Below are positions 1 to 64,000 of a DNA stretch of 64,000 bases, piece by piece. The notes under the pieces were generated by a model. That model saw only the letters and a list, made by a program, of their open reading frames with translations, searched no databases and was not told the origin of the DNA. The DNA comes from a virus (taxonomy: Duplodnaviria > Caudoviricetes). The stretch's first letter is position 1. The number at the start of each line of letters is the position of its first letter. Position numbers and translations under genes: made by a program. The stretch spans positions 313-64,312 of the IMG/VR virus record IMGVR_UViG_3300020577_013547; one strand, given 5' to 3'.

Positions 1-1
1 C

Positions 2-433
2 ATGGAGTACATCGAAGCTCCGCTGTCGCTCGACGGCAGCGAAGGGTTGCTTGCAATTGCAGTGCGCGCATCGTATGCAGTGCCACCTGGCATCCAGTTC
101 CACACGGACAAGGACCAGCCACTGCAGCTAGCAACCATGGGCTGGGCTGAGGGTCACGTTGTTCCGCCGCACGTGCACCTTCGCCGTGAGCGAGTTGCAG
201 ATCGCACCCAGGAGTTCATGCTGGTGCGAAGTGGGCGGGTGTACGTGAGCATCTTCACGAGTGCTCGCGAGCTCGTGCGGACTGTCACCCTGGATGCTGG
301 CGACTGCATACTCCTGCTCAGTGGCGGCCACTCGATGCAAGCTGACAGCGATGCGAGCATCCTGTACGTCAAGACTGGCCCTTACACGACTCGCGAAGAG
401 GACAAGGTCGAATGGACGAATACGAGCTGCTAG
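2..433 (+). CDS. Cupin-fold protein (WbuC-like, sugar-pathway associated)
   Basis: PHVH...E...LLSGGH cupin metal motif; adjacent to aminotransferase. Confidence 0.7.
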   Translation: MEYIEAPLSLDGSEGLLAIAVRASYAVPPGIQFHTDKDQPLQLATMGWAEGHVVPPHVHLRRERVADRTQEFMLVRSGRVYVSIFTSARELVRTVTLDAGDCILLLSGGHSMQADSDASILYVKTGPYTTREEDKVEWTNTSC

Positions 434-1347
434 AGCTGGAGCTGCGGGACTTCACGGATCGGCCACACGTCGTTGCGTGCAACAGCGGCACGTCTGCACT
501 GCACCTCGCACTAGAGGCACTGCAGCTGTCACCTGGATCCAGTGTTGCTGTCCCGGCGTACACGATGGTTGCAGTGCCGCGGGCGGTGGTGCTGGCAGGC
601 CACGTTCCAGTGTTCTTCGAGGATGTGCCGCCACGAGGCTGTAGTGCGGCCATCATAGCTCACGTCTATGGTCGCCAGGAGCGAGCCGACTGGCCGCACA
701 TCCCGTTTGTGATCGAGGACATGGCAGAACTCCATGGGTGCAAGCCGTATCCGAACACTGTGGCTGCATGCTGGAGCTTCTACCGCAACAAGGTGGTCCA
801 CGGCGAGGAGGGCGGATGCGTCGCATTTCACGATGCGACGCTCGCGAATTACACTCGCAAGCTCCGCTCACTCGGCTTCACAGAGGCTCACGACTACTTG
901 CACATCCCGCGAGGCCACAACTATCGCCTCGCTAACACGCTCGCGCACCTGATTCGCAACTCGCTGGCAGAAGTCGATGCCAACCTCGTATCTCGGCAGG
1001 TCGTAGAAGCTTGGTACGATCGCTACTGCCCCAGCAACTGGCACCAGCCGCGGCGCGACTCAGTGTGGGTGTACGACGTTCGCATTCCAGGGCAGACGAA
1101 GGAGGAACAACGCGAACGAGTACTCTCGCTCAACGAGGCAGGCATCGCCGCACGCCAAGGCTTTAAGCCACTGTACTGGAGTGCTGAGTTTGCGAAGTAC
1201 GCAGTGCACTGCCCGCAGGCCGAGGCAGCTGCTCACGAAGTGCTGTACCTACCAGTCTCGCCGCATCAGTCCGAAGCATCCTGCGAACGTGCGATGAGGC
1301 TTCTCAAGTCGTATGTCTCGCCGCGAAAGGACTCTGCATCTGGATGA
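412..1347 (+). CDS. DegT/DnrJ/EryC1/StrS-family PLP-dependent sugar aminotransferase
   Basis: NSGTSALHLAL, IEDMAE, SFYRNK (Schiff-base Lys), GEEGG, GHNYRL motifs. Confidence 0.9.
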   Translation: MDEYELLELELRDFTDRPHVVACNSGTSALHLALEALQLSPGSSVAVPAYTMVAVPRAVVLAGHVPVFFEDVPPRGCSAAIIAHVYGRQERADWPHIPFVIEDMAELHGCKPYPNTVAACWSFYRNKVVHGEEGGCVAFHDATLANYTRKLRSLGFTEAHDYLHIPRGHNYRLANTLAHLIRNSLAEVDANLVSRQVVEAWYDRYCPSNWHQPRRDSVWVYDVRIPGQTKEEQRERVLSLNEAGIAARQGFKPLYWSAEFAKYAVHCPQAEAAAHEVLYLPVSPHQSEASCERAMRLLKSYVSPRKDSASG

Positions 1348-1991
1348 CGCCTGTTGCCCATGGAGCTCTGCTCTCCAGTGTGCTGCACGAGCGATGGTGA
1401 ATGCACGAGTTCCGTGTAGCCGCACTTCTTGAGCGCATCCACGATGCCTCCATCCACTCGCTTGTGGCCACGCTCTGGATCCATAGGCCTCTCTGCAATG
1501 TGGCGGCTGGACAACAAGTCCAACACTCCGCCTCGCTCGAAGCACAGGGCCACTGCACCTCGGCCAAGCTGATTGCTCGCGTACCATCCATCCACAGTTC
1601 CGCCGTGCACTGTCTTGGGCGCCAACTTCTGGTTGCTAGGGAACGTGTACAGGTTCCAGTAAGTGCGCGATGCGAGTTCGCAGGCCTCCAGGTACTCTCG
1701 CAGACCGAGGCTCGTCACGAAGTCGTCTTGGAACATCGCATATCGGTCTGCATCGGGCTCCCGAATGTACAACTCGTAGAGGCCGAGGATCCAGTTGCCA
1801 TGGGTGCGAAGCGGAGTATGGCGGTATGCGACGTCGCATCCAGTCCACTCAAGTCCGCCTCTGCATCCATCCGCAAAGATGCGAGGTCGCGGGAAACCTG
1901 CATCGGCGAGTGATGCCAGCGTGCGCGGCAGAAGCGTAGTAGCGCGAACAGCGCACGTAGTAAGTCCGTATGCCCACTTCATTGCTTCCAC
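1266..1991 (-). CDS. Glycosyltransferase-like (GT-A) protein
   Basis: FQDD (DxD-like), GAVALCF, PSLVQHTG as in GT25-like proteins. Confidence 0.55.
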   Translation of the reverse strand: MEAMKWAYGLTTCAVRATTLLPRTLASLADAGFPRPRIFADGCRGGLEWTGCDVAYRHTPLRTHGNWILGLYELYIREPDADRYAMFQDDFVTSLGLREYLEACELASRTYWNLYTFPSNQKLAPKTVHGGTVDGWYASNQLGRGAVALCFERGGVLDLLSSRHIAERPMDPERGHKRVDGGIVDALKKCGYTELVHSPSLVQHTGEQSSMGNRRHPDAESFRGETYDLRSLIARSQDASD

Positions 1992-2647
1992 CCGTGCTTT
2001 GCAAAGTGAATGCGAGCTTCTTCGACAGTAAGCGGAGTAGGCTGGCCATCGAGGCGAGCACTAGCCCTGCCAAACCAGTTGGTGTCCCTGGGTCCAAGGT
2101 GCAGCACTTCCATTGGCAACCAGCGCTTGTCCTCAGTACGCCAGTGATTCTGGAACTGTGCGTCGCCGATGCCTGCATGCGGTGACTCTACACCGTACCA
2201 TGGACGCTTCTGCAGTGCTGATGCGTGGAACAGTTGGAAGTAACCAGGGTGACCCGCTTCGGTGCTAAGTGGCAGTGTATGCCAGTCTACGGGAATTGCA
2301 CCTTCGCACAGCCGCCGCTTTGCACCATACAGGCATGCTGGTTTGATGCCTTGCAGCGGCAATTCATCTGGAAGCAACGTGTCTGCATCCCACACGAGTA
2401 TCCAGCCTTCGCGGCCGAGTGCCGTGAATGCTTCCTCGATGGCCGCACCCTTGTTGAACTTCGCACTGTTGCGGTAGAATGCATTCGTCTTGTAGCATCG
2501 GGCTGACGGTACAGTAGCCACGACTGCGTGCGTGGCTGTGTCTGCTGGCGTCGTTACGACGACAATCTCCGTCATGTGCCTCGCATTGGCAGGCAGCGTG
2601 ATCGCAAGGTAGTCGTCATAGTTGACGCACACTACGAGTCCGCGCAT
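1979..2647 (-). CDS. Glycosyltransferase family 2-like protein
   Basis: VCVNYDDYL, FNKGAAI, WDAD (DxD), GYFQLF. Confidence 0.7.
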   Translation of the reverse strand: MRGLVVCVNYDDYLAITLPANARHMTEIVVVTTPADTATHAVVATVPSARCYKTNAFYRNSAKFNKGAAIEEAFTALGREGWILVWDADTLLPDELPLQGIKPACLYGAKRRLCEGAIPVDWHTLPLSTEAGHPGYFQLFHASALQKRPWYGVESPHAGIGDAQFQNHWRTEDKRWLPMEVLHLGPRDTNWFGRASARLDGQPTPLTVEEARIHFAKHGWKQ

Positions 2648-3195
2648 TACTTCCTCACCAAGAAGGCAGTTGTCTCAGCAACGAGCTTGACAGTGAATGG
2701 CGCAGAGCGGAGGAACTCGTCTGTAGCTTGCCGCACCTCAGGCCACTCGGGCGCATCTGCATAGTCGTGTACAGCCAGCACACCATCAGGCTGTAGCATG
2801 CGCGATGTGTACTGAAGGTCCTCGAGTACGTCAGCATACAGATGCGAGCCGTCTACCAGCACCAGGTCGAATGCACAATGCGATATAGCATAAAAGTCTC
2901 GTGTGAAGCCGACGAATAGCTTCTGGTTGCTACGCGAGTTATGGAACCAGTCAACGAGCCTGCCTGGAGCACGCTTTGGCACGTACCCAGGAATCCTGGT
3001 GTCATCGTCGATGAACGGATCGAGCGAGACGATGGTCGCTTCTGGACAGCGTTCCGCGAGCATGCTGGCTGTTACGCCCTCGAACGTACCAACTTCCAGC
3101 ATGCTCGTGGACTTCAGCAGCCGGCTGCTGAGCATGTCTGCGAACAGCTCCAGCTCTGCAGGCCGAACGAGCGACACGCCTTTACGCTCTTGCAT
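2647..3195 (-). CDS. Class I SAM-dependent methyltransferase (Methyltransf_24-like)
   Basis: LEVGTFEG, FDLVLVDGSH, LAVHDY; start moved to ATG 3195. Confidence 0.85.
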   Translation of the reverse strand: MQERKGVSLVRPAELELFADMLSSRLLKSTSMLEVGTFEGVTASMLAERCPEATIVSLDPFIDDDTRIPGYVPKRAPGRLVDWFHNSRSNQKLFVGFTRDFYAISHCAFDLVLVDGSHLYADVLEDLQYTSRMLQPDGVLAVHDYADAPEWPEVRQATDEFLRSAPFTVKLVAETTAFLVRK

Positions 3196-4387
3196 TCTCA
3201 ATGTAGTCCGTTGCACGCACAAGTGACTTCCCAAGTTGCACGAGCTGTGTCACTTGCTGCACAGCTCCGCCGCGAGTACGATAGATGCTTGCATGCGTTG
3301 CCGAAAACTGGCTCGGCTCATCGCTGTTTGCAAGGGCTCCATGCCCTCGCAGTGGCACTCCACACTCATGGCAGTGCTTACGGATTTGCTTGTCGAATGC
3401 ATCCTGTCCCTGCTTCCACCATCCAGGGACAATAGGCACGCCAGTATCCGGGTAGTCCGGTTCGTCCTGATGCAACATCGCTTGAGCCGCAGCAATCTCG
3501 CAGAAGTAGCCGCGCAACTCGCCGCGGAATTCGCCGATCAGCGCACTCCAGTTCTTGTTGATGTCGCAGTTTGCGATCAGCTCCCACCGCTTCTGCTCAT
3601 CTGGCTCTACATCCTTCATTGCTACGAATGGCGGCGAATGGCGAGAGTCCGAGTCTAGGCCCTTGAGATAAGGCCTGCACTCCGGCCAGTCGCGGTGGAA
3701 CTCGTCCCACGCTTCCTGCGACTGATGTACGTTGAGGTTGCTGTAAGCAGGGTTGAACGTAATTGCACAGTGGCGACCTTTGCCCTTCGGGTGATTGCTC
3801 CACAGGCCGCGTTGCACCCAGGGGATTGTGCGGCGGAGCTCGGTGCAAAGTTCTGGGAACTGTGGATGGATGCACGGATTGCCGCCGAAGATGCCGACGA
3901 CGCCGAAGTAGTCTCGCAGGCTGTCCACAGCAACCCGGAACATGTCCAGGGACATGTGGTGCACTGGACCCTTAAGGTTGCTTCCCTGGGTGCAGTTGTT
4001 GCACGCACGGTCGCATGCTCGAGTTACGTGTATTTGGAGGATTCCCTCCCTATAGATCCCGGGCCGACGATCACGCGGCATTATCATCGTTACCGGCATT
4101 CCGGGATGCTCTACTGCATAGTCTTTGCAGTGTGCACAACTCGCGACTTTGTTTGATATGAAGCCTTGTGTACAACGCTCATGTACGGCACAGTCATGAA
4201 CGTGCTTGGAGCCATTCAAACAATTCGGACACCACTCAATTACGGCTCCTAGATGCTTGCAGGGCTCTTTTAGAACATTCAGAGCTTCGACCCGGCCTGC
4301 TTCTGGAGGATTAAAGATTGTGTCGTATCGCTTGGTGTTAGCAAGCAACCAACACATTCGACACTTCCCGCAGCTACAAGGAGTCAT
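3182..4387 (-). CDS. Radical SAM protein with Cys-rich N-terminal domain
   Basis: CDRACNNC (CxxxCxxC), FGGNP; many CxxC pairs at N terminus. Confidence 0.8.
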   Translation of the reverse strand: MTPCSCGKCRMCWLLANTKRYDTIFNPPEAGRVEALNVLKEPCKHLGAVIEWCPNCLNGSKHVHDCAVHERCTQGFISNKVASCAHCKDYAVEHPGMPVTMIMPRDRRPGIYREGILQIHVTRACDRACNNCTQGSNLKGPVHHMSLDMFRVAVDSLRDYFGVVGIFGGNPCIHPQFPELCTELRRTIPWVQRGLWSNHPKGKGRHCAITFNPAYSNLNVHQSQEAWDEFHRDWPECRPYLKGLDSDSRHSPPFVAMKDVEPDEQKRWELIANCDINKNWSALIGEFRGELRGYFCEIAAAQAMLHQDEPDYPDTGVPIVPGWWKQGQDAFDKQIRKHCHECGVPLRGHGALANSDEPSQFSATHASIYRTRGGAVQQVTQLVQLGKSLVRATDYIENARA

Positions 4388-5331
4388 AGTGTTATGAGGA
4401 CAATCAGTCCAGTGACCGGGGAGCGAGTTGCGCCGGGAGAAAAGACATAGTTACCCGAGGCAGTTTGATCCGGACCATACGACGGATCAGATCCTATAGC
4501 ATTTTGGAACCACGAGGAGTGGGGTCCAGTAGGTGTAGGGTACGGCGAGCTGTTGGCGTAGTTGTATTCCACTGGTGGAGTGCCAGTTTGATCCAGCGAG
4601 CCAAAATAAAGCAATGGAGGACTGCAACTATTTCCATACTCTGTGAAAGTCCCATATCCACCGTAGTACGTCGGGACATCTCCAGCAGAAACCCACCCGG
4701 TCTGAGCATCTGGGTCGAGGATGGAGTACAGAACTGCCGCAATTCCGGTGGTAGGGTCTCCATCTCCAGAACCGGTCCCGGTCCCAGTATCCGTCAACAC
4801 CAGTCCTGAGGCATCAGTCAGATACCATATGACGCACCGAAACTTGTTTTCGTAGCAATAGAACTCGGTCACTACGCAGAAGTATCCAGCTTCGTCGAAA
4901 GACTGGTGAATCCATGCTCCGGTCTTAATCTGCGTATGAGGAGCTGCCGGAGTTCTTACTACCCACGATGGGTGATACTGGAGGAGCCTCTCTGGACTAG
5001 GCTCTATGAGACCGACGAACTCCTTGTTTAGTACGAAGTACGAATCGTAGATTGGCGGGGTAGGTATAGATTGGTAGCTCCCGGTTGCTGGAGGTGCTCC
5101 ATAGACTACTTCCTTAATGTACTGACCCGTAGGAGCACCAAACCCGTCGAGGTATGGAAAATACACCCCGCCGCTCGCGCAGATCCAACCCCTGTTGTAA
5201 AATGTAGCGTGCAAAGAGGTGGGTAGTGGATCCTCAAGAGTTCCAGTGCCAGTTGTGATATTGGCGCATGCGTCGCAGACTTCCCCTGCACAGCATCCGC
5301 AGTCCACTATTTGAGTAGTTGTTACCGGCAT
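4384..5331 (-). CDS. Putative distal tail/receptor-binding protein
   Basis: Last gene of tail block, G/T/P/Y rich; ATG overlaps upstream TGA; composition differs from neighbours. Confidence 0.4.
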   Translation of the reverse strand: MPVTTTQIVDCGCCAGEVCDACANITTGTGTLEDPLPTSLHATFYNRGWICASGGVYFPYLDGFGAPTGQYIKEVVYGAPPATGSYQSIPTPPIYDSYFVLNKEFVGLIEPSPERLLQYHPSWVVRTPAAPHTQIKTGAWIHQSFDEAGYFCVVTEFYCYENKFRCVIWYLTDASGLVLTDTGTGTGSGDGDPTTGIAAVLYSILDPDAQTGWVSAGDVPTYYGGYGTFTEYGNSCSPPLLYFGSLDQTGTPPVEYNYANSSPYPTPTGPHSSWFQNAIGSDPSYGPDQTASGNYVFSPGATRSPVTGLIVLITL

Positions 5332-5789
5332 CACACAACCTCCACGGAGAGATTGTCTCCAGTGATGCGTATGGTGCTGGTAGTCTTTGTGAACACGCAA
5401 GTGGTGGTGTTGAAGCTGCAGTCCGTCACGACGCTGAACTCAATTGTCTTGCTGACAGCGAGCACGCTCCACGTGCCAAACTTGTCGCGAACAGCTCTGG
5501 CATAGCCAGCAGGCACGTCTGCAGTGGACAGGTTGTACACTGGCAACTGCAACTGGGTTGCTTGTAGCTGAGTACCTCGGCGTGCATACACTGTGCACTC
5601 AGCATACGATGCATCGCCGTACGAGTCGATTCCTGGAATGCCGCCTACAGGCACGAGCACAGTGTACACTTCCGGAGCCATGTAGTCTGCATCGCTAACA
5701 TCGCGACGCATACGCGGCTGATCAGTGCGCAACAGCTCCTTGAGCTGTTGCTGTTGTGCTTCAGTCACCCAGAGGTAGCCATCAGGCAT
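5331..5789 (-). CDS. Hypothetical tail protein
   Basis: Translationally coupled within tail operon. Confidence 0.5.
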   Translation of the reverse strand: MPDGYLWVTEAQQQQLKELLRTDQPRMRRDVSDADYMAPEVYTVLVPVGGIPGIDSYGDASYAECTVYARRGTQLQATQLQLPVYNLSTADVPAGYARAVRDKFGTWSVLAVSKTIEFSVVTDCSFNTTTCVFTKTTSTIRITGDNLSVEVV

Positions 5790-6114
5790 GTGGATATACC
5801 GTAAGCTTGTATGCAGTAGCTCCACGCACCTGCACATCACCTGGATTGCTGATGCGAATGAAGTCAGTCGGCAGAAGCGTTGCAAATCGCATACCACCGA
5901 CGCCGACTTCCAACTCGCCGTCGCCGATGTTCTCGATGCGAATGCTTAGCACTCGCTTCACCCACCCAGCATCCAGGGTGACCCACTCGGCTTCGGCTTG
6001 TAGTCTCAGCCGCTCGTACACCTCGCCCGCACGCGTGAGCATATGTACGCAGCGGCCAGTACGCATGTGTGGCGCACCTAGGCCTTGGTAGTATACCTGC
6101 TCGACGACCGTCAT
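5782..6114 (-). CDS. Hypothetical tail protein
   Basis: Coupled ORF in tail operon; start moved to ATG 6114. Confidence 0.5.
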   Translation of the reverse strand: MTVVEQVYYQGLGAPHMRTGRCVHMLTRAGEVYERLRLQAEAEWVTLDAGWVKRVLSIRIENIGDGELEVGVGGMRFATLLPTDFIRISNPGDVQVRGATAYKLTVYPHA

Positions 6115-6121
6115 GCGGCCA

Positions 6122-6544
6122 TTAAGCTTCGAAGGCTCCGACGTATGCATTGAGTGCAGCTCCGTTAGCCATGAGTCGAAGGCGAGCGGTCTCGCCGCCG
6201 CCCGCAGTACCCGTCCCTGCATACTGCTCTTGCAGATTGCGGCTCAGCCGCAGTGGATAGCTCTCGCCCGCCAGCACTTCGCCGAGCGGGTAGAATGCTC
6301 CAGTATCCGGATCGTAGATGCCGAACTCGAAGAAGTTCGTGTCGTCGAGGTTCGTAAGCTCGACGATGCCTGGCACAGTAAGCTGCGACAGGTCGACGTC
6401 GACTCCAGTGAGTGGCACTGTGATTGCTCCAGGCACAGGGCCTTTCTGTCCGGACACGTCTGCATTGAAGCCGCGTGAACTCCGATGCTTCAGCGAGCCC
6501 TTTGTGATGCTCAGCGAGTAGTTGATGCGTGCTTCGCTTGCCAT
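6122..6544 (-). CDS. Hypothetical tail protein
   Basis: Position and contiguous operon packing. Confidence 0.5.
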   Translation of the reverse strand: MASEARINYSLSITKGSLKHRSSRGFNADVSGQKGPVPGAITVPLTGVDVDLSQLTVPGIVELTNLDDTNFFEFGIYDPDTGAFYPLGEVLAGESYPLRLSRNLQEQYAGTGTAGGGETARLRLMANGAALNAYVGAFEA

Positions 6545-6546
6545 AG

Positions 6547-7560
6547 TTAGAAGCTCGTTGGGATGCCGAGGAGCAGAAAGTTGCTCTCGTGGTAGCCTTC
6601 TACGTGAATGTTACCTGGCCGGTCGTCGCCAGTCCCAGTGGTTGCTCCCACTGGATCGTACGGTACGCCATGCCCATTGAGGATCACGCGAGTGTTCTCA
6701 CCATTGACGTCCTTGTAGCGAATGAAGTGCGATGGATTGCTTGCATTCGCGTCTGCATCCGGGATCCAGCCACCAGGTGCTGTACCAGTGGCAATTCGCC
6801 AGTGGCCTCGAAGCACCTTCTGTCCTTCGTCGAGGATGTCGCGGTCCCAGCCGGAGACGTAGGTGCTCAGTGCTCCGGGCGTGGACGTCGTACTTCGCTT
6901 TGCGTACACTTCGAACTCAAGCACTCGCTCGTAGTACACTTGGCACATGCCGTGGAACTTGCGTGTCCAGCTGTAGTTGCTGAACTTGATGAAGCGAGGC
7001 AGGCAACCCCACAGTAGCGAGTCGTTGACAGTGTCCCGCATTGCAACCAGGAGTTCCAACTCCAGCAGTGCGACGTTCTGCTTGATGCGGATCTTGTCGC
7101 GGTTCGCATCGAACTCTACTTGCGACCCGCGGATCTGCTCGAAAGCGCTGTTGACGATTGGATTGCCGTTGCGATCGTGCGTTCGCTCCTCGGAGAACTT
7201 CACGAGGTCGCCGCTTACTTCCTGCGGCTCCATCAGCGGGTCTTCGATCTGGACATCAGCGCACTTCTTGAGCGGCTTGGTAGAGAACGTCTGCTCTACG
7301 AGCCAGTACTGTACGGGCGAGCCTTCGACTTGAGCGAATGGGCTGACGTCCATCTCAGGCCGGCACCATGCCCAGAGGTCGACGTCGCTGTCCATCGTCC
7401 AGTAGTCACCAGGCTGCGGTAGGCCTGTGCACTGCATTGCCGCCGCTGGACCCAGGGACGTATCGCTAGACTCCACCTTCCAGGTGATCTTGTACTCACG
7501 ATGGCCATCTTCAAGCCTTCGGCCCTTCCACGTCTGCGGGCCTACGAGTGTCATTGTCAT
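6547..7560 (-). CDS. Putative tail (distal/baseplate hub) protein
   Basis: Immediately downstream of tape measure gene. Confidence 0.5.
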   Translation of the reverse strand: MTMTLVGPQTWKGRRLEDGHREYKITWKVESSDTSLGPAAAMQCTGLPQPGDYWTMDSDVDLWAWCRPEMDVSPFAQVEGSPVQYWLVEQTFSTKPLKKCADVQIEDPLMEPQEVSGDLVKFSEERTHDRNGNPIVNSAFEQIRGSQVEFDANRDKIRIKQNVALLELELLVAMRDTVNDSLLWGCLPRFIKFSNYSWTRKFHGMCQVYYERVLEFEVYAKRSTTSTPGALSTYVSGWDRDILDEGQKVLRGHWRIATGTAPGGWIPDADANASNPSHFIRYKDVNGENTRVILNGHGVPYDPVGATTGTGDDRPGNIHVEGYHESNFLLLGIPTSF

Positions 7561-9788
7561 ACAGTCACCGTGGGGACAGCCACTGGGTCCTTGGCTGCAA
7601 GCTTCTCGATGCCACCTGCAATGCGTTCTTGCAACATCGTCTGCTTCGAAGCCTCTGGATTGCGTTCGTATGCACGCGCGGCAGCGTTCACTGGCGGTGG
7701 TGCATTCTTCTCGAAGGATGCCTTGTAGTTCTCGAGGCGAGTGATCGCTTCGGCAGTACCAGAGAGCGTAGCATCGAACTTCTGGAGTTCCTTGCCGAGG
7801 CCTTTGTTCATGGCTGCGCCGGCTTCTTTGCCTTCGTATTCGATTCGCTTGCGGTCCTCCTCAGGCACTGCATTCGCACCGAACTCGGCCAGGCGCTTCG
7901 CTTTGAACTCCTCGAAGCTTGTGCCGACAGCATCCTTGATCTGCTCGTACTCGGCTTTGAGCTGCCGCTCAAGCTCACCAGCCTCTCGCTTCGGAATCTT
8001 GAGCTTCGAGAACACGTCCTCTGGCTTGAGTTCGCCTTCGACAACTGCCTTGAATTGCCCAGCTCCTCGCTTGAACTCACCAATGGCACTGTTGAACAGT
8101 CCTTCAAGCGACACGTCACCAGTGATGAGGCCTGCAAGGTTCGAGCCGATGTTCTTGAAGAAGTTGACGATGCCAGAGCCCATGTCCTTGAACATTCGCT
8201 CAATGGCGAGGATCGTCTCGCTGAACGTCGAGCCGAGCCAGTCGAGGAACTGGTCGAAGTAGCCTGCGAGCTTGTTTACGAGTGCAACCACGCCGACAAT
8301 TGGAGCGAGCAAGCTGATTGCCCACAACGCGCCCCAGTTGTCCTTGAACCAGTCGAACATCGCTGGGAGCTGATCTGTGAAGAAGAATGCAATCGTGTTT
8401 GCGAATGCGACAAACTGATACTTTGCGAATGCCCAAGCAAGGCCAGCAACTGCCTTGAAGTTTAGGAGGCTGAACTCGATCATGAGGAATGCATCGCGTG
8501 CGCCGTCACGGAGCTTGTTCCAGTCGATGGAGAAGCTACCTGCAATGCTGTTCCACACTGCCCTTGCAGTTGCTTTCACCTGGTTCCAAGCTTCCGTAGC
8601 CTGCATCACGATCGTGCGCCACAGGGAGCTGATGGCCTGCCGCACTGGCATGATCCAGTCCCATGCAGCCTGTGCTTGCTGGCGAACGTATGCTAGAGAA
8701 GCACCGATGCCACCGAGGCTGGCGATGAGAGCTCCAGCACCTGCAGCTGCAGCCGCAATCGAGCCTGCAATGAGTGCAGTAACCAGGGACAACCCGCCAG
8801 TGGCATACGTCACAGCCTTACCTAGCAGGATCACCGCTACTGTTAGCACGCCAACAGCAACTGTGCCGACAGCGATTGCAGCAGCTGCCGCCTTGACTTC
8901 TGCAGGAATGCTTCCGAAAAGCTCTGTGGCGAGCTGTGCCAACTCGCTTACTTGCTGCATTGCACCCTTGAGGTCTAGGTGCTCTGCGATGCTCGTGCCG
9001 ATCTTGCGAAGTGCTCCGTCAATGTCATCTTGCATCGTGGAGAACAGGCCACCGAGAGTGTGCGACTGCTTCTCCATCAAGCCTGCAAAGTCGCCGCCTT
9101 CCTCACTCGCTGCCCTGAATGCATCCTGCACCATCTTGAGCGAGATGCGACCGCGCTCCATTTCCTCCTTCAGCATCGCAACACTTTTGCCAGTCTGCTT
9201 CGAGATTACCTGCAGTGGATTGAAGCCGGCATTGATCATTTGCATCAGGTCGCCACCCATGAGGCGACCCGTGCTGCTCATCTGGCCGAAGACGTACGCC
9301 ATCTGCTGGAAGCGCTGAGCATTGCCACCAGTGACATCGCCGATCATCTTGAGTGTCGGAAGGATCTCGTCGCCGCTGAGCCCGAACTGAAGCAACTGCT
9401 TCGTGGCATTCTGCAGGTCTGTCAGCGACATTGGCGTCTGCGCTGCAAACTTCTGCAGGTCCTCGACCATCTGCTTGCCACGCTCGGCTGTCTTGAGCAT
9501 GACGCCGAACTGTACTTCGGCTTCTTCGGCCGCACTCGCGAGGCCGACAGCCTTGAATGCAGTAGCGACACTTACTGAGACGCCAGCGAGACCGCCTACA
9601 GTTGCAATTGCTTGCTTGCCCCAGCCAGCCATGGATTGCGAAGCAGATGAAATTGCAGCGCTGTTGCTCTGCACAGCGCGAGTGGCAATGTTGCTCTCGC
9701 GTTGTACATCGTGCATCATGCGAACATAGTCGGTGTCGTCACCGAGCATTCGCACGACCATGCGCTCAAGTTCGACTTCGCTTGGCAC
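7557..9788 (-). CDS. Tail tape measure protein
   Basis: Tape-measure N-terminal domain (GQMSSTGRLMGGDLMQMINAGFNPLQ), Ala-rich hydrophobic middle, follows chaperone pair. Confidence 0.9.
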   Translation of the reverse strand: MPSEVELERMVVRMLGDDTDYVRMMHDVQRESNIATRAVQSNSAAISSASQSMAGWGKQAIATVGGLAGVSVSVATAFKAVGLASAAEEAEVQFGVMLKTAERGKQMVEDLQKFAAQTPMSLTDLQNATKQLLQFGLSGDEILPTLKMIGDVTGGNAQRFQQMAYVFGQMSSTGRLMGGDLMQMINAGFNPLQVISKQTGKSVAMLKEEMERGRISLKMVQDAFRAASEEGGDFAGLMEKQSHTLGGLFSTMQDDIDGALRKIGTSIAEHLDLKGAMQQVSELAQLATELFGSIPAEVKAAAAAIAVGTVAVGVLTVAVILLGKAVTYATGGLSLVTALIAGSIAAAAAGAGALIASLGGIGASLAYVRQQAQAAWDWIMPVRQAISSLWRTIVMQATEAWNQVKATARAVWNSIAGSFSIDWNKLRDGARDAFLMIEFSLLNFKAVAGLAWAFAKYQFVAFANTIAFFFTDQLPAMFDWFKDNWGALWAISLLAPIVGVVALVNKLAGYFDQFLDWLGSTFSETILAIERMFKDMGSGIVNFFKNIGSNLAGLITGDVSLEGLFNSAIGEFKRGAGQFKAVVEGELKPEDVFSKLKIPKREAGELERQLKAEYEQIKDAVGTSFEEFKAKRLAEFGANAVPEEDRKRIEYEGKEAGAAMNKGLGKELQKFDATLSGTAEAITRLENYKASFEKNAPPPVNAAARAYERNPEASKQTMLQERIAGGIEKLAAKDPVAVPTVTV

Positions 9789-10080
9789 GCGTTACCTTGC
9801 CTCCTACTCGAGCGATTGCGATTGCTTGAGCTTGCTCCACCGTCTCCTTCACTGGTTGCTTCGGCTTGAACTCGATGCGCTGTGCATCGATGGACCCGCC
9901 TACGATGCGGGCAGCAATCTGCATCGCATAATAGTCAGCTCGCGAGGGCACATTGCGCTGCTCTTCCAACCAGTGAAGCCAACCGAGGAACTCGCGGTGC
10001 GACACGCGCTTCATGCACTGTCGCAGCGGCATCTTCAATTCCCACGCGAGTCGGTACCAGCCGCTGTACCGCTCGGCCAT
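9766..10080 (-). CDS. Tail assembly chaperone, gpT-like (-1 frameshift extension)
   Basis: In the -1 frame after the G GGA AAG slippery site. Confidence 0.75.
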   Translation of the reverse strand: MAERYSGWYRLAWELKMPLRQCMKRVSHREFLGWLHWLEEQRNVPSRADYYAMQIAARIVGGSIDAQRIEFKPKQPVKETVEQAQAIAIARVGGKVTRAKRSRT

Positions 10081-10448
10081 TACTTTCCCGTTGCTTCCTC
10101 GCTGTCCTTGTCGCTGATCCCACTGAGGGCCTTCGCACGGGCGAAGAGGTCCTTGACGATCGTGCTGCGGAGCGCTCGCACGAACGACTCTGTCACCTGC
10201 TCGCCTTCCTCAGTGTGCAGGCACCCAGCAACCAGGGTGAACTCCGCGTCGGCGAGGCCGTCGACGCCTGTCATTTCCGGCTTGTCGGCCGTTGCCTTGA
10301 AGCGAATGGCGCGCATCACCGCATTGCGGTAGCGAGCGCTCGTCGCGCCGTCAGCAGGCCGGAGTGTGTACTGACTCTTGCCGATGGTCACTGGGATGCT
10401 GACATCCTCATCCTCGAAGTGCATCGGCGTCAGGTCGATCTTCTGCAT
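10080..10448 (-). CDS. Tail assembly chaperone, gpG-like
   Basis: Between tail tube and tape measure; ends on slippery heptamer. Confidence 0.75.
   Translation of the reverse strand: MQKIDLTPMHFEDEDVSIPVTIGKSQYTLRPADGATSARYRNAVMRAIRFKATADKPEMTGVDGLADAEFTLVAGCLHTEEGEQVTESFVRALRSTIVKDLFARAKALSGISDKDSEEATGK
10083..10089 (-). other. Programmed -1 ribosomal frameshift site GGGAAAG
   Basis: ACG GGA AAG TAA at end of chaperone ORF; same heptamer as lambda G/T; -1 frame reads GKVMAER into next ORF. Confidence 0.8.
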
Positions 10449-10548
10449 ACAGCTCTCCAAGAGAAAATGCCTGCCCACTTGTACCCCAGGAGCTGTAAAC
10501 TGGAGTGCACGTGGCGCTCGTGCATGGGCAGGCGCACGCCATTTCGGG

Positions 10549-11022
10549 TCACGTGCCAGCCACGCTGGTCAGCACGGGTGCTTGCTCGGCGCCGCTCGAG
10601 TCGCGGTTCGTGGCCACGATCGTGAGCTTGGCCTCGGGATGTTTCCCTGGTTCCAGTGCATCCGGCTCGAACTTTGCGAAGTAGCCGAAGTACGCGAGCG
10701 TGGAGCCGTCGGAGAACGTGTGCGTGATCGTGGTCTTCACGTTCAGCAAAGACTTGACCGTATTGTACACGTTCGGGTCGTAGGCCACCGTCACGACCGA
10801 GTCGCCGATGTCGATGAGCGCACCAGGAGCCGCAGTGCGGACAGCCGAGTTGTGCATCGTGGTGATGTCGATCTTCGGGCCGCCGTCCATCGCCGGAGGC
10901 TGGACAGTTTTCTCCCAAAGCTCGACAGTCGGATTCAGGGCATTGGTGATCAGGGCACGGTAGCCGTTCTCGAGCATGAGCCCGGACGGCGTGCCGCGCG
11001 ACGTTGCAACTGGCGCACTCAT
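10549..11022 (-). CDS. Major tail tube protein
   Basis: IDITTMHN...PGALIDIGD...YDP...ITHTFSDGSTLAYFGY, lambda gpV-like pattern; high-expression codons. Confidence 0.8.
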   Translation of the reverse strand: MSAPVATSRGTPSGLMLENGYRALITNALNPTVELWEKTVQPPAMDGGPKIDITTMHNSAVRTAAPGALIDIGDSVVTVAYDPNVYNTVKSLLNVKTTITHTFSDGSTLAYFGYFAKFEPDALEPGKHPEAKLTIVATNRDSSGAEQAPVLTSVAGT

Positions 11023-11444
11023 TGCAAACTCCTCACTGAGACAGTGCAGCTCATCGTGTGGACAGTACGCTGGCTATCTGCCTTGCCAAGCGGATTCGGT
11101 GATGCTATCTCGGACACGCACACAACCAGGTACTGATTGCCGTCGACGTTGACGAGTTGGTTCAGCACACGCTGGCTCAACTCAGTAGCAATGTCGATGC
11201 ACTTCGAGAAACCCAGTTTTCGTTTCGAGCTTCGTACTCGAATCTGCAAATCCGCCGGCCCGATGAGCCTTCCTTGCATCACCTGCTCATTGGGACCTGC
11301 AACATCGTACACCGTAATCACGTCGTCCGGTTGCTCTGGTTCCATGCCGACCTGTACAGGCCAGCTGAGGCTCGTATCAATGTCGCTGCCAATGCCGCGG
11401 TCGATCAGCAACTGGCGAACGATTGCAGCAGGCGAATCCGTCAC
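11019..11444 (-). CDS. Tail terminator / minor capsid protein
   Basis: EPEQPDDVITVYD...LQIRVRS pattern and synteny. Confidence 0.7.
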   Translation of the reverse strand: MTDSPAAIVRQLLIDRGIGSDIDTSLSWPVQVGMEPEQPDDVITVYDVAGPNEQVMQGRLIGPADLQIRVRSSKRKLGFSKCIDIATELSQRVLNQLVNVDGNQYLVVCVSEIASPNPLGKADSQRTVHTMSCTVSVRSLQ

Positions 11445-11794
11445 TCGAGCCTCGTGAATGCACTGGCGCGTAGTGCGCCGGTCTTTACTGGAACGAGCAG
11501 CTGCGACTCACCCTGCAAGTACATGCCACCAGCCAACAGCGCTTGCTCGATCGTGGCTCCAGCCTTGAGCCTCGAAGTTATGACGTCTGCAATGTCCTTC
11601 CGAAGCAACTTTGCTGGCTGGCTGAGGTACAGTGCCTGCCCGTTGCTGTGGAAAGCTTCCAGGTCGTCATGCACTTTGACGGCATAGCTCTGGCTGTAGC
11701 CTACGACTGCAGCCTTGCCTTTGTACTTCTTGAGCTTGGCTTTGATCTTCGCAAAGAGCGATTCCTTGCCAAGCAATTCTGCCTTAGCGTGCAT
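11441..11794 (-). CDS. HK97 gp10-like tail completion protein
   Basis: YAVKVH, VPVKTGALRAS motif. Confidence 0.7.
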   Translation of the reverse strand: MHAKAELLGKESLFAKIKAKLKKYKGKAAVVGYSQSYAVKVHDDLEAFHSNGQALYLSQPAKLLRKDIADVITSRLKAGATIEQALLAGGMYLQGESQLLVPVKTGALRASAFTRLE

Positions 11795-12155
11795 TTGTGC
11801 GGTATCGCTTGAGGCTGTAGCTGTAGCGCGTGAACCGGTGCTTGATGTCAGTGCCGGTTCGCTCTACTGCAACCTCACAGAGCTCAGAGTCGTTGCTCGC
11901 AGAGCCAGTACCGAGCCACTCGTCCTCTGTACCCAGGTACATCAGCGAGCCGACTGGCACTTGTTGCCCAGTAACGACCTTCGCATCCAACGCGATCTTG
12001 TTGCCTTGTGCGTCTGTACTGTAGCTGCGAGTCCACGTCCAGCGTACGTCGATTTCAACCGGTGCTGCAAACGTCCTCTCGCTCTCGCTGTCAAGGCCGG
12101 TGTACTCGAGTAGCACAGCTTTCTGGTGCCGGTCCATTTCCTCGAGCGGTGGCAT
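11784..12155 (-). CDS. Head closure protein (putative)
   Basis: Synteny between adaptor and gp10-like gene. Confidence 0.55.
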   Translation of the reverse strand: MPPLEEMDRHQKAVLLEYTGLDSESERTFAAPVEIDVRWTWTRSYSTDAQGNKIALDAKVVTGQQVPVGSLMYLGTEDEWLGTGSASNDSELCEVAVERTGTDIKHRFTRYSYSLKRYRTNAR

Positions 12156-12568
12156 CAGCGGTCCTCGTACGGAATCTGCTCATCCGGAGTCTTGCCGAGC
12201 CAGAACCCACCAGCAAACTGCTGCAATGCAATGTTCTTGAGGCACCCGCTGCGGTCGAAGTCGAGTGCTTGTTGCCCGTATGGCGTGGCCTTCAAGCCTT
12301 CCCCTGGTTGGAAGGCGAAGCCGCCGCTTGAGTCAACTGTCGACCGGTTCGTGTATACTCGGTCACTCACACAGTAGTAATGCGCCGTCAACAGGCACTC
12401 AAGGAGCTCCAGCTCCGTAGCATCCAGGGTGACATCCTTGCCACCTGCGCACGTGTTGACGTTGTCGACCATCTTCGCTGCCATGCGCATTGGCATGATC
12501 AGCGAAGCGCCGGACTTGTAGTCGCCGCCGAGCAGCGACTGAACGTCGGATGCACTCGTCCTAGGCAT
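12155..12568 (-). CDS. Head-tail adaptor (putative)
   Basis: LTAHY...TPYGQQAL.FD motif typical of adaptor proteins. Confidence 0.6.
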   Translation of the reverse strand: MPRTSASDVQSLLGGDYKSGASLIMPMRMAAKMVDNVNTCAGGKDVTLDATELELLECLLTAHYYCVSDRVYTNRSTVDSSGGFAFQPGEGLKATPYGQQALDFDRSGCLKNIALQQFAGGFWLGKTPDEQIPYEDR

Positions 12569-12923
12569 TCTGCGATGCTCGGATGGCGTCGATCAGGCTT
12601 TGGCGTTCGTACTCCACACCGTCTTGGAGTTGAATCTCCAGCTCCAGGGCGGCCTTCCGGAGGTCTGCATCGCTCATGCTGTCGAGCGGGTCAGGCCCCG
12701 GAGCGACCGGCTTGGGTTTCGGTTTGGTAGAGACCTCGGTGCCGCCCGCGCGGGACGACTGCTTGACCTTCGCGTCGTCCGGCATCCGCATGAACTTGTC
12801 GGCCATGTCTGGCCGCTTGGAGAAGTCCGTGTCCGATTCGAACACGTCGTTCTTCTGGTAAGTTCGCTCGACGCCGTCGGCATCGAGTTGCGTATGCGAG
12901 CCACCAACGTTTCGCCACTTCAT
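12561..12923 (-). CDS. Hypothetical head-associated protein with C-terminal Rho-N/HeH-like helix pair
   Basis: LDSMSDADLRKAALEL...RQSLIDAI. Confidence 0.45.
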   Translation of the reverse strand: MKWRNVGGSHTQLDADGVERTYQKNDVFESDTDFSKRPDMADKFMRMPDDAKVKQSSRAGGTEVSTKPKPKPVAPGPDPLDSMSDADLRKAALELEIQLQDGVEYERQSLIDAIRASQNA

Positions 12924-12935
12924 GTCAGCTCCTTG

Positions 12936-13217
12936 TCACAGCAGGGCGAGGATCAGCGGAAGGACCTTCACGAGGAAGGCCAGGATCTTGCCATCACCGA
13001 TGGCATCGGCGCCGGCTTGCATCTGATTGCATGCCGCCATGAGGTCGGTGCATGCTTGCTGCAGCTCGGCCTTGTCGATCGTGTCGGCCGTGCCTTGCAG
13101 GCCGTACACGAGGTCGAATGCAGACTGCTGCAGCTTGATTTCCAGTTGCCAGGCGGTCTTGTAGTCGCCGGCTACGATCGCGTCCTTGAGCGCGATCACG
13201 TCCTTCACGATGCCCAT
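12936..13217 (-). CDS. Hypothetical protein with hydrophobic C terminus
   Basis: ILAFLVKVLPLILALL tail; phage-like codon usage. Confidence 0.55.
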   Translation of the reverse strand: MGIVKDVIALKDAIVAGDYKTAWQLEIKLQQSAFDLVYGLQGTADTIDKAELQQACTDLMAACNQMQAGADAIGDGKILAFLVKVLPLILALL

Positions 13218-13226
13218 GGCTTGTCC

Positions 13227-13442
13227 TTACTGCTTCTTTGGCGCAGGCTTCACTGGAGCAACGAGCACCGGCGGTGCCTGTGCCGGCTTGATGAGGGCGA
13301 TCTTGGGTGCACTGGTCGTTGGCGAGCACTTGCCGTTCGCACAGCTGCTCGTGGTCGTCGTGCGACTGCGCCGCAGGATGCCAGCATCGGCGTCACTGCA
13401 GAGCAGGAACATCGTCGTGAGGGCGAAGATCGCTTTCTTCAT
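13227..13442 (-). CDS. Small secreted protein
   Basis: Signal peptide MKKAIFALTTMFLLCSDADA; GAGGAG RBS; CxxGxC. Confidence 0.55.
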   Translation of the reverse strand: MKKAIFALTTMFLLCSDADAGILRRSRTTTTSSCANGKCSPTTSAPKIALIKPAQAPPVLVAPVKPAPKKQ

Positions 13443-13686
13443 GGCCTGTTACTCCTCGGGCTGCGTTGTAGTGCCACCAAATGCGTAGGCACTTCGGGTT
13501 GTCGCACTGATGCGTGTGCCACGTATCGTGCGACTCGAGCACTGGCGTCCGCATGCGACCGCGCCCGCAGCCATCGCATGTGTGGTCGCCATCATAAGGC
13601 ACCGGCTCAGGCGGTGGCTCTGGAGCCTGTGGCGGCTTCGGAGGCAAAGCGAGCAGCCCAGCAACCAGAAACTCTCTACGCTGCAC
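13393..13686 (-). CDS. Small Zn-finger protein with Tat-like N terminus
   Basis: GTG start QRREFLVAGLLAL; CDGC...HQCDNPKC. Confidence 0.35.
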   Translation of the reverse strand: MQRREFLVAGLLALPPKPPQAPEPPPEPVPYDGDHTCDGCGRGRMRTPVLESHDTWHTHQCDNPKCLRIWWHYNAARGVTGHEESDLRPHDDVPALQ

Positions 13687-14545
13687 TTGCCACCCGCGGC
13701 GCCGTGCCGCCATTGAGCAGTGCCTTGGAACCCTGGAGGTCAGCTTCACCGAGGTCGCCCCAGTCATCGCTCCAAGAGTTCCAGATCTTCTTGCCGAAGG
13801 CGGCAGAGTACACTGCCACGTCATTGGCGTTGTTGAAGTCGAGGGAGCCGAGGTCCGTGCCGTCGTAGGCTGGCGTGCCGCCAGCCTCGAGGCCGATGAG
13901 CGTCGCATCGAGCACTGCAACCGAGTGGCCCCACCAGTTGAAGTCGCCGATCAGCGGGATGCCGCTAAGCAGCACCGTCATCGCTTGATCTTCAGTGAGG
14001 TTGCGGTTGTACACTGGCTTGTCGAGGTCCTGCCAAGCTTCCGTGATCTTGTACTTGGCCGCATTGGCACGCATGTCCCGCGTGTCGTTGGACCGATTCA
14101 TGGATTGCTCGGCCCAGAAGCGTTCCTCGCACTGGCCGGTCTGCATGATGAACTCGAGCGCCTGCGCGCCCCAGCCACCCTGGTTCTGGTAGTTCTTGAT
14201 GAGGCAGCCAACCATGAAGGCCGACAGTCGCACGTGCGGCTGGCCCATGATGGCGCGGATGAGCACGTGGCAACCAGTGGCCGAGTGGTTCCAGCAGTAG
14301 CCAATCCGTCCCTGGTTGTAGGAGCGAATCGGCTTGCCGTTGTCAGCACTGCGGCGAATGTCGCTCAAGCGACTCTTGCTCGCGAACTTGTCCTTGATGC
14401 GCTCAGCCCACTCATCGCGCGGGATGAGCGGCATGCTGAATGCCTCGACTGCAGGGCTGGAGTAGCTCGGCGGTGGAGCCACGAAGCCAGTTCCGCCCTC
14501 GCGAGGTACAGCAGTTGTATCGTCGATGATGTACATACAGCTCAC
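13676..14545 (-). CDS. Papain-like cysteine peptidase (C1 family)
   Basis: NQGRIGYCW (Gln/Cys), WGHSVAV (His), WNSWSDDWG (Asn) catalytic motifs. Confidence 0.8.
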   Translation of the reverse strand: MSCMYIIDDTTAVPREGGTGFVAPPPSYSSPAVEAFSMPLIPRDEWAERIKDKFASKSRLSDIRRSADNGKPIRSYNQGRIGYCWNHSATGCHVLIRAIMGQPHVRLSAFMVGCLIKNYQNQGGWGAQALEFIMQTGQCEERFWAEQSMNRSNDTRDMRANAAKYKITEAWQDLDKPVYNRNLTEDQAMTVLLSGIPLIGDFNWWGHSVAVLDATLIGLEAGGTPAYDGTDLGSLDFNNANDVAVYSAAFGKKIWNSWSDDWGDLGEADLQGSKALLNGGTAPRVASAA

Positions 14546-15324
14546 TCTCCATACTTCTGCAGGAGCTTCAGCATTTCACCGGCACCGGCAGGCAATGGGC
14601 CTTCGAAGCCAGTCTTGCCATTGGACACGATGATCCAGGGTGTCTGCTTGCCCTTGGCTCGCTTCAAAGCATCTTGCCACAGCTGACTTTCAGCCGTAGC
14701 ATCGACGTCCTTGTCCCACATTCGCCATTGAGCAGTGCCTTCGACTTTCGGGCATGTTGCATTCAGGTAGTCACGAACCGACTTGCTGTAGATGCTCTGC
14801 TGCAGCGATGCACTGTAGGTTGCGAGGTCTGCAGACTCGTACACGACGAGCACATGCAGGCCTTCAGCCTTGATGGGTGCATCGTCTGTAGGCTTCGGCT
14901 TCGGAGCAGGCGGAGGCTGAGCACCGGTGTTCGCTTCGATCAGCCGTCGGACGATTGCGTTTGCATTGTCCACGCCCTTCGGAACGATGATCAGCTCCGT
15001 GGAACCAGTGGACTTGGGCGTGACCTCGTAGATGAACTTGCCAGCGAATGTCTTGGACTCGAGCTTGCCACTGCCGCCAGCAAAGCGAGTCCGAAGCATG
15101 TACGGGCCAGCAATTGGTTTGGCGACGTCGACGATGCCTTCCTTCGTCTGCAGGATGAACAGCTCGACGTCGCTGTCGATGACGTCTGTCTCGTCAGCAC
15201 CGAGCTTGACTGGTGCGTTGGGTGCTGGTGCAGGCGGCTCGACGCGCGGCGGAGCCACTGGCTGCAGGAAGCGAATGGCTGGCTCAGCAGGAGGAGCCAG
15301 GAGCATGAACACGAGAGCAAGCAT
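14542..15324 (-). CDS. Secreted protein with Pro-rich linkers
   Basis: N-terminal hydrophobic signal; PPPAPKPKP linker; C-terminal TPWIIVSNG...GPLP domain. Confidence 0.55.
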   Translation of the reverse strand: MLALVFMLLAPPAEPAIRFLQPVAPPRVEPPAPAPNAPVKLGADETDVIDSDVELFILQTKEGIVDVAKPIAGPYMLRTRFAGGSGKLESKTFAGKFIYEVTPKSTGSTELIIVPKGVDNANAIVRRLIEANTGAQPPPAPKPKPTDDAPIKAEGLHVLVVYESADLATYSASLQQSIYSKSVRDYLNATCPKVEGTAQWRMWDKDVDATAESQLWQDALKRAKGKQTPWIIVSNGKTGFEGPLPAGAGEMLKLLQKYGE

Positions 15325-15334
15325 CTACAGCTCC

Positions 15335-15763
15335 TTACTTACTGGCAACGAGTTCCTTGATCGCTTCGGTGTTCGCATTCACAACGGTCCAGATCTTGGA
15401 CCGATCAGCCTCCGACTGAGCATGCGCTTCCCTGCAGTGCTCGAGCTCAGCTGTGATTCGTGCGGTGTTCTCTTCGCATTGAGCATGGTTGGTTGCAAGC
15501 ACTTCGAGCTTGCTGTCAAACTCGAGCTTGGCGCGAGCGACACTCGCTTCTGCTTCGATCTTGGCTCGTGCGATCACCGCATCTGCTTCGAGCCTTGCTT
15601 TCACTGAAGCAACTTCCGACAGCTGCTTGCGATTCTCCGCCCACTTGTTCACTATCAGTGTTATCGCTGGGACCAGCAGAATCGTGCACACTGACAGAAT
15701 CAGGGACGTATTCGCAGTGGTAGCAGCCGTAGCTGCCACCACCGCCTCGTCTGCAAAGAGCAT
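15335..15763 (-). CDS. Holin-like single-TM coiled-coil protein
   Basis: LILSVCTILLVPAITLIV transmembrane segment then heptad coil; first gene after capsid. Confidence 0.45.
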   Translation of the reverse strand: MLFADEAVVAATAATTANTSLILSVCTILLVPAITLIVNKWAENRKQLSEVASVKARLEADAVIARAKIEAEASVARAKLEFDSKLEVLATNHAQCEENTARITAELEHCREAHAQSEADRSKIWTVVNANTEAIKELVASK

Positions 15764-15776
15764 CCGTCGCTCCTTA

Positions 15777-16979
15777 TCAGGCCGTGGTTCCGTGAAGGAT
15801 GCCGCAGTTGCCGTAGTAGTCAGCCTTCAGCCGCGGGACGTTGATGCACATCACGCGGAAGTTGATCTTCTGGCCGCCGTGTGATTCCCACTGGATCGTC
15901 GTGATATCCATGCCGTTGATGGCCTCGCAGACGTCGGGCGTCATCTGCACCATCAGCGTCGTGAACAGGTTGGACGAAGCAGGAGCACCCACGTCTGTCG
16001 CCGCCGTGCCTTGCATCAAGTCGAGCCGCTTCACGTCGGTGAAGCCGTCGATCGCCTTGAGGCGGTCTCGGAGCGTCATGCTCGCGTTGTTGCCGCCGAG
16101 CCGGGCGTAGTCGTTGTCGAGGTACAGGTCCCAGTCGGTCGAGTGGTAGACCATGAAGGGACCGTAGAACTTGTTGTTGAACAACTGGTTCCGGGCCGCG
16201 AGGTAGTCCGCGACGGTCACTTCCGGGTTGGACCCGGTCGGTACCGTGAAGTTCGTCTTGGTGAGGCGGCTGGTGAAGTTCGTGTAGCCGTACACCTTCG
16301 ACGTACGGCCATAGCCGCCGACGTAGGTAGACGCACCACCGTAAGTCACGCCTGTCTCGTTGCCGATGGTGGTCCGCTCGACCGTTTCGGCGACTCGCCG
16401 ACCAGCCGCTTCGGCCATCGTGGTATCCAGGGGAGACCCACCGTTGCGCGAGATCAGCAACCGGCGCCGGCTCATCCAGAACGCGGACTGCGTGATCGGC
16501 AGTGGCGTGCCTTCGAGCTGGTTCTTGGGCGTGTCGTTGGTCTGCGGATCGGTGATGCCGTCCATGTCCACCGTGACCGACCCTGGATCGCTCTGAGTCT
16601 CGTACTCGAGGATCATCTTCGACATGCCGTCGAAGCCGGTCACTGGGCACGCCGCCATGAGGTCGGCCCAGGCACGAAGCCGGTACCGCGCGGCCTTGGT
16701 GACTCGTGCATCGAGCTGCAGCCACTCCTCCTTGCGGAGTACGGTGGCATTGAACACTGGGCTGTCGATGCCCATGTTCCGCAGATCTGCGATGCGAACG
16801 TTCTGCTTGATGGGCGCGCCCGAGTTCGGGTCGAAGCGACCGCTGTTGACGGTGACGCAGGCCTGCCCCTTCTTGTCGAAGTATGGCCGCATCATGCCGG
16901 GGTCGAAGCGAACGCTGGCGAGTGTTTCGCCAACCTCGCCATGCCCCTGGCCGTTGAGCACAAAGTCCTGCGTGAACAT
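15777..16979 (-). CDS. Major capsid protein (linocin/HK97-fold type)
   Basis: NATVLRKEEWLQLD...ARYRLRAWADL motif; 400 aa; strongest codon bias; position after decoration gene. Confidence 0.8.
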   Translation of the reverse strand: MFTQDFVLNGQGHGEVGETLASVRFDPGMMRPYFDKKGQACVTVNSGRFDPNSGAPIKQNVRIADLRNMGIDSPVFNATVLRKEEWLQLDARVTKAARYRLRAWADLMAACPVTGFDGMSKMILEYETQSDPGSVTVDMDGITDPQTNDTPKNQLEGTPLPITQSAFWMSRRRLLISRNGGSPLDTTMAEAAGRRVAETVERTTIGNETGVTYGGASTYVGGYGRTSKVYGYTNFTSRLTKTNFTVPTGSNPEVTVADYLAARNQLFNNKFYGPFMVYHSTDWDLYLDNDYARLGGNNASMTLRDRLKAIDGFTDVKRLDLMQGTAATDVGAPASSNLFTTLMVQMTPDVCEAINGMDITTIQWESHGGQKINFRVMCINVPRLKADYYGNCGILHGTTA

Positions 16980-17013
16980 GAGGCGCGTCTCCAGTGATGT
17001 CGAGTTTCAGCTC

Positions 17014-17481
17014 TCAGCCAGTGAACTTGGTCCAGAGCAGGTAGTCCGCTGCCGGATCGGTGATCGCTTCCAGTGCGATGAAGCACGGGTAGGCGTAGCT
17101 GCTGTTGGCCTTCAGCTTGCCTGTGACCGTCTCGACACCGAACAGGTCGCCGATGGCCACGTCGTCCGCGGTACCGGAGACGTCTGCCACGAGCATGTTG
17201 AGGTCTTCGCCGGCGACCGGGCAATACAGCTTGCAGCGAGTGCCGCTCACGTATGCCGTCTCGCGGGTGAAGCCTTGCAGATCGTCCGGCAGGAGCACGG
17301 CGATGAGGCCGATGGCGCCGGTGGCACGAGTCACGGCGCGCCATGTGAAGCGCCCGCCGACTGGCGAGGTTCCCGCCACAATCTCCATGACTGTGCCGGG
17401 CTTCGGGGTGCCGGAGACGATGCCTTCGAGGAACACGCCTCGTGGCTCGCTGGCACAGATGATGTCGCTGCCCTTGGACAT
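17014..17481 (-). CDS. Head decoration/cement protein
   Basis: Between protease-scaffold and capsid; PGTVM...GEDLNML pattern. Confidence 0.6.
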   Translation of the reverse strand: MSKGSDIICASEPRGVFLEGIVSGTPKPGTVMEIVAGTSPVGGRFTWRAVTRATGAIGLIAVLLPDDLQGFTRETAYVSGTRCKLYCPVAGEDLNMLVADVSGTADDVAIGDLFGVETVTGKLKANSSYAYPCFIALEAITDPAADYLLWTKFTG

Positions 17482-17513
17482 TGAAGCACTCCGTATCGTG
17501 GTGTCTTGTCAGC

Positions 17514-19298
17514 TCAGGCGGATTGGCTCCAGTTCATGACCGGCAGCGGGAGGATGTCCTTCTCGTCCACGACGCTGGCAGCATTGTTGGCAGGCACGGC
17601 AGGAGCAGTGCCAGCGAAGTTGTTGCGCGCCGGCGGTACGATCTGCGAGGCCAAGGTTCGGAGTGCCGGAAGGTCCATCTTGTCGTACACGGCGGCGAGT
17701 GCTTCCTTGTTCTCAGCGTTGCCAACGAGCTTGGTGATGCACGCCTTGCGCTCGTCTGCAACGACGGCCATCGCGTTGTTGACAGCCACCTGGACTCCAG
17801 GTGGTGCCGATGCGAGCCACTCGGCATCCGTCATTGGCTTCTTGTTCACGTTGTCAATGATGCGCTGGATTTGTTCGTCGCTCATGCCTTTGCAGTTGGC
17901 AGTGAGCTCTTCGAGCTTCGAAGGCATGGTGACGGTCTCCTGGTTGGTTGTGAGTTTACTTTTGAGCCGGCCCAAAGCCTCTGCAGGCGTAGCAGACCTG
18001 CCACTGTCCCTGAAGGCTTTGCCTTTGCCTTTATGCAATGCGGTGTACGAACCATCGTGCGGGTCTTTTTGCAAGCTCACTTCACGTTTGCCATGCTCGT
18101 TCTTAGGCAAACTCGGGTGGCTGATTACGTGAATGTCGTGCCCGTACGTGCCAGTGTATCGTTTAAGCTTTGCGCCGGCGCCAATATGCTTGGCAGCACT
18201 ATCAGTTACTGCGCCATCTGCTTCGTGTGCTTGCTGTTTGGCACCAGCCTTCTTGCATACGCCAGGCTTGCCTGTCGCTTTGCAGTTGGCAACCATGTTG
18301 AGCGTTGCGTACGCTGCTACGTGAGCTTTAGCAGCAGCTTTGTGCTGCTTCACAGCCTTCTTGGTTGCGAGAGCTTCCTCTGGGCTCGCCGGTTCCACAG
18401 CGAACTTCTTGCCGACGAGCTGTCTGATTGCATGGCCGTGTGCTCGAGCTGCCTCCATATGCTTCTGTTTTGCAGATGCATCGCCTTGCAGCGTCGCACT
18501 GAATGCAGCGTCTGACGCTTTATGCGCTGTCTGATCGCCAAGCTCAGCTTTTCTACGGGTAGCTTTGGCACCCATAGCCCGCTTACGTGCCAAAAGCGCA
18601 GCCTGCCGTGCAGCTGCAGAGAATGCATTCGCTGTGATGCCTCGCTCTTCGAGCTTATGCATGGTGGCTCCCACACTGTTAGTACGCAGCTCCCGCTTGG
18701 CCTTGACGTTCTTCGGCCGCTTGCTGCGGTCGAAAGCATCCTTGTCTGCCTTGCGACGCACGTTGTGCACGCCACACCCATGCTTGATGCCACATGCTCC
18801 CTCTTGGTCCGGGAGGATTGCAATGTGGTCTGGGCGGTAGTTGCGTGCTACGAGTACGTCGCCTTCAAGCATGTTGTCCGTGAACAGGCCGGTAGAGAGC
18901 TCGATTGGCTTGCGAGCCTTCAGCCGAGGTAGGATGCGGTGCTGTTCCGGAAGTGTTGCATCGACTGCTCGCACTCGCTCGACGTCAAAGCATCCTTCAG
19001 CATGCAACTTGGACTTGAAGCCAGCATTGCGCGTGAAGCCTATGCCGGACTTCTCCAGTACACCTGGATGCGTGACACTGACTGGCTTGCCATTCTCCGT
19101 CGGATGATAGACGACGAGCGGGACTTTGTCCCATCGCTCAGGGCCCTTCGCGACCTCGTCCTCTGGATACTTGAGTGCACCCTTCGAGCCTGCGAGCACT
19201 CCCGGCACGATCAGCGAGAGCGGCGCAACGATGTGCTTGCGCCCGTCGATCACTTCGACGCGCGCTCGGCCCATTGCGTTGACCGCCAGGTGTTCCAT
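17514..19298 (-). CDS. DUF2213 capsid maturation protease/scaffold with internal basic insert
   Basis: IVPGVL.GS, VPLVVYHP, RPDHIAILPDQEGACG; start ATG 19298 fits upstream promoter. Confidence 0.75.
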   Translation of the reverse strand: MEHLAVNAMGRARVEVIDGRKHIVAPLSLIVPGVLAGSKGALKYPEDEVAKGPERWDKVPLVVYHPTENGKPVSVTHPGVLEKSGIGFTRNAGFKSKLHAEGCFDVERVRAVDATLPEQHRILPRLKARKPIELSTGLFTDNMLEGDVLVARNYRPDHIAILPDQEGACGIKHGCGVHNVRRKADKDAFDRSKRPKNVKAKRELRTNSVGATMHKLEERGITANAFSAAARQAALLARKRAMGAKATRRKAELGDQTAHKASDAAFSATLQGDASAKQKHMEAARAHGHAIRQLVGKKFAVEPASPEEALATKKAVKQHKAAAKAHVAAYATLNMVANCKATGKPGVCKKAGAKQQAHEADGAVTDSAAKHIGAGAKLKRYTGTYGHDIHVISHPSLPKNEHGKREVSLQKDPHDGSYTALHKGKGKAFRDSGRSATPAEALGRLKSKLTTNQETVTMPSKLEELTANCKGMSDEQIQRIIDNVNKKPMTDAEWLASAPPGVQVAVNNAMAVVADERKACITKLVGNAENKEALAAVYDKMDLPALRTLASQIVPPARNNFAGTAPAVPANNAASVVDEKDILPLPVMNWSQSA

Positions 19299-19305
19299 GG
19301 TGGAG

Positions 19306-19334
19306 AGTGTATCATAACTCTCGTCACATGTCAA
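19306..19334 (-). promoter_or_regulatory. Sigma70-type promoter for head operon
   Basis: TTGACA-17-TACACT with extended TG; ends 7 nt before ATG 19298. Confidence 0.65.
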
Positions 19335-19342
19335 TCAAACGC

Positions 19343-19612
19343 TTATACAAGATATATCGAGCCGGTATACTCTTGCAGGAGCTCGAGTACATCGTCCGGT
19401 GCATCCAGGGGTTGGACTTGTTGCGCGAGTGCGTCGACTTGCACCGGGTTGCCAAGCACGAAGTCGAGAGCAATGCCGCCTTGTTGGCGGAGCCACTCAG
19501 TATCCTCGATGCTGAGTTTCACTGGGTGCTGGTCGACGCCAAGGCCCATGATTACGTTGCCCTGTGCATCAGTCACAGTGGCTGGGATGTAGACGTCTTT
19601 GCCGAGGCTCAT
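19343..19612 (-). CDS. Small acidic protein, candidate immunity protein
   Basis: Overlaps stop of MuF-toxin gene. Confidence 0.45.
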   Translation of the reverse strand: MSLGKDVYIPATVTDAQGNVIMGLGVDQHPVKLSIEDTEWLRQQGGIALDFVLGNPVQVDALAQQVQPLDAPDDVLELLQEYTGSIYLV

Positions 19613-22600
19613 ACTTCCTCCAGATGGATTACTGTCTTCTTCGTCTGCTTGGACTGACCTGCAGAACTGACGTATGCGACGTTTGCGTTCTCGTCGATGT
19701 GCGTCACCTTGTACTTCGTATTCGGCTGGCCGAGGATCTCGGATTCAGTGCCGTAGTTGTGCACGCCTGCAATGGACTTTGCAGTCTTAGCTTTCACGAC
19801 GAGCACCACGCCGCCGCCACTGAACTCCAGCGACTTCCACGCATTTGGCGACATGCCGTGCGGTGCAGGATCGCTCCAGTGACCGCCTGCTGCCATGGCA
19901 GCCTTCGCTTCTGCCAGCACCTTCTGAGCATAGAATGTACTGTTCAAGCTTCGGAAGAGCGTGCCTTCGTGATCTGGCATCTTCATCATTGCACTAAGGA
20001 TGTTAGTTGCATCCTTGTTCAGCTTCGTGAAGTCGCCACGCGAAGCCGCGAAGGACTTTCGCATGTCTACAGGTGAGCCCTTCCAAGAACTGACAGCATC
20101 GCTCTCGCCTGGAGTGAGCATGGACTCCTTCATCTGTGCCGGCTTGCCGGAACTGATGAGCTTGATGTTGCCAGTGCCTGGGCCGTGATTGACTTCCGCG
20201 GCATGATCCTTGAACATCGGCTCCATGCCTTCCGTTGCATGGTTGCCAGACATGTTAGAGCCTGGCTTCTTTGCAGGCAGAGGCTTCTTGCTTACAAGCG
20301 ATGGCATCTGCCCAGGCTTCTTGAGCACCTTCTGCACGATCTTCTTGGTTGGGTGCGCTGCTTTGAAGGCAGCAACCTGGTGAGCCTTAAGCGACTTCGG
20401 AAGCACGATTGTAGATGCATTGGGATCCGGATTGTGTCCAAGCACCTTGCCGTATTGCACTGGCGTAAGGCCAGCTGCCTTTGCTGTAGCACCTAGGTGA
20501 TGGCCTGCCGCAAGTGAGGCTGCTGTGTGAGCAGGTGCCTTAGGCACTGGCGTTGGAACAGGCGGAAATACTTGCTTATAGTACAGATCGCCATCACTGC
20601 CGACAGGCACCTTAAGCTGCTGGATGAGCTGCTTAACCTTAGCACCGTGCGGACCTGCAGCTGCGATAATGGCATCTTCGTTCGCTTCGATGTGCTTCAC
20701 TTGCTTCTTGATATCCCCGTGCGTCAGCTCCTTGTATGGGTTGTTCGGGCCGCTGCCGCCGCCGAACTTGATCATGTTCTGCATGGTTGTGTGGATGTCA
20801 TCGCTCCACGGCTTCTTGGCAGTGCCAGTGGCATTGATGTTGAAGCTTCCGCCGAGGTCGATGTAGTGCACCCTGCCATGCGGATCTACCACAGCATTGT
20901 CGTTGTGCATGCCGAGTGCGTCCCAGTTGTTGAGCAAGGCATGCGCGACGAAGTGCGACTTCACTTGCTCTTTCACATCCGGCTCGTGCATCTTGCTTCC
21001 AACCGTAGGACCCTGGATCCAGGGTGACACTTTCGCACCGTTGATGAGCATGCTGTCCGGGACTGGCACGCCCATGGCCTGCATTGCCTTCGTTGCGAAG
21101 TGCTCGTTGAGGATTTGCTCCTTGTTGGCTCCGTCCTTGAGCGAGTACTTCTTGCCGTTGTGCTCGAAGCTCTTAGCACCCGTCGAGCCTTTGCCGATCG
21201 GCACAGCGCTGGACATCGAGCCTGCAATGTCTGCAGGGAATGTGTGCGAGGGTGCGGCAGGCGTGAGGTGAGCTTTTGCATCAGCGAGCGGCTTCACTGC
21301 ACCTGCTGCACCTTTGGGTGCCGCAACCTTGTGCAAGCCAGCCAGCGACTTCTTCTTGACCGTGAATCCAGGGAAAGCTGACTTCACTGCAGCCACCTGA
21401 GCTTCCGTCGCACTCAGTGGCAAGTGGATGTGCTTCGTCTTCTGGAAGTCTGGATTGCCATTCTGGATCTTGAGCAACTGGTCGTGCTTGAAGCCCATAC
21501 CGCTCATGGATGCTGCGGGACCAGTGTAGCCGTGTGCAGCGCCTTTACCTGCGCTGCACGTTGGATCTACGCCGCCGCCTTTGCCGGTTGAGCAGAAGAC
21601 GTTGCGCACCGAGTCCAGTGCATCCAGTGGACTGAACCGGAGTGCGTCCACAGCATCACGTGCTGTGTTGCTCGTGAGCTTCATTGCCACCTTGCTCGAC
21701 ACTGGCTTCTTGTCCACAACTGGCCTCCACGCACAGCGACAGTTTGGGTGTCTCGGCAACTTGCCACGCGCATCCTTGAGCTTGAACACCATGCCATCCA
21801 GATCTGCACAGAGCTTACACATGCCCTTGGTTGCAGTCCACTCGACGTTGACGCCTACCTCTTCCACTCCACTGGCTTCCATCTCATCCAGCTGCCCTTC
21901 AGAATGGGCACGCATGAGCTCCGTGCGGGCGATAGTGCGGGCCTTGTACTCTGCTACGTCGGCGAGCTTAACGAGCCGCTTTGCAACCACACTGGGATGC
22001 TCGCCAGCAACGAGGCCATCGGCCAACGCGCGTACAATCAAAGCTTGCTGCTTCGTGCTCTCAGCCTCGATGTTCGCAGTCGCTTGCTCAACGAGCCTCT
22101 TAAGCCTCTCGATGCTTACTTTGCCCTTGGCACCCTTCTTATATCCTCGCTCAATGTATGCTTGCCACAGCTTCTTTCCCGTGAGCCCCTTGAACTGCTG
22201 CTTCAGCCAGGACTCGAAGGAAGCATTCGTGGTTGGCTGCCGCGTGAGCAACCACTGTTCGTACTCGCCTTCTTGGCCTTTGATTCGCTCCTGCTTGACG
22301 GAGTAACCAATTGCACTGCCGAGTCGTTTGCTCAGCTTCGCATAAGCTTTGATGCGGCTCGGTTCGCCATCAGTTGCTGTAAACAAGATGCTCGCAGGCT
22401 TCTCTTCGCGAGCATAGTCTGCAATGAACTTGCCAACAGTTGTAAGGACTTTAACACTGGATGCTTTGTGATCCTTCTGCAGCTCCGAGTCCAGGCCGTG
22501 CCGATGCTCCAAGCCGAACTCTACGGACACGCCCGGAGTCCATGGATTCGTCTCAATCAGCGCTACGAACTTGCGCCCATCGACTTCAAAGCGTGCAGCA

Positions 22601-22773
22601 TGCGTCTTGATGCCATAGCTTTCATCTTTTGTGACGCTGAACGGTACTACGCTTGGCGAGCACGTTGCATCCACGCCGCCACCGGAACCAGTGGCGCAGA
22701 AGACGTTACTCGTCAGCTGGCTCAGCAGGCTCCCCTTCAGGCGGCTCGTCACCTTCAGGATCTGCTTGTCCAT
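19609..22773 (-). CDS. MuF (minor head) protein fused to HipA/PI3K-like kinase and ADP-ribosyltransferase domains
   Basis: MuF: ARTELMRAHSEG, CKLC...PRHPNCRC; kinase: YSLK..NEHFA..NWD..HNDN..IDLG; ART: LFRSL..GMS..ESEIL; start uncertain (overlaps portal end). Confidence 0.75.
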   Translation of the reverse strand: MDKQILKVTSRLKGSLLSQLTSNVFCATGSGGGVDATCSPSVVPFSVTKDESYGIKTHAARFEVDGRKFVALIETNPWTPGVSVEFGLEHRHGLDSELQKDHKASSVKVLTTVGKFIADYAREEKPASILFTATDGEPSRIKAYAKLSKRLGSAIGYSVKQERIKGQEGEYEQWLLTRQPTTNASFESWLKQQFKGLTGKKLWQAYIERGYKKGAKGKVSIERLKRLVEQATANIEAESTKQQALIVRALADGLVAGEHPSVVAKRLVKLADVAEYKARTIARTELMRAHSEGQLDEMEASGVEEVGVNVEWTATKGMCKLCADLDGMVFKLKDARGKLPRHPNCRCAWRPVVDKKPVSSKVAMKLTSNTARDAVDALRFSPLDALDSVRNVFCSTGKGGGVDPTCSAGKGAAHGYTGPAASMSGMGFKHDQLLKIQNGNPDFQKTKHIHLPLSATEAQVAAVKSAFPGFTVKKKSLAGLHKVAAPKGAAGAVKPLADAKAHLTPAAPSHTFPADIAGSMSSAVPIGKGSTGAKSFEHNGKKYSLKDGANKEQILNEHFATKAMQAMGVPVPDSMLINGAKVSPWIQGPTVGSKMHEPDVKEQVKSHFVAHALLNNWDALGMHNDNAVVDPHGRVHYIDLGGSFNINATGTAKKPWSDDIHTTMQNMIKFGGGSGPNNPYKELTHGDIKKQVKHIEANEDAIIAAAGPHGAKVKQLIQQLKVPVGSDGDLYYKQVFPPVPTPVPKAPAHTAASLAAGHHLGATAKAAGLTPVQYGKVLGHNPDPNASTIVLPKSLKAHQVAAFKAAHPTKKIVQKVLKKPGQMPSLVSKKPLPAKKPGSNMSGNHATEGMEPMFKDHAAEVNHGPGTGNIKLISSGKPAQMKESMLTPGESDAVSSWKGSPVDMRKSFAASRGDFTKLNKDATNILSAMMKMPDHEGTLFRSLNSTFYAQKVLAEAKAAMAAGGHWSDPAPHGMSPNAWKSLEFSGGGVVLVVKAKTAKSIAGVHNYGTESEILGQPNTKYKVTHIDENANVAYVSSAGQSKQTKKTVIHLEEV

Positions 22774-24349
22774 CCAGCGCCGCGGGGTCGTCAGCCCCGC
22801 CGGGTCCTGGCGGCTCAAGCATCGGCTCGTTGTCTTCCGCCGCGTCGATGATGGCATCAGCCACCTCCGGGTCCATGTCGAGGATGTGCACGAGGAACTG
22901 CTTGAACGGAAGCACCTGCTCAAGGCCACCAGTCACCCAGGTGGAGATTGCTGTCGTGAGAGTACTCGCAACCGTTGCCTTGGCCTGTGCGTTCAGAGCC
23001 TCGACGTCAGGCCACACGACGTGGTACGTTTCTGGTTCTGGTAGCACGCCTACAGCAATGAGTCGGTCGATGAACGGCACAATGATGCGAGTGGTGATGT
23101 ACCCGTTCTGGCGAGCTCGCTTGCGATCGTTCCACGCCTCGTCGTCCTGAGTGCTCGCCTGTTCGCCTCGCTCGCTGCCCATGAAGACGCGCTTCGGGAT
23201 GCCAAGCTTGATGCAGATGGCCTCAATCTGGATGTCCACATGGACGCGAGGGTCGGTTACCGAGCCGCCAACCGTCTTTGCAGACATGCCAGAGAGGTAG
23301 ATTTCCTTCTGCAACCCGGTGCGAACTTGCTCCATCATGTTGCGCAAGTCGCTCTTGTTAACTTGCACTTGGCCGCCGAGCTGCGGATTCGTCTCGATGC
23401 TGAGCCATGGGAACGGCATTCGCCAGTAACCTTCGCCACTGGCTCCGTACACCTTAGCCAACGAGTACAGGTTGTCGTAGATGCACTTCAGCCGAGGCGG
23501 GTTGAAGGACTCGTTTGCACCGCCTTGATGCCAATTGTCGCTGACGTGCAGCACTCGTGTCCAGTGTACGTACACGGAGCTGATCGGCAGGCCAATGCCT
23601 CCATGTACGTTGTCCTGATCGTTCAGCGTGATCAAGTACCGAATTGGCTGGCCGAATCGCGGCGAGTTAAGGTTGCTGTCGTACTCGACGACTTGCACCA
23701 TGGACTCTGGGAACACGCGAAGGTACAGTAGCTCCCTGGAACCAGGGGAAGTGGACTGCTGCGGTGCACTTTGGCCGACGTCGTAGTATTGCTCGTCCGT
23801 GCCACGCGGGTACTCACCCTTGTATTCTGGCCACTTCTTCGGCAACTCGTTTGTAACGAGTTGGTTGAGAGCTGGCTCTTTCATCTGCAGTGGCTGCCAC
23901 AGCGGCTCGTCGCCGGAGAAGCCGAAGAGCAAGAGGCCAAAGCTTCCAATGCCGCTCTGCTCATCGAGGCGCCGCAGGTAGTCGCCGACGATCTGCGCGG
24001 ACGACTGCTTGTTCCATGACTTGCCGCCAGCGAGGTTCTTGCCGAGGTTCTTGAATGCTTCCTCGAACTCGGTGTCGCTGTCTGCATCCTCGTCTTCCAC
24101 CACTTCGAACATCGCCTCGAAGCACTCGCGTGGGAACACCTCGACTGCCCGCGCCGCAATCGGATTGCGGTCGAACATCTGCTGGTACTGCTTGGGCGTG
24201 ATGTGTTCAGGGAAGCCACACTCCTTGCCGATGTCCGTGCGAGGGTCGGACATCTTTGCGAGCATGTCCCGGCGGAAGATGTATGCGTTGTTGAGCAGAT
24301 CTGCATCTACTCCCATCGCAACATTGTGGCTGAAGAATAGTTCGCTCAT
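22706..24349 (-). CDS. Portal protein (DUF1073-like)
   Basis: RNPIAARAVE, EQSGIGSFG, VHWTRVLH, IPKRVFMGSERG; follows TerL with ATGA overlap. Confidence 0.8.
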   Translation of the reverse strand: MSELFFSHNVAMGVDADLLNNAYIFRRDMLAKMSDPRTDIGKECGFPEHITPKQYQQMFDRNPIAARAVEVFPRECFEAMFEVVEDEDADSDTEFEEAFKNLGKNLAGGKSWNKQSSAQIVGDYLRRLDEQSGIGSFGLLLFGFSGDEPLWQPLQMKEPALNQLVTNELPKKWPEYKGEYPRGTDEQYYDVGQSAPQQSTSPGSRELLYLRVFPESMVQVVEYDSNLNSPRFGQPIRYLITLNDQDNVHGGIGLPISSVYVHWTRVLHVSDNWHQGGANESFNPPRLKCIYDNLYSLAKVYGASGEGYWRMPFPWLSIETNPQLGGQVQVNKSDLRNMMEQVRTGLQKEIYLSGMSAKTVGGSVTDPRVHVDIQIEAICIKLGIPKRVFMGSERGEQASTQDDEAWNDRKRARQNGYITTRIIVPFIDRLIAVGVLPEPETYHVVWPDVEALNAQAKATVASTLTTAISTWVTGGLEQVLPFKQFLVHILDMDPEVADAIIDAAEDNEPMLEPPGPGGADDPAALDGQADPEGDEPPEGEPAEPADE

Positions 24350-25890
24350 ATCGCTCCAACGAGGATCACGTCCTCGGACTGCCAAGCATGCACGCTCAGC
24401 ACCACAGCATCTAGCTCGTCTGGGCTACAGCCGAGCAGATCCATCAAGGACTCTTCCTTAGAGTCCTTCTTTGTCCTGCGCTTTGGCAACATGCGGAGGC
24501 GGTCCTCGCTGTCGAAGAGCTTCGGAATCTTCTCCATCTGGCGGCGAAGTTCAGTGTACTCTCGCGGTATCGCCCAGCCGCCAAGCGCAGGGTCCAACAG
24601 CACACTCAGCTCGCCATAGAGCTCTGCTCGCTTGTTGATGTACGAGTACTTCGTCTCCTGCATCGCCTCACGGTCAGTCGGGAAGTACTTCGCATACCGA
24701 GGTCGCAGCGTCGGCGACTCGCCGAAGCCGATGGACCGCACTGGTTTGCCTTGCAGTCGCATGCGGTCTGCATGTTGCTTGCCGCCACCGCCTCGGTCGA
24801 ATAGCACCTTGTGCCATGGGACATTGTGCTTGCGAGCAAAGTGATCAGCTTCTGCAGTGATCACGCTCGTGTCGGCTGTCTTCATGGACACGAGCTCAAT
24901 GAGGCCAAGTTCATCGCTCGCAGCCATCGTGGTGCTGTCGCCGCCTTCTGCACTGTCGATGCCGATGCCCTTAGCGAATCGGCGCTTTGCAACCAGGGAA
25001 TCGTACCGGCGCTCCGCCGCATCCAGCCATGCCATTGGATATAGCATGTTGGTTGCATCTTCGTAGAAGCGAGCATCGAGGCCGATGGACTGGCGACGAG
25101 CATTCCAGGTATCCCGCCGCTTCTGGTAATCCCCGTAGGTCAGCACGCCTGGAAGGATCACCGTGTTGCTCGGCTTGAGGCCTGCAGCAATCTCTGCGAG
25201 CGCATATCGCACATTCGGCGAATCCTGTCCACGGATGCGAAGCACCTTGCGATAGCATCGCGTCTTGTCGTCGCTCCACAGGTCGCCGTGCTTCTCCCAC
25301 TCCTTCACGCTTCGCTTGAAGTGGTTCTCGCAGTCGTATGCATTGCCGATGAAGAGCTTGCGGTCAGCCCACGTATCCGCTGCCTCCGTTGTCTTGTCGT
25401 CTACACTGGATGCTTCGTCGCTGACGAACAAGGTGCGCGGAATGCCATCGCCAGTCTTTGCAATGTGGTGGCCCAGCATGCCTTCGCCACGAGCGGCGAC
25501 ACGGCCACGAATGTACGACAGTCCGCATTCTCGTCCTCCGACGACCTTGCGAATGTGCATGTGGTTAACCATGAGTGGGCCTCCGCGCTCCACTTCAAGT
25601 GGGAACCTCGCATCTGCTATCTGGCGCCGCATCTCGCCCCAAAGCACGCTCTCCAGCTGCGTGTGATCAACGCTCGTCGTGATGATGCGGCATGGGTGCC
25701 TCGTCAGGAAGAACGAGAGTACAATCAAGCCGGCAATGTAGTCCTTTCCGAGCATGTTGCCAGCAACCACGATCGTCTCGTCATTGTAGACGCACGACTG
25801 TACAATCTCGCGTTGTTCCTTGTAGAGCTTCACGTTCGGCCACAGCCAGGCTATCAAACCCAGCGGGTTGTTGTGGAAGCGCGCCAACAT
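24346..25890 (-). CDS. Terminase large subunit
   Basis: AGNMLGKD Walker A, FVSDEAS Walker B, GIDSAEGGD nuclease, PDELDA. Confidence 0.85.
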   Translation of the reverse strand: MLARFHNNPLGLIAWLWPNVKLYKEQREIVQSCVYNDETIVVAGNMLGKDYIAGLIVLSFFLTRHPCRIITTSVDHTQLESVLWGEMRRQIADARFPLEVERGGPLMVNHMHIRKVVGGRECGLSYIRGRVAARGEGMLGHHIAKTGDGIPRTLFVSDEASSVDDKTTEAADTWADRKLFIGNAYDCENHFKRSVKEWEKHGDLWSDDKTRCYRKVLRIRGQDSPNVRYALAEIAAGLKPSNTVILPGVLTYGDYQKRRDTWNARRQSIGLDARFYEDATNMLYPMAWLDAAERRYDSLVAKRRFAKGIGIDSAEGGDSTTMAASDELGLIELVSMKTADTSVITAEADHFARKHNVPWHKVLFDRGGGGKQHADRMRLQGKPVRSIGFGESPTLRPRYAKYFPTDREAMQETKYSYINKRAELYGELSVLLDPALGGWAIPREYTELRRQMEKIPKLFDSEDRLRMLPKRRTKKDSKEESLMDLLGCSPDELDAVVLSVHAWQSEDVILVGAI

Positions 25891-26530
25891 TTGCGATTCT
25901 CAGCTCCAGAGGATCCTCTTGCGGTTGCTCGCCGACGATGCTGTCCCAGGGAACCAGGGAAGCACGGACGTCGTGCTTCTGCACGAGGGTGTAGCGAGCG
26001 GCGAGCGACATTGCAGCTGCCTTGCTGACAAACTTCACTGTGACGATCGTGCGGCCAGTCTTGGCCTCACGCTTGAGGTCAGCTCCCTCGATCAGTCGCT
26101 TGATGTTCTTCGGCAATGCATTGAACACCGCGAGGTCGCACACCCACTCTTCTGTCTCTGGGTCCACTGTGAAGTAGTCCGTAGGGCATACTTCCAGGAC
26201 ATCGTGGATATAGCTCCGCACATACTCAGCATTGAGGTCGCAGCGAGCCTCGACCTCTGCTATGGCTGTGCGGACAGTCTCGCTTACGATTGGTGTGTTC
26301 ACAAGTTGCCAGGAGCTCCGTACTTTGCTGGTGTATCCGGCTGCGAGCGCTGCCCGATGCCGGTCCAAGTCCACTGCGAACTCGGCTATGAAAGCTCGTT
26401 GCCTCGGCGTCAAGCCATTTGCTTCAGCTTCCTGCATTGCCACAAGGTGCAACAGCAACTCGTGACGGTCGCGCTTGCTCAGAGTCTCACTCTGTGCGAT
26501 AAGCTGCGTAAGGGTAGAGCTTTCGCTCAT
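25781..26530 (-). CDS. Terminase small subunit
   Basis: LTPRQRAFIAEFAVDLD...AALAAGY HTH motif. Confidence 0.8.
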   Translation of the reverse strand: MSESSTLTQLIAQSETLSKRDRHELLLHLVAMQEAEANGLTPRQRAFIAEFAVDLDRHRAALAAGYTSKVRSSWQLVNTPIVSETVRTAIAEVEARCDLNAEYVRSYIHDVLEVCPTDYFTVDPETEEWVCDLAVFNALPKNIKRLIEGADLKREAKTGRTIVTVKFVSKAAAMSLAARYTLVQKHDVRASLVPWDSIVGEQPQEDPLELRIANVGALPQQPAGFDSLAVAEREALQGTTRDCTVVRLQ

Positions 26531-26789
26531 CGTCGTAGCCTGCCTCGCTGAAAGTAATCGTTACGACGTACTTCACGTTTTCCTCGAGTCCAGACGTAAT
26601 GCTCGCATCGATCACAGCACTGTAGCACTCGTTCACAGAGTCCCAAGACATAGAGCCGCTGTCGAGCGTCGTGCCGGCAGCTGTCTTGAGCGTGTACGAG
26701 CATGTCCCTGCACCGAGCACAGTGCCAGAGACAGTCGTCTGAGCAGTGTACTGCAGGCGCTCGTCACAGCCTATGTGTAGCACGTCCAT
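26487..26789 (-). CDS. Hypothetical protein (Ig-like virion protein?)
   Basis: Beta-rich, T/S rich, in late operon. Confidence 0.45.
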   Translation of the reverse strand: MDVLHIGCDERLQYTAQTTVSGTVLGAGTCSYTLKTAAGTTLDSGSMSWDSVNECYSAVIDASITSGLEENVKYVVTITFSEAGYDDERKLYPYAAYRTE

Positions 26790-26791
26790 CG

Positions 26792-28276
26792 TCAGGTCCT
26801 TATGCTTAGGCTCGATTCCACCTGCGACGCAATGCTCAGCTGCAGCGACACTGTCGAAGTAACCAGTGGACTAATGCTTGCATACGACGTCACCGGGCCG
26901 CCAAGTGGGCCTGCACCTGTTACCACTGGAGCATAGCATGTCAGCGACAGCGATGCTGCACCTGGCGTGATGCCGTAGATCACGTGCAAATTGTAGCACG
27001 TTAAGCTGAGTATCTGCGTGCTAGGTGCTACAGTTTGTGGCAGCACGATGCTCGGAGCATAGCTGGCCGTCGCAAGGGACTGAGCTCCCGGCGTTGCAAG
27101 CCGTGGCGTAGATGCAGTGGGTGCATAGCGAGCTGTGGCAAGGGACTGCACTCCCGGCGCTGCTAGTCGCGGCGTAGAGGCAGTGGGAGCATAGCCGATC
27201 ATAGCGAGGGACTGCATGCCCGGCGTTGCAAGCCGCGGCGTAGAGGCAGTGGGAGCATAGCGAGCTGTGGCAAGGGACTGCACTCCCGGCGCTGCTAGTC
27301 GCGGCGTAGAGGCAGTGGGAGCATAGCCGATCATAGCGAGGGACTGCATGCCCGGCGTTGCAAGCCGCGGCGTAGAGGCAGTGGGAGCGTACCGCGTGAT
27401 GCTGAGCGACTGCACTGGCGGCGTTGCGAGCTTCGGTAGTGCAATGCTAGGCGCATAGCGAGCAGTAGTAAGTGCTGCAACGCCTGGCGTAGCAGTCTGC
27501 GGACTGGCAGTGAATGCGCCAAGGAATATCGTGCGAGGACGGTATCGATTCAGCGTTGTCGGGCAGCGATCCAGTTCTTCTCTGTAGAGGGCAAGACATT
27601 CACCTGCGAGCATTTCTCGGTTGTAGACTCGGAACGAACCGATCCCGCCGTTTGCTCCATACCCGTAGTACGAGTGGCCCATGTACCACGGGCATAGCTC
27701 GTTCGGACCGGCTCGACCGCCACTGTTAGCGACCTCAAACCCGTTAAGATACATCCGCACAGTCGCAGTCCCATTCCCAGCATTCGCAGTCCACGTTGCG
27801 AAGTACGGAGTGTATGCTGTAAGGTTTGGGCCAACGGCTTGCGTCAGTGCCCCGCCGTTGCCGTTGTAGATCAGTCCAGTCCCGTACCACCCCAAGTAGA
27901 AGATGTGGCCGTAGCTTGTGTGGATTCCGCCCATCACTACGTTGTAGGTGCTGACCTCTCTCGGCCAGATCCAACAACTACAGGTGAACCCAGTAGGGTC
28001 CAAGTCTGCAACATCTGCATCCGTCTTACCGGCTTGAGCAGGACTGACGCCGCCAAGAGAGTCGAATTCGGTCCATGGGTTGGCTGTATTCCACCACGCA
28101 ACAGGATTCACTGCCCCACTGACACCAGTGAGGGTCATGTTGTTAGCACCGCACAAGTCAAACAGAGTCCTGCCCCCTTTGTTATTTGGCATCCCCCTCC
28201 ACCAGTGAAGCAAGTCCCTGTTGAGGCTCGCGCCGCGGTTGACAGGATTCCCAAGATCCACAGGCAGAAGCATCAC
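26792..28276 (-). CDS. LamG-like jellyroll virion protein with 22-aa tandem repeats
   Basis: FTCSCWIWP, FATWT..MYLNG, FRVYNREM LamG pattern; repeats TPRLA(T/A)PG(M/V)QSLA...YAPTAS. Confidence 0.7.
   Translation of the reverse strand: MMLLPVDLGNPVNRGASLNRDLLHWWRGMPNNKGGRTLFDLCGANNMTLTGVSGAVNPVAWWNTANPWTEFDSLGGVSPAQAGKTDADVADLDPTGFTCSCWIWPREVSTYNVVMGGIHTSYGHIFYLGWYGTGLIYNGNGGALTQAVGPNLTAYTPYFATWTANAGNGTATVRMYLNGFEVANSGGRAGPNELCPWYMGHSYYGYGANGGIGSFRVYNREMLAGECLALYREELDRCPTTLNRYRPRTIFLGAFTASPQTATPGVAALTTARYAPSIALPKLATPPVQSLSITRYAPTASTPRLATPGMQSLAMIGYAPTASTPRLAAPGVQSLATARYAPTASTPRLATPGMQSLAMIGYAPTASTPRLAAPGVQSLATARYAPTASTPRLATPGAQSLATASYAPSIVLPQTVAPSTQILSLTCYNLHVIYGITPGAASLSLTCYAPVVTGAGPLGGPVTSYASISPLVTSTVSLQLSIASQVESSLSIRT
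27060..27490. repeat. 66-bp tandem repeat with 132-bp higher-order unit
   Basis: Near-exact alternating 66-bp units visible in DNA and protein. Confidence 0.85.
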
Positions 28277-28825
28277 TCACCCGTTCGTGGTATCTTGCGG
28301 TGCGTATGCGTAGGTGTGATTGCCTGCAGTTGCATGCAGGTTAACGCCAGTGTTGTGGGCGACGAAGATTGCCGTCTTCTTCGGGACGTACCCGCCGAAC
28401 AGCGAGGCCAGCGAGAATCGGAATGGATAGGCCACGTTGCTCGTTGTGGCGTCCACGTTGATCACGCATGCCAGCACGAGGAATCCCGATCTGACGCCAG
28501 CGGAAGTAACGGTCTCGGCCGAGGGCGTTCCGTCGAACACATCTGGCCACGTCGAGCCATCGTAAGAAGCAACGCAATAGACGCGAATCTGCGTGTTAAT
28601 AGTCGGCGTGGTTCCGACCATGATGTTACCTTGCACGAGGTAATCCAGTGCGAGCTCTGTCGTGTTGTCGATCACAAACCACTCGTAGCCGGCGAGGAAC
28701 GTCGAGGACGTGGCGAGCGAGGTCAACCCGCCTGTACCGCTGGTGGCAGTTGGGTAGACCACCTTGTTAGTGGTGAGCCACAAGCCTACAAGTGCCGCCG
28801 CAAGGGCAGTGCAAAGCAGAATCAT
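28277..28825 (-). CDS. Hypothetical virion protein
   Basis: T/S/G rich beta-type sequence in late operon. Confidence 0.5.
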   Translation of the reverse strand: MILLCTALAAALVGLWLTTNKVVYPTATSGTGGLTSLATSSTFLAGYEWFVIDNTTELALDYLVQGNIMVGTTPTINTQIRVYCVASYDGSTWPDVFDGTPSAETVTSAGVRSGFLVLACVINVDATTSNVAYPFRFSLASLFGGYVPKKTAIFVAHNTGVNLHATAGNHTYAYAPQDTTNG

Positions 28826-29364
28826 GAAAGCTCCTTGGCAGCATGCAGATCAGCTTCTGCAATCGTCCAACCAAGTTCTCGCATCCTCGAGCACGGTTGC
28901 GAGCACACAGCAAGAAATGCCGCCTTGTCGTCTGCAGTAGCAATGCCTGACTTCACCACTGCATCTATCATTGCCATCACTTCGGAGTCAGCCGAGTCCA
29001 CCTTGGACTCGGGTGCCGAGTTTGCGATCGTAACGATGAGGTCGCAGATGTCGCCGATCGGCCCAGGTGTGCCTGCCGCTGCTTTCAGCTTACGAAGCAA
29101 GCCACGCGATGCGAGGAATCGAGTGAATGTAGCGACTGTGATCTGTTGCGGCATCGACTGAGTGTTCGCGTTGAACAACTGCAGGATGCCGTACACTGCA
29201 TCTGGCGTCAGCTTGCCAAAGCGATGCTTGATGCGTTCCCAGCGAGGCTTGGCTGCTTCCTCTGCTGGTTCAGGCTCTGCAGGAAAGACATTCGCCCACA
29301 ACGGTGCTAGGGCCGCTGCTAGCGGCCCGGACTCGATCTCAGCTTTGAGCTTAGCGTGAGTCAC
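28822..29364 (-). CDS. Hypothetical protein
   Basis: GTGA overlap with upstream stop. Confidence 0.5.
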   Translation of the reverse strand: MTHAKLKAEIESGPLAAALAPLWANVFPAEPEPAEEAAKPRWERIKHRFGKLTPDAVYGILQLFNANTQSMPQQITVATFTRFLASRGLLRKLKAAAGTPGPIGDICDLIVTIANSAPESKVDSADSEVMAMIDAVVKSGIATADDKAAFLAVCSQPCSRMRELGWTIAEADLHAAKELS

Positions 29365-29786
29365 AGTCGAACTCCGAGTTTCGTTGGGTCGCCGAGGCCG
29401 AAAGTCCGCTTCGGCAGACCAGCAGCACGATCGGCTGCATGCTGGCACTCGCGGAGGAAGCCGAGCGCTGCATGAAGCAGTGCATCTGCCTCGTCTTGAG
29501 CCACGCCAGCGGCGATCAGGGTGCGATGTTCACCAGTGTGATCTGGGTGCACGCTCGCAGGTCCGATCACATGGACACGAGCACCGTTCTGCAGCTGCCT
29601 ATAGCCGTGCTTCTTGTGATCGGCAGCGTCAGCGATCACGGAGTAGCCGCGGGCCTCCAGCTTCGCTTTCAGGATGCTCGGCACAACCATGCCGACTTCG
29701 ATGGACTCGCACACAGCATCTGCGAATGCATTGCCTGCAAAGCGCTTTGCCGCAGCAACCATCCACTCAGTGTTCTTCGCTTGCAT
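29361..29786 (-). CDS. Hypothetical protein
   Basis: Contiguous late operon ORF. Confidence 0.45.
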   Translation of the reverse strand: MQAKNTEWMVAAAKRFAGNAFADAVCESIEVGMVVPSILKAKLEARGYSVIADAADHKKHGYRQLQNGARVHVIGPASVHPDHTGEHRTLIAAGVAQDEADALLHAALGFLRECQHAADRAAGLPKRTFGLGDPTKLGVRL

Positions 29787-29789
29787 GTG

Positions 29790-30335
29790 TTAGCTCAGTG
29801 TGAATACGCCGCTCGCGTTCGCGGCTACGGTGAGGGTGTTTCCATCCGTCGCTGTCACATCGGCCGGCGTGGAATCGAGGAGCGCGTAGCAAAGCACGTT
29901 GCCTGCCACTTCGTAGATGACAGCATAGCGAGCCGTGATGCTTCCACCGCTGGCTGTCCACACTGGATCCGTCGCGATGTCAACTGTGACAGTCGTCGTG
30001 CCGCTCAGCGTGAGCGTGATGGATGCACCGCCAGTCGTGTAGCCGTTTGCGTTGGAGTGCTCGTTCGTGAGACCTGCATACGTCGTGGATGATGCACCAA
30101 TGTTGCTCGTAGAGAGGAACAGCGCCATCTTCCACGTATCACTGTCTATGTCGAACGTGCCGTCGAGCAACTTCGTGCGGCCGCCGTTTGTGAACGTCCA
30201 CGAGCCGGCCGCCCCGAGGCACAGCATGTCATGCGTGGCTTGGAACCACCACATGAGGGCGGAAGCAACGCAAGCTTGCAGCCATTGCTTCAGGGAGGCT
30301 CGTCGCTTGATTGGCATCCATCGCATTGTCCACAC
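29790..30335 (-). CDS. Virion structural protein (tail-fibre-associated type)
   Basis: FDIDSDTWKMAL...GYTTGG...ITARYAVIY pattern of common phage structural family; start uncertain. Confidence 0.6.
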   Translation of the reverse strand: MWTMRWMPIKRRASLKQWLQACVASALMWWFQATHDMLCLGAAGSWTFTNGGRTKLLDGTFDIDSDTWKMALFLSTSNIGASSTTYAGLTNEHSNANGYTTGGASITLTLSGTTTVTVDIATDPVWTASGGSITARYAVIYEVAGNVLCYALLDSTPADVTATDGNTLTVAANASGVFTLS

Positions 30336-30352
30336 CTCGCATGTAACGCCGC

Positions 30353-30381
30353 ATTATACCATAAATCTAGATGCATGTCAA
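30353..30381 (-). promoter_or_regulatory. Leftward consensus sigma70 promoter (structural operon)
   Basis: TTGACA-17-TATAAT with extended TG. Confidence 0.8.
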
Positions 30382-30391
30382 GAACATTGTA

Positions 30392-30419
30392 TTGACAAGT
30401 TATACCGATATGATATAAT
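30392..30419 (+). promoter_or_regulatory. Rightward consensus sigma70 promoter
   Basis: TTGACA-16-TATAAT with extended TG; ATG 30426 lies 7 nt downstream. Confidence 0.8.
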
Positions 30420-30425
30420 ATCAAA

Positions 30426-30782
30426 ATGATCGACATGGACCTACAAGTGGTGCGAGAAGCGATTGACTTGGAGCAGTCGCGACTCCGCGCCGCAAGCATC
30501 CAGGGGAAGAGGTGGCGAAGCAAGCTCATGAAGCTCGCAGACAAGCTACGTAGCATTCGCGGCGACAGGCCGCAGAAGCTCATTGCCAAGCTCGCTGGCG
30601 TGCCTCAAGGCTACGTCAGCCAAGTCGAAAGCGGTTTCGTTCGTTTCGATACTCAATCTCTGCTGCGTGTGCTGGATGCATACGCTCAACTCGAAAGGGA
30701 AGCCCATGGACCTGTCGACGGTGACGAAGGAGCAAGTTACAGAGTACCTCGCACAGGAAGCTCGCCTCAAGGAAGCGCCTGA
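30426..30782 (+). CDS. XRE-family HTH regulator
   Basis: QKLIAKLAGVPQGYVSQVESG. Confidence 0.8.
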   Translation: MIDMDLQVVREAIDLEQSRLRAASIQGKRWRSKLMKLADKLRSIRGDRPQKLIAKLAGVPQGYVSQVESGFVRFDTQSLLRVLDAYAQLEREAHGPVDGDEGASYRVPRTGSSPQGSA

Positions 30783-31296
30783 TCCAGAGGTCATGCTCAA
30801 GTATGCGCGGCGAATCGCACGCCGCATGCATCCCAACGATCCAATCGAAGCAGACTCAATCGCAGGACTCGCAGTGCGCAAAGCACACGAGACCTACAGC
30901 GGCAAGGTCAAGTGGGAGCGATGGGTCGCACGACTCGTCAAGCAACGCATCTGGGCTCACTGGCGGCACATCCGTGATCGCCACGAGGAGGAACAGTCCG
31001 AGTTCTGGACTGAGACGGTGATGTACGTGGAGCGGCCCGAAGAATCGGACCTTCGCATCAGCACCGAAGCCTGGCAACTCCTGTACGAGCACCATGTCGA
31101 ACGCTGGCCGCTCGATGTGATCGCTCGAAAGTACGGCGTCTCAGTGTACACCATCAAGCAGTGGATTAAGGCACTGCAAACTCGCTTCTGCGAGGCGTAC
31201 CGTGAAGACGCAATCGCACTCGGGCTCATCGCTCCAAGTGCCGAAGAATGCATCCGAGACATGCTCAAAGAGCTCGTCAACGATCGCTCCTGGTAA
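30706..31296 (+). CDS. ECF-like RNA polymerase sigma factor
   Basis: Region 2 (YARRIARR...WERWVARLVKQRI) and region 4 HTH (LDVIARKYGVSVYTIKQW); GAAAGGGA RBS. Confidence 0.7.
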   Translation: MDLSTVTKEQVTEYLAQEARLKEAPDPEVMLKYARRIARRMHPNDPIEADSIAGLAVRKAHETYSGKVKWERWVARLVKQRIWAHWRHIRDRHEEEQSEFWTETVMYVERPEESDLRISTEAWQLLYEHHVERWPLDVIARKYGVSVYTIKQWIKALQTRFCEAYREDAIALGLIAPSAEECIRDMLKELVNDRSW

Positions 31297-31348
31297 TTCT
31301 TGCGCCCAGGCACTTGCCTGGGCGTTTTCGTGTAAACCAGTGAGTGAC

Positions 31349-31452
31349 TGTCCCAATGACTCGATTTTCTCGATTATCTGAGAATTGACCTATATACAGC
31401 TCGTTCTATAGAGATCTTTTCAACAGTCCAAGAAAATCGAGTCATTGGGACA
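31349..31452. repeat. 104-bp palindromic element, copy 1
   Basis: Perfect 22-bp inverted repeat TGTCCCAATGACTCGATTTTCT around a 60-bp AT-rich core. Confidence 0.85.
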
Positions 31453-31654
31453 ATCATGACTGGGATCTAGAAACAAGCATCAAACCACGCGCGCGCGACA
31501 TAGCCGAGGTTCTCTCAACTCAGCATACACGTACCATGTTCCTCTTTGCCATCGTGCTATCATTCAGCGCGCTCCTAGGCTGGCATCCAGCCACATGCGT
31601 CCTGAAGCACGGTGCACCGAGGAGCGACGCGGTGGAACCGCAGAACGACTGCCT

Positions 31655-31852
31655 ATGACAGCAAGTACGCCTCACCTACTTCGCATCAAAGCTGAGACAC
31701 TTCTGCGATTGCATCTCCGCAAAGCAACTCCAGCTACGAAGCATGCTCTTCTCCACCGCATTCGAACCCTGGATGCTTGCGTTGCATTACTCGAAGCTGA
31801 AGACGATAAAGGCGCACTCAAGCTGTTGCGCACTATCGTCCCGGTTCGGTGA
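31655..31852 (+). CDS. Hypothetical protein
   Basis: Short ORF in plus-strand operon. Confidence 0.4.
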   Translation: MTASTPHLLRIKAETLLRLHLRKATPATKHALLHRIRTLDACVALLEAEDDKGALKLLRTIVPVR

Positions 31853-31871
31853 ATGGGACATACACTGTTCG

Positions 31872-32267
31872 ATGAACACCTTCCTCCCATATGCATGCTT
31901 CAAGCAGTCGGCTGCATGCCTTGACATGCGCCGCCTTGGCAAACAGCGCGTCGAAGTGCTACAGTTGCTCCAAGGCAGCTTTCCGAACCACCCTGCCTCT
32001 CGCATGTGGCGGGGCTACGAGCACGCGCTGGCTGTCTACGGCACTTACATCTGCGCAGAGTGGCAAAGTCGCGGCTATCGCGATACAGTATTCGACAAGC
32101 TGCAGCCTTACTTGTCCACTGGTTCCATGCCACCCTGGTTCGGTGCTCACCAATTTCACAGCGACTGCAGAGCAAACTTGCTCCGCAAGGATGCTGTGTA
32201 CTACTCCCGTTATGGGTGGCTAGAGCTACCCAAGAAAGGCTACTCATGGCCTACACTGGATGGCTGA
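31872..32267 (+). CDS. Pyrimidine-dimer DNA glycosylase family protein
   Basis: MNTFLPY...LD.RRLGKQRVE...NHPA.RMWRGY. Confidence 0.85.
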   Translation: MNTFLPYACFKQSAACLDMRRLGKQRVEVLQLLQGSFPNHPASRMWRGYEHALAVYGTYICAEWQSRGYRDTVFDKLQPYLSTGSMPPWFGAHQFHSDCRANLLRKDAVYYSRYGWLELPKKGYSWPTLDG

Positions 32268-32749
32268 TCGACAATGGGCAGCTGCTGCTTGCTTGCAGCG
32301 GCACGGATGCAGCCGAGGTGCAAGCTGAGCTCACAAAACGAGCTGGCGAGAAGCCTTCGCTACTCGTCGACCTCAGCATCGACAGGAACGCAGTGCTCGA
32401 TGCTCTGGTGGCATTCGCGAAGCCATACATGCGACCAAACATGTTCATGGCAAGCCTCGCTGCAGCTGTTCAGCAAGTTGCTCGCATGCAACGCAAGCAG
32501 ATGTACCTCGGCTGGTACATTGCCGATGGCCACTTGCGACTCGGCGTGTACGGCAAGGACTACGATGCAACGCTGTGCAAGCTCGCCGAGGTTGCTGGCA
32601 ACAACGTACAGATAGTGCTCCCAGCCTTCGGCGGGCAACGCGACCTGTGGGACTTCGGCAAACGAAACGGCATTGCAGAAGACGCCATGGCGGAGGACGT
32701 TGCGAATGCTGAGCGAAACTTCGCGGCAATACCGAAAGCAGATGGCTGA
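32246..32749 (+). CDS. Hypothetical protein
   Basis: Coupled ORF. Confidence 0.5.
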   Translation: MAYTGWLIDNGQLLLACSGTDAAEVQAELTKRAGEKPSLLVDLSIDRNAVLDALVAFAKPYMRPNMFMASLAAAVQQVARMQRKQMYLGWYIADGHLRLGVYGKDYDATLCKLAEVAGNNVQIVLPAFGGQRDLWDFGKRNGIAEDAMAEDVANAERNFAAIPKADG

Positions 32750-33143
32750 TCGCGGCGACGCTGCCTCGCTTCGCATCCTCGAAGCAGACGACGTGGAGCG
32801 GTTCATCGAGGACCGCTGCGAAGAGGGCGGTGACGCGAAGCTCCGAGACATCCTCCGCGAATACCGACAGTGGGGCAAAGGACTGCCACTGTCGGCGTAT
32901 AGGCTATCCAAGTACCTTGCTGGCCGCAAGCTGACGTTGTTCTATGCTCCAGACCCGCTCGGTCACCTGGAAGCATGGGTTGCGAAGCTGCCACGTGTCG
33001 GCAAAGTTCGCAAGGGTAAGTTGCTCAAAGCATATAGGGAGAGTGGAGGTAAGCTCTCCAACCGAGCTTTCGGCGATGCGATGAAGCAACTGGGCTTTCG
33101 CGACGACGTAAGCCGCAAGTACTACCTGGAGCTGTCACTGTGA
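32742..33143 (+). CDS. Hypothetical (possible DNA-binding) protein
   Basis: Coupled ORF; LSNRAFGDAMKQLGF winged-helix-like end. Confidence 0.45.
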   Translation: MADRGDAASLRILEADDVERFIEDRCEEGGDAKLRDILREYRQWGKGLPLSAYRLSKYLAGRKLTLFYAPDPLGHLEAWVAKLPRVGKVRKGKLLKAYRESGGKLSNRAFGDAMKQLGFRDDVSRKYYLELSL

Positions 33144-33472
33144 AAGCACCGCAACGGCCAACGAAACTTCCGTGCCCGAACTTCACGCCACTGCGCGACC
33201 TTGTTGCGATCTACGTGATCGACAACCGGAAGTCAGCAGGTGGCGTCATCATTCCCGACGGGGCTCGCCACGAGGAGGCTTGCTACTCCATCGTGCTGGC
33301 CGCCGGCAAGGACGTGGCGGAGCTCAAGGCTGGTGACATGATCGTCACCTCGCCGGACATCCTGTGCAAGTTCATCCCGGATGTCGACGCTCGCAACACC
33401 GATGACAACGCGATGCGCATCCTGCTCATCGAGGAGAAGAACCTCGTCGGAGGCAAGGTAGACGAATGCTGA
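33140..33472 (+). CDS. groES: GroES-like co-chaperonin
   Basis: PLRDLV...SAGGVIIPD...VLAAG...LKAGD. Confidence 0.75.
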   Translation: MKAPQRPTKLPCPNFTPLRDLVAIYVIDNRKSAGGVIIPDGARHEEACYSIVLAAGKDVAELKAGDMIVTSPDILCKFIPDVDARNTDDNAMRILLIEEKNLVGGKVDEC

Positions 33473-34326
33473 TCACGCGACCAATGCTGGCAGGCAGGCT
33501 CCGCGACTACAACGTGGACCTGCTCCGCTTCCCGGTGCTCGCCACGCCCAAGCTCGATGGCATTCGATGCCTCAAGCTCGGCGGCGAGGCATACGCCCGG
33601 AGCTTCAAGCCGATTCGCAACCAGCACATTGCGCACACAATCGCACAGTCATCGCTTCCAGATGGCTGTGACGGCGAGCTCATGGCTGGCGAGACGTTCC
33701 AAGACGTCGAGTCGGCGGTGATGTCAGCCGACGGCACGCCAGACTTCACCTACTGGGTATTCGACGTCGCACAGCCGGAGCCATACAAGGATAGAGTGCA
33801 ATACATTCCAGGCAATATCCCCTGGGTCCGTGCGGTGCTGCCCGTGTTGCTGGAGAATGCTACACAATTCGACGAGTACTACTCGCAATGCCTCGAGCAA
33901 GGCTTCGAAGGCATCATGACGCGCGACCCAGATGGTCCATACAAGTGTGGCCGCTCCACACCCAAGGAGCAGTGGCTTCTCAAGTGGAAGCAGTTCTTCG
34001 ACCGCGAAGCGGTGATCATCGGCTTCGAGGAAGCGAGGACGAATCTCAACCCGCAAGTGCCTAACAACTTCGGCCTCATGCGACGGCCTGGAGGCAGTGG
34101 CGGCAAGGTTGCAAAGGGCACGCTAGGCAGCCTTGTGTGCATGGATGAACGCTTCGGCCGCATCAGCTGCTCCGGCAAGATGGACGATGCGCTGAAACAA
34201 CACATCTGGAACAACCAATCCGCGTACATCGGCCGCACGATCACCTACCGCTACCAAGCCATTGGCGTGAAGGATAAGCCTCGCATGCCAATTTTCCAGA
34301 GGTTTCGCGATGACCCTGACGCTTGA
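33466..34326 (+). CDS. ATP-dependent DNA ligase
   Basis: PKLDGIRC (KxDG), DGEL, EGIM, LLKWK. Confidence 0.92.
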   Translation: MLITRPMLAGRLRDYNVDLLRFPVLATPKLDGIRCLKLGGEAYARSFKPIRNQHIAHTIAQSSLPDGCDGELMAGETFQDVESAVMSADGTPDFTYWVFDVAQPEPYKDRVQYIPGNIPWVRAVLPVLLENATQFDEYYSQCLEQGFEGIMTRDPDGPYKCGRSTPKEQWLLKWKQFFDREAVIIGFEEARTNLNPQVPNNFGLMRRPGGSGGKVAKGTLGSLVCMDERFGRISCSGKMDDALKQHIWNNQSAYIGRTITYRYQAIGVKDKPRMPIFQRFRDDPDA

Positions 34327-34600
34327 GCCGACACCTGCAGAAGAGCTCGCGGCACGAGTGCAAAGAGGCGGCAAGCCCATCCGCCCGCGCAAGAAGCTGA
34401 CGAATTGCCTCAGAGCCCTGCGAGAGGGCCTCAAGCTTAAACTCAGTGACGTCGCGGCCGAGTGTGGCTGCTCAAGTCAGCACATGAGCAAGCTTGAGCT
34501 CGGCGTGTGGTCGCCGAACATCGTGCTCGGGCTGCGCATCGCACGCTTTTACGGTCGAAGCATCGAGTCGCTGTGGACGGAGGCTGAGGATGCGACGTAA
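34310..34600 (+). CDS. XRE-family HTH protein
   Basis: LSDVAAECGCSSQHMSKLELG...IARFYGRSIESLW. Confidence 0.8.
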   Translation: MTLTLEPTPAEELAARVQRGGKPIRPRKKLTNCLRALREGLKLKLSDVAAECGCSSQHMSKLELGVWSPNIVLGLRIARFYGRSIESLWTEAEDAT

Positions 34601-34823
34601 TGTACCATTGCACGTTGACCGCAGGCCAACACTGTGCACGAGTAGCAGTCGCGGCTATCCAGCGCATCTTGTAGGCAGGCTTCGCGTCACACGCAACGGT
34701 GAAGTGTACCTGGATGGTACGCATGTTGCCACCATCTCGAAGCGTGGTACCATGTGGACAGTGAACAACGGCATACAAGTCTACGAGACTCGTCGTGAAG
34801 CAGTGGAGGCGGCGCTAGAATGA
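34590..34823 (+). CDS. Hypothetical protein
   Basis: Coupled ORF. Confidence 0.45.
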   Translation: MRRNVPLHVDRRPTLCTSSSRGYPAHLVGRLRVTRNGEVYLDGTHVATISKRGTMWTVNNGIQVYETRREAVEAALE

Positions 34824-36286
34824 AGTTCGAGCCTTACCCAATCCAGAAGCTCGCCATCGACGGAGCTACCAAGTTCCTCCGCGAAGCAGCTCCCGGTGCA
34901 CGCAAGCTCTATGCGGCTCCCACTGGATTTGGGAAGTCCGTCATCGAGCTGGCACTGCTGGAGTCGCATCCAGAGCTGTACCTCGTCACGCCACGCGACG
35001 AAATCATGCAAGGCATGTTCGAGAAGCTCGAAGTCACCGATCACCCTCGCATCCATACTCCCATCAAGCTCCGCAACATGCTTTTGCGTGGCGAGGCTCA
35101 GCCATATCCAGCGCAGCTGTGCATCGACGAAGGCCACCATCAGACTGAAGAGTCCAAGAACTTCCTCGACTTGCTCACTGGCAATGCACCCATGGTGGCA
35201 TACACGGCAACACCGTACCGTGGCTCACCAAAGGGCACTCGCGAATTCCGAGAGTTCTGGGGCGAGCCAGAGTGGATCATAACGTACCGCGAAGCACTGG
35301 ACATGAAGCTGATCCAGATGCCTCGCATGGAAATCCTGCCACTCGTCGACGATGACATAATCGAGGTGACAGGCGGCGAGTTCACGATTGAGTCCATCGA
35401 CTCTGCCACGCTTGACCGCCTCCAGGATCTCGCCGAACACGCTCGCACATGGCACGACGGATCCAAGTGGACCAAGCCGACGATCTTCGCAATGCCGTCG
35501 AAGGCTTGCTGCAAGCGGATGCATGAGGAACTCAGCAAACGAGGCCTCCCGTGTGCCATCGTTGCAGCCGATACGCCCCGCGAAGATCGCTACCTGATCT
35601 ACGACCTCGTCGTGCGCGGCGGACTCGCTCTGCTGCAGATCGGCATCGTGTCCGAAGGCTTCGACAAGCCGATCGGCCGCATCGTAGATGCTGCGCCGAC
35701 GATGTCACCAGTGAAGTGGGTACAACTCCTTGGTCGCGCCGGCCGCATCACGGCACATGAACCAGAGTACATCTGCACGAACCGCAACATCCTGCGGCAT
35801 GCATACGTGCTCGACGGCGTCGTCCCAGTGCAGGCTGTAGTTGCAACTGAGCAAGCCTTCGGGCCTACAGAACGCGTCCACGCTCGAGTGCTCGGCATGG
35901 AAGCACTCGGCCGCTTCAAAGCAACGACCACGAAGCTGCTCAATGGTAGCAATGCTTACGTGTACTCCATGTCCGTCCCAGCCGGACAGTTCACGGTCGA
36001 CTACACGTGCATCACAGCGCCTACACAAGCCAAGGTGCTGTGGGCATACAAGGTGCGTACAGTCAAGCAAGATGGGAGCATCGACTGGGGCAAGTGGAAG
36101 AGCTGCTCTGCTCCCGAGACACTCAAGGGCTTCGGAAGCGTAGCACCCAAGGCACCTAGCGAGAAGCAGATGAGCTGGTGGACTCGCTCAGCAGCCCGCT
36201 GCGGCCTCGAGCCGGATCAGGAAGTGAATCGCAAGTCCTTCCAAGCACTGCCCGTGCTAACTGACCTGGGCGAGAGGCTAACTTGA
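34820..36286 (+). CDS. Superfamily 2 helicase
   Basis: APTGFGKS, IDEGHH, TATPYR, SEGFD, QLLGRAGR. Confidence 0.88.
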   Translation: MKFEPYPIQKLAIDGATKFLREAAPGARKLYAAPTGFGKSVIELALLESHPELYLVTPRDEIMQGMFEKLEVTDHPRIHTPIKLRNMLLRGEAQPYPAQLCIDEGHHQTEESKNFLDLLTGNAPMVAYTATPYRGSPKGTREFREFWGEPEWIITYREALDMKLIQMPRMEILPLVDDDIIEVTGGEFTIESIDSATLDRLQDLAEHARTWHDGSKWTKPTIFAMPSKACCKRMHEELSKRGLPCAIVAADTPREDRYLIYDLVVRGGLALLQIGIVSEGFDKPIGRIVDAAPTMSPVKWVQLLGRAGRITAHEPEYICTNRNILRHAYVLDGVVPVQAVVATEQAFGPTERVHARVLGMEALGRFKATTTKLLNGSNAYVYSMSVPAGQFTVDYTCITAPTQAKVLWAYKVRTVKQDGSIDWGKWKSCSAPETLKGFGSVAPKAPSEKQMSWWTRSAARCGLEPDQEVNRKSFQALPVLTDLGERLT

Positions 36287-36666
36287 AGTACACTATACGA
36301 CTACTGCAGAAGGCAGTTAGCTCGCATCCTGCTTATCCAGACTATGGCGGTCGTGGCATCAAAGTATGCTTCAGCAGTGCAGCTGAGTTTGCAATGCAGA
36401 AGCTGCGAACGAACTCGCCTGCATACTGGAGAAGCTATGACGATCGCATGGGTGGAGTACTGCGGCAACGGTGCATTCAGCATGCACTTCCGCACGGACC
36501 TCGCTACCTCTCAACTTGAGGACATAGGCGCGTGCATACTCGCTACACTACGCCAGAAGGGCGTGGACATAGCCAAGATGCTCGCACTCGCTGACGTCGG
36601 CGTGCACTGTGCCGAAGAGTATGCGACACGTGAGTACATCGACACACTCGCACCCTCGGTGAACTG

Positions 36667-37614
36667 ATGAGCACCAAGCATGAACTGCTGGACCGCGTGT
36701 CCAGCCACCCTGACAGATGCGAAGACGTGCACTGCTTAGTGTGCAGTGTTCGCGACTGTCCGCACAAGTCGCCGTTCCACTACCACGCAGATGGATGCCC
36801 ACAGTGTGTGCGCCCTGAAGCTCGAGTGCTCGAGCTCTACGGCACTCAGCACTACCCCATCCATCCGAGTGGCATCCGCCGGCTGGCGACCTGTCCATGG
36901 GAGGCAGCAAGCATGTTCCTGAGCGAAGTCGCCAGCGAAGAAGGCGGCGTAGCAGGTGACACTGGTTCCGCCTTCCATGCTGCCATCGCGGCCTTCCACA
37001 ACGGAAAGGGGGTGGCCGATTCTGTAGCTGAGATGCGCACAAAGCTCGCGAACTATCCGCAAGCTGATCTACAGGACGCGGCAGGCCTCTTTCTTATGTA
37101 TGCCACGGACTCTCGCAACCAAGGTGCGAAAGTCTGCCTCAACGAAGAGCCAATCACCTACACCCTCCAAGCCGCTCCCGAAGATCACACGCAAACGCCG
37201 ATCACGATAATCGGGACCGTCGACCAAGTCCGCCGCGATCCGAACCACCATCGGCCACGCGTCTACGATGCCAAGACCACCAAGAAGGGTGGCTACTACG
37301 CGCAACGGCAGAGCATCTTCCAGATGGCTGCCTACTGTGCCGCTGCATCCATTCGTCTCGGCGAACCAGTGGACCCGGGCGCACTCATCCTTCCTCGGCT
37401 CTACAAGCCCGATGGCAGCGGCAATGTCTTCTGGTACTACCCATGGACGTTCGAAGACGTCCCGCAGATCCTCGCAGTGCTTCGGCATCGCGTCGCCGAC
37501 ATTCGTGCTGGCCGCCTGTGGCACATGCCGACTGACAACTGCGACTGGTGCCACTTCAAGACTCCGGACGTGTGCCTTCCACGCCTGCAGACAACCCTCA
37601 AGGTGTTGCGATGA
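36667..37614 (+). CDS. PD-(D/E)XK exonuclease (RecB/Cas4-like)
   Basis: GTVDQV...YDAKT, QMAAY, C-terminal CDWCHF. Confidence 0.8.
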   Translation: MSTKHELLDRVSSHPDRCEDVHCLVCSVRDCPHKSPFHYHADGCPQCVRPEARVLELYGTQHYPIHPSGIRRLATCPWEAASMFLSEVASEEGGVAGDTGSAFHAAIAAFHNGKGVADSVAEMRTKLANYPQADLQDAAGLFLMYATDSRNQGAKVCLNEEPITYTLQAAPEDHTQTPITIIGTVDQVRRDPNHHRPRVYDAKTTKKGGYYAQRQSIFQMAAYCAAASIRLGEPVDPGALILPRLYKPDGSGNVFWYYPWTFEDVPQILAVLRHRVADIRAGRLWHMPTDNCDWCHFKTPDVCLPRLQTTLKVLR

Positions 37615-37823
37615 CATGCGAGCTGTTCGCTGAGATTACATTGCGACCCGTCGAGCAAGCTACCCGCGCCGAGCGTACAGCTGCATACAGGCATCACGAG
37701 GCTTGCGAGGCATGCCGCAGGCTGATTGAATCGCGAGAGAAGGCTGAGCTGCCGCCCGATGCATGCAAGCTCATCGACGAGATTGCATTCGCCGATGCTT
37801 TTACAAAGGACCCAGAATGCTGA
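37611..37823 (+). CDS. Hypothetical protein
   Basis: ATGA-coupled ORF. Confidence 0.4.
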   Translation: MTCELFAEITLRPVEQATRAERTAAYRHHEACEACRRLIESREKAELPPDACKLIDEIAFADAFTKDPEC

Positions 37824-38338
37824 CTGAATGCAAGTGCGGTTGCCACAGTGGCGGCATGCTCCACTTCGTTGCCTGCTGTGTGCAGTGCCCTGGATGCGGC
37901 ACGCGCTTCAAGGACAATCCTGCCTACCGCATGCACGTGCGCATCTGCCCACACGAGCCTGCCGCGCTCATGGCCGAGTACAAGGCGTCGCTGAAGCACT
38001 TCACTGCGACTGCACCCACGGCGTTGCTCATCGGTCGCTACCAGCCGTTCCACGACGGTCACCTGGAACTCGCAAGGCAGGCCATCGAGCGCGTCGGCCA
38101 AGTGTGCATTGCAATGCGGCACACGGAGGTCGATGCGAGGAATCCGTTCGACTTCAACCAACGTGGCATCTTCATCATGGCAAAGATGCGGCCACACCTC
38201 GGCAAGTACATCATCGAGCTCGTCCCGAACTTCACGCACGTGTTCTACGGTCGCGACGTCGGGTACAGCATTGAGCAGCTCGATACTGGAGTGCTGAAGC
38301 AAGTCAGCGCCACGCAGATTCGCGAGGCGTTGTTGTGA
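37817..38338 (+). CDS. HIGH-family nucleotidyltransferase (cytidylyltransferase-like)
   Basis: IGRYQPFHDGH, VSATQIR. Confidence 0.8.
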   Translation: MLTECKCGCHSGGMLHFVACCVQCPGCGTRFKDNPAYRMHVRICPHEPAALMAEYKASLKHFTATAPTALLIGRYQPFHDGHLELARQAIERVGQVCIAMRHTEVDARNPFDFNQRGIFIMAKMRPHLGKYIIELVPNFTHVFYGRDVGYSIEQLDTGVLKQVSATQIREALL

Positions 38339-38480
38339 TGTGGAGTGCCCACAGCACTGCGAGCGGCCAGCCGATGCAGGAGAAGCACAGCATCGTTGAC
38401 AGCAATGCACTCCCTGGATTCGGCATCGCGAGCGGTGGGCACGCCAGTGCAATTAAGTGACGCATGGTAGCGGCATAAGC

Positions 38481-38870
38481 ATGAGGCATAATTCCATAGT
38501 GAAGCACTTTGCGACGTTCTACAGCCCCGGTACGCTCGTCGCTGAGACGACACAGCGTGAAGTGCCGGCGTGGGATGCAGAGGAAGCTAAGCGAATCGCT
38601 GCAACCATTGCAGAGCGGTACGGTGCCACGCCTTACGGCTTCCAGTTCACTACCGTGAACTGGGAGTCGAAGGAAACAGCACGCTCACCGATGTATTACC
38701 TGCCGCACTGCAAGGTTGAGACGCTTGCAGAGATTGAAGCGAGGAACCTACCGAACGAAAGCATTCTCAGAAGCAACATGCTGCACAACGGCTGGGACCG
38801 CATCGTGACAACTACCACTGGATGGATGGTGTCGCTGCCACTAAAACCCAGCGACATAGTCTTGGCTTGA
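38481..38870 (+). CDS. Hypothetical protein
   Basis: Intact ORF, phage-like. Confidence 0.5.
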   Translation: MRHNSIVKHFATFYSPGTLVAETTQREVPAWDAEEAKRIAATIAERYGATPYGFQFTTVNWESKETARSPMYYLPHCKVETLAEIEARNLPNESILRSNMLHNGWDRIVTTTTGWMVSLPLKPSDIVLA

Positions 38871-38921
38871 TTCCTCGGACATACACTCAGAATCGCCCAC
38901 AACCTTAGAAGCGAGAAGCAC

Positions 38922-39671
38922 ATGAGCATGGCAGCAGAAGCGGGACTTGTCCAGGCCTCGACGGACTTCCTTCCGGATGTCCTCAAGCAGGCGGCCGAAC
39001 AGCAGGCTCCCATGGAGGAGCGCACGTTCGGCAGCTACATCACGTTCGCTCACCCGAAGCGTTCGGACGAGTGGCAGAAGATCATCGGCAAGTACGGCCA
39101 GGGCGTGAACGAGGGCGACATGCACCTCATTCACGAGGGTGAGGCTTTCCGCCTGGAGAAGGCGAAGGTCAGCATCCTGTGCGGCCACCAGTACTGGGTG
39201 GAGAAGAACCCCGCCGGCCAGGTGCTCCGGACCTCCAAGGAGGAGAAGCCGAAGCCGTACAAGGAGCAAGTCGATGCCGTGTTGCTCCTGTACCGCGAAA
39301 ACGACATCCTCCCCGTCAGCTGCCAGTTTCGCAGCGTCAAGTGCTCGGCCGCGGTGAAGCTCACGAAGGAGCTCATCGAGTGCCAGAAGCCGGAGTGGGT
39401 CGAGAAGTCCCTGGATCATGCCGCAGCCAGCCGGCTGCAGCAGCCGTTCATGCGCTTCTACGGCGAAATCTCCGAGGGCGAGAAGCGTATCAGCCGATCC
39501 AGCGGCCTCGCTTACCGGCCGCTGAACATCGTGATCAAGCCGACCGGAGCTGGCGAGTGGGCGCTGCTCAAGCAGCTCACGGAAGGTGAGGACACCCGTG
39601 CGCAGCTCAAGAAGGTGGCCGACACCTACCAGTACCGCATGGACACGTTCAAGGACCTGCTGAAGGCCTGA
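38922..39671 (+). CDS. Highly expressed replication-module protein (SSB/annealing candidate)
   Basis: Strong GC3 bias like capsid gene; followed by terminator-like hairpin. Confidence 0.45.
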   Translation: MSMAAEAGLVQASTDFLPDVLKQAAEQQAPMEERTFGSYITFAHPKRSDEWQKIIGKYGQGVNEGDMHLIHEGEAFRLEKAKVSILCGHQYWVEKNPAGQVLRTSKEEKPKPYKEQVDAVLLLYRENDILPVSCQFRSVKCSAAVKLTKELIECQKPEWVEKSLDHAAASRLQQPFMRFYGEISEGEKRISRSSGLAYRPLNIVIKPTGAGEWALLKQLTEGEDTRAQLKKVADTYQYRMDTFKDLLKA

Positions 39672-39683
39672 TCGCTGACGCTC

Positions 39684-39712
39684 GCTCCAGTGCACGCATG
39701 CACTGGAGCTTT
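39684..39712 (+). terminator. Hairpin GCTCCAGTGCA-CGCA-TGCACTGGAGC with short T run
   Basis: 11-bp perfect stem directly before tRNA. Confidence 0.5.
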
Positions 39713-39787
39713 CAGCCACTAGCTCAGCTTGGTTAGAGCGCCTGCCTTGGGAGCAGGAGGCCAGAGGTTCGAATCCTCTGTGGCTGA
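39713..39787 (+). tRNA. tRNA-Pro(UGG)
   Basis: CAGCCAC/GTGGCTG acceptor stem, D-loop AGCTTGGTT, CCTGC-CTTGGGA-GCAGG anticodon arm, GGTTCGAATCC; CCA not encoded. Confidence 0.93.
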
Positions 39788-39789
39788 CT

Positions 39790-40425
39790 ATGAAACGAAT
39801 CGTCTACGACGCAGAAATCAAGGCATGCGTGCCAACCGGCGAGCGTGATGCGACGCTCAACTACTGCAACGGCTGGGGCGACAAGGCAGGCATGGGCATT
39901 GCCTGCATCGTCGCTTACGACCTGGAGACGCAGCAGTTCCGCGTGTTCATGGACGACAACCTGGATGAGTTTGCATCGTTAGTTGCATCCGCTTCCCACA
40001 TCCTCGGCTGGAACAACCACAGCTTCGACGATCCTCTCGTCCGAACATGCTGGGGCCTCGACGTCAGCGACAAGTCCCACGACATCAAGAAGCTCGCGAG
40101 CATCCGATGTTCCCTGGGTGCAGTGGCCGCTGCCAACAGCATCCAGGGTAAGTCGGACAAGGGCGCCAATGCTCCCGTCTACTACCAGCGCGGTCAGTAC
40201 GGACGCCTCATCGACTACTGCATGCAGGACGTCTGGGTCACTTCACAGCTGCTCGAGCTCGGAGCATCGCAAGGCAGCCTGATTGACGGCAAGGGCATCC
40301 GCAAGCTCTTCCGGACCCCTCCTGGTTGGTCCGTGGTAGAAGAATCTCGAATCTCTATCTCCCTTCAACTCGATCTAGAAAATCAACCACGGACTCACCA
40401 GGAGAACGAGGGAGACACGCAGTAG
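39790..40425 (+). CDS. RNase H-like (DEDD) 3'-5' exonuclease
   Basis: IVYDAE, GWNNHSFD, YCMQDV. Confidence 0.8.
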   Translation: MKRIVYDAEIKACVPTGERDATLNYCNGWGDKAGMGIACIVAYDLETQQFRVFMDDNLDEFASLVASASHILGWNNHSFDDPLVRTCWGLDVSDKSHDIKKLASIRCSLGAVAAANSIQGKSDKGANAPVYYQRGQYGRLIDYCMQDVWVTSQLLELGASQGSLIDGKGIRKLFRTPPGWSVVEESRISISLQLDLENQPRTHQENEGDTQ

Positions 40426-40749
40426 ACCTATCTGAATTGAATCTTCTCAGAGGTGCTGACGTGGAACCGCTTGAGCGCCTGCGAGTGCAGATACTCCGTG
40501 CCGAAGCTCACTTCAAGTCGCTGAAGAGCCCGTACCAAGCATCCAGTGGCCAATTGCAGCAGTGGCGAATTTGCTACGGCGACAAGCCGCTTGTGGAATG
40601 CGCGGCAGCTGTTCGCATACAAGCCGTGTATGAGTTCGGTGCACTTCGCGGAGCAATACTAAGTGACGCCGGACTCGCAGCACGACGCCTAGCCGAGCAC
40701 TTGGACATCTGGGAGCAGCTGCCTCAGAGCTGAAGGAACTTATGTCGAC

Positions 40750-42891
40750 ATGCCAACACAACTCGAAGCCGCCCTCGAATACCACCAACGCGGTTGGTCG
40801 GTTTTCCCGCTACGTCACAAGCGCTTCCCGCTGGTTCCATGGAAGGCTTACCAGACCGAGCGTGCGACACTGGAACAGGTGCATGCTTGGTGGACGGAGC
40901 ATCCAGATGCGCTGATCGGCGTCGCACTGGGGCGAGTGTCCAACTTGCTCCGAGTCGATGCAGATGGAGCAGAAGCAGTCCATCGCCTCAACGAACTCGG
41001 CATGCCGCAGACAGCAACCTTCCAGTCGCCTTCAGGCGGCAAAGGCTGGCTGCTCAATGGCATGGACGGCGCCAAGCACCTCACCATCTGGAAAGGCAAA
41101 GGCGAGCACGAGGAACTCAAGGTCCTCAGCGATGGTCAGTACACCGTAGTTCCGCCTGGACCTGGATACCAGTGGCTGGACGAGTCACCGCCGGCCAAGA
41201 TGCCGCCATGGCTGTACGACCGATACGTCGAGCTGGTGCTCCAGGACCTCGTAAAGGAACTGCGGCCGACGTTGCGACAGCCTACGCCGAAGGAAGTCGA
41301 CCTCGCACTGCAGCACATTCCATGCGACGACTACGACCTCTGGGTCCAAGTTGGAATGGCACTGCACACGTGTGACGACTTCAAAGCCTGGGACGAGTGG
41401 AGCAAGAAGTCGCCGAAGTATGATGCAGCTGCAACGCAGGCCAAGTGGCAGAGCTTCGGCGGCAAGGCAGCTGGCGGCCTGACTACTCGCTCCATCCTCT
41501 ACTGGGCCGAGAAGCACGGCGGCTGGCGACCACCCAACCGCCATGAGCCACTCACGGAACTCGGCAATGCCCGCATCCTAGCTCGCATGGGCGATGGCAT
41601 CATCAAGCACTCAGCTGAGTGGGGCTGGATGTGGTGGGATGGAAAGCGATGGCAGATCGGCGAGAAGGCTGTCGTCGAGTTGCAGAAGAAAGTCCTCGAG
41701 TTCCGAGTAGAGCGTGCGATCGAGTCGCTGTCGAAGCACATGCTCCATGGCGACAAGTCTCACGACGACTTCACGAAGGTTGCAAAGCAGAAGATGCGAA
41801 TCGTTCAGCTCGTCCGCGGCAACGAGGATGAGCGGCGCATTCGCGGAGCCAGAACTCTCGCAGAGAGCGAACCGGCACTGTCGTGCGACTATCGCTACTT
41901 CGACCGTCAACCCTGGTTACTCAACTGCGTGAATGGCACCCTGGACCTTCGCAGCGGCGAACTGCTAGCTCACGACAGCTCGAAGCTTCTCACTCAACTC
42001 TGTCCGACGCCATACGACGACAATGCGAAGTGCCCTCGCTGGGAGCAGTTCTTGCAGGAAGTCTTCGCCAAGCACCCAGAGCTCATCCCCTGGATGCAGA
42101 AGCTCTGTGGCTATGCTCTCACAGGACTCACATCCGAGCATATCCTGCCGATCTTCCATGGAAGCGGTCGAAACGGCAAGTCGACGCTCGTCAAGACGAT
42201 AACGACTGTCATGGGCGACGACTATGCAGCACTCGCACCCAGTGGATTTCTCGTGCAGTCGCGTGGCGAGCAGCATCCAACCAAGCTCGTAGTACTCTAT
42301 GGCAAGCGATTCGTTGCCGACATGGAGACTGACGACAATGCGAAGCTCGACGAAGCACTCGTCAAGCGACTGACAGGTGGCGACGACATGCAGGCACGTC
42401 GCATGTACGAGGACTACTGGAAGTTCGTGCCGACTCACAAGCTGTGCATCGCCACCAACTATGAGCCTTCAGTCAAGGGCATGGACATCGCAATCTGGAG
42501 CCGCATTCGACTGATTCCATTCGCATCGCTCTTCGAGAATGGCGACAAGTACCTCGACCAGAAGCTTGCCGCAGAAGCTCCTGGCATCCTGCGGTGGATG
42601 GTGGAAGGCTGCCTCCGCTGGCAGGCAGAGGGCCTCGGCAATCCAGCAGCAGTGCAGGATGCAACGGCTGCATACAAGGGCACTCAGGACACGGTAGCAC
42701 AGTTCTTCAGCGACCGATGCGAGAAGGCACCGGGACTTAAGTCTCGCAAGGCAGACGTGACTTCTGCCTACAAAGCTTGGTGCTATGCGAACACCAAGGA
42801 ACCAGTGAATCCGAAGGCATTTGGGCAGTCCATGCTCAAACTTGGCATCCAATCGGACGACAAGCACTACTTGGACATCAAATGCACATGA
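40750..42891 (+). CDS. Primase-polymerase/PriCT-2/SF3 (D5/P4-type) helicase fusion
   Basis: GWSVFPL..K.P, LRVDAD, YDLWVQVGMALH, FHGSGRNGKST, VKRLTGGD. Confidence 0.92.
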   Translation: MPTQLEAALEYHQRGWSVFPLRHKRFPLVPWKAYQTERATLEQVHAWWTEHPDALIGVALGRVSNLLRVDADGAEAVHRLNELGMPQTATFQSPSGGKGWLLNGMDGAKHLTIWKGKGEHEELKVLSDGQYTVVPPGPGYQWLDESPPAKMPPWLYDRYVELVLQDLVKELRPTLRQPTPKEVDLALQHIPCDDYDLWVQVGMALHTCDDFKAWDEWSKKSPKYDAAATQAKWQSFGGKAAGGLTTRSILYWAEKHGGWRPPNRHEPLTELGNARILARMGDGIIKHSAEWGWMWWDGKRWQIGEKAVVELQKKVLEFRVERAIESLSKHMLHGDKSHDDFTKVAKQKMRIVQLVRGNEDERRIRGARTLAESEPALSCDYRYFDRQPWLLNCVNGTLDLRSGELLAHDSSKLLTQLCPTPYDDNAKCPRWEQFLQEVFAKHPELIPWMQKLCGYALTGLTSEHILPIFHGSGRNGKSTLVKTITTVMGDDYAALAPSGFLVQSRGEQHPTKLVVLYGKRFVADMETDDNAKLDEALVKRLTGGDDMQARRMYEDYWKFVPTHKLCIATNYEPSVKGMDIAIWSRIRLIPFASLFENGDKYLDQKLAAEAPGILRWMVEGCLRWQAEGLGNPAAVQDATAAYKGTQDTVAQFFSDRCEKAPGLKSRKADVTSAYKAWCYANTKEPVNPKAFGQSMLKLGIQSDDKHYLDIKCT

Positions 42892-43169
42892 GCAAGCACG
42901 CTCTGTGGCGTTGGCGGCAGCGCTTTGGTGGCGACTATGCCTATGCACTGCGCAAAAGTGTACACATCGGCTGCATCGCTCGTGCAGACATTCGCTACTA
43001 TGCTCCGCGACGCTGCATCTTTGTGTGCGATGGACAGAAGGTTGCCACAGTCATTCGCATCACTGAATACTCGAAGCATTACTACAAGGCACTCGTCCAG
43101 CGCTACCATTACCAGGTGGAATTGTCCCAATTACTCGATTTTCTTGGACTTCTGAAAATCTCTCTATAG
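42888..43169 (+). CDS. Hypothetical protein
   Basis: SKHALWRWRQR start; ATGA overlap. Confidence 0.4.
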   Translation: MSKHALWRWRQRFGGDYAYALRKSVHIGCIARADIRYYAPRRCIFVCDGQKVATVIRITEYSKHYYKALVQRYHYQVELSQLLDFLGLLKISL

Positions 43170-43226
43170 AGCGTGCTGTATAAGGGGTATCTTTCAACAC
43201 TCCAAGAAAATCGAGTCATTGGGACA
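43123..43226. repeat. 104-bp palindromic element, copy 2 (inverted relative to copy 1)
   Basis: 26-bp inverted repeat with one mismatch; core aligns to reverse complement of copy 1 core. Confidence 0.85.
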
Positions 43227-43266
43227 GGACCTGGCAAAGGCGTCAAACGAAAGGTGAAGGCAAGAC

Positions 43267-43761
43267 ATGAGAGAATCGCTGTATCGACCGGCGGAACGGG
43301 ATGCGGACGGGTTGATACCGTCCGCGATCTGCAACCAGTTCCAAGAGTGGGCGAAGAAGGCTGTTGATGAGGTGCGAACGACCACCCGCAAGCTGCCCAT
43401 GAGCGACACACTGGCACCGGAGCGGATCGCGGAGTTGCGGGAGTTCTTCTATCGCCGCGGCGACCATCACCCTAGTTGCTTGTCGAGGAATACAGGCAAC
43501 CAATGCGACTGCTACGCTCAGCGCAGTCAGCGAGCACATGACCTTCTTGACGCTATCGCCGAGGAGCACTCCACGCTGAGGGCCGAACGCGATGCGGCAC
43601 TCACGGCGAAGCGACAGGCCGACACCTACGCTGCCGACATCGAGGGATGCCTCGAATCCATCGCTCAGGCCGTGACCGGCGACTCGGACACGGCAGGGAT
43701 TGTGAGCAAGGTGGAGGCGTTGGTGGCTGGATTAACCATGCAGACCTCTGCGAAGAGCTGA
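43267..43761 (+). CDS. Hypothetical protein
   Basis: Intact ORF with coiled-coil end. Confidence 0.4.
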   Translation: MRESLYRPAERDADGLIPSAICNQFQEWAKKAVDEVRTTTRKLPMSDTLAPERIAELREFFYRRGDHHPSCLSRNTGNQCDCYAQRSQRAHDLLDAIAEEHSTLRAERDAALTAKRQADTYAADIEGCLESIAQAVTGDSDTAGIVSKVEALVAGLTMQTSAKS

Positions 43762-43786
43762 GTACATACATGCTAAGAGGTTAACG

Positions 43787-45826
43787 ATGCGACTAAACTG
43801 GGCACCCACGAAGCCAGCATTCATCGACTTCGAGACGCAGAGCACCTGTGACTTGAAGAAGCACACGACGCACCAGTACGCGAAGCATCCGAGCACCCAG
43901 ATACTCACGTGCGTCGTAGACGATGGTACTCAGGTGCACCGCTTTGGTCCATACCTGGATTCCAGTGCACGAGAACGTCTCGCTGCCATTGCATCCACTC
44001 ACACGCTCGTCGCACACAATGCGTCCTTCGACAAGGCCATCTGGGATGCCGCTGGCCTTCCAGATGCAGAGTGGTTCGACACTCTTCGGCCTGCTCGCGC
44101 TGCTGGCCTGCCCGGGCAGTTGGACAAGCTCTCCAAGGTGCTCGGCTTCGAGGGCAAAGACTCCAATGGCAAGCGGCTCATCGAGCTTCTGTGCATCGTG
44201 AAGAACGGCAAGGTGCCAGCCATCGGCCCAGCACACAAGATGCTGCTCGACTACAACGAGCGAGACGTCCGCGAACTTCGCAACATCTACAGCGCGGTGC
44301 TTCCATTCGTCGAGCCTGCCGTGATGAGCGTGGATTGGGAGATTAACGAACGAGGCCTGCCTGCCAACCGCGAACTTGCCACTGCAATTCGCGAGATGTA
44401 CACCCAGAACGAAGAGACAGCCCGCAGCGAGTTCGAAAAGCTCGCGCCGGACGTGTCCCCTGGTTCGCCAAAGCAAGTCGTCGAGTGGCTCAACAAGCAA
44501 GGCTTCAAGGTCGACGGCATCAACAAGTTCGTCTGGAAGTCGCTCATTGCAAATCCACACGACTTCTTTGTAGGCGACAGCGACTTCGATGCATCCTTCG
44601 AGCTGATTCGTGATGCACTCGACTTCCGCCGAGACATCGTGCGTGTTGGCAGCGGCAAGGTCGATGCGATGCTGCAGGTAATTGAAGCTGATGGCCGCAT
44701 TCGCGATCAGTTCGTGTACTGGGGCGCGCACACGGGCCGATGGTCTGGTCGCAAGATCCAGCCGCACAACATGCCTCAGTCCATTCAACACTTGCATACT
44801 CTCGACATCGAGCCTACAATGCCTGCCATCAAGGCAGCCTGCGAACATGCGATGGCAGAGTTCAAGCGACTTGGCCAGCCGCGAGTCATTGTTCCTGCCG
44901 ATGCACTTGGCTCGATGCTGCGGCACGTAATCCAGTGCGACAACATGCTCGTAGCAGACTACGGTGCTGTTGAAGCACGGTGCGTCGCATGGCTGGCACG
45001 CTGCGAACGCATGCTGGCGATCTTTCGCGATCCAGGAAAGTCCATCTACTGCGACATGGGCAAGAGCATCTTCGGGCGAGAAATCTCGAAGAAGCATGAC
45101 TATGCCGAGTACAACTTCAGCAAGGCCTTGGTACTCGGCTGCACCTATGGCATGTCCGGTGCCAAGTTCGAGTGGATGTGCAAGACCCGCAACGTCGATA
45201 CTTCTGCACTTGAGCGGCTCGGCATTGACATCAAAGACGCCGTCAAGAAGTTCCGTGAGACGTATCCGGAGCTTCCAGCACTGTGGCGAACGTACCAAGA
45301 GGCAATGCTGACGTGCATCGGCGGCACATCCCTCGAAGCAGGCCGTGTGTTCTTCTGCATGAAGGGCCGAGACATGCACGTAGTGCTTCCAAGCGGCCGG
45401 CCACTCGTCTACCGCAATGCTCGCACCGAAATGATGGTCCCCGGGTATGCGAAGATGTACAACATGCCTGCGGTGCCTGTGCCAACAGTCGTCTACGACA
45501 ACCCTCGCGGCCACAAGTCCTTCATGTACGGCTCAAAGATGTGCGAGAACATCTCGCAAGCCGTGTGCCGCGACCCTCTAGCTGAAACCCTGGTTTCCAG
45601 TGAACAGCTTGGCTTGCGTCCAATCCTCCATGTCCACGACGAGTGCGGCAACGAGGCACCTGATGCGAGGCTCGAAGAAATGTGCGAGATGATGTCCGCA
45701 CCACGCAAGTGGGCGCCAGACTTCCCGCTGCTCGTCGAAGGCTACAGCGGCCCAGTCTGGACCAAGCAGACCAAGAAGTACCGTGAAATCTCCGCAATGA
45801 ACGGAAAGGTGATCCATGGGCATTGA
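43787..45826 (+). CDS. polA: DNA polymerase family A
   Basis: FIDFET exonuclease; HTGRWSG; VADYGAVEAR (A); KALVLGCTYG (B); HVHDE (C). Confidence 0.92.
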   Translation: MRLNWAPTKPAFIDFETQSTCDLKKHTTHQYAKHPSTQILTCVVDDGTQVHRFGPYLDSSARERLAAIASTHTLVAHNASFDKAIWDAAGLPDAEWFDTLRPARAAGLPGQLDKLSKVLGFEGKDSNGKRLIELLCIVKNGKVPAIGPAHKMLLDYNERDVRELRNIYSAVLPFVEPAVMSVDWEINERGLPANRELATAIREMYTQNEETARSEFEKLAPDVSPGSPKQVVEWLNKQGFKVDGINKFVWKSLIANPHDFFVGDSDFDASFELIRDALDFRRDIVRVGSGKVDAMLQVIEADGRIRDQFVYWGAHTGRWSGRKIQPHNMPQSIQHLHTLDIEPTMPAIKAACEHAMAEFKRLGQPRVIVPADALGSMLRHVIQCDNMLVADYGAVEARCVAWLARCERMLAIFRDPGKSIYCDMGKSIFGREISKKHDYAEYNFSKALVLGCTYGMSGAKFEWMCKTRNVDTSALERLGIDIKDAVKKFRETYPELPALWRTYQEAMLTCIGGTSLEAGRVFFCMKGRDMHVVLPSGRPLVYRNARTEMMVPGYAKMYNMPAVPVPTVVYDNPRGHKSFMYGSKMCENISQAVCRDPLAETLVSSEQLGLRPILHVHDECGNEAPDARLEEMCEMMSAPRKWAPDFPLLVEGYSGPVWTKQTKKYREISAMNGKVIHGH

Positions 45827-46064
45827 GCAGTTCATAGCCGCTGTTCGCTCAAAGCTCGGTGAGGCAATCAACGATGCAGATTTGGCAGCATTCTGCGAGC
45901 AGGTGTACTATGCTCGCAAGCGTGACTGTACATTCAGCGATTCTTGGATTAGCAGAGTAGCCAACAAATACGAAGCTCACATTCGCAGAGGTTTTGCAGC
46001 CAGGCGTCAAGGCGATGCGGAGCGTAGCGATCGTCGCCGCGGCAAGTATCATAGGAGCAGATAA
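45816..46064 (+). CDS. Hypothetical protein
   Basis: Coupled ORF. Confidence 0.4.
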   Translation: MGIEQFIAAVRSKLGEAINDADLAAFCEQVYYARKRDCTFSDSWISRVANKYEAHIRRGFAARRQGDAERSDRRRGKYHRSR

Positions 46065-47086
46065 TGCGAGTAGTTCTACAACCATTCTTCAGCCAGCAGG
46101 ACAAGCAGAGCTGCCGCTTTTTGCTAGAGAGCGACAGCGGTGTCAAGCTGTACAAGTACATCGCAGAGCAGATGGCTGCTCGCGGCGATGACGTGACGTT
46201 CGTGCTGCCATCACGCAACCAGTGTGCGGACTCGCTGAAGTGGCCAGATGCAATCAAGCTTCGCTATGCTCCGCATCTGGAAGTGTGCAACCTCCGCCGG
46301 CGAGTGCAGTGGGACACAGAGTGGCTGGAGCGCATAACTCGCGACTGTGACCTGTTCCTCACGACGCACGAGTTCCTCAGCATCCCTCTGCGCGTGATCC
46401 GGCCGAAGCTTCGTATCGTCATGGAGTGCGGCATCCGGCCGACGACCGCATGGCCGGAGACAGAAGCCTTGTTCCCAATCGCACAGCGGGCTGCAACTGC
46501 TGTGCACTGCAACAGCTCTACACTCGCATCCGAGTGTGCCAATCCGCGCACCTTCGTATGGCCGTTCGCATTTCACGAGAAGGCCTACTCTCTGCGCGGC
46601 GGCGAGCGGAGCATCGATGTACTCTTTAACAGCCGCTGCAGCTCCACGAACTACTCGCATCATTGCGAGTTCATCGAGCAGATGTGGAGCAGCGGCCTTC
46701 GCATCCGAATGACCGATCCTACGAACTACCTGCGCAGTACAGGCTATGCACCTGGATGGACAGGCAATATGCCTGCAGGTCGCGGCGCCTACGAATCGCT
46801 CTTAGCACAGTCGCGAGTCGTCGTCGGCCTCACGGACAATGGCTACGGTGGCTATGCATTCCGAGAAGCGATGGCCGCAGGCTGCTGTCCAGTGGCACTG
46901 GATGTTCCCGAGTACCGCGAGCTTCTCGGCGACTGGCCATACTACTGCACCCTGGACAACATTGCCGACGTCGTACATCGTGCATTGGCAGATGGTGCGC
47001 CGGCATACCCTGTGACCGGGCTACTCGCCCAGTCCAGCTACCAAGAGGCGTGGAGGCAGGCCGAGAAGGACCTGGCAACACTGTGA
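46064..47086 (+). CDS. GT-B fold glycosyltransferase (GT4-like)
   Basis: YGGYAFREAMAAGCCPV acceptor-end motif. Confidence 0.75.
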   Translation: MRVVLQPFFSQQDKQSCRFLLESDSGVKLYKYIAEQMAARGDDVTFVLPSRNQCADSLKWPDAIKLRYAPHLEVCNLRRRVQWDTEWLERITRDCDLFLTTHEFLSIPLRVIRPKLRIVMECGIRPTTAWPETEALFPIAQRAATAVHCNSSTLASECANPRTFVWPFAFHEKAYSLRGGERSIDVLFNSRCSSTNYSHHCEFIEQMWSSGLRIRMTDPTNYLRSTGYAPGWTGNMPAGRGAYESLLAQSRVVVGLTDNGYGGYAFREAMAAGCCPVALDVPEYRELLGDWPYYCTLDNIADVVHRALADGAPAYPVTGLLAQSSYQEAWRQAEKDLATL

Positions 47087-47985
47087 ACAAGACGCTCAAC
47101 TACTGGCGGCACCGCAAGTTGATCCGCTGGCACATGACTCAGTGGTGTAACTACAAGTGCAGCTATTGCCCGCAAGAGCACAGCCGCAAGCAGATCTTCC
47201 GCGGTGCGCCAGGCCACTGGGCCGACAACCACGACGTGGATACGTGGCTCGCGCACTTCGAGGAGCACTTCCTCGACTACGACTGTAGCTTCATCATGAC
47301 TGGCGGCGAGCCAATGATGGACAAGGTCAACATGGAGCCGTTGCTGCGCAACCTCGTATGGCGGGACTGGGTCGACAGCATCAAGATCGACACGAACTGC
47401 AGCTGGACGCCGAGTGGCTGGTCCATCGACAAAAGCAAGATCACGTTCCTGTGCTCATTCCACCCAGAGCACACGGACGAGGACACGTTCTTCAACAAGC
47501 TGCAAATGATCCAGAGTGCTGGCTGGACAATCGGCATCGTGAACCTCGTCGTGCTTCCCGACCGCTTTGACATGCTCGACCGCATGCGAAAGCGAGCCGC
47601 GAACTACGGCCTAGCTTTCAGTGCTGTCCCGCTCGACGGGCAACTGTCGCTGTACTCACGCGACCAGGTGCAGGCACTGCAGGCGCACATTCCAGCAATC
47701 GACTGGGAGATTCGCACTGGTGGCGATCCGATCGGCCGCAACTGCCTGCATCCGGCAGTGACATACAAGCTGTACCCGAGCGGAGAGCTCGAAGTCGGCT
47801 GCCACGAGCACCTGCGAGGCAACATCGCAGACGAGGTGCTACCCTCGCTTCCGTATGCATACACGCCGTGCCCGAAGCACTCGTGCATGTGTACTGAAAA
47901 ATACAGCTTCCTTGAGGACATGGACGTCAACCACGGCACACCTCAGCCAATGACTCGATACGCGGAGCGAATTTCGCTCTTGTAA
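47083..47985 (+). CDS. Radical SAM protein
   Basis: CNYKCSYC, TGGEP, DTN; GTG start overlapping upstream TGA. Confidence 0.85.
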   Translation: MNKTLNYWRHRKLIRWHMTQWCNYKCSYCPQEHSRKQIFRGAPGHWADNHDVDTWLAHFEEHFLDYDCSFIMTGGEPMMDKVNMEPLLRNLVWRDWVDSIKIDTNCSWTPSGWSIDKSKITFLCSFHPEHTDEDTFFNKLQMIQSAGWTIGIVNLVVLPDRFDMLDRMRKRAANYGLAFSAVPLDGQLSLYSRDQVQALQAHIPAIDWEIRTGGDPIGRNCLHPAVTYKLYPSGELEVGCHEHLRGNIADEVLPSLPYAYTPCPKHSCMCTEKYSFLEDMDVNHGTPQPMTRYAERISLL

Positions 47986-48047
47986 GCACAGGCATAGGCC
48001 CTGGTACTTACGATCCAGAGACCGTTTCTACGAACCTGGGACGACTG

Positions 48048-48788
48048 ATGAGCATCAATGCGAGCGAGCTGTTCCGAGCCATGTGGTCCACCGTGAGCCT
48101 GAACCGCCCACGCAAGGCTGATTCGCCTGCACAGCCCGGCGACACCGTCGAGGCCATTCCAGGGAACTCCTTCTACCTGCGGTCCATCGACCACAACATC
48201 GTGGACTGCCGCAAGCTTAACGAGCGCTGGGCATGGGCTAATGTGCTGCACTTCTTTAGCGGAAGTGAGGAAGCAGAGATGCTCGAGCACTACAACCCGC
48301 TCGCACGGCGCTTCGTGCACAACGGCAAGTGGACTGGTGCCTACGGCGCAATCTGCATGCCACAGCTCGCGAAGTGTGCAGAGTTGCTGCGTGCTTCGCC
48401 ACACTCTCGGCGTGCGATCGTGAGCCTCGGCGGTTACTGCGACGAAGCCGATGCAAATCGGCCATCGTGCATCAGCTTCATGCACTTCCTGTCCACGACG
48501 GAAGGTTTGCATCTGCACGTCTACCAGCGATCACTCAACCTCTGGGGCGTCATGCCTTACGACTGCATCCTGCTGACGAACGTGCTCCACTGGATGTGCA
48601 AACAGACTGGGCAACTCGCCGGAGGACTTACATGGTCCATCGGATCGCTCCACGTTCCGCTACCGCTTCCAGTGCCTGAGTACAGCGGCATTCGGAACCG
48701 TGGCTTACTCATCGATGTACCGCCCAACCCACTCGACGTACTTCGCAAGGAGGCTTCCAATGCTCGTCTTGTCCCGCAAACTGGGTGA
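48048..48788 (+). CDS. Thymidylate-synthase-fold enzyme (dCMP hydroxymethylase-like)
   Basis: SRRAI, PSC (catalytic Cys), YQRS, PYD with Asp at specificity position. Confidence 0.75.
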   Translation: MSINASELFRAMWSTVSLNRPRKADSPAQPGDTVEAIPGNSFYLRSIDHNIVDCRKLNERWAWANVLHFFSGSEEAEMLEHYNPLARRFVHNGKWTGAYGAICMPQLAKCAELLRASPHSRRAIVSLGGYCDEADANRPSCISFMHFLSTTEGLHLHVYQRSLNLWGVMPYDCILLTNVLHWMCKQTGQLAGGLTWSIGSLHVPLPLPVPEYSGIRNRGLLIDVPPNPLDVLRKEASNARLVPQTG

Positions 48789-48981
48789 GAAGATCCGCAT
48801 CGGTGACAGCATCGAAATCACCGTGACCAGCATCGAACGCGGCAAAATCCGACTCGGAATCGAGGCCCCACGTGACATCCTCATCATACGATCTGAGCTC
48901 ATTGCAGGTGGAGCACCGCCAGTGGCTGGCGATGATGTACCCCGGCCAGTCGCCAAAGTTCCCGGCAGCGGGAATGCTTGA
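48760..48981 (+). CDS. csrA: Carbon storage regulator CsrA
   Basis: MLVLSRK.GE.I.IGD.IEITV...IRLGIEAP.DI.I.RSEL; AAGGAGG RBS. Confidence 0.92.
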   Translation: MLVLSRKLGEKIRIGDSIEITVTSIERGKIRLGIEAPRDILIIRSELIAGGAPPVAGDDVPRPVAKVPGSGNA

Positions 48982-49447
48982 GGAAGCTGGCGAGCTGATG
49001 CACGCGCTGCTCAAGAACCAGGGGCAGCACGTGTGGGGCAGCGAAGAGCGATACGCCAATGCCGATTGGCATGCATCAATCGTCGATGCAATCGGCGACT
49101 GTGCGATCTATGCCTGCTCGCTCTGCAATGCACTGGGCTGGGACTTTGCAACGCTCACAGCCCATGCCTGGAACTTTGTTGCGAAGCCGGAGCAAGCATT
49201 CGACTCAGTCGCGAAGCTCGTGCAGATTGCAACGTTCATAGTACAGGACCCAGAGAACAACGTCTGGACTCTCGCCTACTTGCGACAGCTCGGAAGCATT
49301 GCCGCAAACTGGAATCTCGACATCCGGAGCTGCATCGAGGTAACCTGGAGCAAGGTCAAGGAGCGTAAGCGTGCCAGTACTAGCAATCGAGGGACCGGAC
49401 AGGAGCGGCAAGACGACACTGTTTCAAGCGCTGCAAAGGACTGTTAG
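48872..49447 (+). CDS. MazG-like nucleotide pyrophosphohydrolase
   Basis: EEAGEL...DAIGDC; start uncertain. Confidence 0.7.
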   Translation: MTSSSYDLSSLQVEHRQWLAMMYPGQSPKFPAAGMLEEAGELMHALLKNQGQHVWGSEERYANADWHASIVDAIGDCAIYACSLCNALGWDFATLTAHAWNFVAKPEQAFDSVAKLVQIATFIVQDPENNVWTLAYLRQLGSIAANWNLDIRSCIEVTWSKVKERKRASTSNRGTGQERQDDTVSSAAKDC

Positions 49448-49868
49448 CGCCTGCTTCGTTCCAGGTCTGCCACTGCATCCATCAGCGATGCCTGTGATGC
49501 ATCACGTAGAGCAGCGCCAAGCACACCTGTGGCGCTACCTCTACGACCCGCAACGCCTGTACGTCTGCGACCGGCACTTCAGCGTGTCGGCTCCAGTGTA
49601 CGATCGGCTGTACTCGCGGCCAGTGCTGGACATCAGTTACTGGCTTCGCGAGGTGTTCGTCGTGTACCTCGATGTCCCAGAGGCAGAATTGCAGCGGCGG
49701 CACAAAGCCACCAACGATGCTGGTGGCTCAGAGCATGCCAGCCGCGTTCGGCAACTGTACCACGAGCATATTCGCAACTTCGAGCACGCTCGACTCGACG
49801 GCACAAAGCCGACAATTGAGCTCTGCGAGCTCGTTTCTGTACTCGCGAGGAGCATCGCAAATGCATGA
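49371..49868 (+). CDS. Deoxynucleoside monophosphate kinase (dTMP-kinase-like)
   Basis: IEGPDRSGKTT P-loop, CDRH. Confidence 0.8.
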   Translation: MPVLAIEGPDRSGKTTLFQALQRTVSACFVPGLPLHPSAMPVMHHVEQRQAHLWRYLYDPQRLYVCDRHFSVSAPVYDRLYSRPVLDISYWLREVFVVYLDVPEAELQRRHKATNDAGGSEHASRVRQLYHEHIRNFEHARLDGTKPTIELCELVSVLARSIANA

Positions 49869-50283
49869 GCTGTTCCGCCGCCACCATGACTGGTGGCTCA
49901 AGCATCGCAGCAGCGATACTGCACGCCACTGCCTGCTCGGCATGCTCAAGGCTGTCCGCAACTTCGTGCACCCACTGCTCAAGCCTCCTGCCATCGGCGT
50001 GGACAATCGTCCCGCTGCTGTCGAGGCCATCGGCGACATGCTGATGTACTGCTGGTCGCTGCACCATGTACTTGGTGAGCCGTGGCAAGAGTGGAAGCAA
50101 TCGTATGCACAAGCTAACACCGACAAGATACTCGGTTGTATGCTTATCAGCATCGGCAATCAGTTGGCCGCAGGCAAGAGCGATGAGTGGGCTTTGCTAG
50201 AGTACATCGCGGTGCTCGCTCACACCTGCTGCATCCCGCTCGAAGAAGCCGCTGCAATCTCCATCGAGAAGCTCCCATGCTGA
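49861..50283 (+). CDS. Second MazG-like paralog (degenerate)
   Basis: EAIGDMLMY resembles neighbour's DAIGDCAIY. Confidence 0.45.
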   Translation: MHELFRRHHDWWLKHRSSDTARHCLLGMLKAVRNFVHPLLKPPAIGVDNRPAAVEAIGDMLMYCWSLHHVLGEPWQEWKQSYAQANTDKILGCMLISIGNQLAAGKSDEWALLEYIAVLAHTCCIPLEEAAAISIEKLPC

Positions 50284-50915
50284 AGATCGTCGCACACACT
50301 CGCAGTGGCACCCACTACCTCGCTGCCCTGCTCCATGCGAACATGGACACTGGAGCAAAGGAATACAGCGAGTTGGATTACAGCCATTCGCGAGTGCCGA
50401 CTCTCGGCGACCAAATCCTGCCATACATCTGCATCTGGCGGCAGTGCTTGCCGACGATGCTCTCCATCTGGCGCAGCCGCGAGCACCTTGGCATTGCATC
50501 CAGTGTGACATTCAGCGACATGCTTCGCACGGACATGTCCTCAATGCAGCGTAGCAGTGTCGGCCTAGCGACATACAATGGCACTCGCGACGACCGGGTG
50601 TGCGCGCCTCGCGAGTTCAAAGGCATGCTCCTGGAACGCTGGTACAAGCGGACTGTGTACTTCGCAAACCACGCATTCGTCGCCATCCGCTACGACGATG
50701 CAGTCGCTCGGCCATTCGGCGTCGTGCAGCGCGTCGCACAGGCATACAAGAAGCTGTTGCGAAAGCCGTTTGCACCCATAGAGTACAAAGTCGGCTGGCA
50801 ACCAGTGAATTACGACGAGCCGCACGTTACTCCCGACGACTACGAACTCATTGAGAGGTACGAGAAGGCATGCCTCGCAAACTTACACTTGTCCGTCACG
50901 GCCCCACTGTCCTGA
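50277..50915 (+). CDS. Sulfotransferase-like P-loop protein
   Basis: HTRSGTHYL PAPS-loop, IWR, IRYDD. Confidence 0.6.
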   Translation: MLKIVAHTRSGTHYLAALLHANMDTGAKEYSELDYSHSRVPTLGDQILPYICIWRQCLPTMLSIWRSREHLGIASSVTFSDMLRTDMSSMQRSSVGLATYNGTRDDRVCAPREFKGMLLERWYKRTVYFANHAFVAIRYDDAVARPFGVVQRVAQAYKKLLRKPFAPIEYKVGWQPVNYDEPHVTPDDYELIERYEKACLANLHLSVTAPLS

Positions 50916-51388
50916 ACGAGGCTGGTCGCCTCCGCGGCTGGATGGACCCGCCGCTCAGCAAAGCAGGCTACGAGGTGGCTCGCAACTTGGCACTGCTCAA
51001 GTACACAGGCATCGTGTACTCGAGCGACTTGTGCCGAGCGACGCAGACGGCGCAGTACATCACTCGCTTCTACGAGGCGACTCCAGCCCTTCGCCCCTGG
51101 AACGTAGGCATCTATGCTGGCCAGCCAGCGGCCATCGTGCATCCGAGGCTCGTCGAGTACCAACAGAAGCACCCCAATGTCGCTGTGCCGTTCGGCGAAC
51201 CGTGGAACGACTTCGTGAAGCGACTCATCGGCTTCGCATCCAGGTGCAAAGACGGCGACGTACTCGTCACGCACTACCGCTGCTGCAAGTTGCTTCAAGC
51301 GTGGACTGGGAGCGAAGTCGATTGGGACGTGATGCTCCGCGACGACGTAGAAACAGCGAGTGTGATGCATGTTACACTGGACTCGTAG
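50870..51388 (+). CDS. Histidine phosphatase (phosphoglycerate mutase family)
   Basis: LVRHG.T..N...G..D.PL, SSDL.RA.QTA. Confidence 0.85.
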   Translation: MPRKLTLVRHGPTVLNEAGRLRGWMDPPLSKAGYEVARNLALLKYTGIVYSSDLCRATQTAQYITRFYEATPALRPWNVGIYAGQPAAIVHPRLVEYQQKHPNVAVPFGEPWNDFVKRLIGFASRCKDGDVLVTHYRCCKLLQAWTGSEVDWDVMLRDDVETASVMHVTLDS

Positions 51389-52043
51389 CGAAGTTGCGAA
51401 GTACTACCCGGACATGTTGCTCGTGAAGCGAGCTGATGAGACATTCGGGCCGTGTGCTACCACTCCAGGGAAGCTCGTCGACATCGTCGGCATGCTTCGG
51501 TATTTGGAAGTGCTGCCAACCGACTACGTGCTGGACCTCGGCGCACACGTAGGCAGCTACGCAGTGGCATGCATCCATGAAGGTGCGAAGGTTCGCGCTG
51601 TCGAGGCACATCCAGACAACTATTGCATCTTGCATGCAAACCTTAGCACCCAGTGTGAATGCATTCATGCAGCCGTGACAGCCGCTGGCGGCACTGCAGA
51701 GCTGCAAGTCTGCTCGACGTACAGCCACAGCATCGTGAAGCGGAAGCGGAGGTTTGGGCGCGGAGCCGCGAGCATCCAGGTACCAGCCGTAACGCTGCCG
51801 TCACTGCTTGAAGGCATCACAGTACTCAAGTGCGACGTTGAGGGCGCCGAATACGAACTGGAGCTGGAGAAGCATGTGGCTGGACTTCGTGCACTTACAG
51901 TCGAGTTCCATCGGCACTCAGGCGACTGGAAGGCGGACGCCTGGGCCATCTGCGATCGTATTCGCGACGCTGGATTCGTTGAGACACGTAGGCCGCTCTT
52001 CAACAGCCAGTGGAACAACTATGGCGTCTGGCATCGTCCGTAG
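51369..52043 (+). CDS. FkbM-family methyltransferase
   Basis: VLDLGAHVG, VEAHPDN, LKCDVEGAE. Confidence 0.85.
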   Translation: MLHWTRSEVAKYYPDMLLVKRADETFGPCATTPGKLVDIVGMLRYLEVLPTDYVLDLGAHVGSYAVACIHEGAKVRAVEAHPDNYCILHANLSTQCECIHAAVTAAGGTAELQVCSTYSHSIVKRKRRFGRGAASIQVPAVTLPSLLEGITVLKCDVEGAEYELELEKHVAGLRALTVEFHRHSGDWKADAWAICDRIRDAGFVETRRPLFNSQWNNYGVWHRP

Positions 52044-52170
52044 CACCTCTCGAATCAATCTCGATTCAACCCTCAACCCTTCATTCAGAATCGACCAGGG
52101 ACTCAACCACGCGACGCGGTGATATCCCTGGATTTCATGGATGATTCTTCGATTCTGAGACGTGGAAACC

Positions 52171-52261
52171 AGCTCGTTTTCCGCGGAAAACTTTTTGGAC
52201 AATTTTCCAAATTTCCGTTCATCCTGGCATACATCGCCTAGCTCGTTTTCCGTGGAAAACT
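52171..52261. promoter_or_regulatory. Two direct copies of AGCTCGTTTTCCG(C/T)GGAAAACT, each with a palindromic core
   Basis: 52171-52192 and 52240-52261; operator-like. Confidence 0.6.
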
Positions 52262-52286
52262 GGCTGTGCGATGTACGGGAGAATCA

Positions 52287-52314
52287 TTGACACTCTCCGA
52301 ACTCATGATATACT
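52287..52314 (+). promoter_or_regulatory. Strong early sigma70 promoter
   Basis: TTGACA-16-TATACT with extended TG. Confidence 0.8.
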
Positions 52315-52595
52315 ATCCTTACATGAATGACACAGAGGACTGAGACGAGAAGAGATTCAACACCTGAGTCAGATTCGAGGGAGGAAGTCTCCCGACCGAG
52401 TCCAAAGTGATCTTTGACAATTCGAGATTCGACCCGAGTGCCGTGAATATGGGCACTGAGGTGGGAAGGAAACTTCCGACGCTGCAAAGCTCCTCAGTTC
52501 CAGCAAAGCGGTGAAGGACACCGGAGCAAAAGGCGCAAACCTCCGCTCAACGGTCCGAGAATGACGAGGGTCGAATCGAAACAGCAATCTCACCG

Positions 52596-52656
52596 TGTCG
52601 AAACGGTGTGGGCAACCACGCCGTCCAGGAAGCGATTACTTCCTGCTGATGAGACA
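52596..52656 (+). ncRNA. Hammerhead ribozyme 1 (type II), cut after 52625
   Basis: tgtc GAAAC [stem III] GTC [caggaag/cttcctg] CTGATGA gaca. Confidence 0.9.
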
Positions 52657-52678
52657 GTACTCTCAACGAGATGCTGAC

Positions 52679-52912
52679 ATGACGAAGTTCAACGCCACGA
52701 AGTCCATGACCGTGTGTGAGTTCCTGAACACCGTCGGATACGACGTGTTCGTGCTCGTCGTCCTGACGATTCGCGAATGCCGCGAAGAGGGAATGCGGTA
52801 TCGCGAGATCGACGAGGAGTTCAATCTCCCCCTTCGCTCCTGCCGCCTGATGAACGGCGACCGCGCGAAGTTGGTGTGCGACGCGATTCCGGTGACCGAC
52901 ATCGTCGCCTGA
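52679..52912 (+). CDS. Early hypothetical protein
   Basis: Exactly fills HH1-HH2 interval. Confidence 0.65.
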   Translation: MTKFNATKSMTVCEFLNTVGYDVFVLVVLTIRECREEGMRYREIDEEFNLPLRSCRLMNGDRAKLVCDAIPVTDIVA

Positions 52913-52968
52913 GGCCGAAACGCGGGACTCTTCCCGCGTCCACGAGTTACGCTCGTGCTGATGAGGCC
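52913..52968 (+). ncRNA. Hammerhead ribozyme 2, cut after 52940
   Basis: ggcc GAAAC [gcggga/tcccgc] GTC [cacgag/ctcgtg] CTGATGA ggcc. Confidence 0.92.
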
Positions 52969-52993
52969 AGAACGCCTTGAAGAGGACACTGAG

Positions 52994-53143
52994 ATGTTCG
53001 AAGTTCAGCAGCGCATTAACGACGAATGGCAGACAGTCGATGCATCCGATCGCATCGACGAAGCGCTAGAGCTCAAGCGAGACCTCGAGGCGCAGAATCC
53101 AAATGCACAGTACCGCGTGTGGACTGACATCTGCCCGAACTGA
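52994..53143 (+). CDS. 49-aa early protein, copy 1
   Basis: GAGGA RBS; MFEVQQRINDEWQ... Confidence 0.65.
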   Translation: MFEVQQRINDEWQTVDASDRIDEALELKRDLEAQNPNAQYRVWTDICPN

Positions 53144-53149
53144 GACCGA

Positions 53150-53205
53150 GGCCGAAACGCGGGACTCTTCCCGCGTCCACGAGTTACGCTCGTGCTGATG
53201 AGGCC
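53150..53205 (+). ncRNA. Hammerhead ribozyme 3, cut after 53177
   Basis: Identical to HH2. Confidence 0.92.
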
Positions 53206-53230
53206 AGAACGCCTTGAAGAGGACACTGAG

Positions 53231-53380
53231 ATGTTCGAAGTTCAGCAGCGCATTAACGACGAATGGCAGACAGTCGATGCATCCGATCGCATCGACGAAG
53301 CGCTAGAGCTCAAGCGAGACCTCGAGGCGCAGAATCCAAATGCACAGTACCGCGTGTGGACTGACATCTGCCCGAACTGA
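53231..53380 (+). CDS. 49-aa early protein, copy 2
   Basis: Identical to copy 1. Confidence 0.65.
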   Translation: MFEVQQRINDEWQTVDASDRIDEALELKRDLEAQNPNAQYRVWTDICPN

Positions 53381-53386
53381 GACCGA

Positions 53387-53442
53387 GGCCGAAACGCGGG
53401 ACTCTTCCCGCGTCCACGAGTTACGCTCGTGCTGATGAGGCC
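53387..53442 (+). ncRNA. Hammerhead ribozyme 4, cut after 53414
   Basis: Identical to HH2. Confidence 0.92.
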
Positions 53443-53467
53443 AGAACGCCTTGAAGAGGACACTGAG

Positions 53468-53659
53468 ATGTTCCGAATCGAGTTGATCGTCCGTGGCGAT
53501 GCCGCGCCCATCCTGGAGCGGTACGACGAGTGCCTGGCGGACTTCGAGTCGAGCGGCGACCGCCTGACGCTCTTCGCGTGGCCTGAAGCCAACGAGGAGC
53601 TCATGCGGCGACTGGAGCTGGACGACGACGTCCAGTTCGTCCAACCCAAGAATTGGTGA
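53468..53659 (+). CDS. Acidic early hypothetical protein
   Basis: Same leader and RBS as repeat unit; fills HH4-HH5. Confidence 0.65.
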   Translation: MFRIELIVRGDAAPILERYDECLADFESSGDRLTLFAWPEANEELMRRLELDDDVQFVQPKNW

Positions 53660-53661
53660 AA

Positions 53662-53716
53662 GCCGAAACGGCCTTCGGGCCGTCCAGCGAGAATGACCTC
53701 TCGCTGCTGATGAGGC
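53662..53716 (+). ncRNA. Hammerhead ribozyme 5, cut after 53684
   Basis: gcc GAAAC [ggcc ttcg ggcc] GTC [cagcgag/ctcgctg] CTGATGA ggc. Confidence 0.92.
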
Positions 53717-53739
53717 AGGTCCCTCGACAGAGAGCATAC

Positions 53740-53916
53740 ATGCGACACGCAGCAGTGAAGCGAACTCCTGTGTACTCAGTGCACATGATCGCTCTGGTGC
53801 TCGGGCGACATGTGTCGTTCGTGCGAGCCGAGTGCTTGCGGCTCTTCGGCCGCGATCACGGCGAGTTCACAGAGGATGATGTTCGAAGGATTAAGAGCGG
53901 TACATACAGTCGATAG
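53740..53916 (+). CDS. Early hypothetical protein
   Basis: Fills HH5-HH6. Confidence 0.55.
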   Translation: MRHAAVKRTPVYSVHMIALVLGRHVSFVRAECLRLFGRDHGEFTEDDVRRIKSGTYSR

Positions 53917-53917
53917 G

Positions 53918-53978
53918 TGCCGAAACACGGGCCAGTGGTCCGTGTCCGAGAGGCCTGTAACCTCTCGCTGACGAGGCA
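53918..53978 (+). ncRNA. Hammerhead ribozyme 6, cut after 53946
   Basis: tgcc GAAAC..GTC [cgagagg/cctctcg] CTGACGA ggca. Confidence 0.9.
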
Positions 53979-54032
53979 GAACTCCTCATGCGGTGGCGAC
54001 CGCGCATACAAATTACGCCAGAGGATTTCGAC

Positions 54033-54434
54033 ATGGCCGAAGACAAGAAGCCCGCTCCCGCCCCGGCCGCCAAGGCCGCCCCGGCCCCCGCGACGAAGCC
54101 CGTCGAGGTGCCGGAGACGAAGGAGAAGGCGCCCAAGAAGGTCTGGGTCTACGAATTCGCCGATGCCGACAAGGCGAAGGCCGAAGCCGAAGGCCGGACC
54201 AAGGGTCCGCGCAAGGCGTTCAAGGTGACCGCGAACGGCAAGGACTACTTCATCGTCCACGTGAACGAGGGCCGCGCCCTCGGCTACGTCGCCGAGAAGC
54301 TCGGGTTCACCGCGGACGAGATCGGCAAGACGAAGAAGGTGAAAGCGGTCGGCATCGACGGCCTCAAGGCCGCGCTCGAAGCCCTTCCGCCGGAAGAGCG
54401 CGCCAAGTTCCTCGCGGAATACGGCGTCAAGTGA
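54033..54434 (+). CDS. Lys/Ala/Pro-rich, highly expressed early protein
   Basis: Strong codon bias; GAGGA RBS. Confidence 0.75.
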   Translation: MAEDKKPAPAPAAKAAPAPATKPVEVPETKEKAPKKVWVYEFADADKAKAEAEGRTKGPRKAFKVTANGKDYFIVHVNEGRALGYVAEKLGFTADEIGKTKKVKAVGIDGLKAALEALPPEERAKFLAEYGVK

Positions 54435-54447
54435 AGTCCATCGCAAC

Positions 54448-54511
54448 GGCGAAACACCCAGCCAATCGGCTGGGTGTCTGTGCAGACTGATACCCTGCAC
54501 ACTGATGAGCC
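54448..54511 (+). ncRNA. Hammerhead ribozyme 7, cut after 54478
   Basis: ggc GAAAC [acccagcc/ggctgggt] GTC [tgtgcag/ctgcaca] CTGATGA gcc. Confidence 0.92.
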
Positions 54512-54535
54512 AGATCGCTCGACGGAGACACGTCA

Positions 54536-54775
54536 ATGCCGAAGTTCACACGTGAGCAGTTTGCTGCCAGCGCCCCGAAGTGCGAAGTCACTGTCACAAT
54601 CGGCGACACCACCAAGACCTTCGTGTTCTTCCCGAAGGAGTCGTCCACTGGGTCCCTCGGGTACGGTTCCGAAGGCTGGGGCGAGAACATCACGATCCCG
54701 TTCCTCGGGAACCAGGAGGACTTCCAACTGTCCTTCCGGCTGACCTCCATCCACTCCAAGAAGTTGCCGAAGTAA
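54536..54775 (+). CDS. Early hypothetical protein
   Basis: GGAGA RBS; fills HH7-HH8. Confidence 0.7.
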   Translation: MPKFTREQFAASAPKCEVTVTIGDTTKTFVFFPKESSTGSLGYGSEGWGENITIPFLGNQEDFQLSFRLTSIHSKKLPK

Positions 54776-54777
54776 CA

Positions 54778-54833
54778 TGGCGAAACCCGAGGCGCACCTC
54801 GGGTCTGCAGGTACGACCTGCACTGATGAGCCA
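54778..54833 (+). ncRNA. Hammerhead ribozyme 8, cut after 54805
   Basis: tggc GAAAC [ccgagg/cctcgg] GTC [tgcagg/cctgca] CTGATGA gcca. Confidence 0.92.
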
Positions 54834-54857
54834 GTCCGCTCACGAGGAGATGCACAC

Positions 54858-55064
54858 ATGCTGCTCAAAGTACGAGTTCGCAGGTACGATGACTCTCGGC
54901 CAATCCGAGAGCGTATGCTAGAGCTCGAGCTCGCACAGAACACATCTGTCGAGCAACAGTACATCACTGGAGACTTCGTCGACGACTCGCCGGGCCCATA
55001 CTTGTTGCGAGCCAAGCAGTTGGCGAGTCAGTGCGATGTCGAAGTCGAAGTCATCCCCGGCTGA
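54858..55064 (+). CDS. Early hypothetical protein
   Basis: GAGGAG RBS; fills HH8-HH9. Confidence 0.65.
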   Translation: MLLKVRVRRYDDSRPIRERMLELELAQNTSVEQQYITGDFVDDSPGPYLLRAKQLASQCDVEVEVIPG

Positions 55065-55066
55065 CA

Positions 55067-55123
55067 TGCCGAAACGTGCTTCGGCGCGTCGCGTGGAACT
55101 AACCTACCACGCCTGATGAGGCA
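55067..55123 (+). ncRNA. Hammerhead ribozyme 9, cut after 55090
   Basis: tgcc GAAAC [gtgc ttcg gcgc] GTC [gcgtgg/ccacgc] CTGATGA ggca. Confidence 0.92.
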
Positions 55124-55150
55124 GGTCCCTCGAGCGTAGGCGGAAGTACA

Positions 55151-55471
55151 ATGACTGAGTGGAACCGCGATGCGATGGAGTTCGAGGAAGCTCGGTTGCG
55201 CCGCAAGGAGCAACGCCGCTCCATGCCGAAGCAAATCATGCACTGCGCGGACGACCTGCAGAATCCGGATCACCTGGTGCTGGTGTACGCATGCCGAGAC
55301 TCTGCGGAGCGATCGCTTCGGTACACGAAGATGGGCGACGCGATCCTGATGCTCGGGTTCATCGTGACCGAGCAGTTCGGCTGGACGACGCGGCTGCTGC
55401 AACCGTCCCGCGAATTCGCAGAACGGTACCTCGCAAGCCGTCGGCAGTTGCACATCGCAGAATGCATCTAA
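55151..55471 (+). CDS. Early hypothetical protein
   Basis: Fills HH9-HH10. Confidence 0.65.
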   Translation: MTEWNRDAMEFEEARLRRKEQRRSMPKQIMHCADDLQNPDHLVLVYACRDSAERSLRYTKMGDAILMLGFIVTEQFGWTTRLLQPSREFAERYLASRRQLHIAECI

Positions 55472-55528
55472 GCCGAAATGCCTCGCAAGAGGCATCGTGC
55501 GAGAATGACCTCTTGCACCTGACGAGGC
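55472..55528 (+). ncRNA. Hammerhead ribozyme 10, AUC triplet, cut after 55496
   Basis: gcc GAAAT [gcctc/gaggc] ATC (compensatory U-A pair) [gtgcgag/cttgcac] CTGACGA ggc. Confidence 0.88.
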
Positions 55529-55551
55529 AGGTCCCTTGCAAGAGGTGAAGC

Positions 55552-55872
55552 ATGTGGGTTTTCACACGGTACGGATTCTATAGTGCCGTCAAGAAGCAAG
55601 GGCAGGTGCACATCCGAGCACGCCTTGCTTCGCACCTGGAAGCGATCAAGCGACGCTTCGAGGTGAAGGCGAAGATCAGCAAGTCCAAGCATGCGGACTA
55701 CAAGTACCGCATGCTCGTCTCACCAGCCGAGTGGGCTCGCCTCGCCGAGGCCCTCGCCGACGAACTCGACTACCCGAACTTCAAGAGCGAGGTGCTTCGG
55801 AACCAGGGACATACACCGTATGAAGAGGCGCTGCACAAGGTGTGGGCGACGATGCACAAGCTGCAGAAGTGA
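55552..55872 (+). CDS. Conserved phage early hypothetical protein
   Basis: MWVFTRYGFYSAV..HIRAR..ADYKYR..DYPNFKS, a recurrent phage family pattern. Confidence 0.75.
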   Translation: MWVFTRYGFYSAVKKQGQVHIRARLASHLEAIKRRFEVKAKISKSKHADYKYRMLVSPAEWARLAEALADELDYPNFKSEVLRNQGHTPYEEALHKVWATMHKLQK

Positions 55873-55959
55873 GTACCTCGTGCCAGGCCAGAGGCTACAA
55901 TGCTGGCCTGCCGCGAGCTACTGACTCGATTCCGAGCAGAGTTCAACAGGAGACATGCC

Positions 55960-56361
55960 ATGGCTGAGATTAAGCTGTCTGTGGCCTCGGTGGAACTGAG
56001 GACGTGCAAGCTGAGCAAGGCGATCCTCAAGCAGCTCCCCATCTGCAATGGGTGGGACGATCTGCGGCAACACGTCAGTCAGTTCATCCGCTCGCCGCAC
56101 GACGACCGCCGGCTCAAGGACATCGAGGCCAAGTACTCGACGGCAACCGAAGACGAGCGGAAGGAGGCGCAGGAACTCGCTGCCAAGAAGGGCTTCGCCG
56201 AGTACATCAAGATGTACACCGTGGGCTGGATCCATGGCGCGGTGATGGGTGACGAGTTCACCCGGTTCCTGATGGTGCAGACCGAGCCTGGTCAATACGT
56301 CCTCTATCGCAACGCCATGCCGGACACCATCGCCAAGTTCAAGCAGCTGTTCGTGCTCTAA
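55960..56361 (+). CDS. Early hypothetical protein
   Basis: AGGAGA RBS; ends at HH11. Confidence 0.7.
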   Translation: MAEIKLSVASVELRTCKLSKAILKQLPICNGWDDLRQHVSQFIRSPHDDRRLKDIEAKYSTATEDERKEAQELAAKKGFAEYIKMYTVGWIHGAVMGDEFTRFLMVQTEPGQYVLYRNAMPDTIAKFKQLFVL

Positions 56362-56418
56362 GCCGAAACGGGAGGCAACTCCCGTCGTGCGAGAATGACC
56401 TCTCGCGCCTGATGAGGC
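56362..56418 (+). ncRNA. Hammerhead ribozyme 11, cut after 56386
   Basis: gcc GAAAC [gggag gcaa ctccc] GTC [gtgcgag/ctcgcgc] CTGATGA ggc. Confidence 0.92.
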
Positions 56419-56441
56419 AGGTCCCTCTGGAGGCATGCTAC

Positions 56442-56762
56442 ATGCCTACAATCACGTCGAAGCGCTGTCCGCGGTGCAAGAGCACCAAGCAACTCGAAGT
56501 GTCATTCGCGCAGCTCCTGCAGTACGAGCGAGGAGCTCAAATCCAGGATGCGTTTCCGCACCTCAGTGCTGACGACCGCGAGCGGTTCATCACTGGGTAC
56601 TGTCCCAAGTGCTGGAACAGCATCTTCCACAATGTCGATGCGAGCGGCGAGTACTGCTCCTGCGAACAGGATGCAGTGACATGCCAGGAGTGCGGCAAGC
56701 GCGTCTGCGGCACCCTGGTTACCTGGGTTGACGGCAAAGGAAACGTCTGCAATGATCACTAA
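56442..56762 (+). CDS. Cys-rich (Zn-binding) early protein
   Basis: CPRC, CPKC, CSC, CQEC pairs; GGAGG RBS. Confidence 0.65.
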   Translation: MPTITSKRCPRCKSTKQLEVSFAQLLQYERGAQIQDAFPHLSADDRERFITGYCPKCWNSIFHNVDASGEYCSCEQDAVTCQECGKRVCGTLVTWVDGKGNVCNDH

Positions 56763-57123
56763 GCAATTCGTGCTGGCTGGACGCGCGAAGCTTACGATCC
56801 AGCTCCCAGATGGCACTCACCGGACTTACAAGATCGTGCGTGCCAAGAAGACGGGAAAGTACTGGTGTCACCTGCTCACGGCACCAGACACGTACACGTT
56901 CTTCGGCGGCCTAGACGTCTCCACTGGAGCTGTCTCAGGCACTGCCTTCGCTCACCGACTTCTAAGCCGAGTGCTCCAGTGCATCTGGCGTGGCGACGAA
57001 GCATACAAGCCACACGGCTACAACGTATATCACAGTGGGTGCTGCGGCCGATGTGGCCGCGAGCTCACAGTTCCCGCGTCGATACTCTCAGGCATTGGGC
57101 CTGAGTGCTCGAAGTACGTGTAA
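56752..57123 (+). CDS. DUF6011-type Zn-finger protein
   Basis: CGRCGRELTVPASILSGIGPEC. Confidence 0.75.
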   Translation: MITKQFVLAGRAKLTIQLPDGTHRTYKIVRAKKTGKYWCHLLTAPDTYTFFGGLDVSTGAVSGTAFAHRLLSRVLQCIWRGDEAYKPHGYNVYHSGCCGRCGRELTVPASILSGIGPECSKYV

Positions 57124-57165
57124 TGTCATTGGGACATACACTCAACACCCTGAAAGGAGCTTACC

Positions 57166-57318
<153 letters not shown>

Positions 57319-57319
57319 A

Positions 57320-57382
57320 GCCGAAACACAGGGTCGCACGGCCCTGTGTAGCGTGGAGCTTACCTACCACGCCTGATGAGGC
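57320..57382 (+). ncRNA. Hammerhead ribozyme 12, GUA triplet, cut after 57350
   Basis: gcc GAAAC [acagggtc/ggccctgt] GTA [gcgtgg/ccacgc] CTGATGA ggc. Confidence 0.9.
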
Positions 57383-57404
57383 AGGTCCCTCGACGGAGAG
57401 TGCA

Positions 57405-58016
57405 ATGAGCCTCAAGGACGACTTCTGCAATGCAGTCGCCAAGGGCTTGAGTGCAGTGGGCATCGAAGCGTCGTATGCTAACGATACGCTCACTGTGATC
57501 AAAGTCCCAATTCCAGTTAACGGCTATGCATACACGCGTGGCCGGAGGCGAATCACCAATCGCTTCTACGTCAACATCCGAGGCCACTACTACAACCGTC
57601 TCGACGAGACGGATGCCTGTGCCGAGATGCTGGTGCGAGAGCTGCCAGACATCATGAAGCGCCGCGAGTCGCTCGACAAGACGGCTGACCTTCGCTGGTA
57701 CCGCGGCGTGCTCATGGCAGGGCGAGATGCAACCTTGCACCCAGACGAGCTGTCCAAGGACCTTCGAGTGACGCTCAAGGACGGCAAGCTCATCATTTCC
57801 ATGGCCACTGACAATCGCCAGAAGGCACAGCGAGCACTTGAGCTGCTGCACATGCTCGACAACAAGGACTCGCTCGACAGCGAGGCAAATGCACTCTTCC
57901 GTGCGATCATCGAGTCACCATGGCAGGCACCAGTCTACGCGGACTGGCTCGAAGATCGCGGCGAGTACGAACGAGCTGAAGCCATTCGCAACTACCTGGA
58001 GGCACCGCAGCAATGA
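57405..58016 (+). CDS. Early protein with C-terminal TIGR02996-like domain
   Basis: LFRAIIESP..VYADWLEDRGEYERAEAIR. Confidence 0.65.
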   Translation: MSLKDDFCNAVAKGLSAVGIEASYANDTLTVIKVPIPVNGYAYTRGRRRITNRFYVNIRGHYYNRLDETDACAEMLVRELPDIMKRRESLDKTADLRWYRGVLMAGRDATLHPDELSKDLRVTLKDGKLIISMATDNRQKAQRALELLHMLDNKDSLDSEANALFRAIIESPWQAPVYADWLEDRGEYERAEAIRNYLEAPQQ

Positions 58017-58222
58017 ACCCGTACCACAAGCAACTGAGCCACGAGACGTTTCAGCAGTTCGTCTCCCGCATCAACTGCGGCGCGACGATCATGGAGATGC
58101 CTGTGCAGGCAAAGACGCCGAAGCACAAGAAGCCCAAGAAGGCTAAGAAGTCCCGCCTGCACGCGGCCATGGCTCAGCTCACCGACGAAGAACGCCAAGC
58201 ACTCCTGGAGGCATTCTCGTGA
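58013..58222 (+). CDS. Hypothetical protein
   Basis: ATGA coupled. Confidence 0.5.
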   Translation: MNPYHKQLSHETFQQFVSRINCGATIMEMPVQAKTPKHKKPKKAKKSRLHAAMAQLTDEERQALLEAFS

Positions 58223-58473
58223 GCCCGAAGCGACTCCGTCGCCTCGTTGCAATGCTGACCCAGGAACAGCGCGAGCTGTTCCTGGAGTTGGCTCGCCATG
58301 AGCGCGCAAGCATCGGCGACTATGCAGTGCGCCGCAATGGCGACGAGTGGGTGCTAACTCAGCTGCACACACTGCACACATACACTGTGCTCGGCAATGC
58401 ATGCACGTGCCCCGACAACCGTTTCCGCGGCAACCGTTGCAAACACCTTCGCCTGCTGGAGCCATTGCGATGA
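58219..58473 (+). CDS. SWIM zinc-finger protein
   Basis: CTCPD..CKH. Confidence 0.75.
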   Translation: MSPKRLRRLVAMLTQEQRELFLELARHERASIGDYAVRRNGDEWVLTQLHTLHTYTVLGNACTCPDNRFRGNRCKHLRLLEPLR

Positions 58474-58829
58474 ACATCATGACATCGACAATCTACGGGC
58501 TCCTTCGCAATCCAGAGTGCCCGATCTCAGTAATTCGCGATGCTCTGCAAGAGCAAGGAGTTAGCGTGGCTAAGATCAGCATCATTGTCGGCTCGACTGG
58601 CGAGTATAGCGATTATAACACATGGCTCGTAGCGGCTTACCTGCTCAAGGAGCATGCAGATGTCGCTGCAGAGAAGCTCAATGCATGGTGCATGGAGCAT
58701 GGCTTCCACAACGGCATAGCAGACTACTCGGAGCGCCGCAGCCTCAAGCCTCCGGGTGATCCTCAGTTCAGCTGCGACTACAACGGCACGAAGTACACGG
58801 TGGAGGAGGTAGACCTGCGATGCGAGTAA
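58470..58829 (+). CDS. Hypothetical protein
   Basis: ATGA coupled. Confidence 0.5.
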   Translation: MNIMTSTIYGLLRNPECPISVIRDALQEQGVSVAKISIIVGSTGEYSDYNTWLVAAYLLKEHADVAAEKLNAWCMEHGFHNGIADYSERRSLKPPGDPQFSCDYNGTKYTVEEVDLRCE

Positions 58830-59257
58830 CGCGCCAAGAACTTCGTGACGTAATCACGGAACCAGTGGATTGGACAAAGAGCGGCCCACTGCAACTCGCC
58901 ATGGGCAGTGACCCGTGGCGAGTTGCCATCGCGAGCATGCTCTGCGTGCAGTCCCCTGGATCGCGTGCAAGGCCTGTGTTGCAGGCACTGCTTGAACGCT
59001 ATCCGACTGCCTCGCACATGGAGCAGGCCGAGGACCTCGAGGCATTGCTCGCTCCACTCGGCCTGCACCGCAATAGAGCCCGCTGGATGCAGCGGTTCAG
59101 TGCACTGTATCCACTGGATACGTGGGGTGAACTCCGCGACCTGCCGGGTGTCGGCGCATACGTGTCCGATGCGGTCGGCGTCTTCTGCCTCGGTCGCACG
59201 GACATAGAATCGAACGACGCCATTTTGCGAGGGTACATCGATGGCCGCAACGCTTAA
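58820..59257 (+). CDS. HhH-GPD DNA glycosylase (MBD4-like)
   Basis: DPWRVAIASML, YPT, LAPLGL..RA, LPGVGAY.SD. Confidence 0.8.
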   Translation: MRVTRQELRDVITEPVDWTKSGPLQLAMGSDPWRVAIASMLCVQSPGSRARPVLQALLERYPTASHMEQAEDLEALLAPLGLHRNRARWMQRFSALYPLDTWGELRDLPGVGAYVSDAVGVFCLGRTDIESNDAILRGYIDGRNA

Positions 59258-59480
59258 CGATCGGCAGAAGCAAGCCGTGGAGCTCTGGCTCGCAGCCTTG
59301 GAAGCCAAGGCGACAGCCGACAGGGCACTTGAGGCAGCTCAAGAGCAGGTGCGCAATGCATACCCACCAGCAGGCCTCTATGCATTCGGCGAGACGATCG
59401 TCAGCATCAGTGGCTCGCGGGACGCCGGTCCTCAGTACACACCTACAATTTACGCAAACGGAGTGACGCGATGCATGTAG
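59241..59480 (+). CDS. Hypothetical protein
   Basis: Coupled ORF. Confidence 0.45.
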   Translation: MAATLNDRQKQAVELWLAALEAKATADRALEAAQEQVRNAYPPAGLYAFGETIVSISGSRDAGPQYTPTIYANGVTRCM

Positions 59481-60211
59481 GTATCATCGGCGGCGGAACT
59501 GTCGGCCACGCATTGCTGACTGCATTCGCGGAGCACAACCCAGTGTCCGTGTACGACGTGGATGCAACGCGTCGCACGGCATCTTTGCCTGCTGTACTCG
59601 CCGCTGACGTGATCTTCATCTGTGTGCCGGAACGTGCGGTCGAGAGCCTCTTCGCAGAGCTTCCGCACAACCGCAACTACGTGATCAAGTCCACGGTGCC
59701 GATTGGCACTACGCGACAAATCGCTCTCACGCATCAGCGCACAGTCCACTCGCCTGAGTTCCTCACGGCGCGGTGTGCAGCACTCAATGCATCCATGCCG
59801 ACGCGGAACATCATCGGTTACACGCAGGCGCACTGGACGCATCCAGTGGAGAAGCTCTACCGCGCTCGCTGGCCACACGTGCCGCTGCTGGAGATGCAAA
59901 GCGACGCCAGCGAGGCAGTCAAGCTCATCCAGAATGCCCTGTTCGCAATGAAGGTGGCCGCTTGGAACGAGGCACGTAGCCTTTGCGACGCGCACAGCAT
60001 GGACTGGGACATCGTCCGCGAAGCCATCCTCATGGACGGTCGCATCCACCCGTCGCACACCCTGGTTCCTGGACCTGATGGCAAGCGAGGCTTCGGCGGT
60101 GCGTGCCTGCCGAAGGACTTGGCTGCATACAACGAAGCACTCAAGTCCGTCGGCCTCACTCCTCGCATGGGCTTTGCCGCACAACACTGGAGCCGCGATG
60201 CACACGATTGA
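59471..60211 (+). CDS. UDP-glucose/GDP-mannose dehydrogenase family protein
   Basis: GGGTVG, ICVP, KSTVPIG, SPEFL, EAVK, GFGGACLPKD. Confidence 0.88.
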   Translation: MHVGIIGGGTVGHALLTAFAEHNPVSVYDVDATRRTASLPAVLAADVIFICVPERAVESLFAELPHNRNYVIKSTVPIGTTRQIALTHQRTVHSPEFLTARCAALNASMPTRNIIGYTQAHWTHPVEKLYRARWPHVPLLEMQSDASEAVKLIQNALFAMKVAAWNEARSLCDAHSMDWDIVREAILMDGRIHPSHTLVPGPDGKRGFGGACLPKDLAAYNEALKSVGLTPRMGFAAQHWSRDAHD

Positions 60212-61382
60212 CCGCTGCCGCCTCTGCTCGAGCAAGGAACTCATCAGCCTGTACTCGCTCGGCGAGCAGTACGTCTCTACGTTCCTCCGCGAAGGCGAGA
60301 AGCCGCAGCACCGCTGTCCCATTGACATGGTGCTGTGCAACTACTGCTCGCTCGTGCAACTCCGCCACTCTGCTCCGCAGGAGTTGCTGTACAGCAATCA
60401 CTACTGGTACAAGAGCGGCATTACGAACTACATGCGGCAGCATCTCGCTGAGGCTGCAAAGGAGCTCGCTGGCCTCTGCAATCCAGGTGACATAGTGCTG
60501 GACATCGGCAGCAACGACGGCACGCTACTGCGAGCTTACCCACCATCGCTCCGCCGCATCGGCGTCGAGCCTGCAAACAACCTCGTCGACGAAGGCCGTA
60601 CTGGCATCGACCTGCTCATCCATGGCTTCTGGAATGCTGAGACATTCCTTCAAGCCACCGGCGGCAAGAAGGCACGCATCATCACAGCCTTCGGCATGTT
60701 CTACGACCTGGAGGATCCAGGGACATTCATTCGCGACGTTGCGCAGGCTCTCGCACCCGACGGCACCTTCGTTGCTCAGATCATGTGCCTGTGGGACATG
60801 CTGGAAGCTCGCGACGTCGGCAACATGTCGCACGAGCACCTCGAGTTCTACTCACTCAAGTCGCTGCGCTACTTGCTCAGCAAGCATGGCCTCTGCGTTG
60901 CATCCATGTCATGGAACGAGACAAACGGCGGAAGCTATCGCTTCTACATCAAGCACGGTAATGAGTGGTCGGCAGGCTTCAATCACCGTGAGTACATGGA
61001 AAGCATCTTGGAGTACCACAAGCCTGCCACGCATTGGCGATTCTACGAGGATATCTGCAGGAATCGCAAAGAGGTGCGCGAGTTCGTTGCTCCACTGGAT
61101 GCTGTGTGGGTGTACGGCGCGTCGACGAAGGGCAATGTCCTGCTCCAGTGGTACGATCTGCCAAACCTTGTTGCAGCTGCAGACAGGGCTCCATACAAGC
61201 ACGGCCTCTACACGCCGACAGGGCTTCGCATCTACGACGAGGACACTGCTCGTCTACAAGCTCGCTATTTCCTCGCACTGCCATATGCCTTCCGCGACGA
61301 GTTCCTGGAGCGCGAGAAGGCGTGGCGTGCAGCTGGCGGCAAGTTCATCTTCCCTCTACCGGAGCTCGAATGCGTGCCTTGA
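60198..61382 (+). CDS. NDP-hexose C-methyltransferase
   Basis: CRLC..CNYCSLVQL, DIGSNDG, HEHLEFYS, YGASTKGN. Confidence 0.85.
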   Translation: MHTIDRCRLCSSKELISLYSLGEQYVSTFLREGEKPQHRCPIDMVLCNYCSLVQLRHSAPQELLYSNHYWYKSGITNYMRQHLAEAAKELAGLCNPGDIVLDIGSNDGTLLRAYPPSLRRIGVEPANNLVDEGRTGIDLLIHGFWNAETFLQATGGKKARIITAFGMFYDLEDPGTFIRDVAQALAPDGTFVAQIMCLWDMLEARDVGNMSHEHLEFYSLKSLRYLLSKHGLCVASMSWNETNGGSYRFYIKHGNEWSAGFNHREYMESILEYHKPATHWRFYEDICRNRKEVREFVAPLDAVWVYGASTKGNVLLQWYDLPNLVAAADRAPYKHGLYTPTGLRIYDEDTARLQARYFLALPYAFRDEFLEREKAWRAAGGKFIFPLPELECVP

Positions 61383-62236
61383 TCCTCGGCGTCGGAGGCC
61401 AAGATGGATCGTACCTCGCCGAGGCATTGCTTCGGCGAGGCCACGACATCTACGGCACCGTGCGGCGCAACAGCGTCGGCTACCCTCGCGTGCCTGCGGG
61501 TGTGCGAGTGCTCAAGGCTGACCTCACGGACTTCGAGAGTGTGAGGCAGGCATACATGGATTCTATGCCGCATGCCGTGTTCAACGAGGCAGATCAGGAC
61601 AACGTCGACTGGAGCATTGCAACTCCGCAGCTGTCCGTCGATGTGACGTTCGGCGCCGTACTCAAGCTGCTGGACTTGTGCAAGAGCATCAAACTCTTCC
61701 AGCCAATCAGCGCTACGATATTCGGCGACAATCCAATGCCCACTCTGCTGTCTCCCCTGGATCCAGGGTCGCCGTATGCGATTGCGAAGGCAGCAGTGCT
61801 GTTGGCATGCCGCCATTACCGCAAGCTCGGAGCACACATCTGCTGCCCGATCATGTTCAACCACGACAGTCCACGCAGGGGTGCAGAGTACTTGCTTCAT
61901 CGCATCTGCAGTGGCAAGCGAATTCAGCTCTCCGATCCAGGGTTTCGTGTAGACATCGGGCATGCTCGCGACTACATGGAGCTCGCCTGCGACCTGTACG
62001 AGCATAACGTCGACGTGTTGGTTGGCACTGGTGCAACACACTCGCTCCGCGAACTCGCAGAGATCGCAGAAGCTGACGTCGAGTGGACATACACACAGTA
62101 CAGACCAGGACAAGGTGGTGCTGGCATGCTGTGCAGCACTCTCGGCCTCAAGCAACTCGGCCTAGAGCCACCGAGCCACGACATTCGGCCGCTTATCCAG
62201 GAGCTGAAGTGCAAGTACTCGACCACGGCTACGTGA
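61370..62236 (+). CDS. GDP-mannose 4,6-dehydratase-like SDR
   Basis: ILGVGGQDGSYLA, SPYAIAK, MFNHDSPRRG. Confidence 0.85.
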   Translation: MRALILGVGGQDGSYLAEALLRRGHDIYGTVRRNSVGYPRVPAGVRVLKADLTDFESVRQAYMDSMPHAVFNEADQDNVDWSIATPQLSVDVTFGAVLKLLDLCKSIKLFQPISATIFGDNPMPTLLSPLDPGSPYAIAKAAVLLACRHYRKLGAHICCPIMFNHDSPRRGAEYLLHRICSGKRIQLSDPGFRVDIGHARDYMELACDLYEHNVDVLVGTGATHSLRELAEIAEADVEWTYTQYRPGQGGAGMLCSTLGLKQLGLEPPSHDIRPLIQELKCKYSTTAT

Positions 62237-62877
62237 AGTACATCGAGCACTGGGGCAGCGATGAGCGGATCATCGAGGCCGCTCGCATGTCCACAGACAA
62301 GGGCTTCCTCGGGTGGCCTGGCGATGAGAAGCTCCTTGCCTACCTGTACAAGAATGCCCACCACACGCCATTCGAGATGGCTGGCATAGTGATCGAAGTC
62401 CAGGCACCCATCTTCGTGTTCCGCGAGTGGCATCGGCATCGCACCCAGAGCTACAACGAACTCAGCGCACGCTACACGCCGCTTCCAGACGTGAACTACA
62501 TGCCTACAGTTGAGCGGTGCATGGAGGTTCACGGCACGAACAGGCAAGCCGGTGCTGTGAAGGGCAGCGACGAAGTCAATCCACTGGTTGCTGAAGCATG
62601 GCTCAATGCGCTTCACGAGCACTATGCACGCGCAGAAGCTCTGTACCAGCGCGGCCTGCAGGCAGGCCTCCCGAAGGAAGTAGTGCGAATCGCAGTTCCA
62701 GTCGGCCGGTACAGCCGCATGCGTGCTTCTGCCAACCTCCGCAACTGGCTCGCCTTCCTCACACTCCGCATGGACAAGAAAGCTCAGTGGGAGATTCGGC
62801 AGTATGCCGATGCTGTAGGCGAGAATATCGCTCGACTCTTTCCTCGTACCTGGGAGCTGTTCTGTGCAAATCGCTGA
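62209..62877 (+). CDS. thyX: Flavin-dependent thymidylate synthase
   Basis: AARMS, HHTPFE, RHRTQSYNELSARY; GTG start with AGGAG RBS. Confidence 0.92.
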   Translation: MQVLDHGYVKYIEHWGSDERIIEAARMSTDKGFLGWPGDEKLLAYLYKNAHHTPFEMAGIVIEVQAPIFVFREWHRHRTQSYNELSARYTPLPDVNYMPTVERCMEVHGTNRQAGAVKGSDEVNPLVAEAWLNALHEHYARAEALYQRGLQAGLPKEVVRIAVPVGRYSRMRASANLRNWLAFLTLRMDKKAQWEIRQYADAVGENIARLFPRTWELFCANR

Positions 62878-63184
62878 CTTCGAGCAACTGCTGAATCGTC
62901 GCATCGAGAAGCTCAAGAGCACCTTGCTCACAAAGCGTGCCGAGTATGCTCAAGGCCGAGACGATGTGCTGCACAACCTCAAGCAGGGTGCGGCGTTCCT
63001 TCGTTGCACGCCGCAGGAATGCTTGCTCGCATACGTGACAAAGCACCTCGTCAGCATTGCTGACTTAGTGCAGTCTGGACAGCCTGTACCAGAGGCAGTT
63101 GCAGACGAGAAGCTCGGCGATGCCATCGTGTACATGGTCCTTCTGGAGGCGATCTGGAATGAAGGTAGGAACACTGGGCTATGA
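62864..63184 (+). CDS. Nucleotide-modification-associated all-alpha NTPase-like protein (DUF1599/Nmad1-like)
   Basis: KRAEYA..DVLHN..KH..D..Y pattern. Confidence 0.55.
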   Translation: MQIADFEQLLNRRIEKLKSTLLTKRAEYAQGRDDVLHNLKQGAAFLRCTPQECLLAYVTKHLVSIADLVQSGQPVPEAVADEKLGDAIVYMVLLEAIWNEGRNTGL

Positions 63185-64000
63185 CACGAGCCGCGGCCTA
63201 GGCCACCTCGTACACGACTTTCACACGCATGGCATCATCACGGATGTCTGCGTCGTGGAGCATCCAAGCATCCCGTCGAACCGCCACTGGTACCCAGGGG
63301 CACCTCGCACGAAGGCGCGCCAGCTGGACCACTCGCTCATACGGGACTTTGTACGCCAGTGCGACGTGATGCTGTTCTTTGAGACGCCGTTCGACTGGAC
63401 ACTGCTGAACTTCTGCAAGCAGCACAACGTTCGCACGTTCCTCGTCACGATGTACGAGTGCACCCAGGAGCGCCGCATCGCCGCGCCGGACGTGTACATC
63501 TGCCCGAGCGACCTCGACATGCAATATTTCCCTGGTGGCGTGCGACTGGATCTGCCGGTCGAAGTACCCTGGAAGCGTCGTGGCACAATCGAGACGTTCG
63601 TGCACAACGGTGGATACCTCGGGTTACGCGGCCGCGAAGGCACCGAGGAGCTCGCTCAGGCCATTACGATGGTACAATCTCCCGCCAAGTACAGCGTGCG
63701 GTGCCAAGAGTCTCCGTCTGTGACAGCTCAACGCATCTTCGCACGGCATCCGCGAGTGGAGTTCATATGCGAGACAGTGCCTTACGAGACGTTGCACGCC
63801 AGCGGTGAAGCACTCATCGCTCCGCAGAAGTTCAATGGGTGCAGCCTGCCGCTGCAGGAAGCCTTTGCAAGCGGCCTCGCGTGCATCACGACTCGCCGGT
63901 TTCCAATGACCCAGTGGCTGCCGAACGAGTGCATGATCCACGTCTGCCGTACTCAGCGTGCTCGCATCGGCGGAAGCTACTACGAGTTCGACGAGTCCAT
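63159..64000 (+). CDS. GT4-like glycosyltransferase, truncated by window end
   Basis: Open frame from ATG 63159 (MKVGTLGYD..GLG); PQKFNGCSLPLQEAFASG motif. Confidence 0.75.
   Translation, partial: MKVGTLGYDTSRGLGHLVHDFHTHGIITDVCVVEHPSIPSNRHWYPGAPRTKARQLDHSLIRDFVRQCDVMLFFETPFDWTLLNFCKQHNVRTFLVTMYECTQERRIAAPDVYICPSDLDMQYFPGGVRLDLPVEVPWKRRGTIETFVHNGGYLGLRGREGTEELAQAITMVQSPAKYSVRCQESPSVTAQRIFARHPRVEFICETVPYETLHASGEALIAPQKFNGCSLPLQEAFASGLACITTRRFPMTQWLPNECMIHVCRTQRARIGGSYYEFDES

Follow-up and report, generated by a model that had tools for sequence, protein, structure and literature searches.

Directly behind the family A DNA polymerase (PolA) gene of an uncultivated, soil-type phage lies a run of genes of nucleotide and sugar type, and the question it raises is which base of the phage DNA, if any, they alter. 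The sequence-only reading of the window (the whole stretch analysed, 64,000 nucleotides) had proposed a possible cytosine hypermodification pathway running through 5-hydroxymethyl-dC or a relative of it. All nine genes that it named were found at 46064-52043 on the + strand, downstream of PolA, and the evidence supports a DNA hypermodification cluster that is directed at cytosine and includes a glycosyltransferase. From sequence, structural models and analogy we judge it probable, though well short of certain, that the block replaces DNA cytosine with glycosylated 5-hydroxycytosine.

Table. Genes of the putative modification cluster and associated genes, in positions of the window.
Feature	Coordinates	Strand	Evidence and remarks
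Family A DNA polymerase (PolA)	43787..45826	+	PF00476, 50 bits; context gene, modification genes directly after it in the same operon
82-aa ORF between PolA and transferase	45816..46064	+	unknown function; no match in Pfam, PHROG or NCBIfam
GT-B (GT4-like, retaining type) glycosyltransferase	46064..47086	+	340 aa; AF2 and Foldseek
Radical SAM enzyme	47083..47985	+	PF04055, 25 bits; phrog_13987
TS-fold enzyme, predicted 5-hydroxy-dCMP synthase	48048..48788	+	PF00303, 44.6 bits
MazG-like all-alpha NTP pyrophosphatase, predicted dCTPase	48872..49447	+	phrog_1992, 7e-10; phrog_715, 1e-6
Thymidylate-kinase-like dNMP kinase	49371..49868	+	phrog_761, 2.6e-14
Second MazG-like paralog	49861..50283	+	no library match; hhalign to first MazG family
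Sulfotransferase-like P-loop protein	50277..50915	+	PF13469, 23.9 bits, and PF00685, 18.5 bits; both below cut-off
Histidine phosphatase (branch 1), RHG motif	50870..51388	+	PF00300 (His_Phos_1), 77.6 bits
FkbM-family SAM methyltransferase	51369..52043	+	PF05050, 37 bits; TIGR01444, 63 bits
ThyX, flavin-dependent thymidylate synthase	62083..62877	+	PF02511, 140 bits

The block at 45816-52043 is the tail end of a replication operon. Its core comprises the thymidylate synthase (TS) homolog, the first MazG-like pyrophosphatase, the GT-B transferase and the thymidylate-kinase-like kinase. This core is syntenic beside PolA in all metagenomic and IMG/VR relatives with enough flanking DNA, and the gene order visible in relatives with little flanking DNA agrees; such recurrence shows that the grouping is not due to chance. 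PolA proteins of the relatives, with the same module downstream, are 47-57% identical to that of the window, as against at most 30% for those of cultured phages. The MazG-like gene adjoins the TS homolog in every relative, and the transferase is always held among the TS homolog, MazG gene and kinase while the surrounding gene order shuffles. Five further genes count as variable accessories, encoding the radical SAM enzyme, the sulfotransferase-like protein, the histidine phosphatase, the FkbM methyltransferase and the degenerate second MazG.

The identity of the base turns on the TS-fold enzyme. ThyX, which follows the module also in relative L015, supplies dTMP as the sequence-only reading had held, so that the TS homolog is redundant for dTMP synthesis and thymine is not the replaced base. 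The residues singled out by that reading were borne out by alignment to solved ThyA, in which Cys141 of the query coincides with the catalytic Cys, QRSLN lines up with QRSAD, and PYD with PFN; Asn164 thus stands for ThyA Asp169, Asp172 for Asn177 and Arg138 for Leu143. Equivalents of Glu58, Tyr94, Arg166, Ser167 and the Arg-Arg pair are invariant. Asp occupies the Asn177 position in 82/82 family sequences and the Asp169 position in none of the 82, the latter being Asn in ~58%, with Ser, His, Ala, Met and further residues making up the rest. In folate-dependent TS, Asp169 binds the pterin. N177D together with D169N is the mark of flavin-dependent 5-hydroxy-dCMP synthases (Lee et al. NAR 2026, PMC13326640); D169N is diagnostic in RB69, DLP3, RL38JI and nine diverse homologs, some from IMG/VR, and every tested D169N homolog, diverse IMG/VR ones included, made 5-hydroxy-dC (PMC13326640). 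Since the window enzyme bears this published hydroxylase signature, the intermediate is likely to be 5-hydroxy-dC and probably not the 5-hydroxymethyl-dC first proposed.

That the enzyme is instead a T4-like dCMP hydroxymethylase dependent on folate, giving DNA with glycosylated 5-hydroxymethylcytosine, we consider unlikely. An intact catalytic Cys and Asp in place of Asn177 would suit such an enzyme, and the set of dCTPase, kinase and GT-B transferase fits the T4 scheme too; but the Asp169 missing from the whole family is retained by hydroxymethylase-type enzymes, T4 gp42 among them. Aligned together, RB69 gp48, whose activity as a 5-hydroxy-dCMP synthase is proven (PMC13326640), and N34 gp135, which is RL38JI-like and shares both substitutions with it, have MRSQN. 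The corresponding residues are MRSND in T4 gp42, in an annotated 'pyrimidine hmase' and in the Enterococcus VFW enzyme, and QRSxD...PFN in td enzymes. By blastp, the TS homolog (at most 27% identical to any cultured-phage enzyme) found N34 gp135 best (6e-12) and RB69 gp48 next (7e-9), against 0.004 for T4 gp42 in third place. The nearest relatives of the family by profile score are, however, dominated by the hydroxymethylase-type signature, which weighs against 5-hydroxy-dC. Structurally, the AF2 model (pLDDT 91.9) was best matched in VIA-align by the cytosine-specific TS fold of MilA, the mildiomycin CMP 5-hydroxymethylase (PDB 5jnh, 5b6d, 5b6e; Z 23.4-23.7, rmsd 2.6, 238 residues aligned), followed by HY126 AfhB (9iqc; Z 22.9, rmsd 2.1), with all ThyA chains at 21.2 or below. 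A hydroxymethylase as top match might seem to favor the T4-like chemistry, but does not discriminate, because MilA also heads the structural matches of DLP3 gp80 and RB69 gp48, both proven hydroxylases (PMC13326640). MilA acts on a ribonucleotide in an antibiotic rather than a DNA pathway, and its residues at the Asn177 and Leu143 positions are both Asp (PMC13326640), the second of these positions being Arg in the window enzyme and mostly Arg across its family. This residue, neither Asp nor Glu, counts against a hydroxymethylase; that it is not Glu counts against the 5-hydroxy-dC reading as well.

The tree bears on a further alternative, namely that the clade runs some other C5 chemistry on dCMP, with another cofactor or with the radical SAM enzyme as partner, and so makes a new type of base; this we rate as rather improbable. 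The TS homologs form a separate, deep and independent clade (~56 cluster representatives) on a long stem with 100/99 support, whose placement relative to the proven 5-hydroxy-dCMP synthases is unsettled, and their Asp169 position varies where the published enzymes consistently have Asn; both points also weigh against 5-hydroxy-dC. The prevalence of Arg at the Leu143 position suits another chemistry too, as does YQRS, kept as in ThyA, where all cytosine-type references have MRS. Nonetheless, the radical SAM gene occurs among the relatives only in L008, L011, L012 and L016 and is missing from many that bear the core, so that it is not an obligate partner of the TS enzyme; the core contains no other cofactor-related gene, and the uniform 5-hydroxy-dC product of the tested D169N homologs (PMC13326640) likewise argues against a new chemistry.

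Glycosylation of 5-hydroxycytosine is suggested by the core partners. The transferase had no Pfam or PHROG match, and its 44 homologs are metagenomic without exception. Foldseek with its AF2 model (pLDDT 95.6) returned top matches that were all GT-B/GT4 (7qsg, 3mbo, 7fg9/8x3q, 3c4q, 5zes, 2gej), and T4 alpha-glucosyltransferase (1ya6) ranked 36th; identical PDB neighbors are given for the DNA transferases of DLP3, RB69 and RL38JI, phages in which kinase, transferase and synthase are adjacent and the base is glycosylated, the DLP3 transferases having been confirmed by experiment (PMC13326640). In every described case the free 5-hydroxyl is the sugar attachment point. We regard the window transferase as a candidate first DNA 5-hydroxycytosine glycosyltransferase. 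An SDR epimerase/dehydratase gene between transferase and TS homolog in relative L006 provides a link to sugar, which we count in favor of glycosylated 5-hydroxycytosine. The EExxE and DxxGD motifs of the first MazG-like protein are invariant across six relatives, and an NTP pyrophosphatase gene likewise neighbors the synthase gene in N34; sequence homology of transferase and MazG to their N34 counterparts was not detectable, which weighs against the 5-hydroxycytosine reading. The kinase, with a GPDRSGKTT P-loop and DRH, matches the RB69 cluster kinase RB69p045 by hhalign (95.5%, E 1.4e-8), and is predicted to phosphorylate 5-hydroxy-dCMP. A reading in which the nucleotide steps alone serve DNA, while the transferase and tailoring enzymes are directed at another target, for instance the host envelope, virion proteins or a small molecule, is quite improbable: the phage has, apart from the cluster, a sugar pathway and a second gene of GT4-like type ~7 kb away, phage sugar pathways can serve other targets, and no sequence-level homology of the transferase to known DNA glycosyltransferases was detected, but the transferase stays locked within the core in all relatives despite the shuffling around it, RB69, DLP3 and RL38JI share this adjacency along with a glycosylated base, and sugars join the free 5-hydroxyl in all described cases.

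Among the accessory genes, the radical SAM gene starts at a GTG overlapping the transferase stop as GTGA, and its product has CxxxCxxC, GGE and five invariant C-terminal Cys that probably hold an auxiliary Fe-S cluster (best NCBIfam match the STM4011 family, 69.6 bits, below cut-off). Its bacterial homologs adjoin giant pyruvyltransferase-GT1-GT2 proteins, a glycan-synthesis setting that links the cluster to sugar and makes the enzyme a candidate for sugar tailoring. The second MazG, related to the first (hhalign 97.4%, E 1.1e-11), has K-x-x-R-N in place of the first acidic motif and is probably not a standard pyrophosphatase; it is found in L013 and L015 together with the genes for the sulfotransferase-like protein and the phosphatase, which adjoin each other there as here. 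In the sulfotransferase-like protein, invariant R-x-G-T-H and R...S spacing resemble two PAPS-binding motifs, and PF00685 appears in 17-18% of members of its Atlas look-alike clusters; no homolog was found in cultured phages, and the assignment, from below-threshold matches, is weak. The nearest NCBIfam model to the histidine phosphatase is alpha-ribazole phosphatase (55 bits, below cut-off). FkbM, a candidate sugar O-methyltransferase, recurs at other positions in L011, L014 and L016, and in L002 the PolA-TS slot is taken by another type of methyltransferase (PF13578). Acting on the DNA sugar is for these accessory enzymes a candidate role; sulfation or methylation of that sugar we infer as a possibility.

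In the pathway we propose, with every function assigned from sequence, fold and synteny, the first MazG-like enzyme would cleave dCTP to dCMP, feeding the synthase and keeping plain C out of DNA. Cys141 of the TS-fold enzyme would attack C6 of dCMP, with Asp172 selecting cytosine, and C5 would be hydroxylated to 5-hydroxy-dCMP with flavin and O2, a cofactor use we propose because the enzyme lacks the folate-anchoring Asp169. The kinase would form the diphosphate and, after host NDP kinase, phage PolA would incorporate the base, to whose 5-hydroxyl in DNA the GT-B transferase would add a sugar. The radical SAM enzyme, FkbM and the sulfotransferase-like and histidine phosphatase pair may tailor this sugar or its activated donor, which may itself derive from the C-methyl/amino sugar genes found at the contig ends.

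We compared the cluster with the glycosyl-5-hydroxycytosine systems of Escherichia phage RB69 (gp45-gp55, gp3), Acinetobacter phage DLP3 (gp76-83), E. coli phage HY126 (Afh genes) and Rhizobium phage RL38JI. It resembles all four in its TS-fold enzyme with N177D and D169N, RB69 in a homologous thymidylate-kinase-like kinase, RB69, DLP3 and RL38JI in a GT-B transferase with shared structural neighbors, and such systems generally in a dCTPase-type all-alpha pyrophosphatase, a site beside the DNA polymerase gene and a genuine thymidylate synthase encoded at a separate genomic site. It differs in the separate clade, Arg and variable Asp169 position of its TS homolog, and in a transferase and MazG without detectable sequence homology to their counterparts. 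The cluster lacks their arabinose-5-phosphate isomerase, kinase/uridylyltransferase, HAD phosphatase and U32 genes, having instead the five accessories, and its phage, a PolA phage of roughly 64-78 kb, lies outside Straboviridae and Pootjesviridae. T4 (gp42, gp56, gp1, alpha-/beta-glucosyltransferases) likewise has modification genes beside the polymerase and uses a dCTPase, a TS-fold enzyme on dCMP, a dNMP kinase, incorporation and post-replicative GT-B glycosylation, but its gp42, with Asp169 kept, uses methylene-tetrahydrofolate, its sugar linkage runs via a CH2-O bridge, and it lacks the radical SAM, sulfotransferase-like, FkbM and histidine phosphatase genes.

The view that this combination was undescribed thus holds in part. 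Reports of glycosylated 5-hydroxycytosine date from 2025-2026 (Lee et al. NAR 2026, PMC13326640; He et al. Nat Chem Biol 2026; Mahler et al. Cell Host Microbe 2025), so that the core pathway is of a kind already described; the accessories were found in no described system of this kind, nor in the cultured phages searched, and what the cluster adds to the published glycosyl-5-hydroxycytosine systems is a set of candidate tailoring enzymes.

Reference genes were retrieved and aligned with the TS-fold enzyme of the window, and three diagnostic positions of ThyA (Leu143, Asp169 and Asn177) were scored, the second of which is the folate-anchoring residue kept by hydroxymethylases. The window enzyme has Arg, Asn (in QRSLN) and Asp (in PYD) at these positions. 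Glu, Asn (MRSQN) and Asp occur there in RB69 gp48 and the RL38JI-like N34 gp135; Asp at all three in T4 gp42, in the MW202657 'pyrimidine hmase' and in the Enterococcus VFW enzyme, which adjoins a beta-glucosyltransferase; Leu, Asp (QRSxD) and Asn (PFN) in td enzymes; and Leu, Asp and Asp in a Microbacterium phage enzyme. With Asn at 169 and Asp at 177, the window enzyme thus bears the published hydroxylase signature and is without the folate-anchoring Asp of the hydroxymethylases. RB69 gp48 and DLP3 gp80 are TS homologs that use flavin and O2 to make 5-hydroxy-dCMP (Lee et al., NAR 2026, PMC13326640). The change of Asp169 to Asn, called diagnostic in that study, is the sole active-site change common to all such enzymes, and 5-hydroxy-dC was also made by each of nine other diverse homologs with D169N (some taken from IMG/VR); Glu at Leu143 was given for RB69 and DLP3 and was not named diagnostic; the 5-hydroxyl carries arabinose in RB69 and DLP3 and hexoses in RL38JI (PMC13326640). 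The TS fold with its catalytic Cys, N177D and D169N are all found in the window enzyme; the acidic Leu143 equivalent of the 5-hydroxy-dCMP synthases (Glu) is not, its place being taken by Arg138.

The Asp at the specificity position and the QRSLN run had been noted in the sequence-only reading and stand; the synthesis of 5-hydroxymethyl-dC read from them probably gives way to that of 5-hydroxy-dC, since D169N together with N177D is the hydroxylase signature. A T4-type hydroxymethylase keeps Asp169 and an acidic Leu143 equivalent, and the window enzyme has neither (Asn164, Arg138); the nearest neighbours of its family by profile score do mostly carry a hydroxymethylase-type signature, and in the ML tree, which has long branches, the family joins the RB69/N34 clade, the td clade and a hydroxymethylase at a polytomy. 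A ThyA-type dTMP synthase would have Asn177 and Asp169, both of which are replaced. For the hydroxylase reading, blastp of the window enzyme gave N34 gp135 at 6e–12 (224 residues), RB69 gp48 at 7e–9 and T4 gp42 at 0.004, and phmmer against solved structures placed the query Cys on the ThyA catalytic Cys, QRSLN on QRSAD and PYD on PFN. The AF2 model (pLDDT 91.9) had MilA as its best structural match (VIA-align, Z 23.4–23.7), followed by the HY126 dCMP hydroxylase AfhB (9iqc, Z 22.9, rmsd 2.1 over 206 residues; 9iqu, Z 22.2), both outranking every ThyA chain (Z 21.2 or less); the T4 hydroxymethylase structure was absent among the matches listed, an absence that does not show difference. From these residues and folds we predict flavin-bound, O2-dependent formation of 5-hydroxy-dCMP by the window enzyme. 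As an observation apart, gene 61 of Microbacterium phage Quenya, annotated as a thymidylate synthase and adjoining a dihydrofolate reductase gene, keeps Leu143 and Asp169 and has Asp in place of Asn177, as a dCMP methyltransferase would be expected to.

The enzyme belongs to a discrete family. An exhaustive profile search returned 56 cluster representatives at E 1e–30 or better, followed by a steep fall in score, and 33 homologs, all metagenomic, share invariant Cys141, the Gln-Arg-Ser-Leu run, Tyr171-Asp172, Glu35, Tyr99-Gly100 and the Arg121-Arg122 pair. No Asp occurs at the ThyA-169 position in any of 82 family sequences: Asn accounts for ~58%, the others having Ser, His, Ala, Met or other residues. 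Asp fills the 177 position in all full-length sequences among the 82, and Arg or Lys predominates at the 143 position. The family formed its own clade with a long stem in the ML tree (support 100/99), and it probably lost the folate site independently of the RB69 type. Because some of its members carry Ser, His, Ala or Met at 169, the family offers a ready-made test of how strictly the D169N rule applies.

Location of features. Positions are those of the window unless a record or locus is named; L002, L006, L011, L013 and L015 are metagenomic or IMG/VR loci with relatives of the block, and L033, L035 and L036 are bacterial loci
Feature	Location	Strand	Detail
Pyrimidine-dimer DNA glycosylase homolog	31743-32267		PF03013, 61 bits
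191-aa protein	37763-38338
PolA	43787-45826	+	last of the replication genes directly 5' of the block
340-aa protein (GT-B)	46064-47086	+	no family match
Radical SAM enzyme	47083-47985	+	GTG start shares GTGA with stop of preceding gene
TS-fold protein	48048-48788	+
MazG-like protein	48872-49447	+	77-nt overlap with kinase gene, different frame
Thymidylate-kinase-like kinase	49371-49868	+
140-aa protein (second MazG-like)	49861-50283	+	counterparts L013:4335-4781, L015:8720-9223
Sulfotransferase-like protein	50277-50915	+
Histidine phosphatase	50870-51388	+
FkbM methyltransferase	51369-52043	+
Sigma-70-like promoter	52287-52314		TTGACA, 16 nt, TATACT, upstream TG
DUF6011-containing protein	56728-57123		IMG/VR relative L002:16871-17473
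Sugar-nucleotide genes	59471-64000 and 1-1347		also record bases 1-297 (L031)
ThyX	62083-62877
HNH endonuclease gene in relatives	L002:12823-13413, L006:3420-4112, L011:9658-10185, L015:10103-11038		3' of module
Pyruvyltransferase-GT1-GT2 fusion	L033:2316-5957
Pyruvyltransferase-GT1-GT2 fusion	L036:8687-12412	-
Pyruvyltransferase-GT1-GT2 fusion	L035:8185-11904	-
Quenya gene 61	L030:2968-3903		Microbacterium phage

The window covers bases 313–64,312 of a linear IMG/VR virus record of 64,312 bases (82% complete by CheckV estimate); GC of the window is 57–60%, and its genes lie on the minus strand as far as ~30 kb, where the plus strand takes over. All nine genes that had been listed after PolA from the sequence were recovered on the plus strand (table), and ThyX was located elsewhere in the genome, as that list had it. 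Directly 5' of the block, on the same strand, are genes for a ligase, a helicase, a PD-(D/E)XK nuclease, a primase-polymerase/D5 protein and PolA. A near-consensus sigma-70-like promoter comes next on the 3' side, 5' of a region of small genes, so the end of the block is a natural operon boundary. Blastn of the block found no match among cultured phages and no close cultured relative, and PolA protein identity to cultured phages was 30% at most. The window also holds a pyrimidine-dimer DNA glycosylase homolog in its early region, a 191-aa protein combining a C2H2-like zinc-finger match with a cytidylyltransferase-like nucleotidyltransferase segment (not kept in the relatives examined) and, downstream of the module, a DUF6011-containing protein with a counterpart in an IMG/VR relative.

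The 340-aa protein had no Pfam, PHROG or NCBIfam match, and its profile reached only E 0.023 against the PDB, at the C-terminal region of GlgA; one of its homologs has a precomputed PF13439 match. Its earlier assignment as a GT-B transferase, made without library support, was confirmed by the AF2 model (pLDDT 95.6), which has the two Rossmann-like domains of GT-B, and by Foldseek, in which all matches listed were GT-B enzymes (E at most about 3e–8; TMq up to 0.73, for 3c4q, 6eji and 7fg9). Structural neighbours included 7qsg, 3mbo, 7fg9/8x3q, 3c4q, 5zes/5ze7, 6kih and 2gej, the same PDB entries that are listed for the DNA transferases of DLP3, RB69 and RL38J1 (Lee et al., PMC13326640). The predicted role of the transferase is sugar transfer to the hydroxylated base in DNA. 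Tblastn of the transferase against cultured phages gave no match. The kinase has the P-loop GPDRSGKTT and CDRH, fitting GxxxxGKT and DR(Y/H); its Pfam and NCBIfam scores were below cut-off, and its family proved homologous to RB69p045 by hhalign (95.5%, E 1.4e–8).

In the first MazG-like protein both metal motifs, EExxE and (D/E)xxxD, are present and invariant (E37 E38 xx E41 and D72 xxx D76); the window copy has a C-terminal extension of ~25 aa, missing in relatives, which comes with the overlap into the kinase gene. That the block has two MazG-like proteins held in that both are homologous: the 140-aa protein matched the first MazG family by hhalign (97.4%, E 1e–11). The second copy, without library match, departs from the metal-motif pattern, having K-x-x-R-N in place of EExxE with the second motif kept, and may be a non-catalytic nucleotide binder. 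Sequence searches of the PDB with both copies were uninformative.

The same adjacent trio of kinase, transferase and synthase is found in RB69 (p045, p046:47 and p048, near the polymerase gene), DLP3 (gp78, gp79 and gp80) and RL38J1 (genes 214, 215 and 216), and in N34 (gp135 synthase, gp136 transferase and gp137 kinase), where an NTP pyrophosphatase gene comes just before gp135. The kinase and GT-B neighbourhood of 5-hydroxy-dCMP synthases is a feature that the window lineage shares. Sequence homology to the N34 transferase and MazG was not detectable: hhalign gave no support for the MazG family against gp134, the transferase family against gp136 or the kinase family against gp137, and we do not claim orthology with the Pootjesviridae genes.

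Window proteins were compared by tblastn with 14 metagenomic loci and a matching IMG/VR contig. Where the DNA suffices, PolA is followed by the TS homolog, MazG, GT-B transferase and kinase in varying order, and genes outside this core vary among loci, the accessory-gene statistics resting on 14 mostly short loci. A radical SAM enzyme occurs in L008, L011, L012 and L016, an FkbM methyltransferase in L011, L014 and L016, a different class I methyltransferase in the PolA–TS slot of L002, an NDP-sugar epimerase/dehydratase (SDR) between transferase and TS in L006, and a sulfotransferase-like gene in L008. The degenerate MazG, sulfotransferase-like gene and histidine phosphatase occur together in L013, L015 and the window, the second MazG always accompanying the other two. 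Four relatives have an HNH endonuclease gene 3' of the module, a site that may mark a recombination-prone boundary.

Among the accessory enzymes, the radical SAM protein has invariant C21xxxC25xxC28 and TGGEP, which fit CxxxCxxC and GGE; its PF04055 score of 25.3 bits is under the cut-off of 29.5. Its bacterial relatives (31% identity; Bryobacterales, Nevskia and another gammaproteobacterium) are longer, at about 470–507 aa, and adjoin a ~1,240-aa polysaccharide pyruvyltransferase-GT1-GT2 fusion. This glycan locus, found in Acidobacteriota and Gammaproteobacteria, appears to be both conserved and uncharacterised. The sulfotransferase-like protein scored below cut-off for PF13469 (23.9, cut-off 27) and PF00685 (18.5, cut-off 22), and part of its Atlas look-alikes have PF00685. 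Its R9-x-G-T-H and R55...S63, invariant in four relatives, resemble the 5'-phosphosulfate and 3'-phosphate binding motifs of PAPS-dependent sulfotransferases, and weakly suggest that activity. The histidine phosphatase accompanies this gene at every locus long enough to tell, and one may speculate that it clears the by-product PAP. Tblastn of the radical SAM and sulfotransferase-like proteins against cultured phages gave no match, and nothing useful was found in the literature on STM4011 or on sulfotransferases in DNA hypermodification.

Sugar-nucleotide genes lie at both contig ends, interleaved with thyX: a UDP-glucose (NDP-sugar) dehydrogenase-like gene, a C-methyltransferase, a 4,6-dehydratase-type SDR, a GT4-like gene, a DegT aminotransferase and a methyltransferase fragment. 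The fragment, in the first 297 bases of the record, is the C-terminal end of a class I methyltransferase, and circular closure of the contig through the GT4-like gene was therefore rejected. No paralogy was detectable between the second GT4-like gene and the cluster transferase. The sugar C-methyltransferase recurs 7 kb beyond the module in L002. The donor sugar of the DNA transferase could come from this contig-end pathway.

We infer every enzymatic activity of the block from its genes, folds, motifs, conserved linkage and validated residue signature. The base would be incorporated into DNA before glycosylation, and the accessory enzymes would work on the sugar, an idea suggested by the SDR inserted in the L006 module, by the usual action of FkbM-type enzymes as hydroxyl O-methyltransferases and by the fusion protein adjoining the bacterial radical SAM relatives. 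Our composite proposal is tentative and on balance rather improbable: the lineage would make a 5-O-glycosyl-cytosine with additional changes to its sugar, through O-methylation by FkbM, sulfation (with PAP perhaps removed by the histidine phosphatase) and/or radical SAM rearrangement, the donor possibly being a phage-made C-methyl amino sugar. Its TS-fold hydroxylase would come from a clade in which loss of the folate site was separate from that in the RB69 type.

The sequence-only reading knew of no phage base described with this combination. Because the core belongs to a system published in 2025–2026, the pathway as a whole can no longer be called undescribed; the accessories still can, as far as the literature and cultured phages were searchable. 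The separate TS clade, radical SAM enzyme, sulfotransferase-like protein with phosphatase, FkbM and degenerate MazG were absent from the papers and cultured phages searchable, as was any such cluster in a mid-sized PolA phage lineage. Glycosylated 5-hydroxycytosine was recognised only in 2025–2026, and its discoverers predicted 'glycodiverse' derivatives. The same core logic is now seen in an unrelated, uncultivated lineage of PolA phages from soil-type metagenomes, on a separate TS-fold clade, and its swappable tailoring genes (radical SAM, methyltransferases, SDR, and sulfotransferase-like with phosphatase) are candidates for new DNA sugar decorations. If true, the tailored 5-O-glycosyl-cytosine would be the first sulfated or methyl-sugar DNA base; such bases affect the evasion of restriction and CRISPR, and their enzymes are possible tools.
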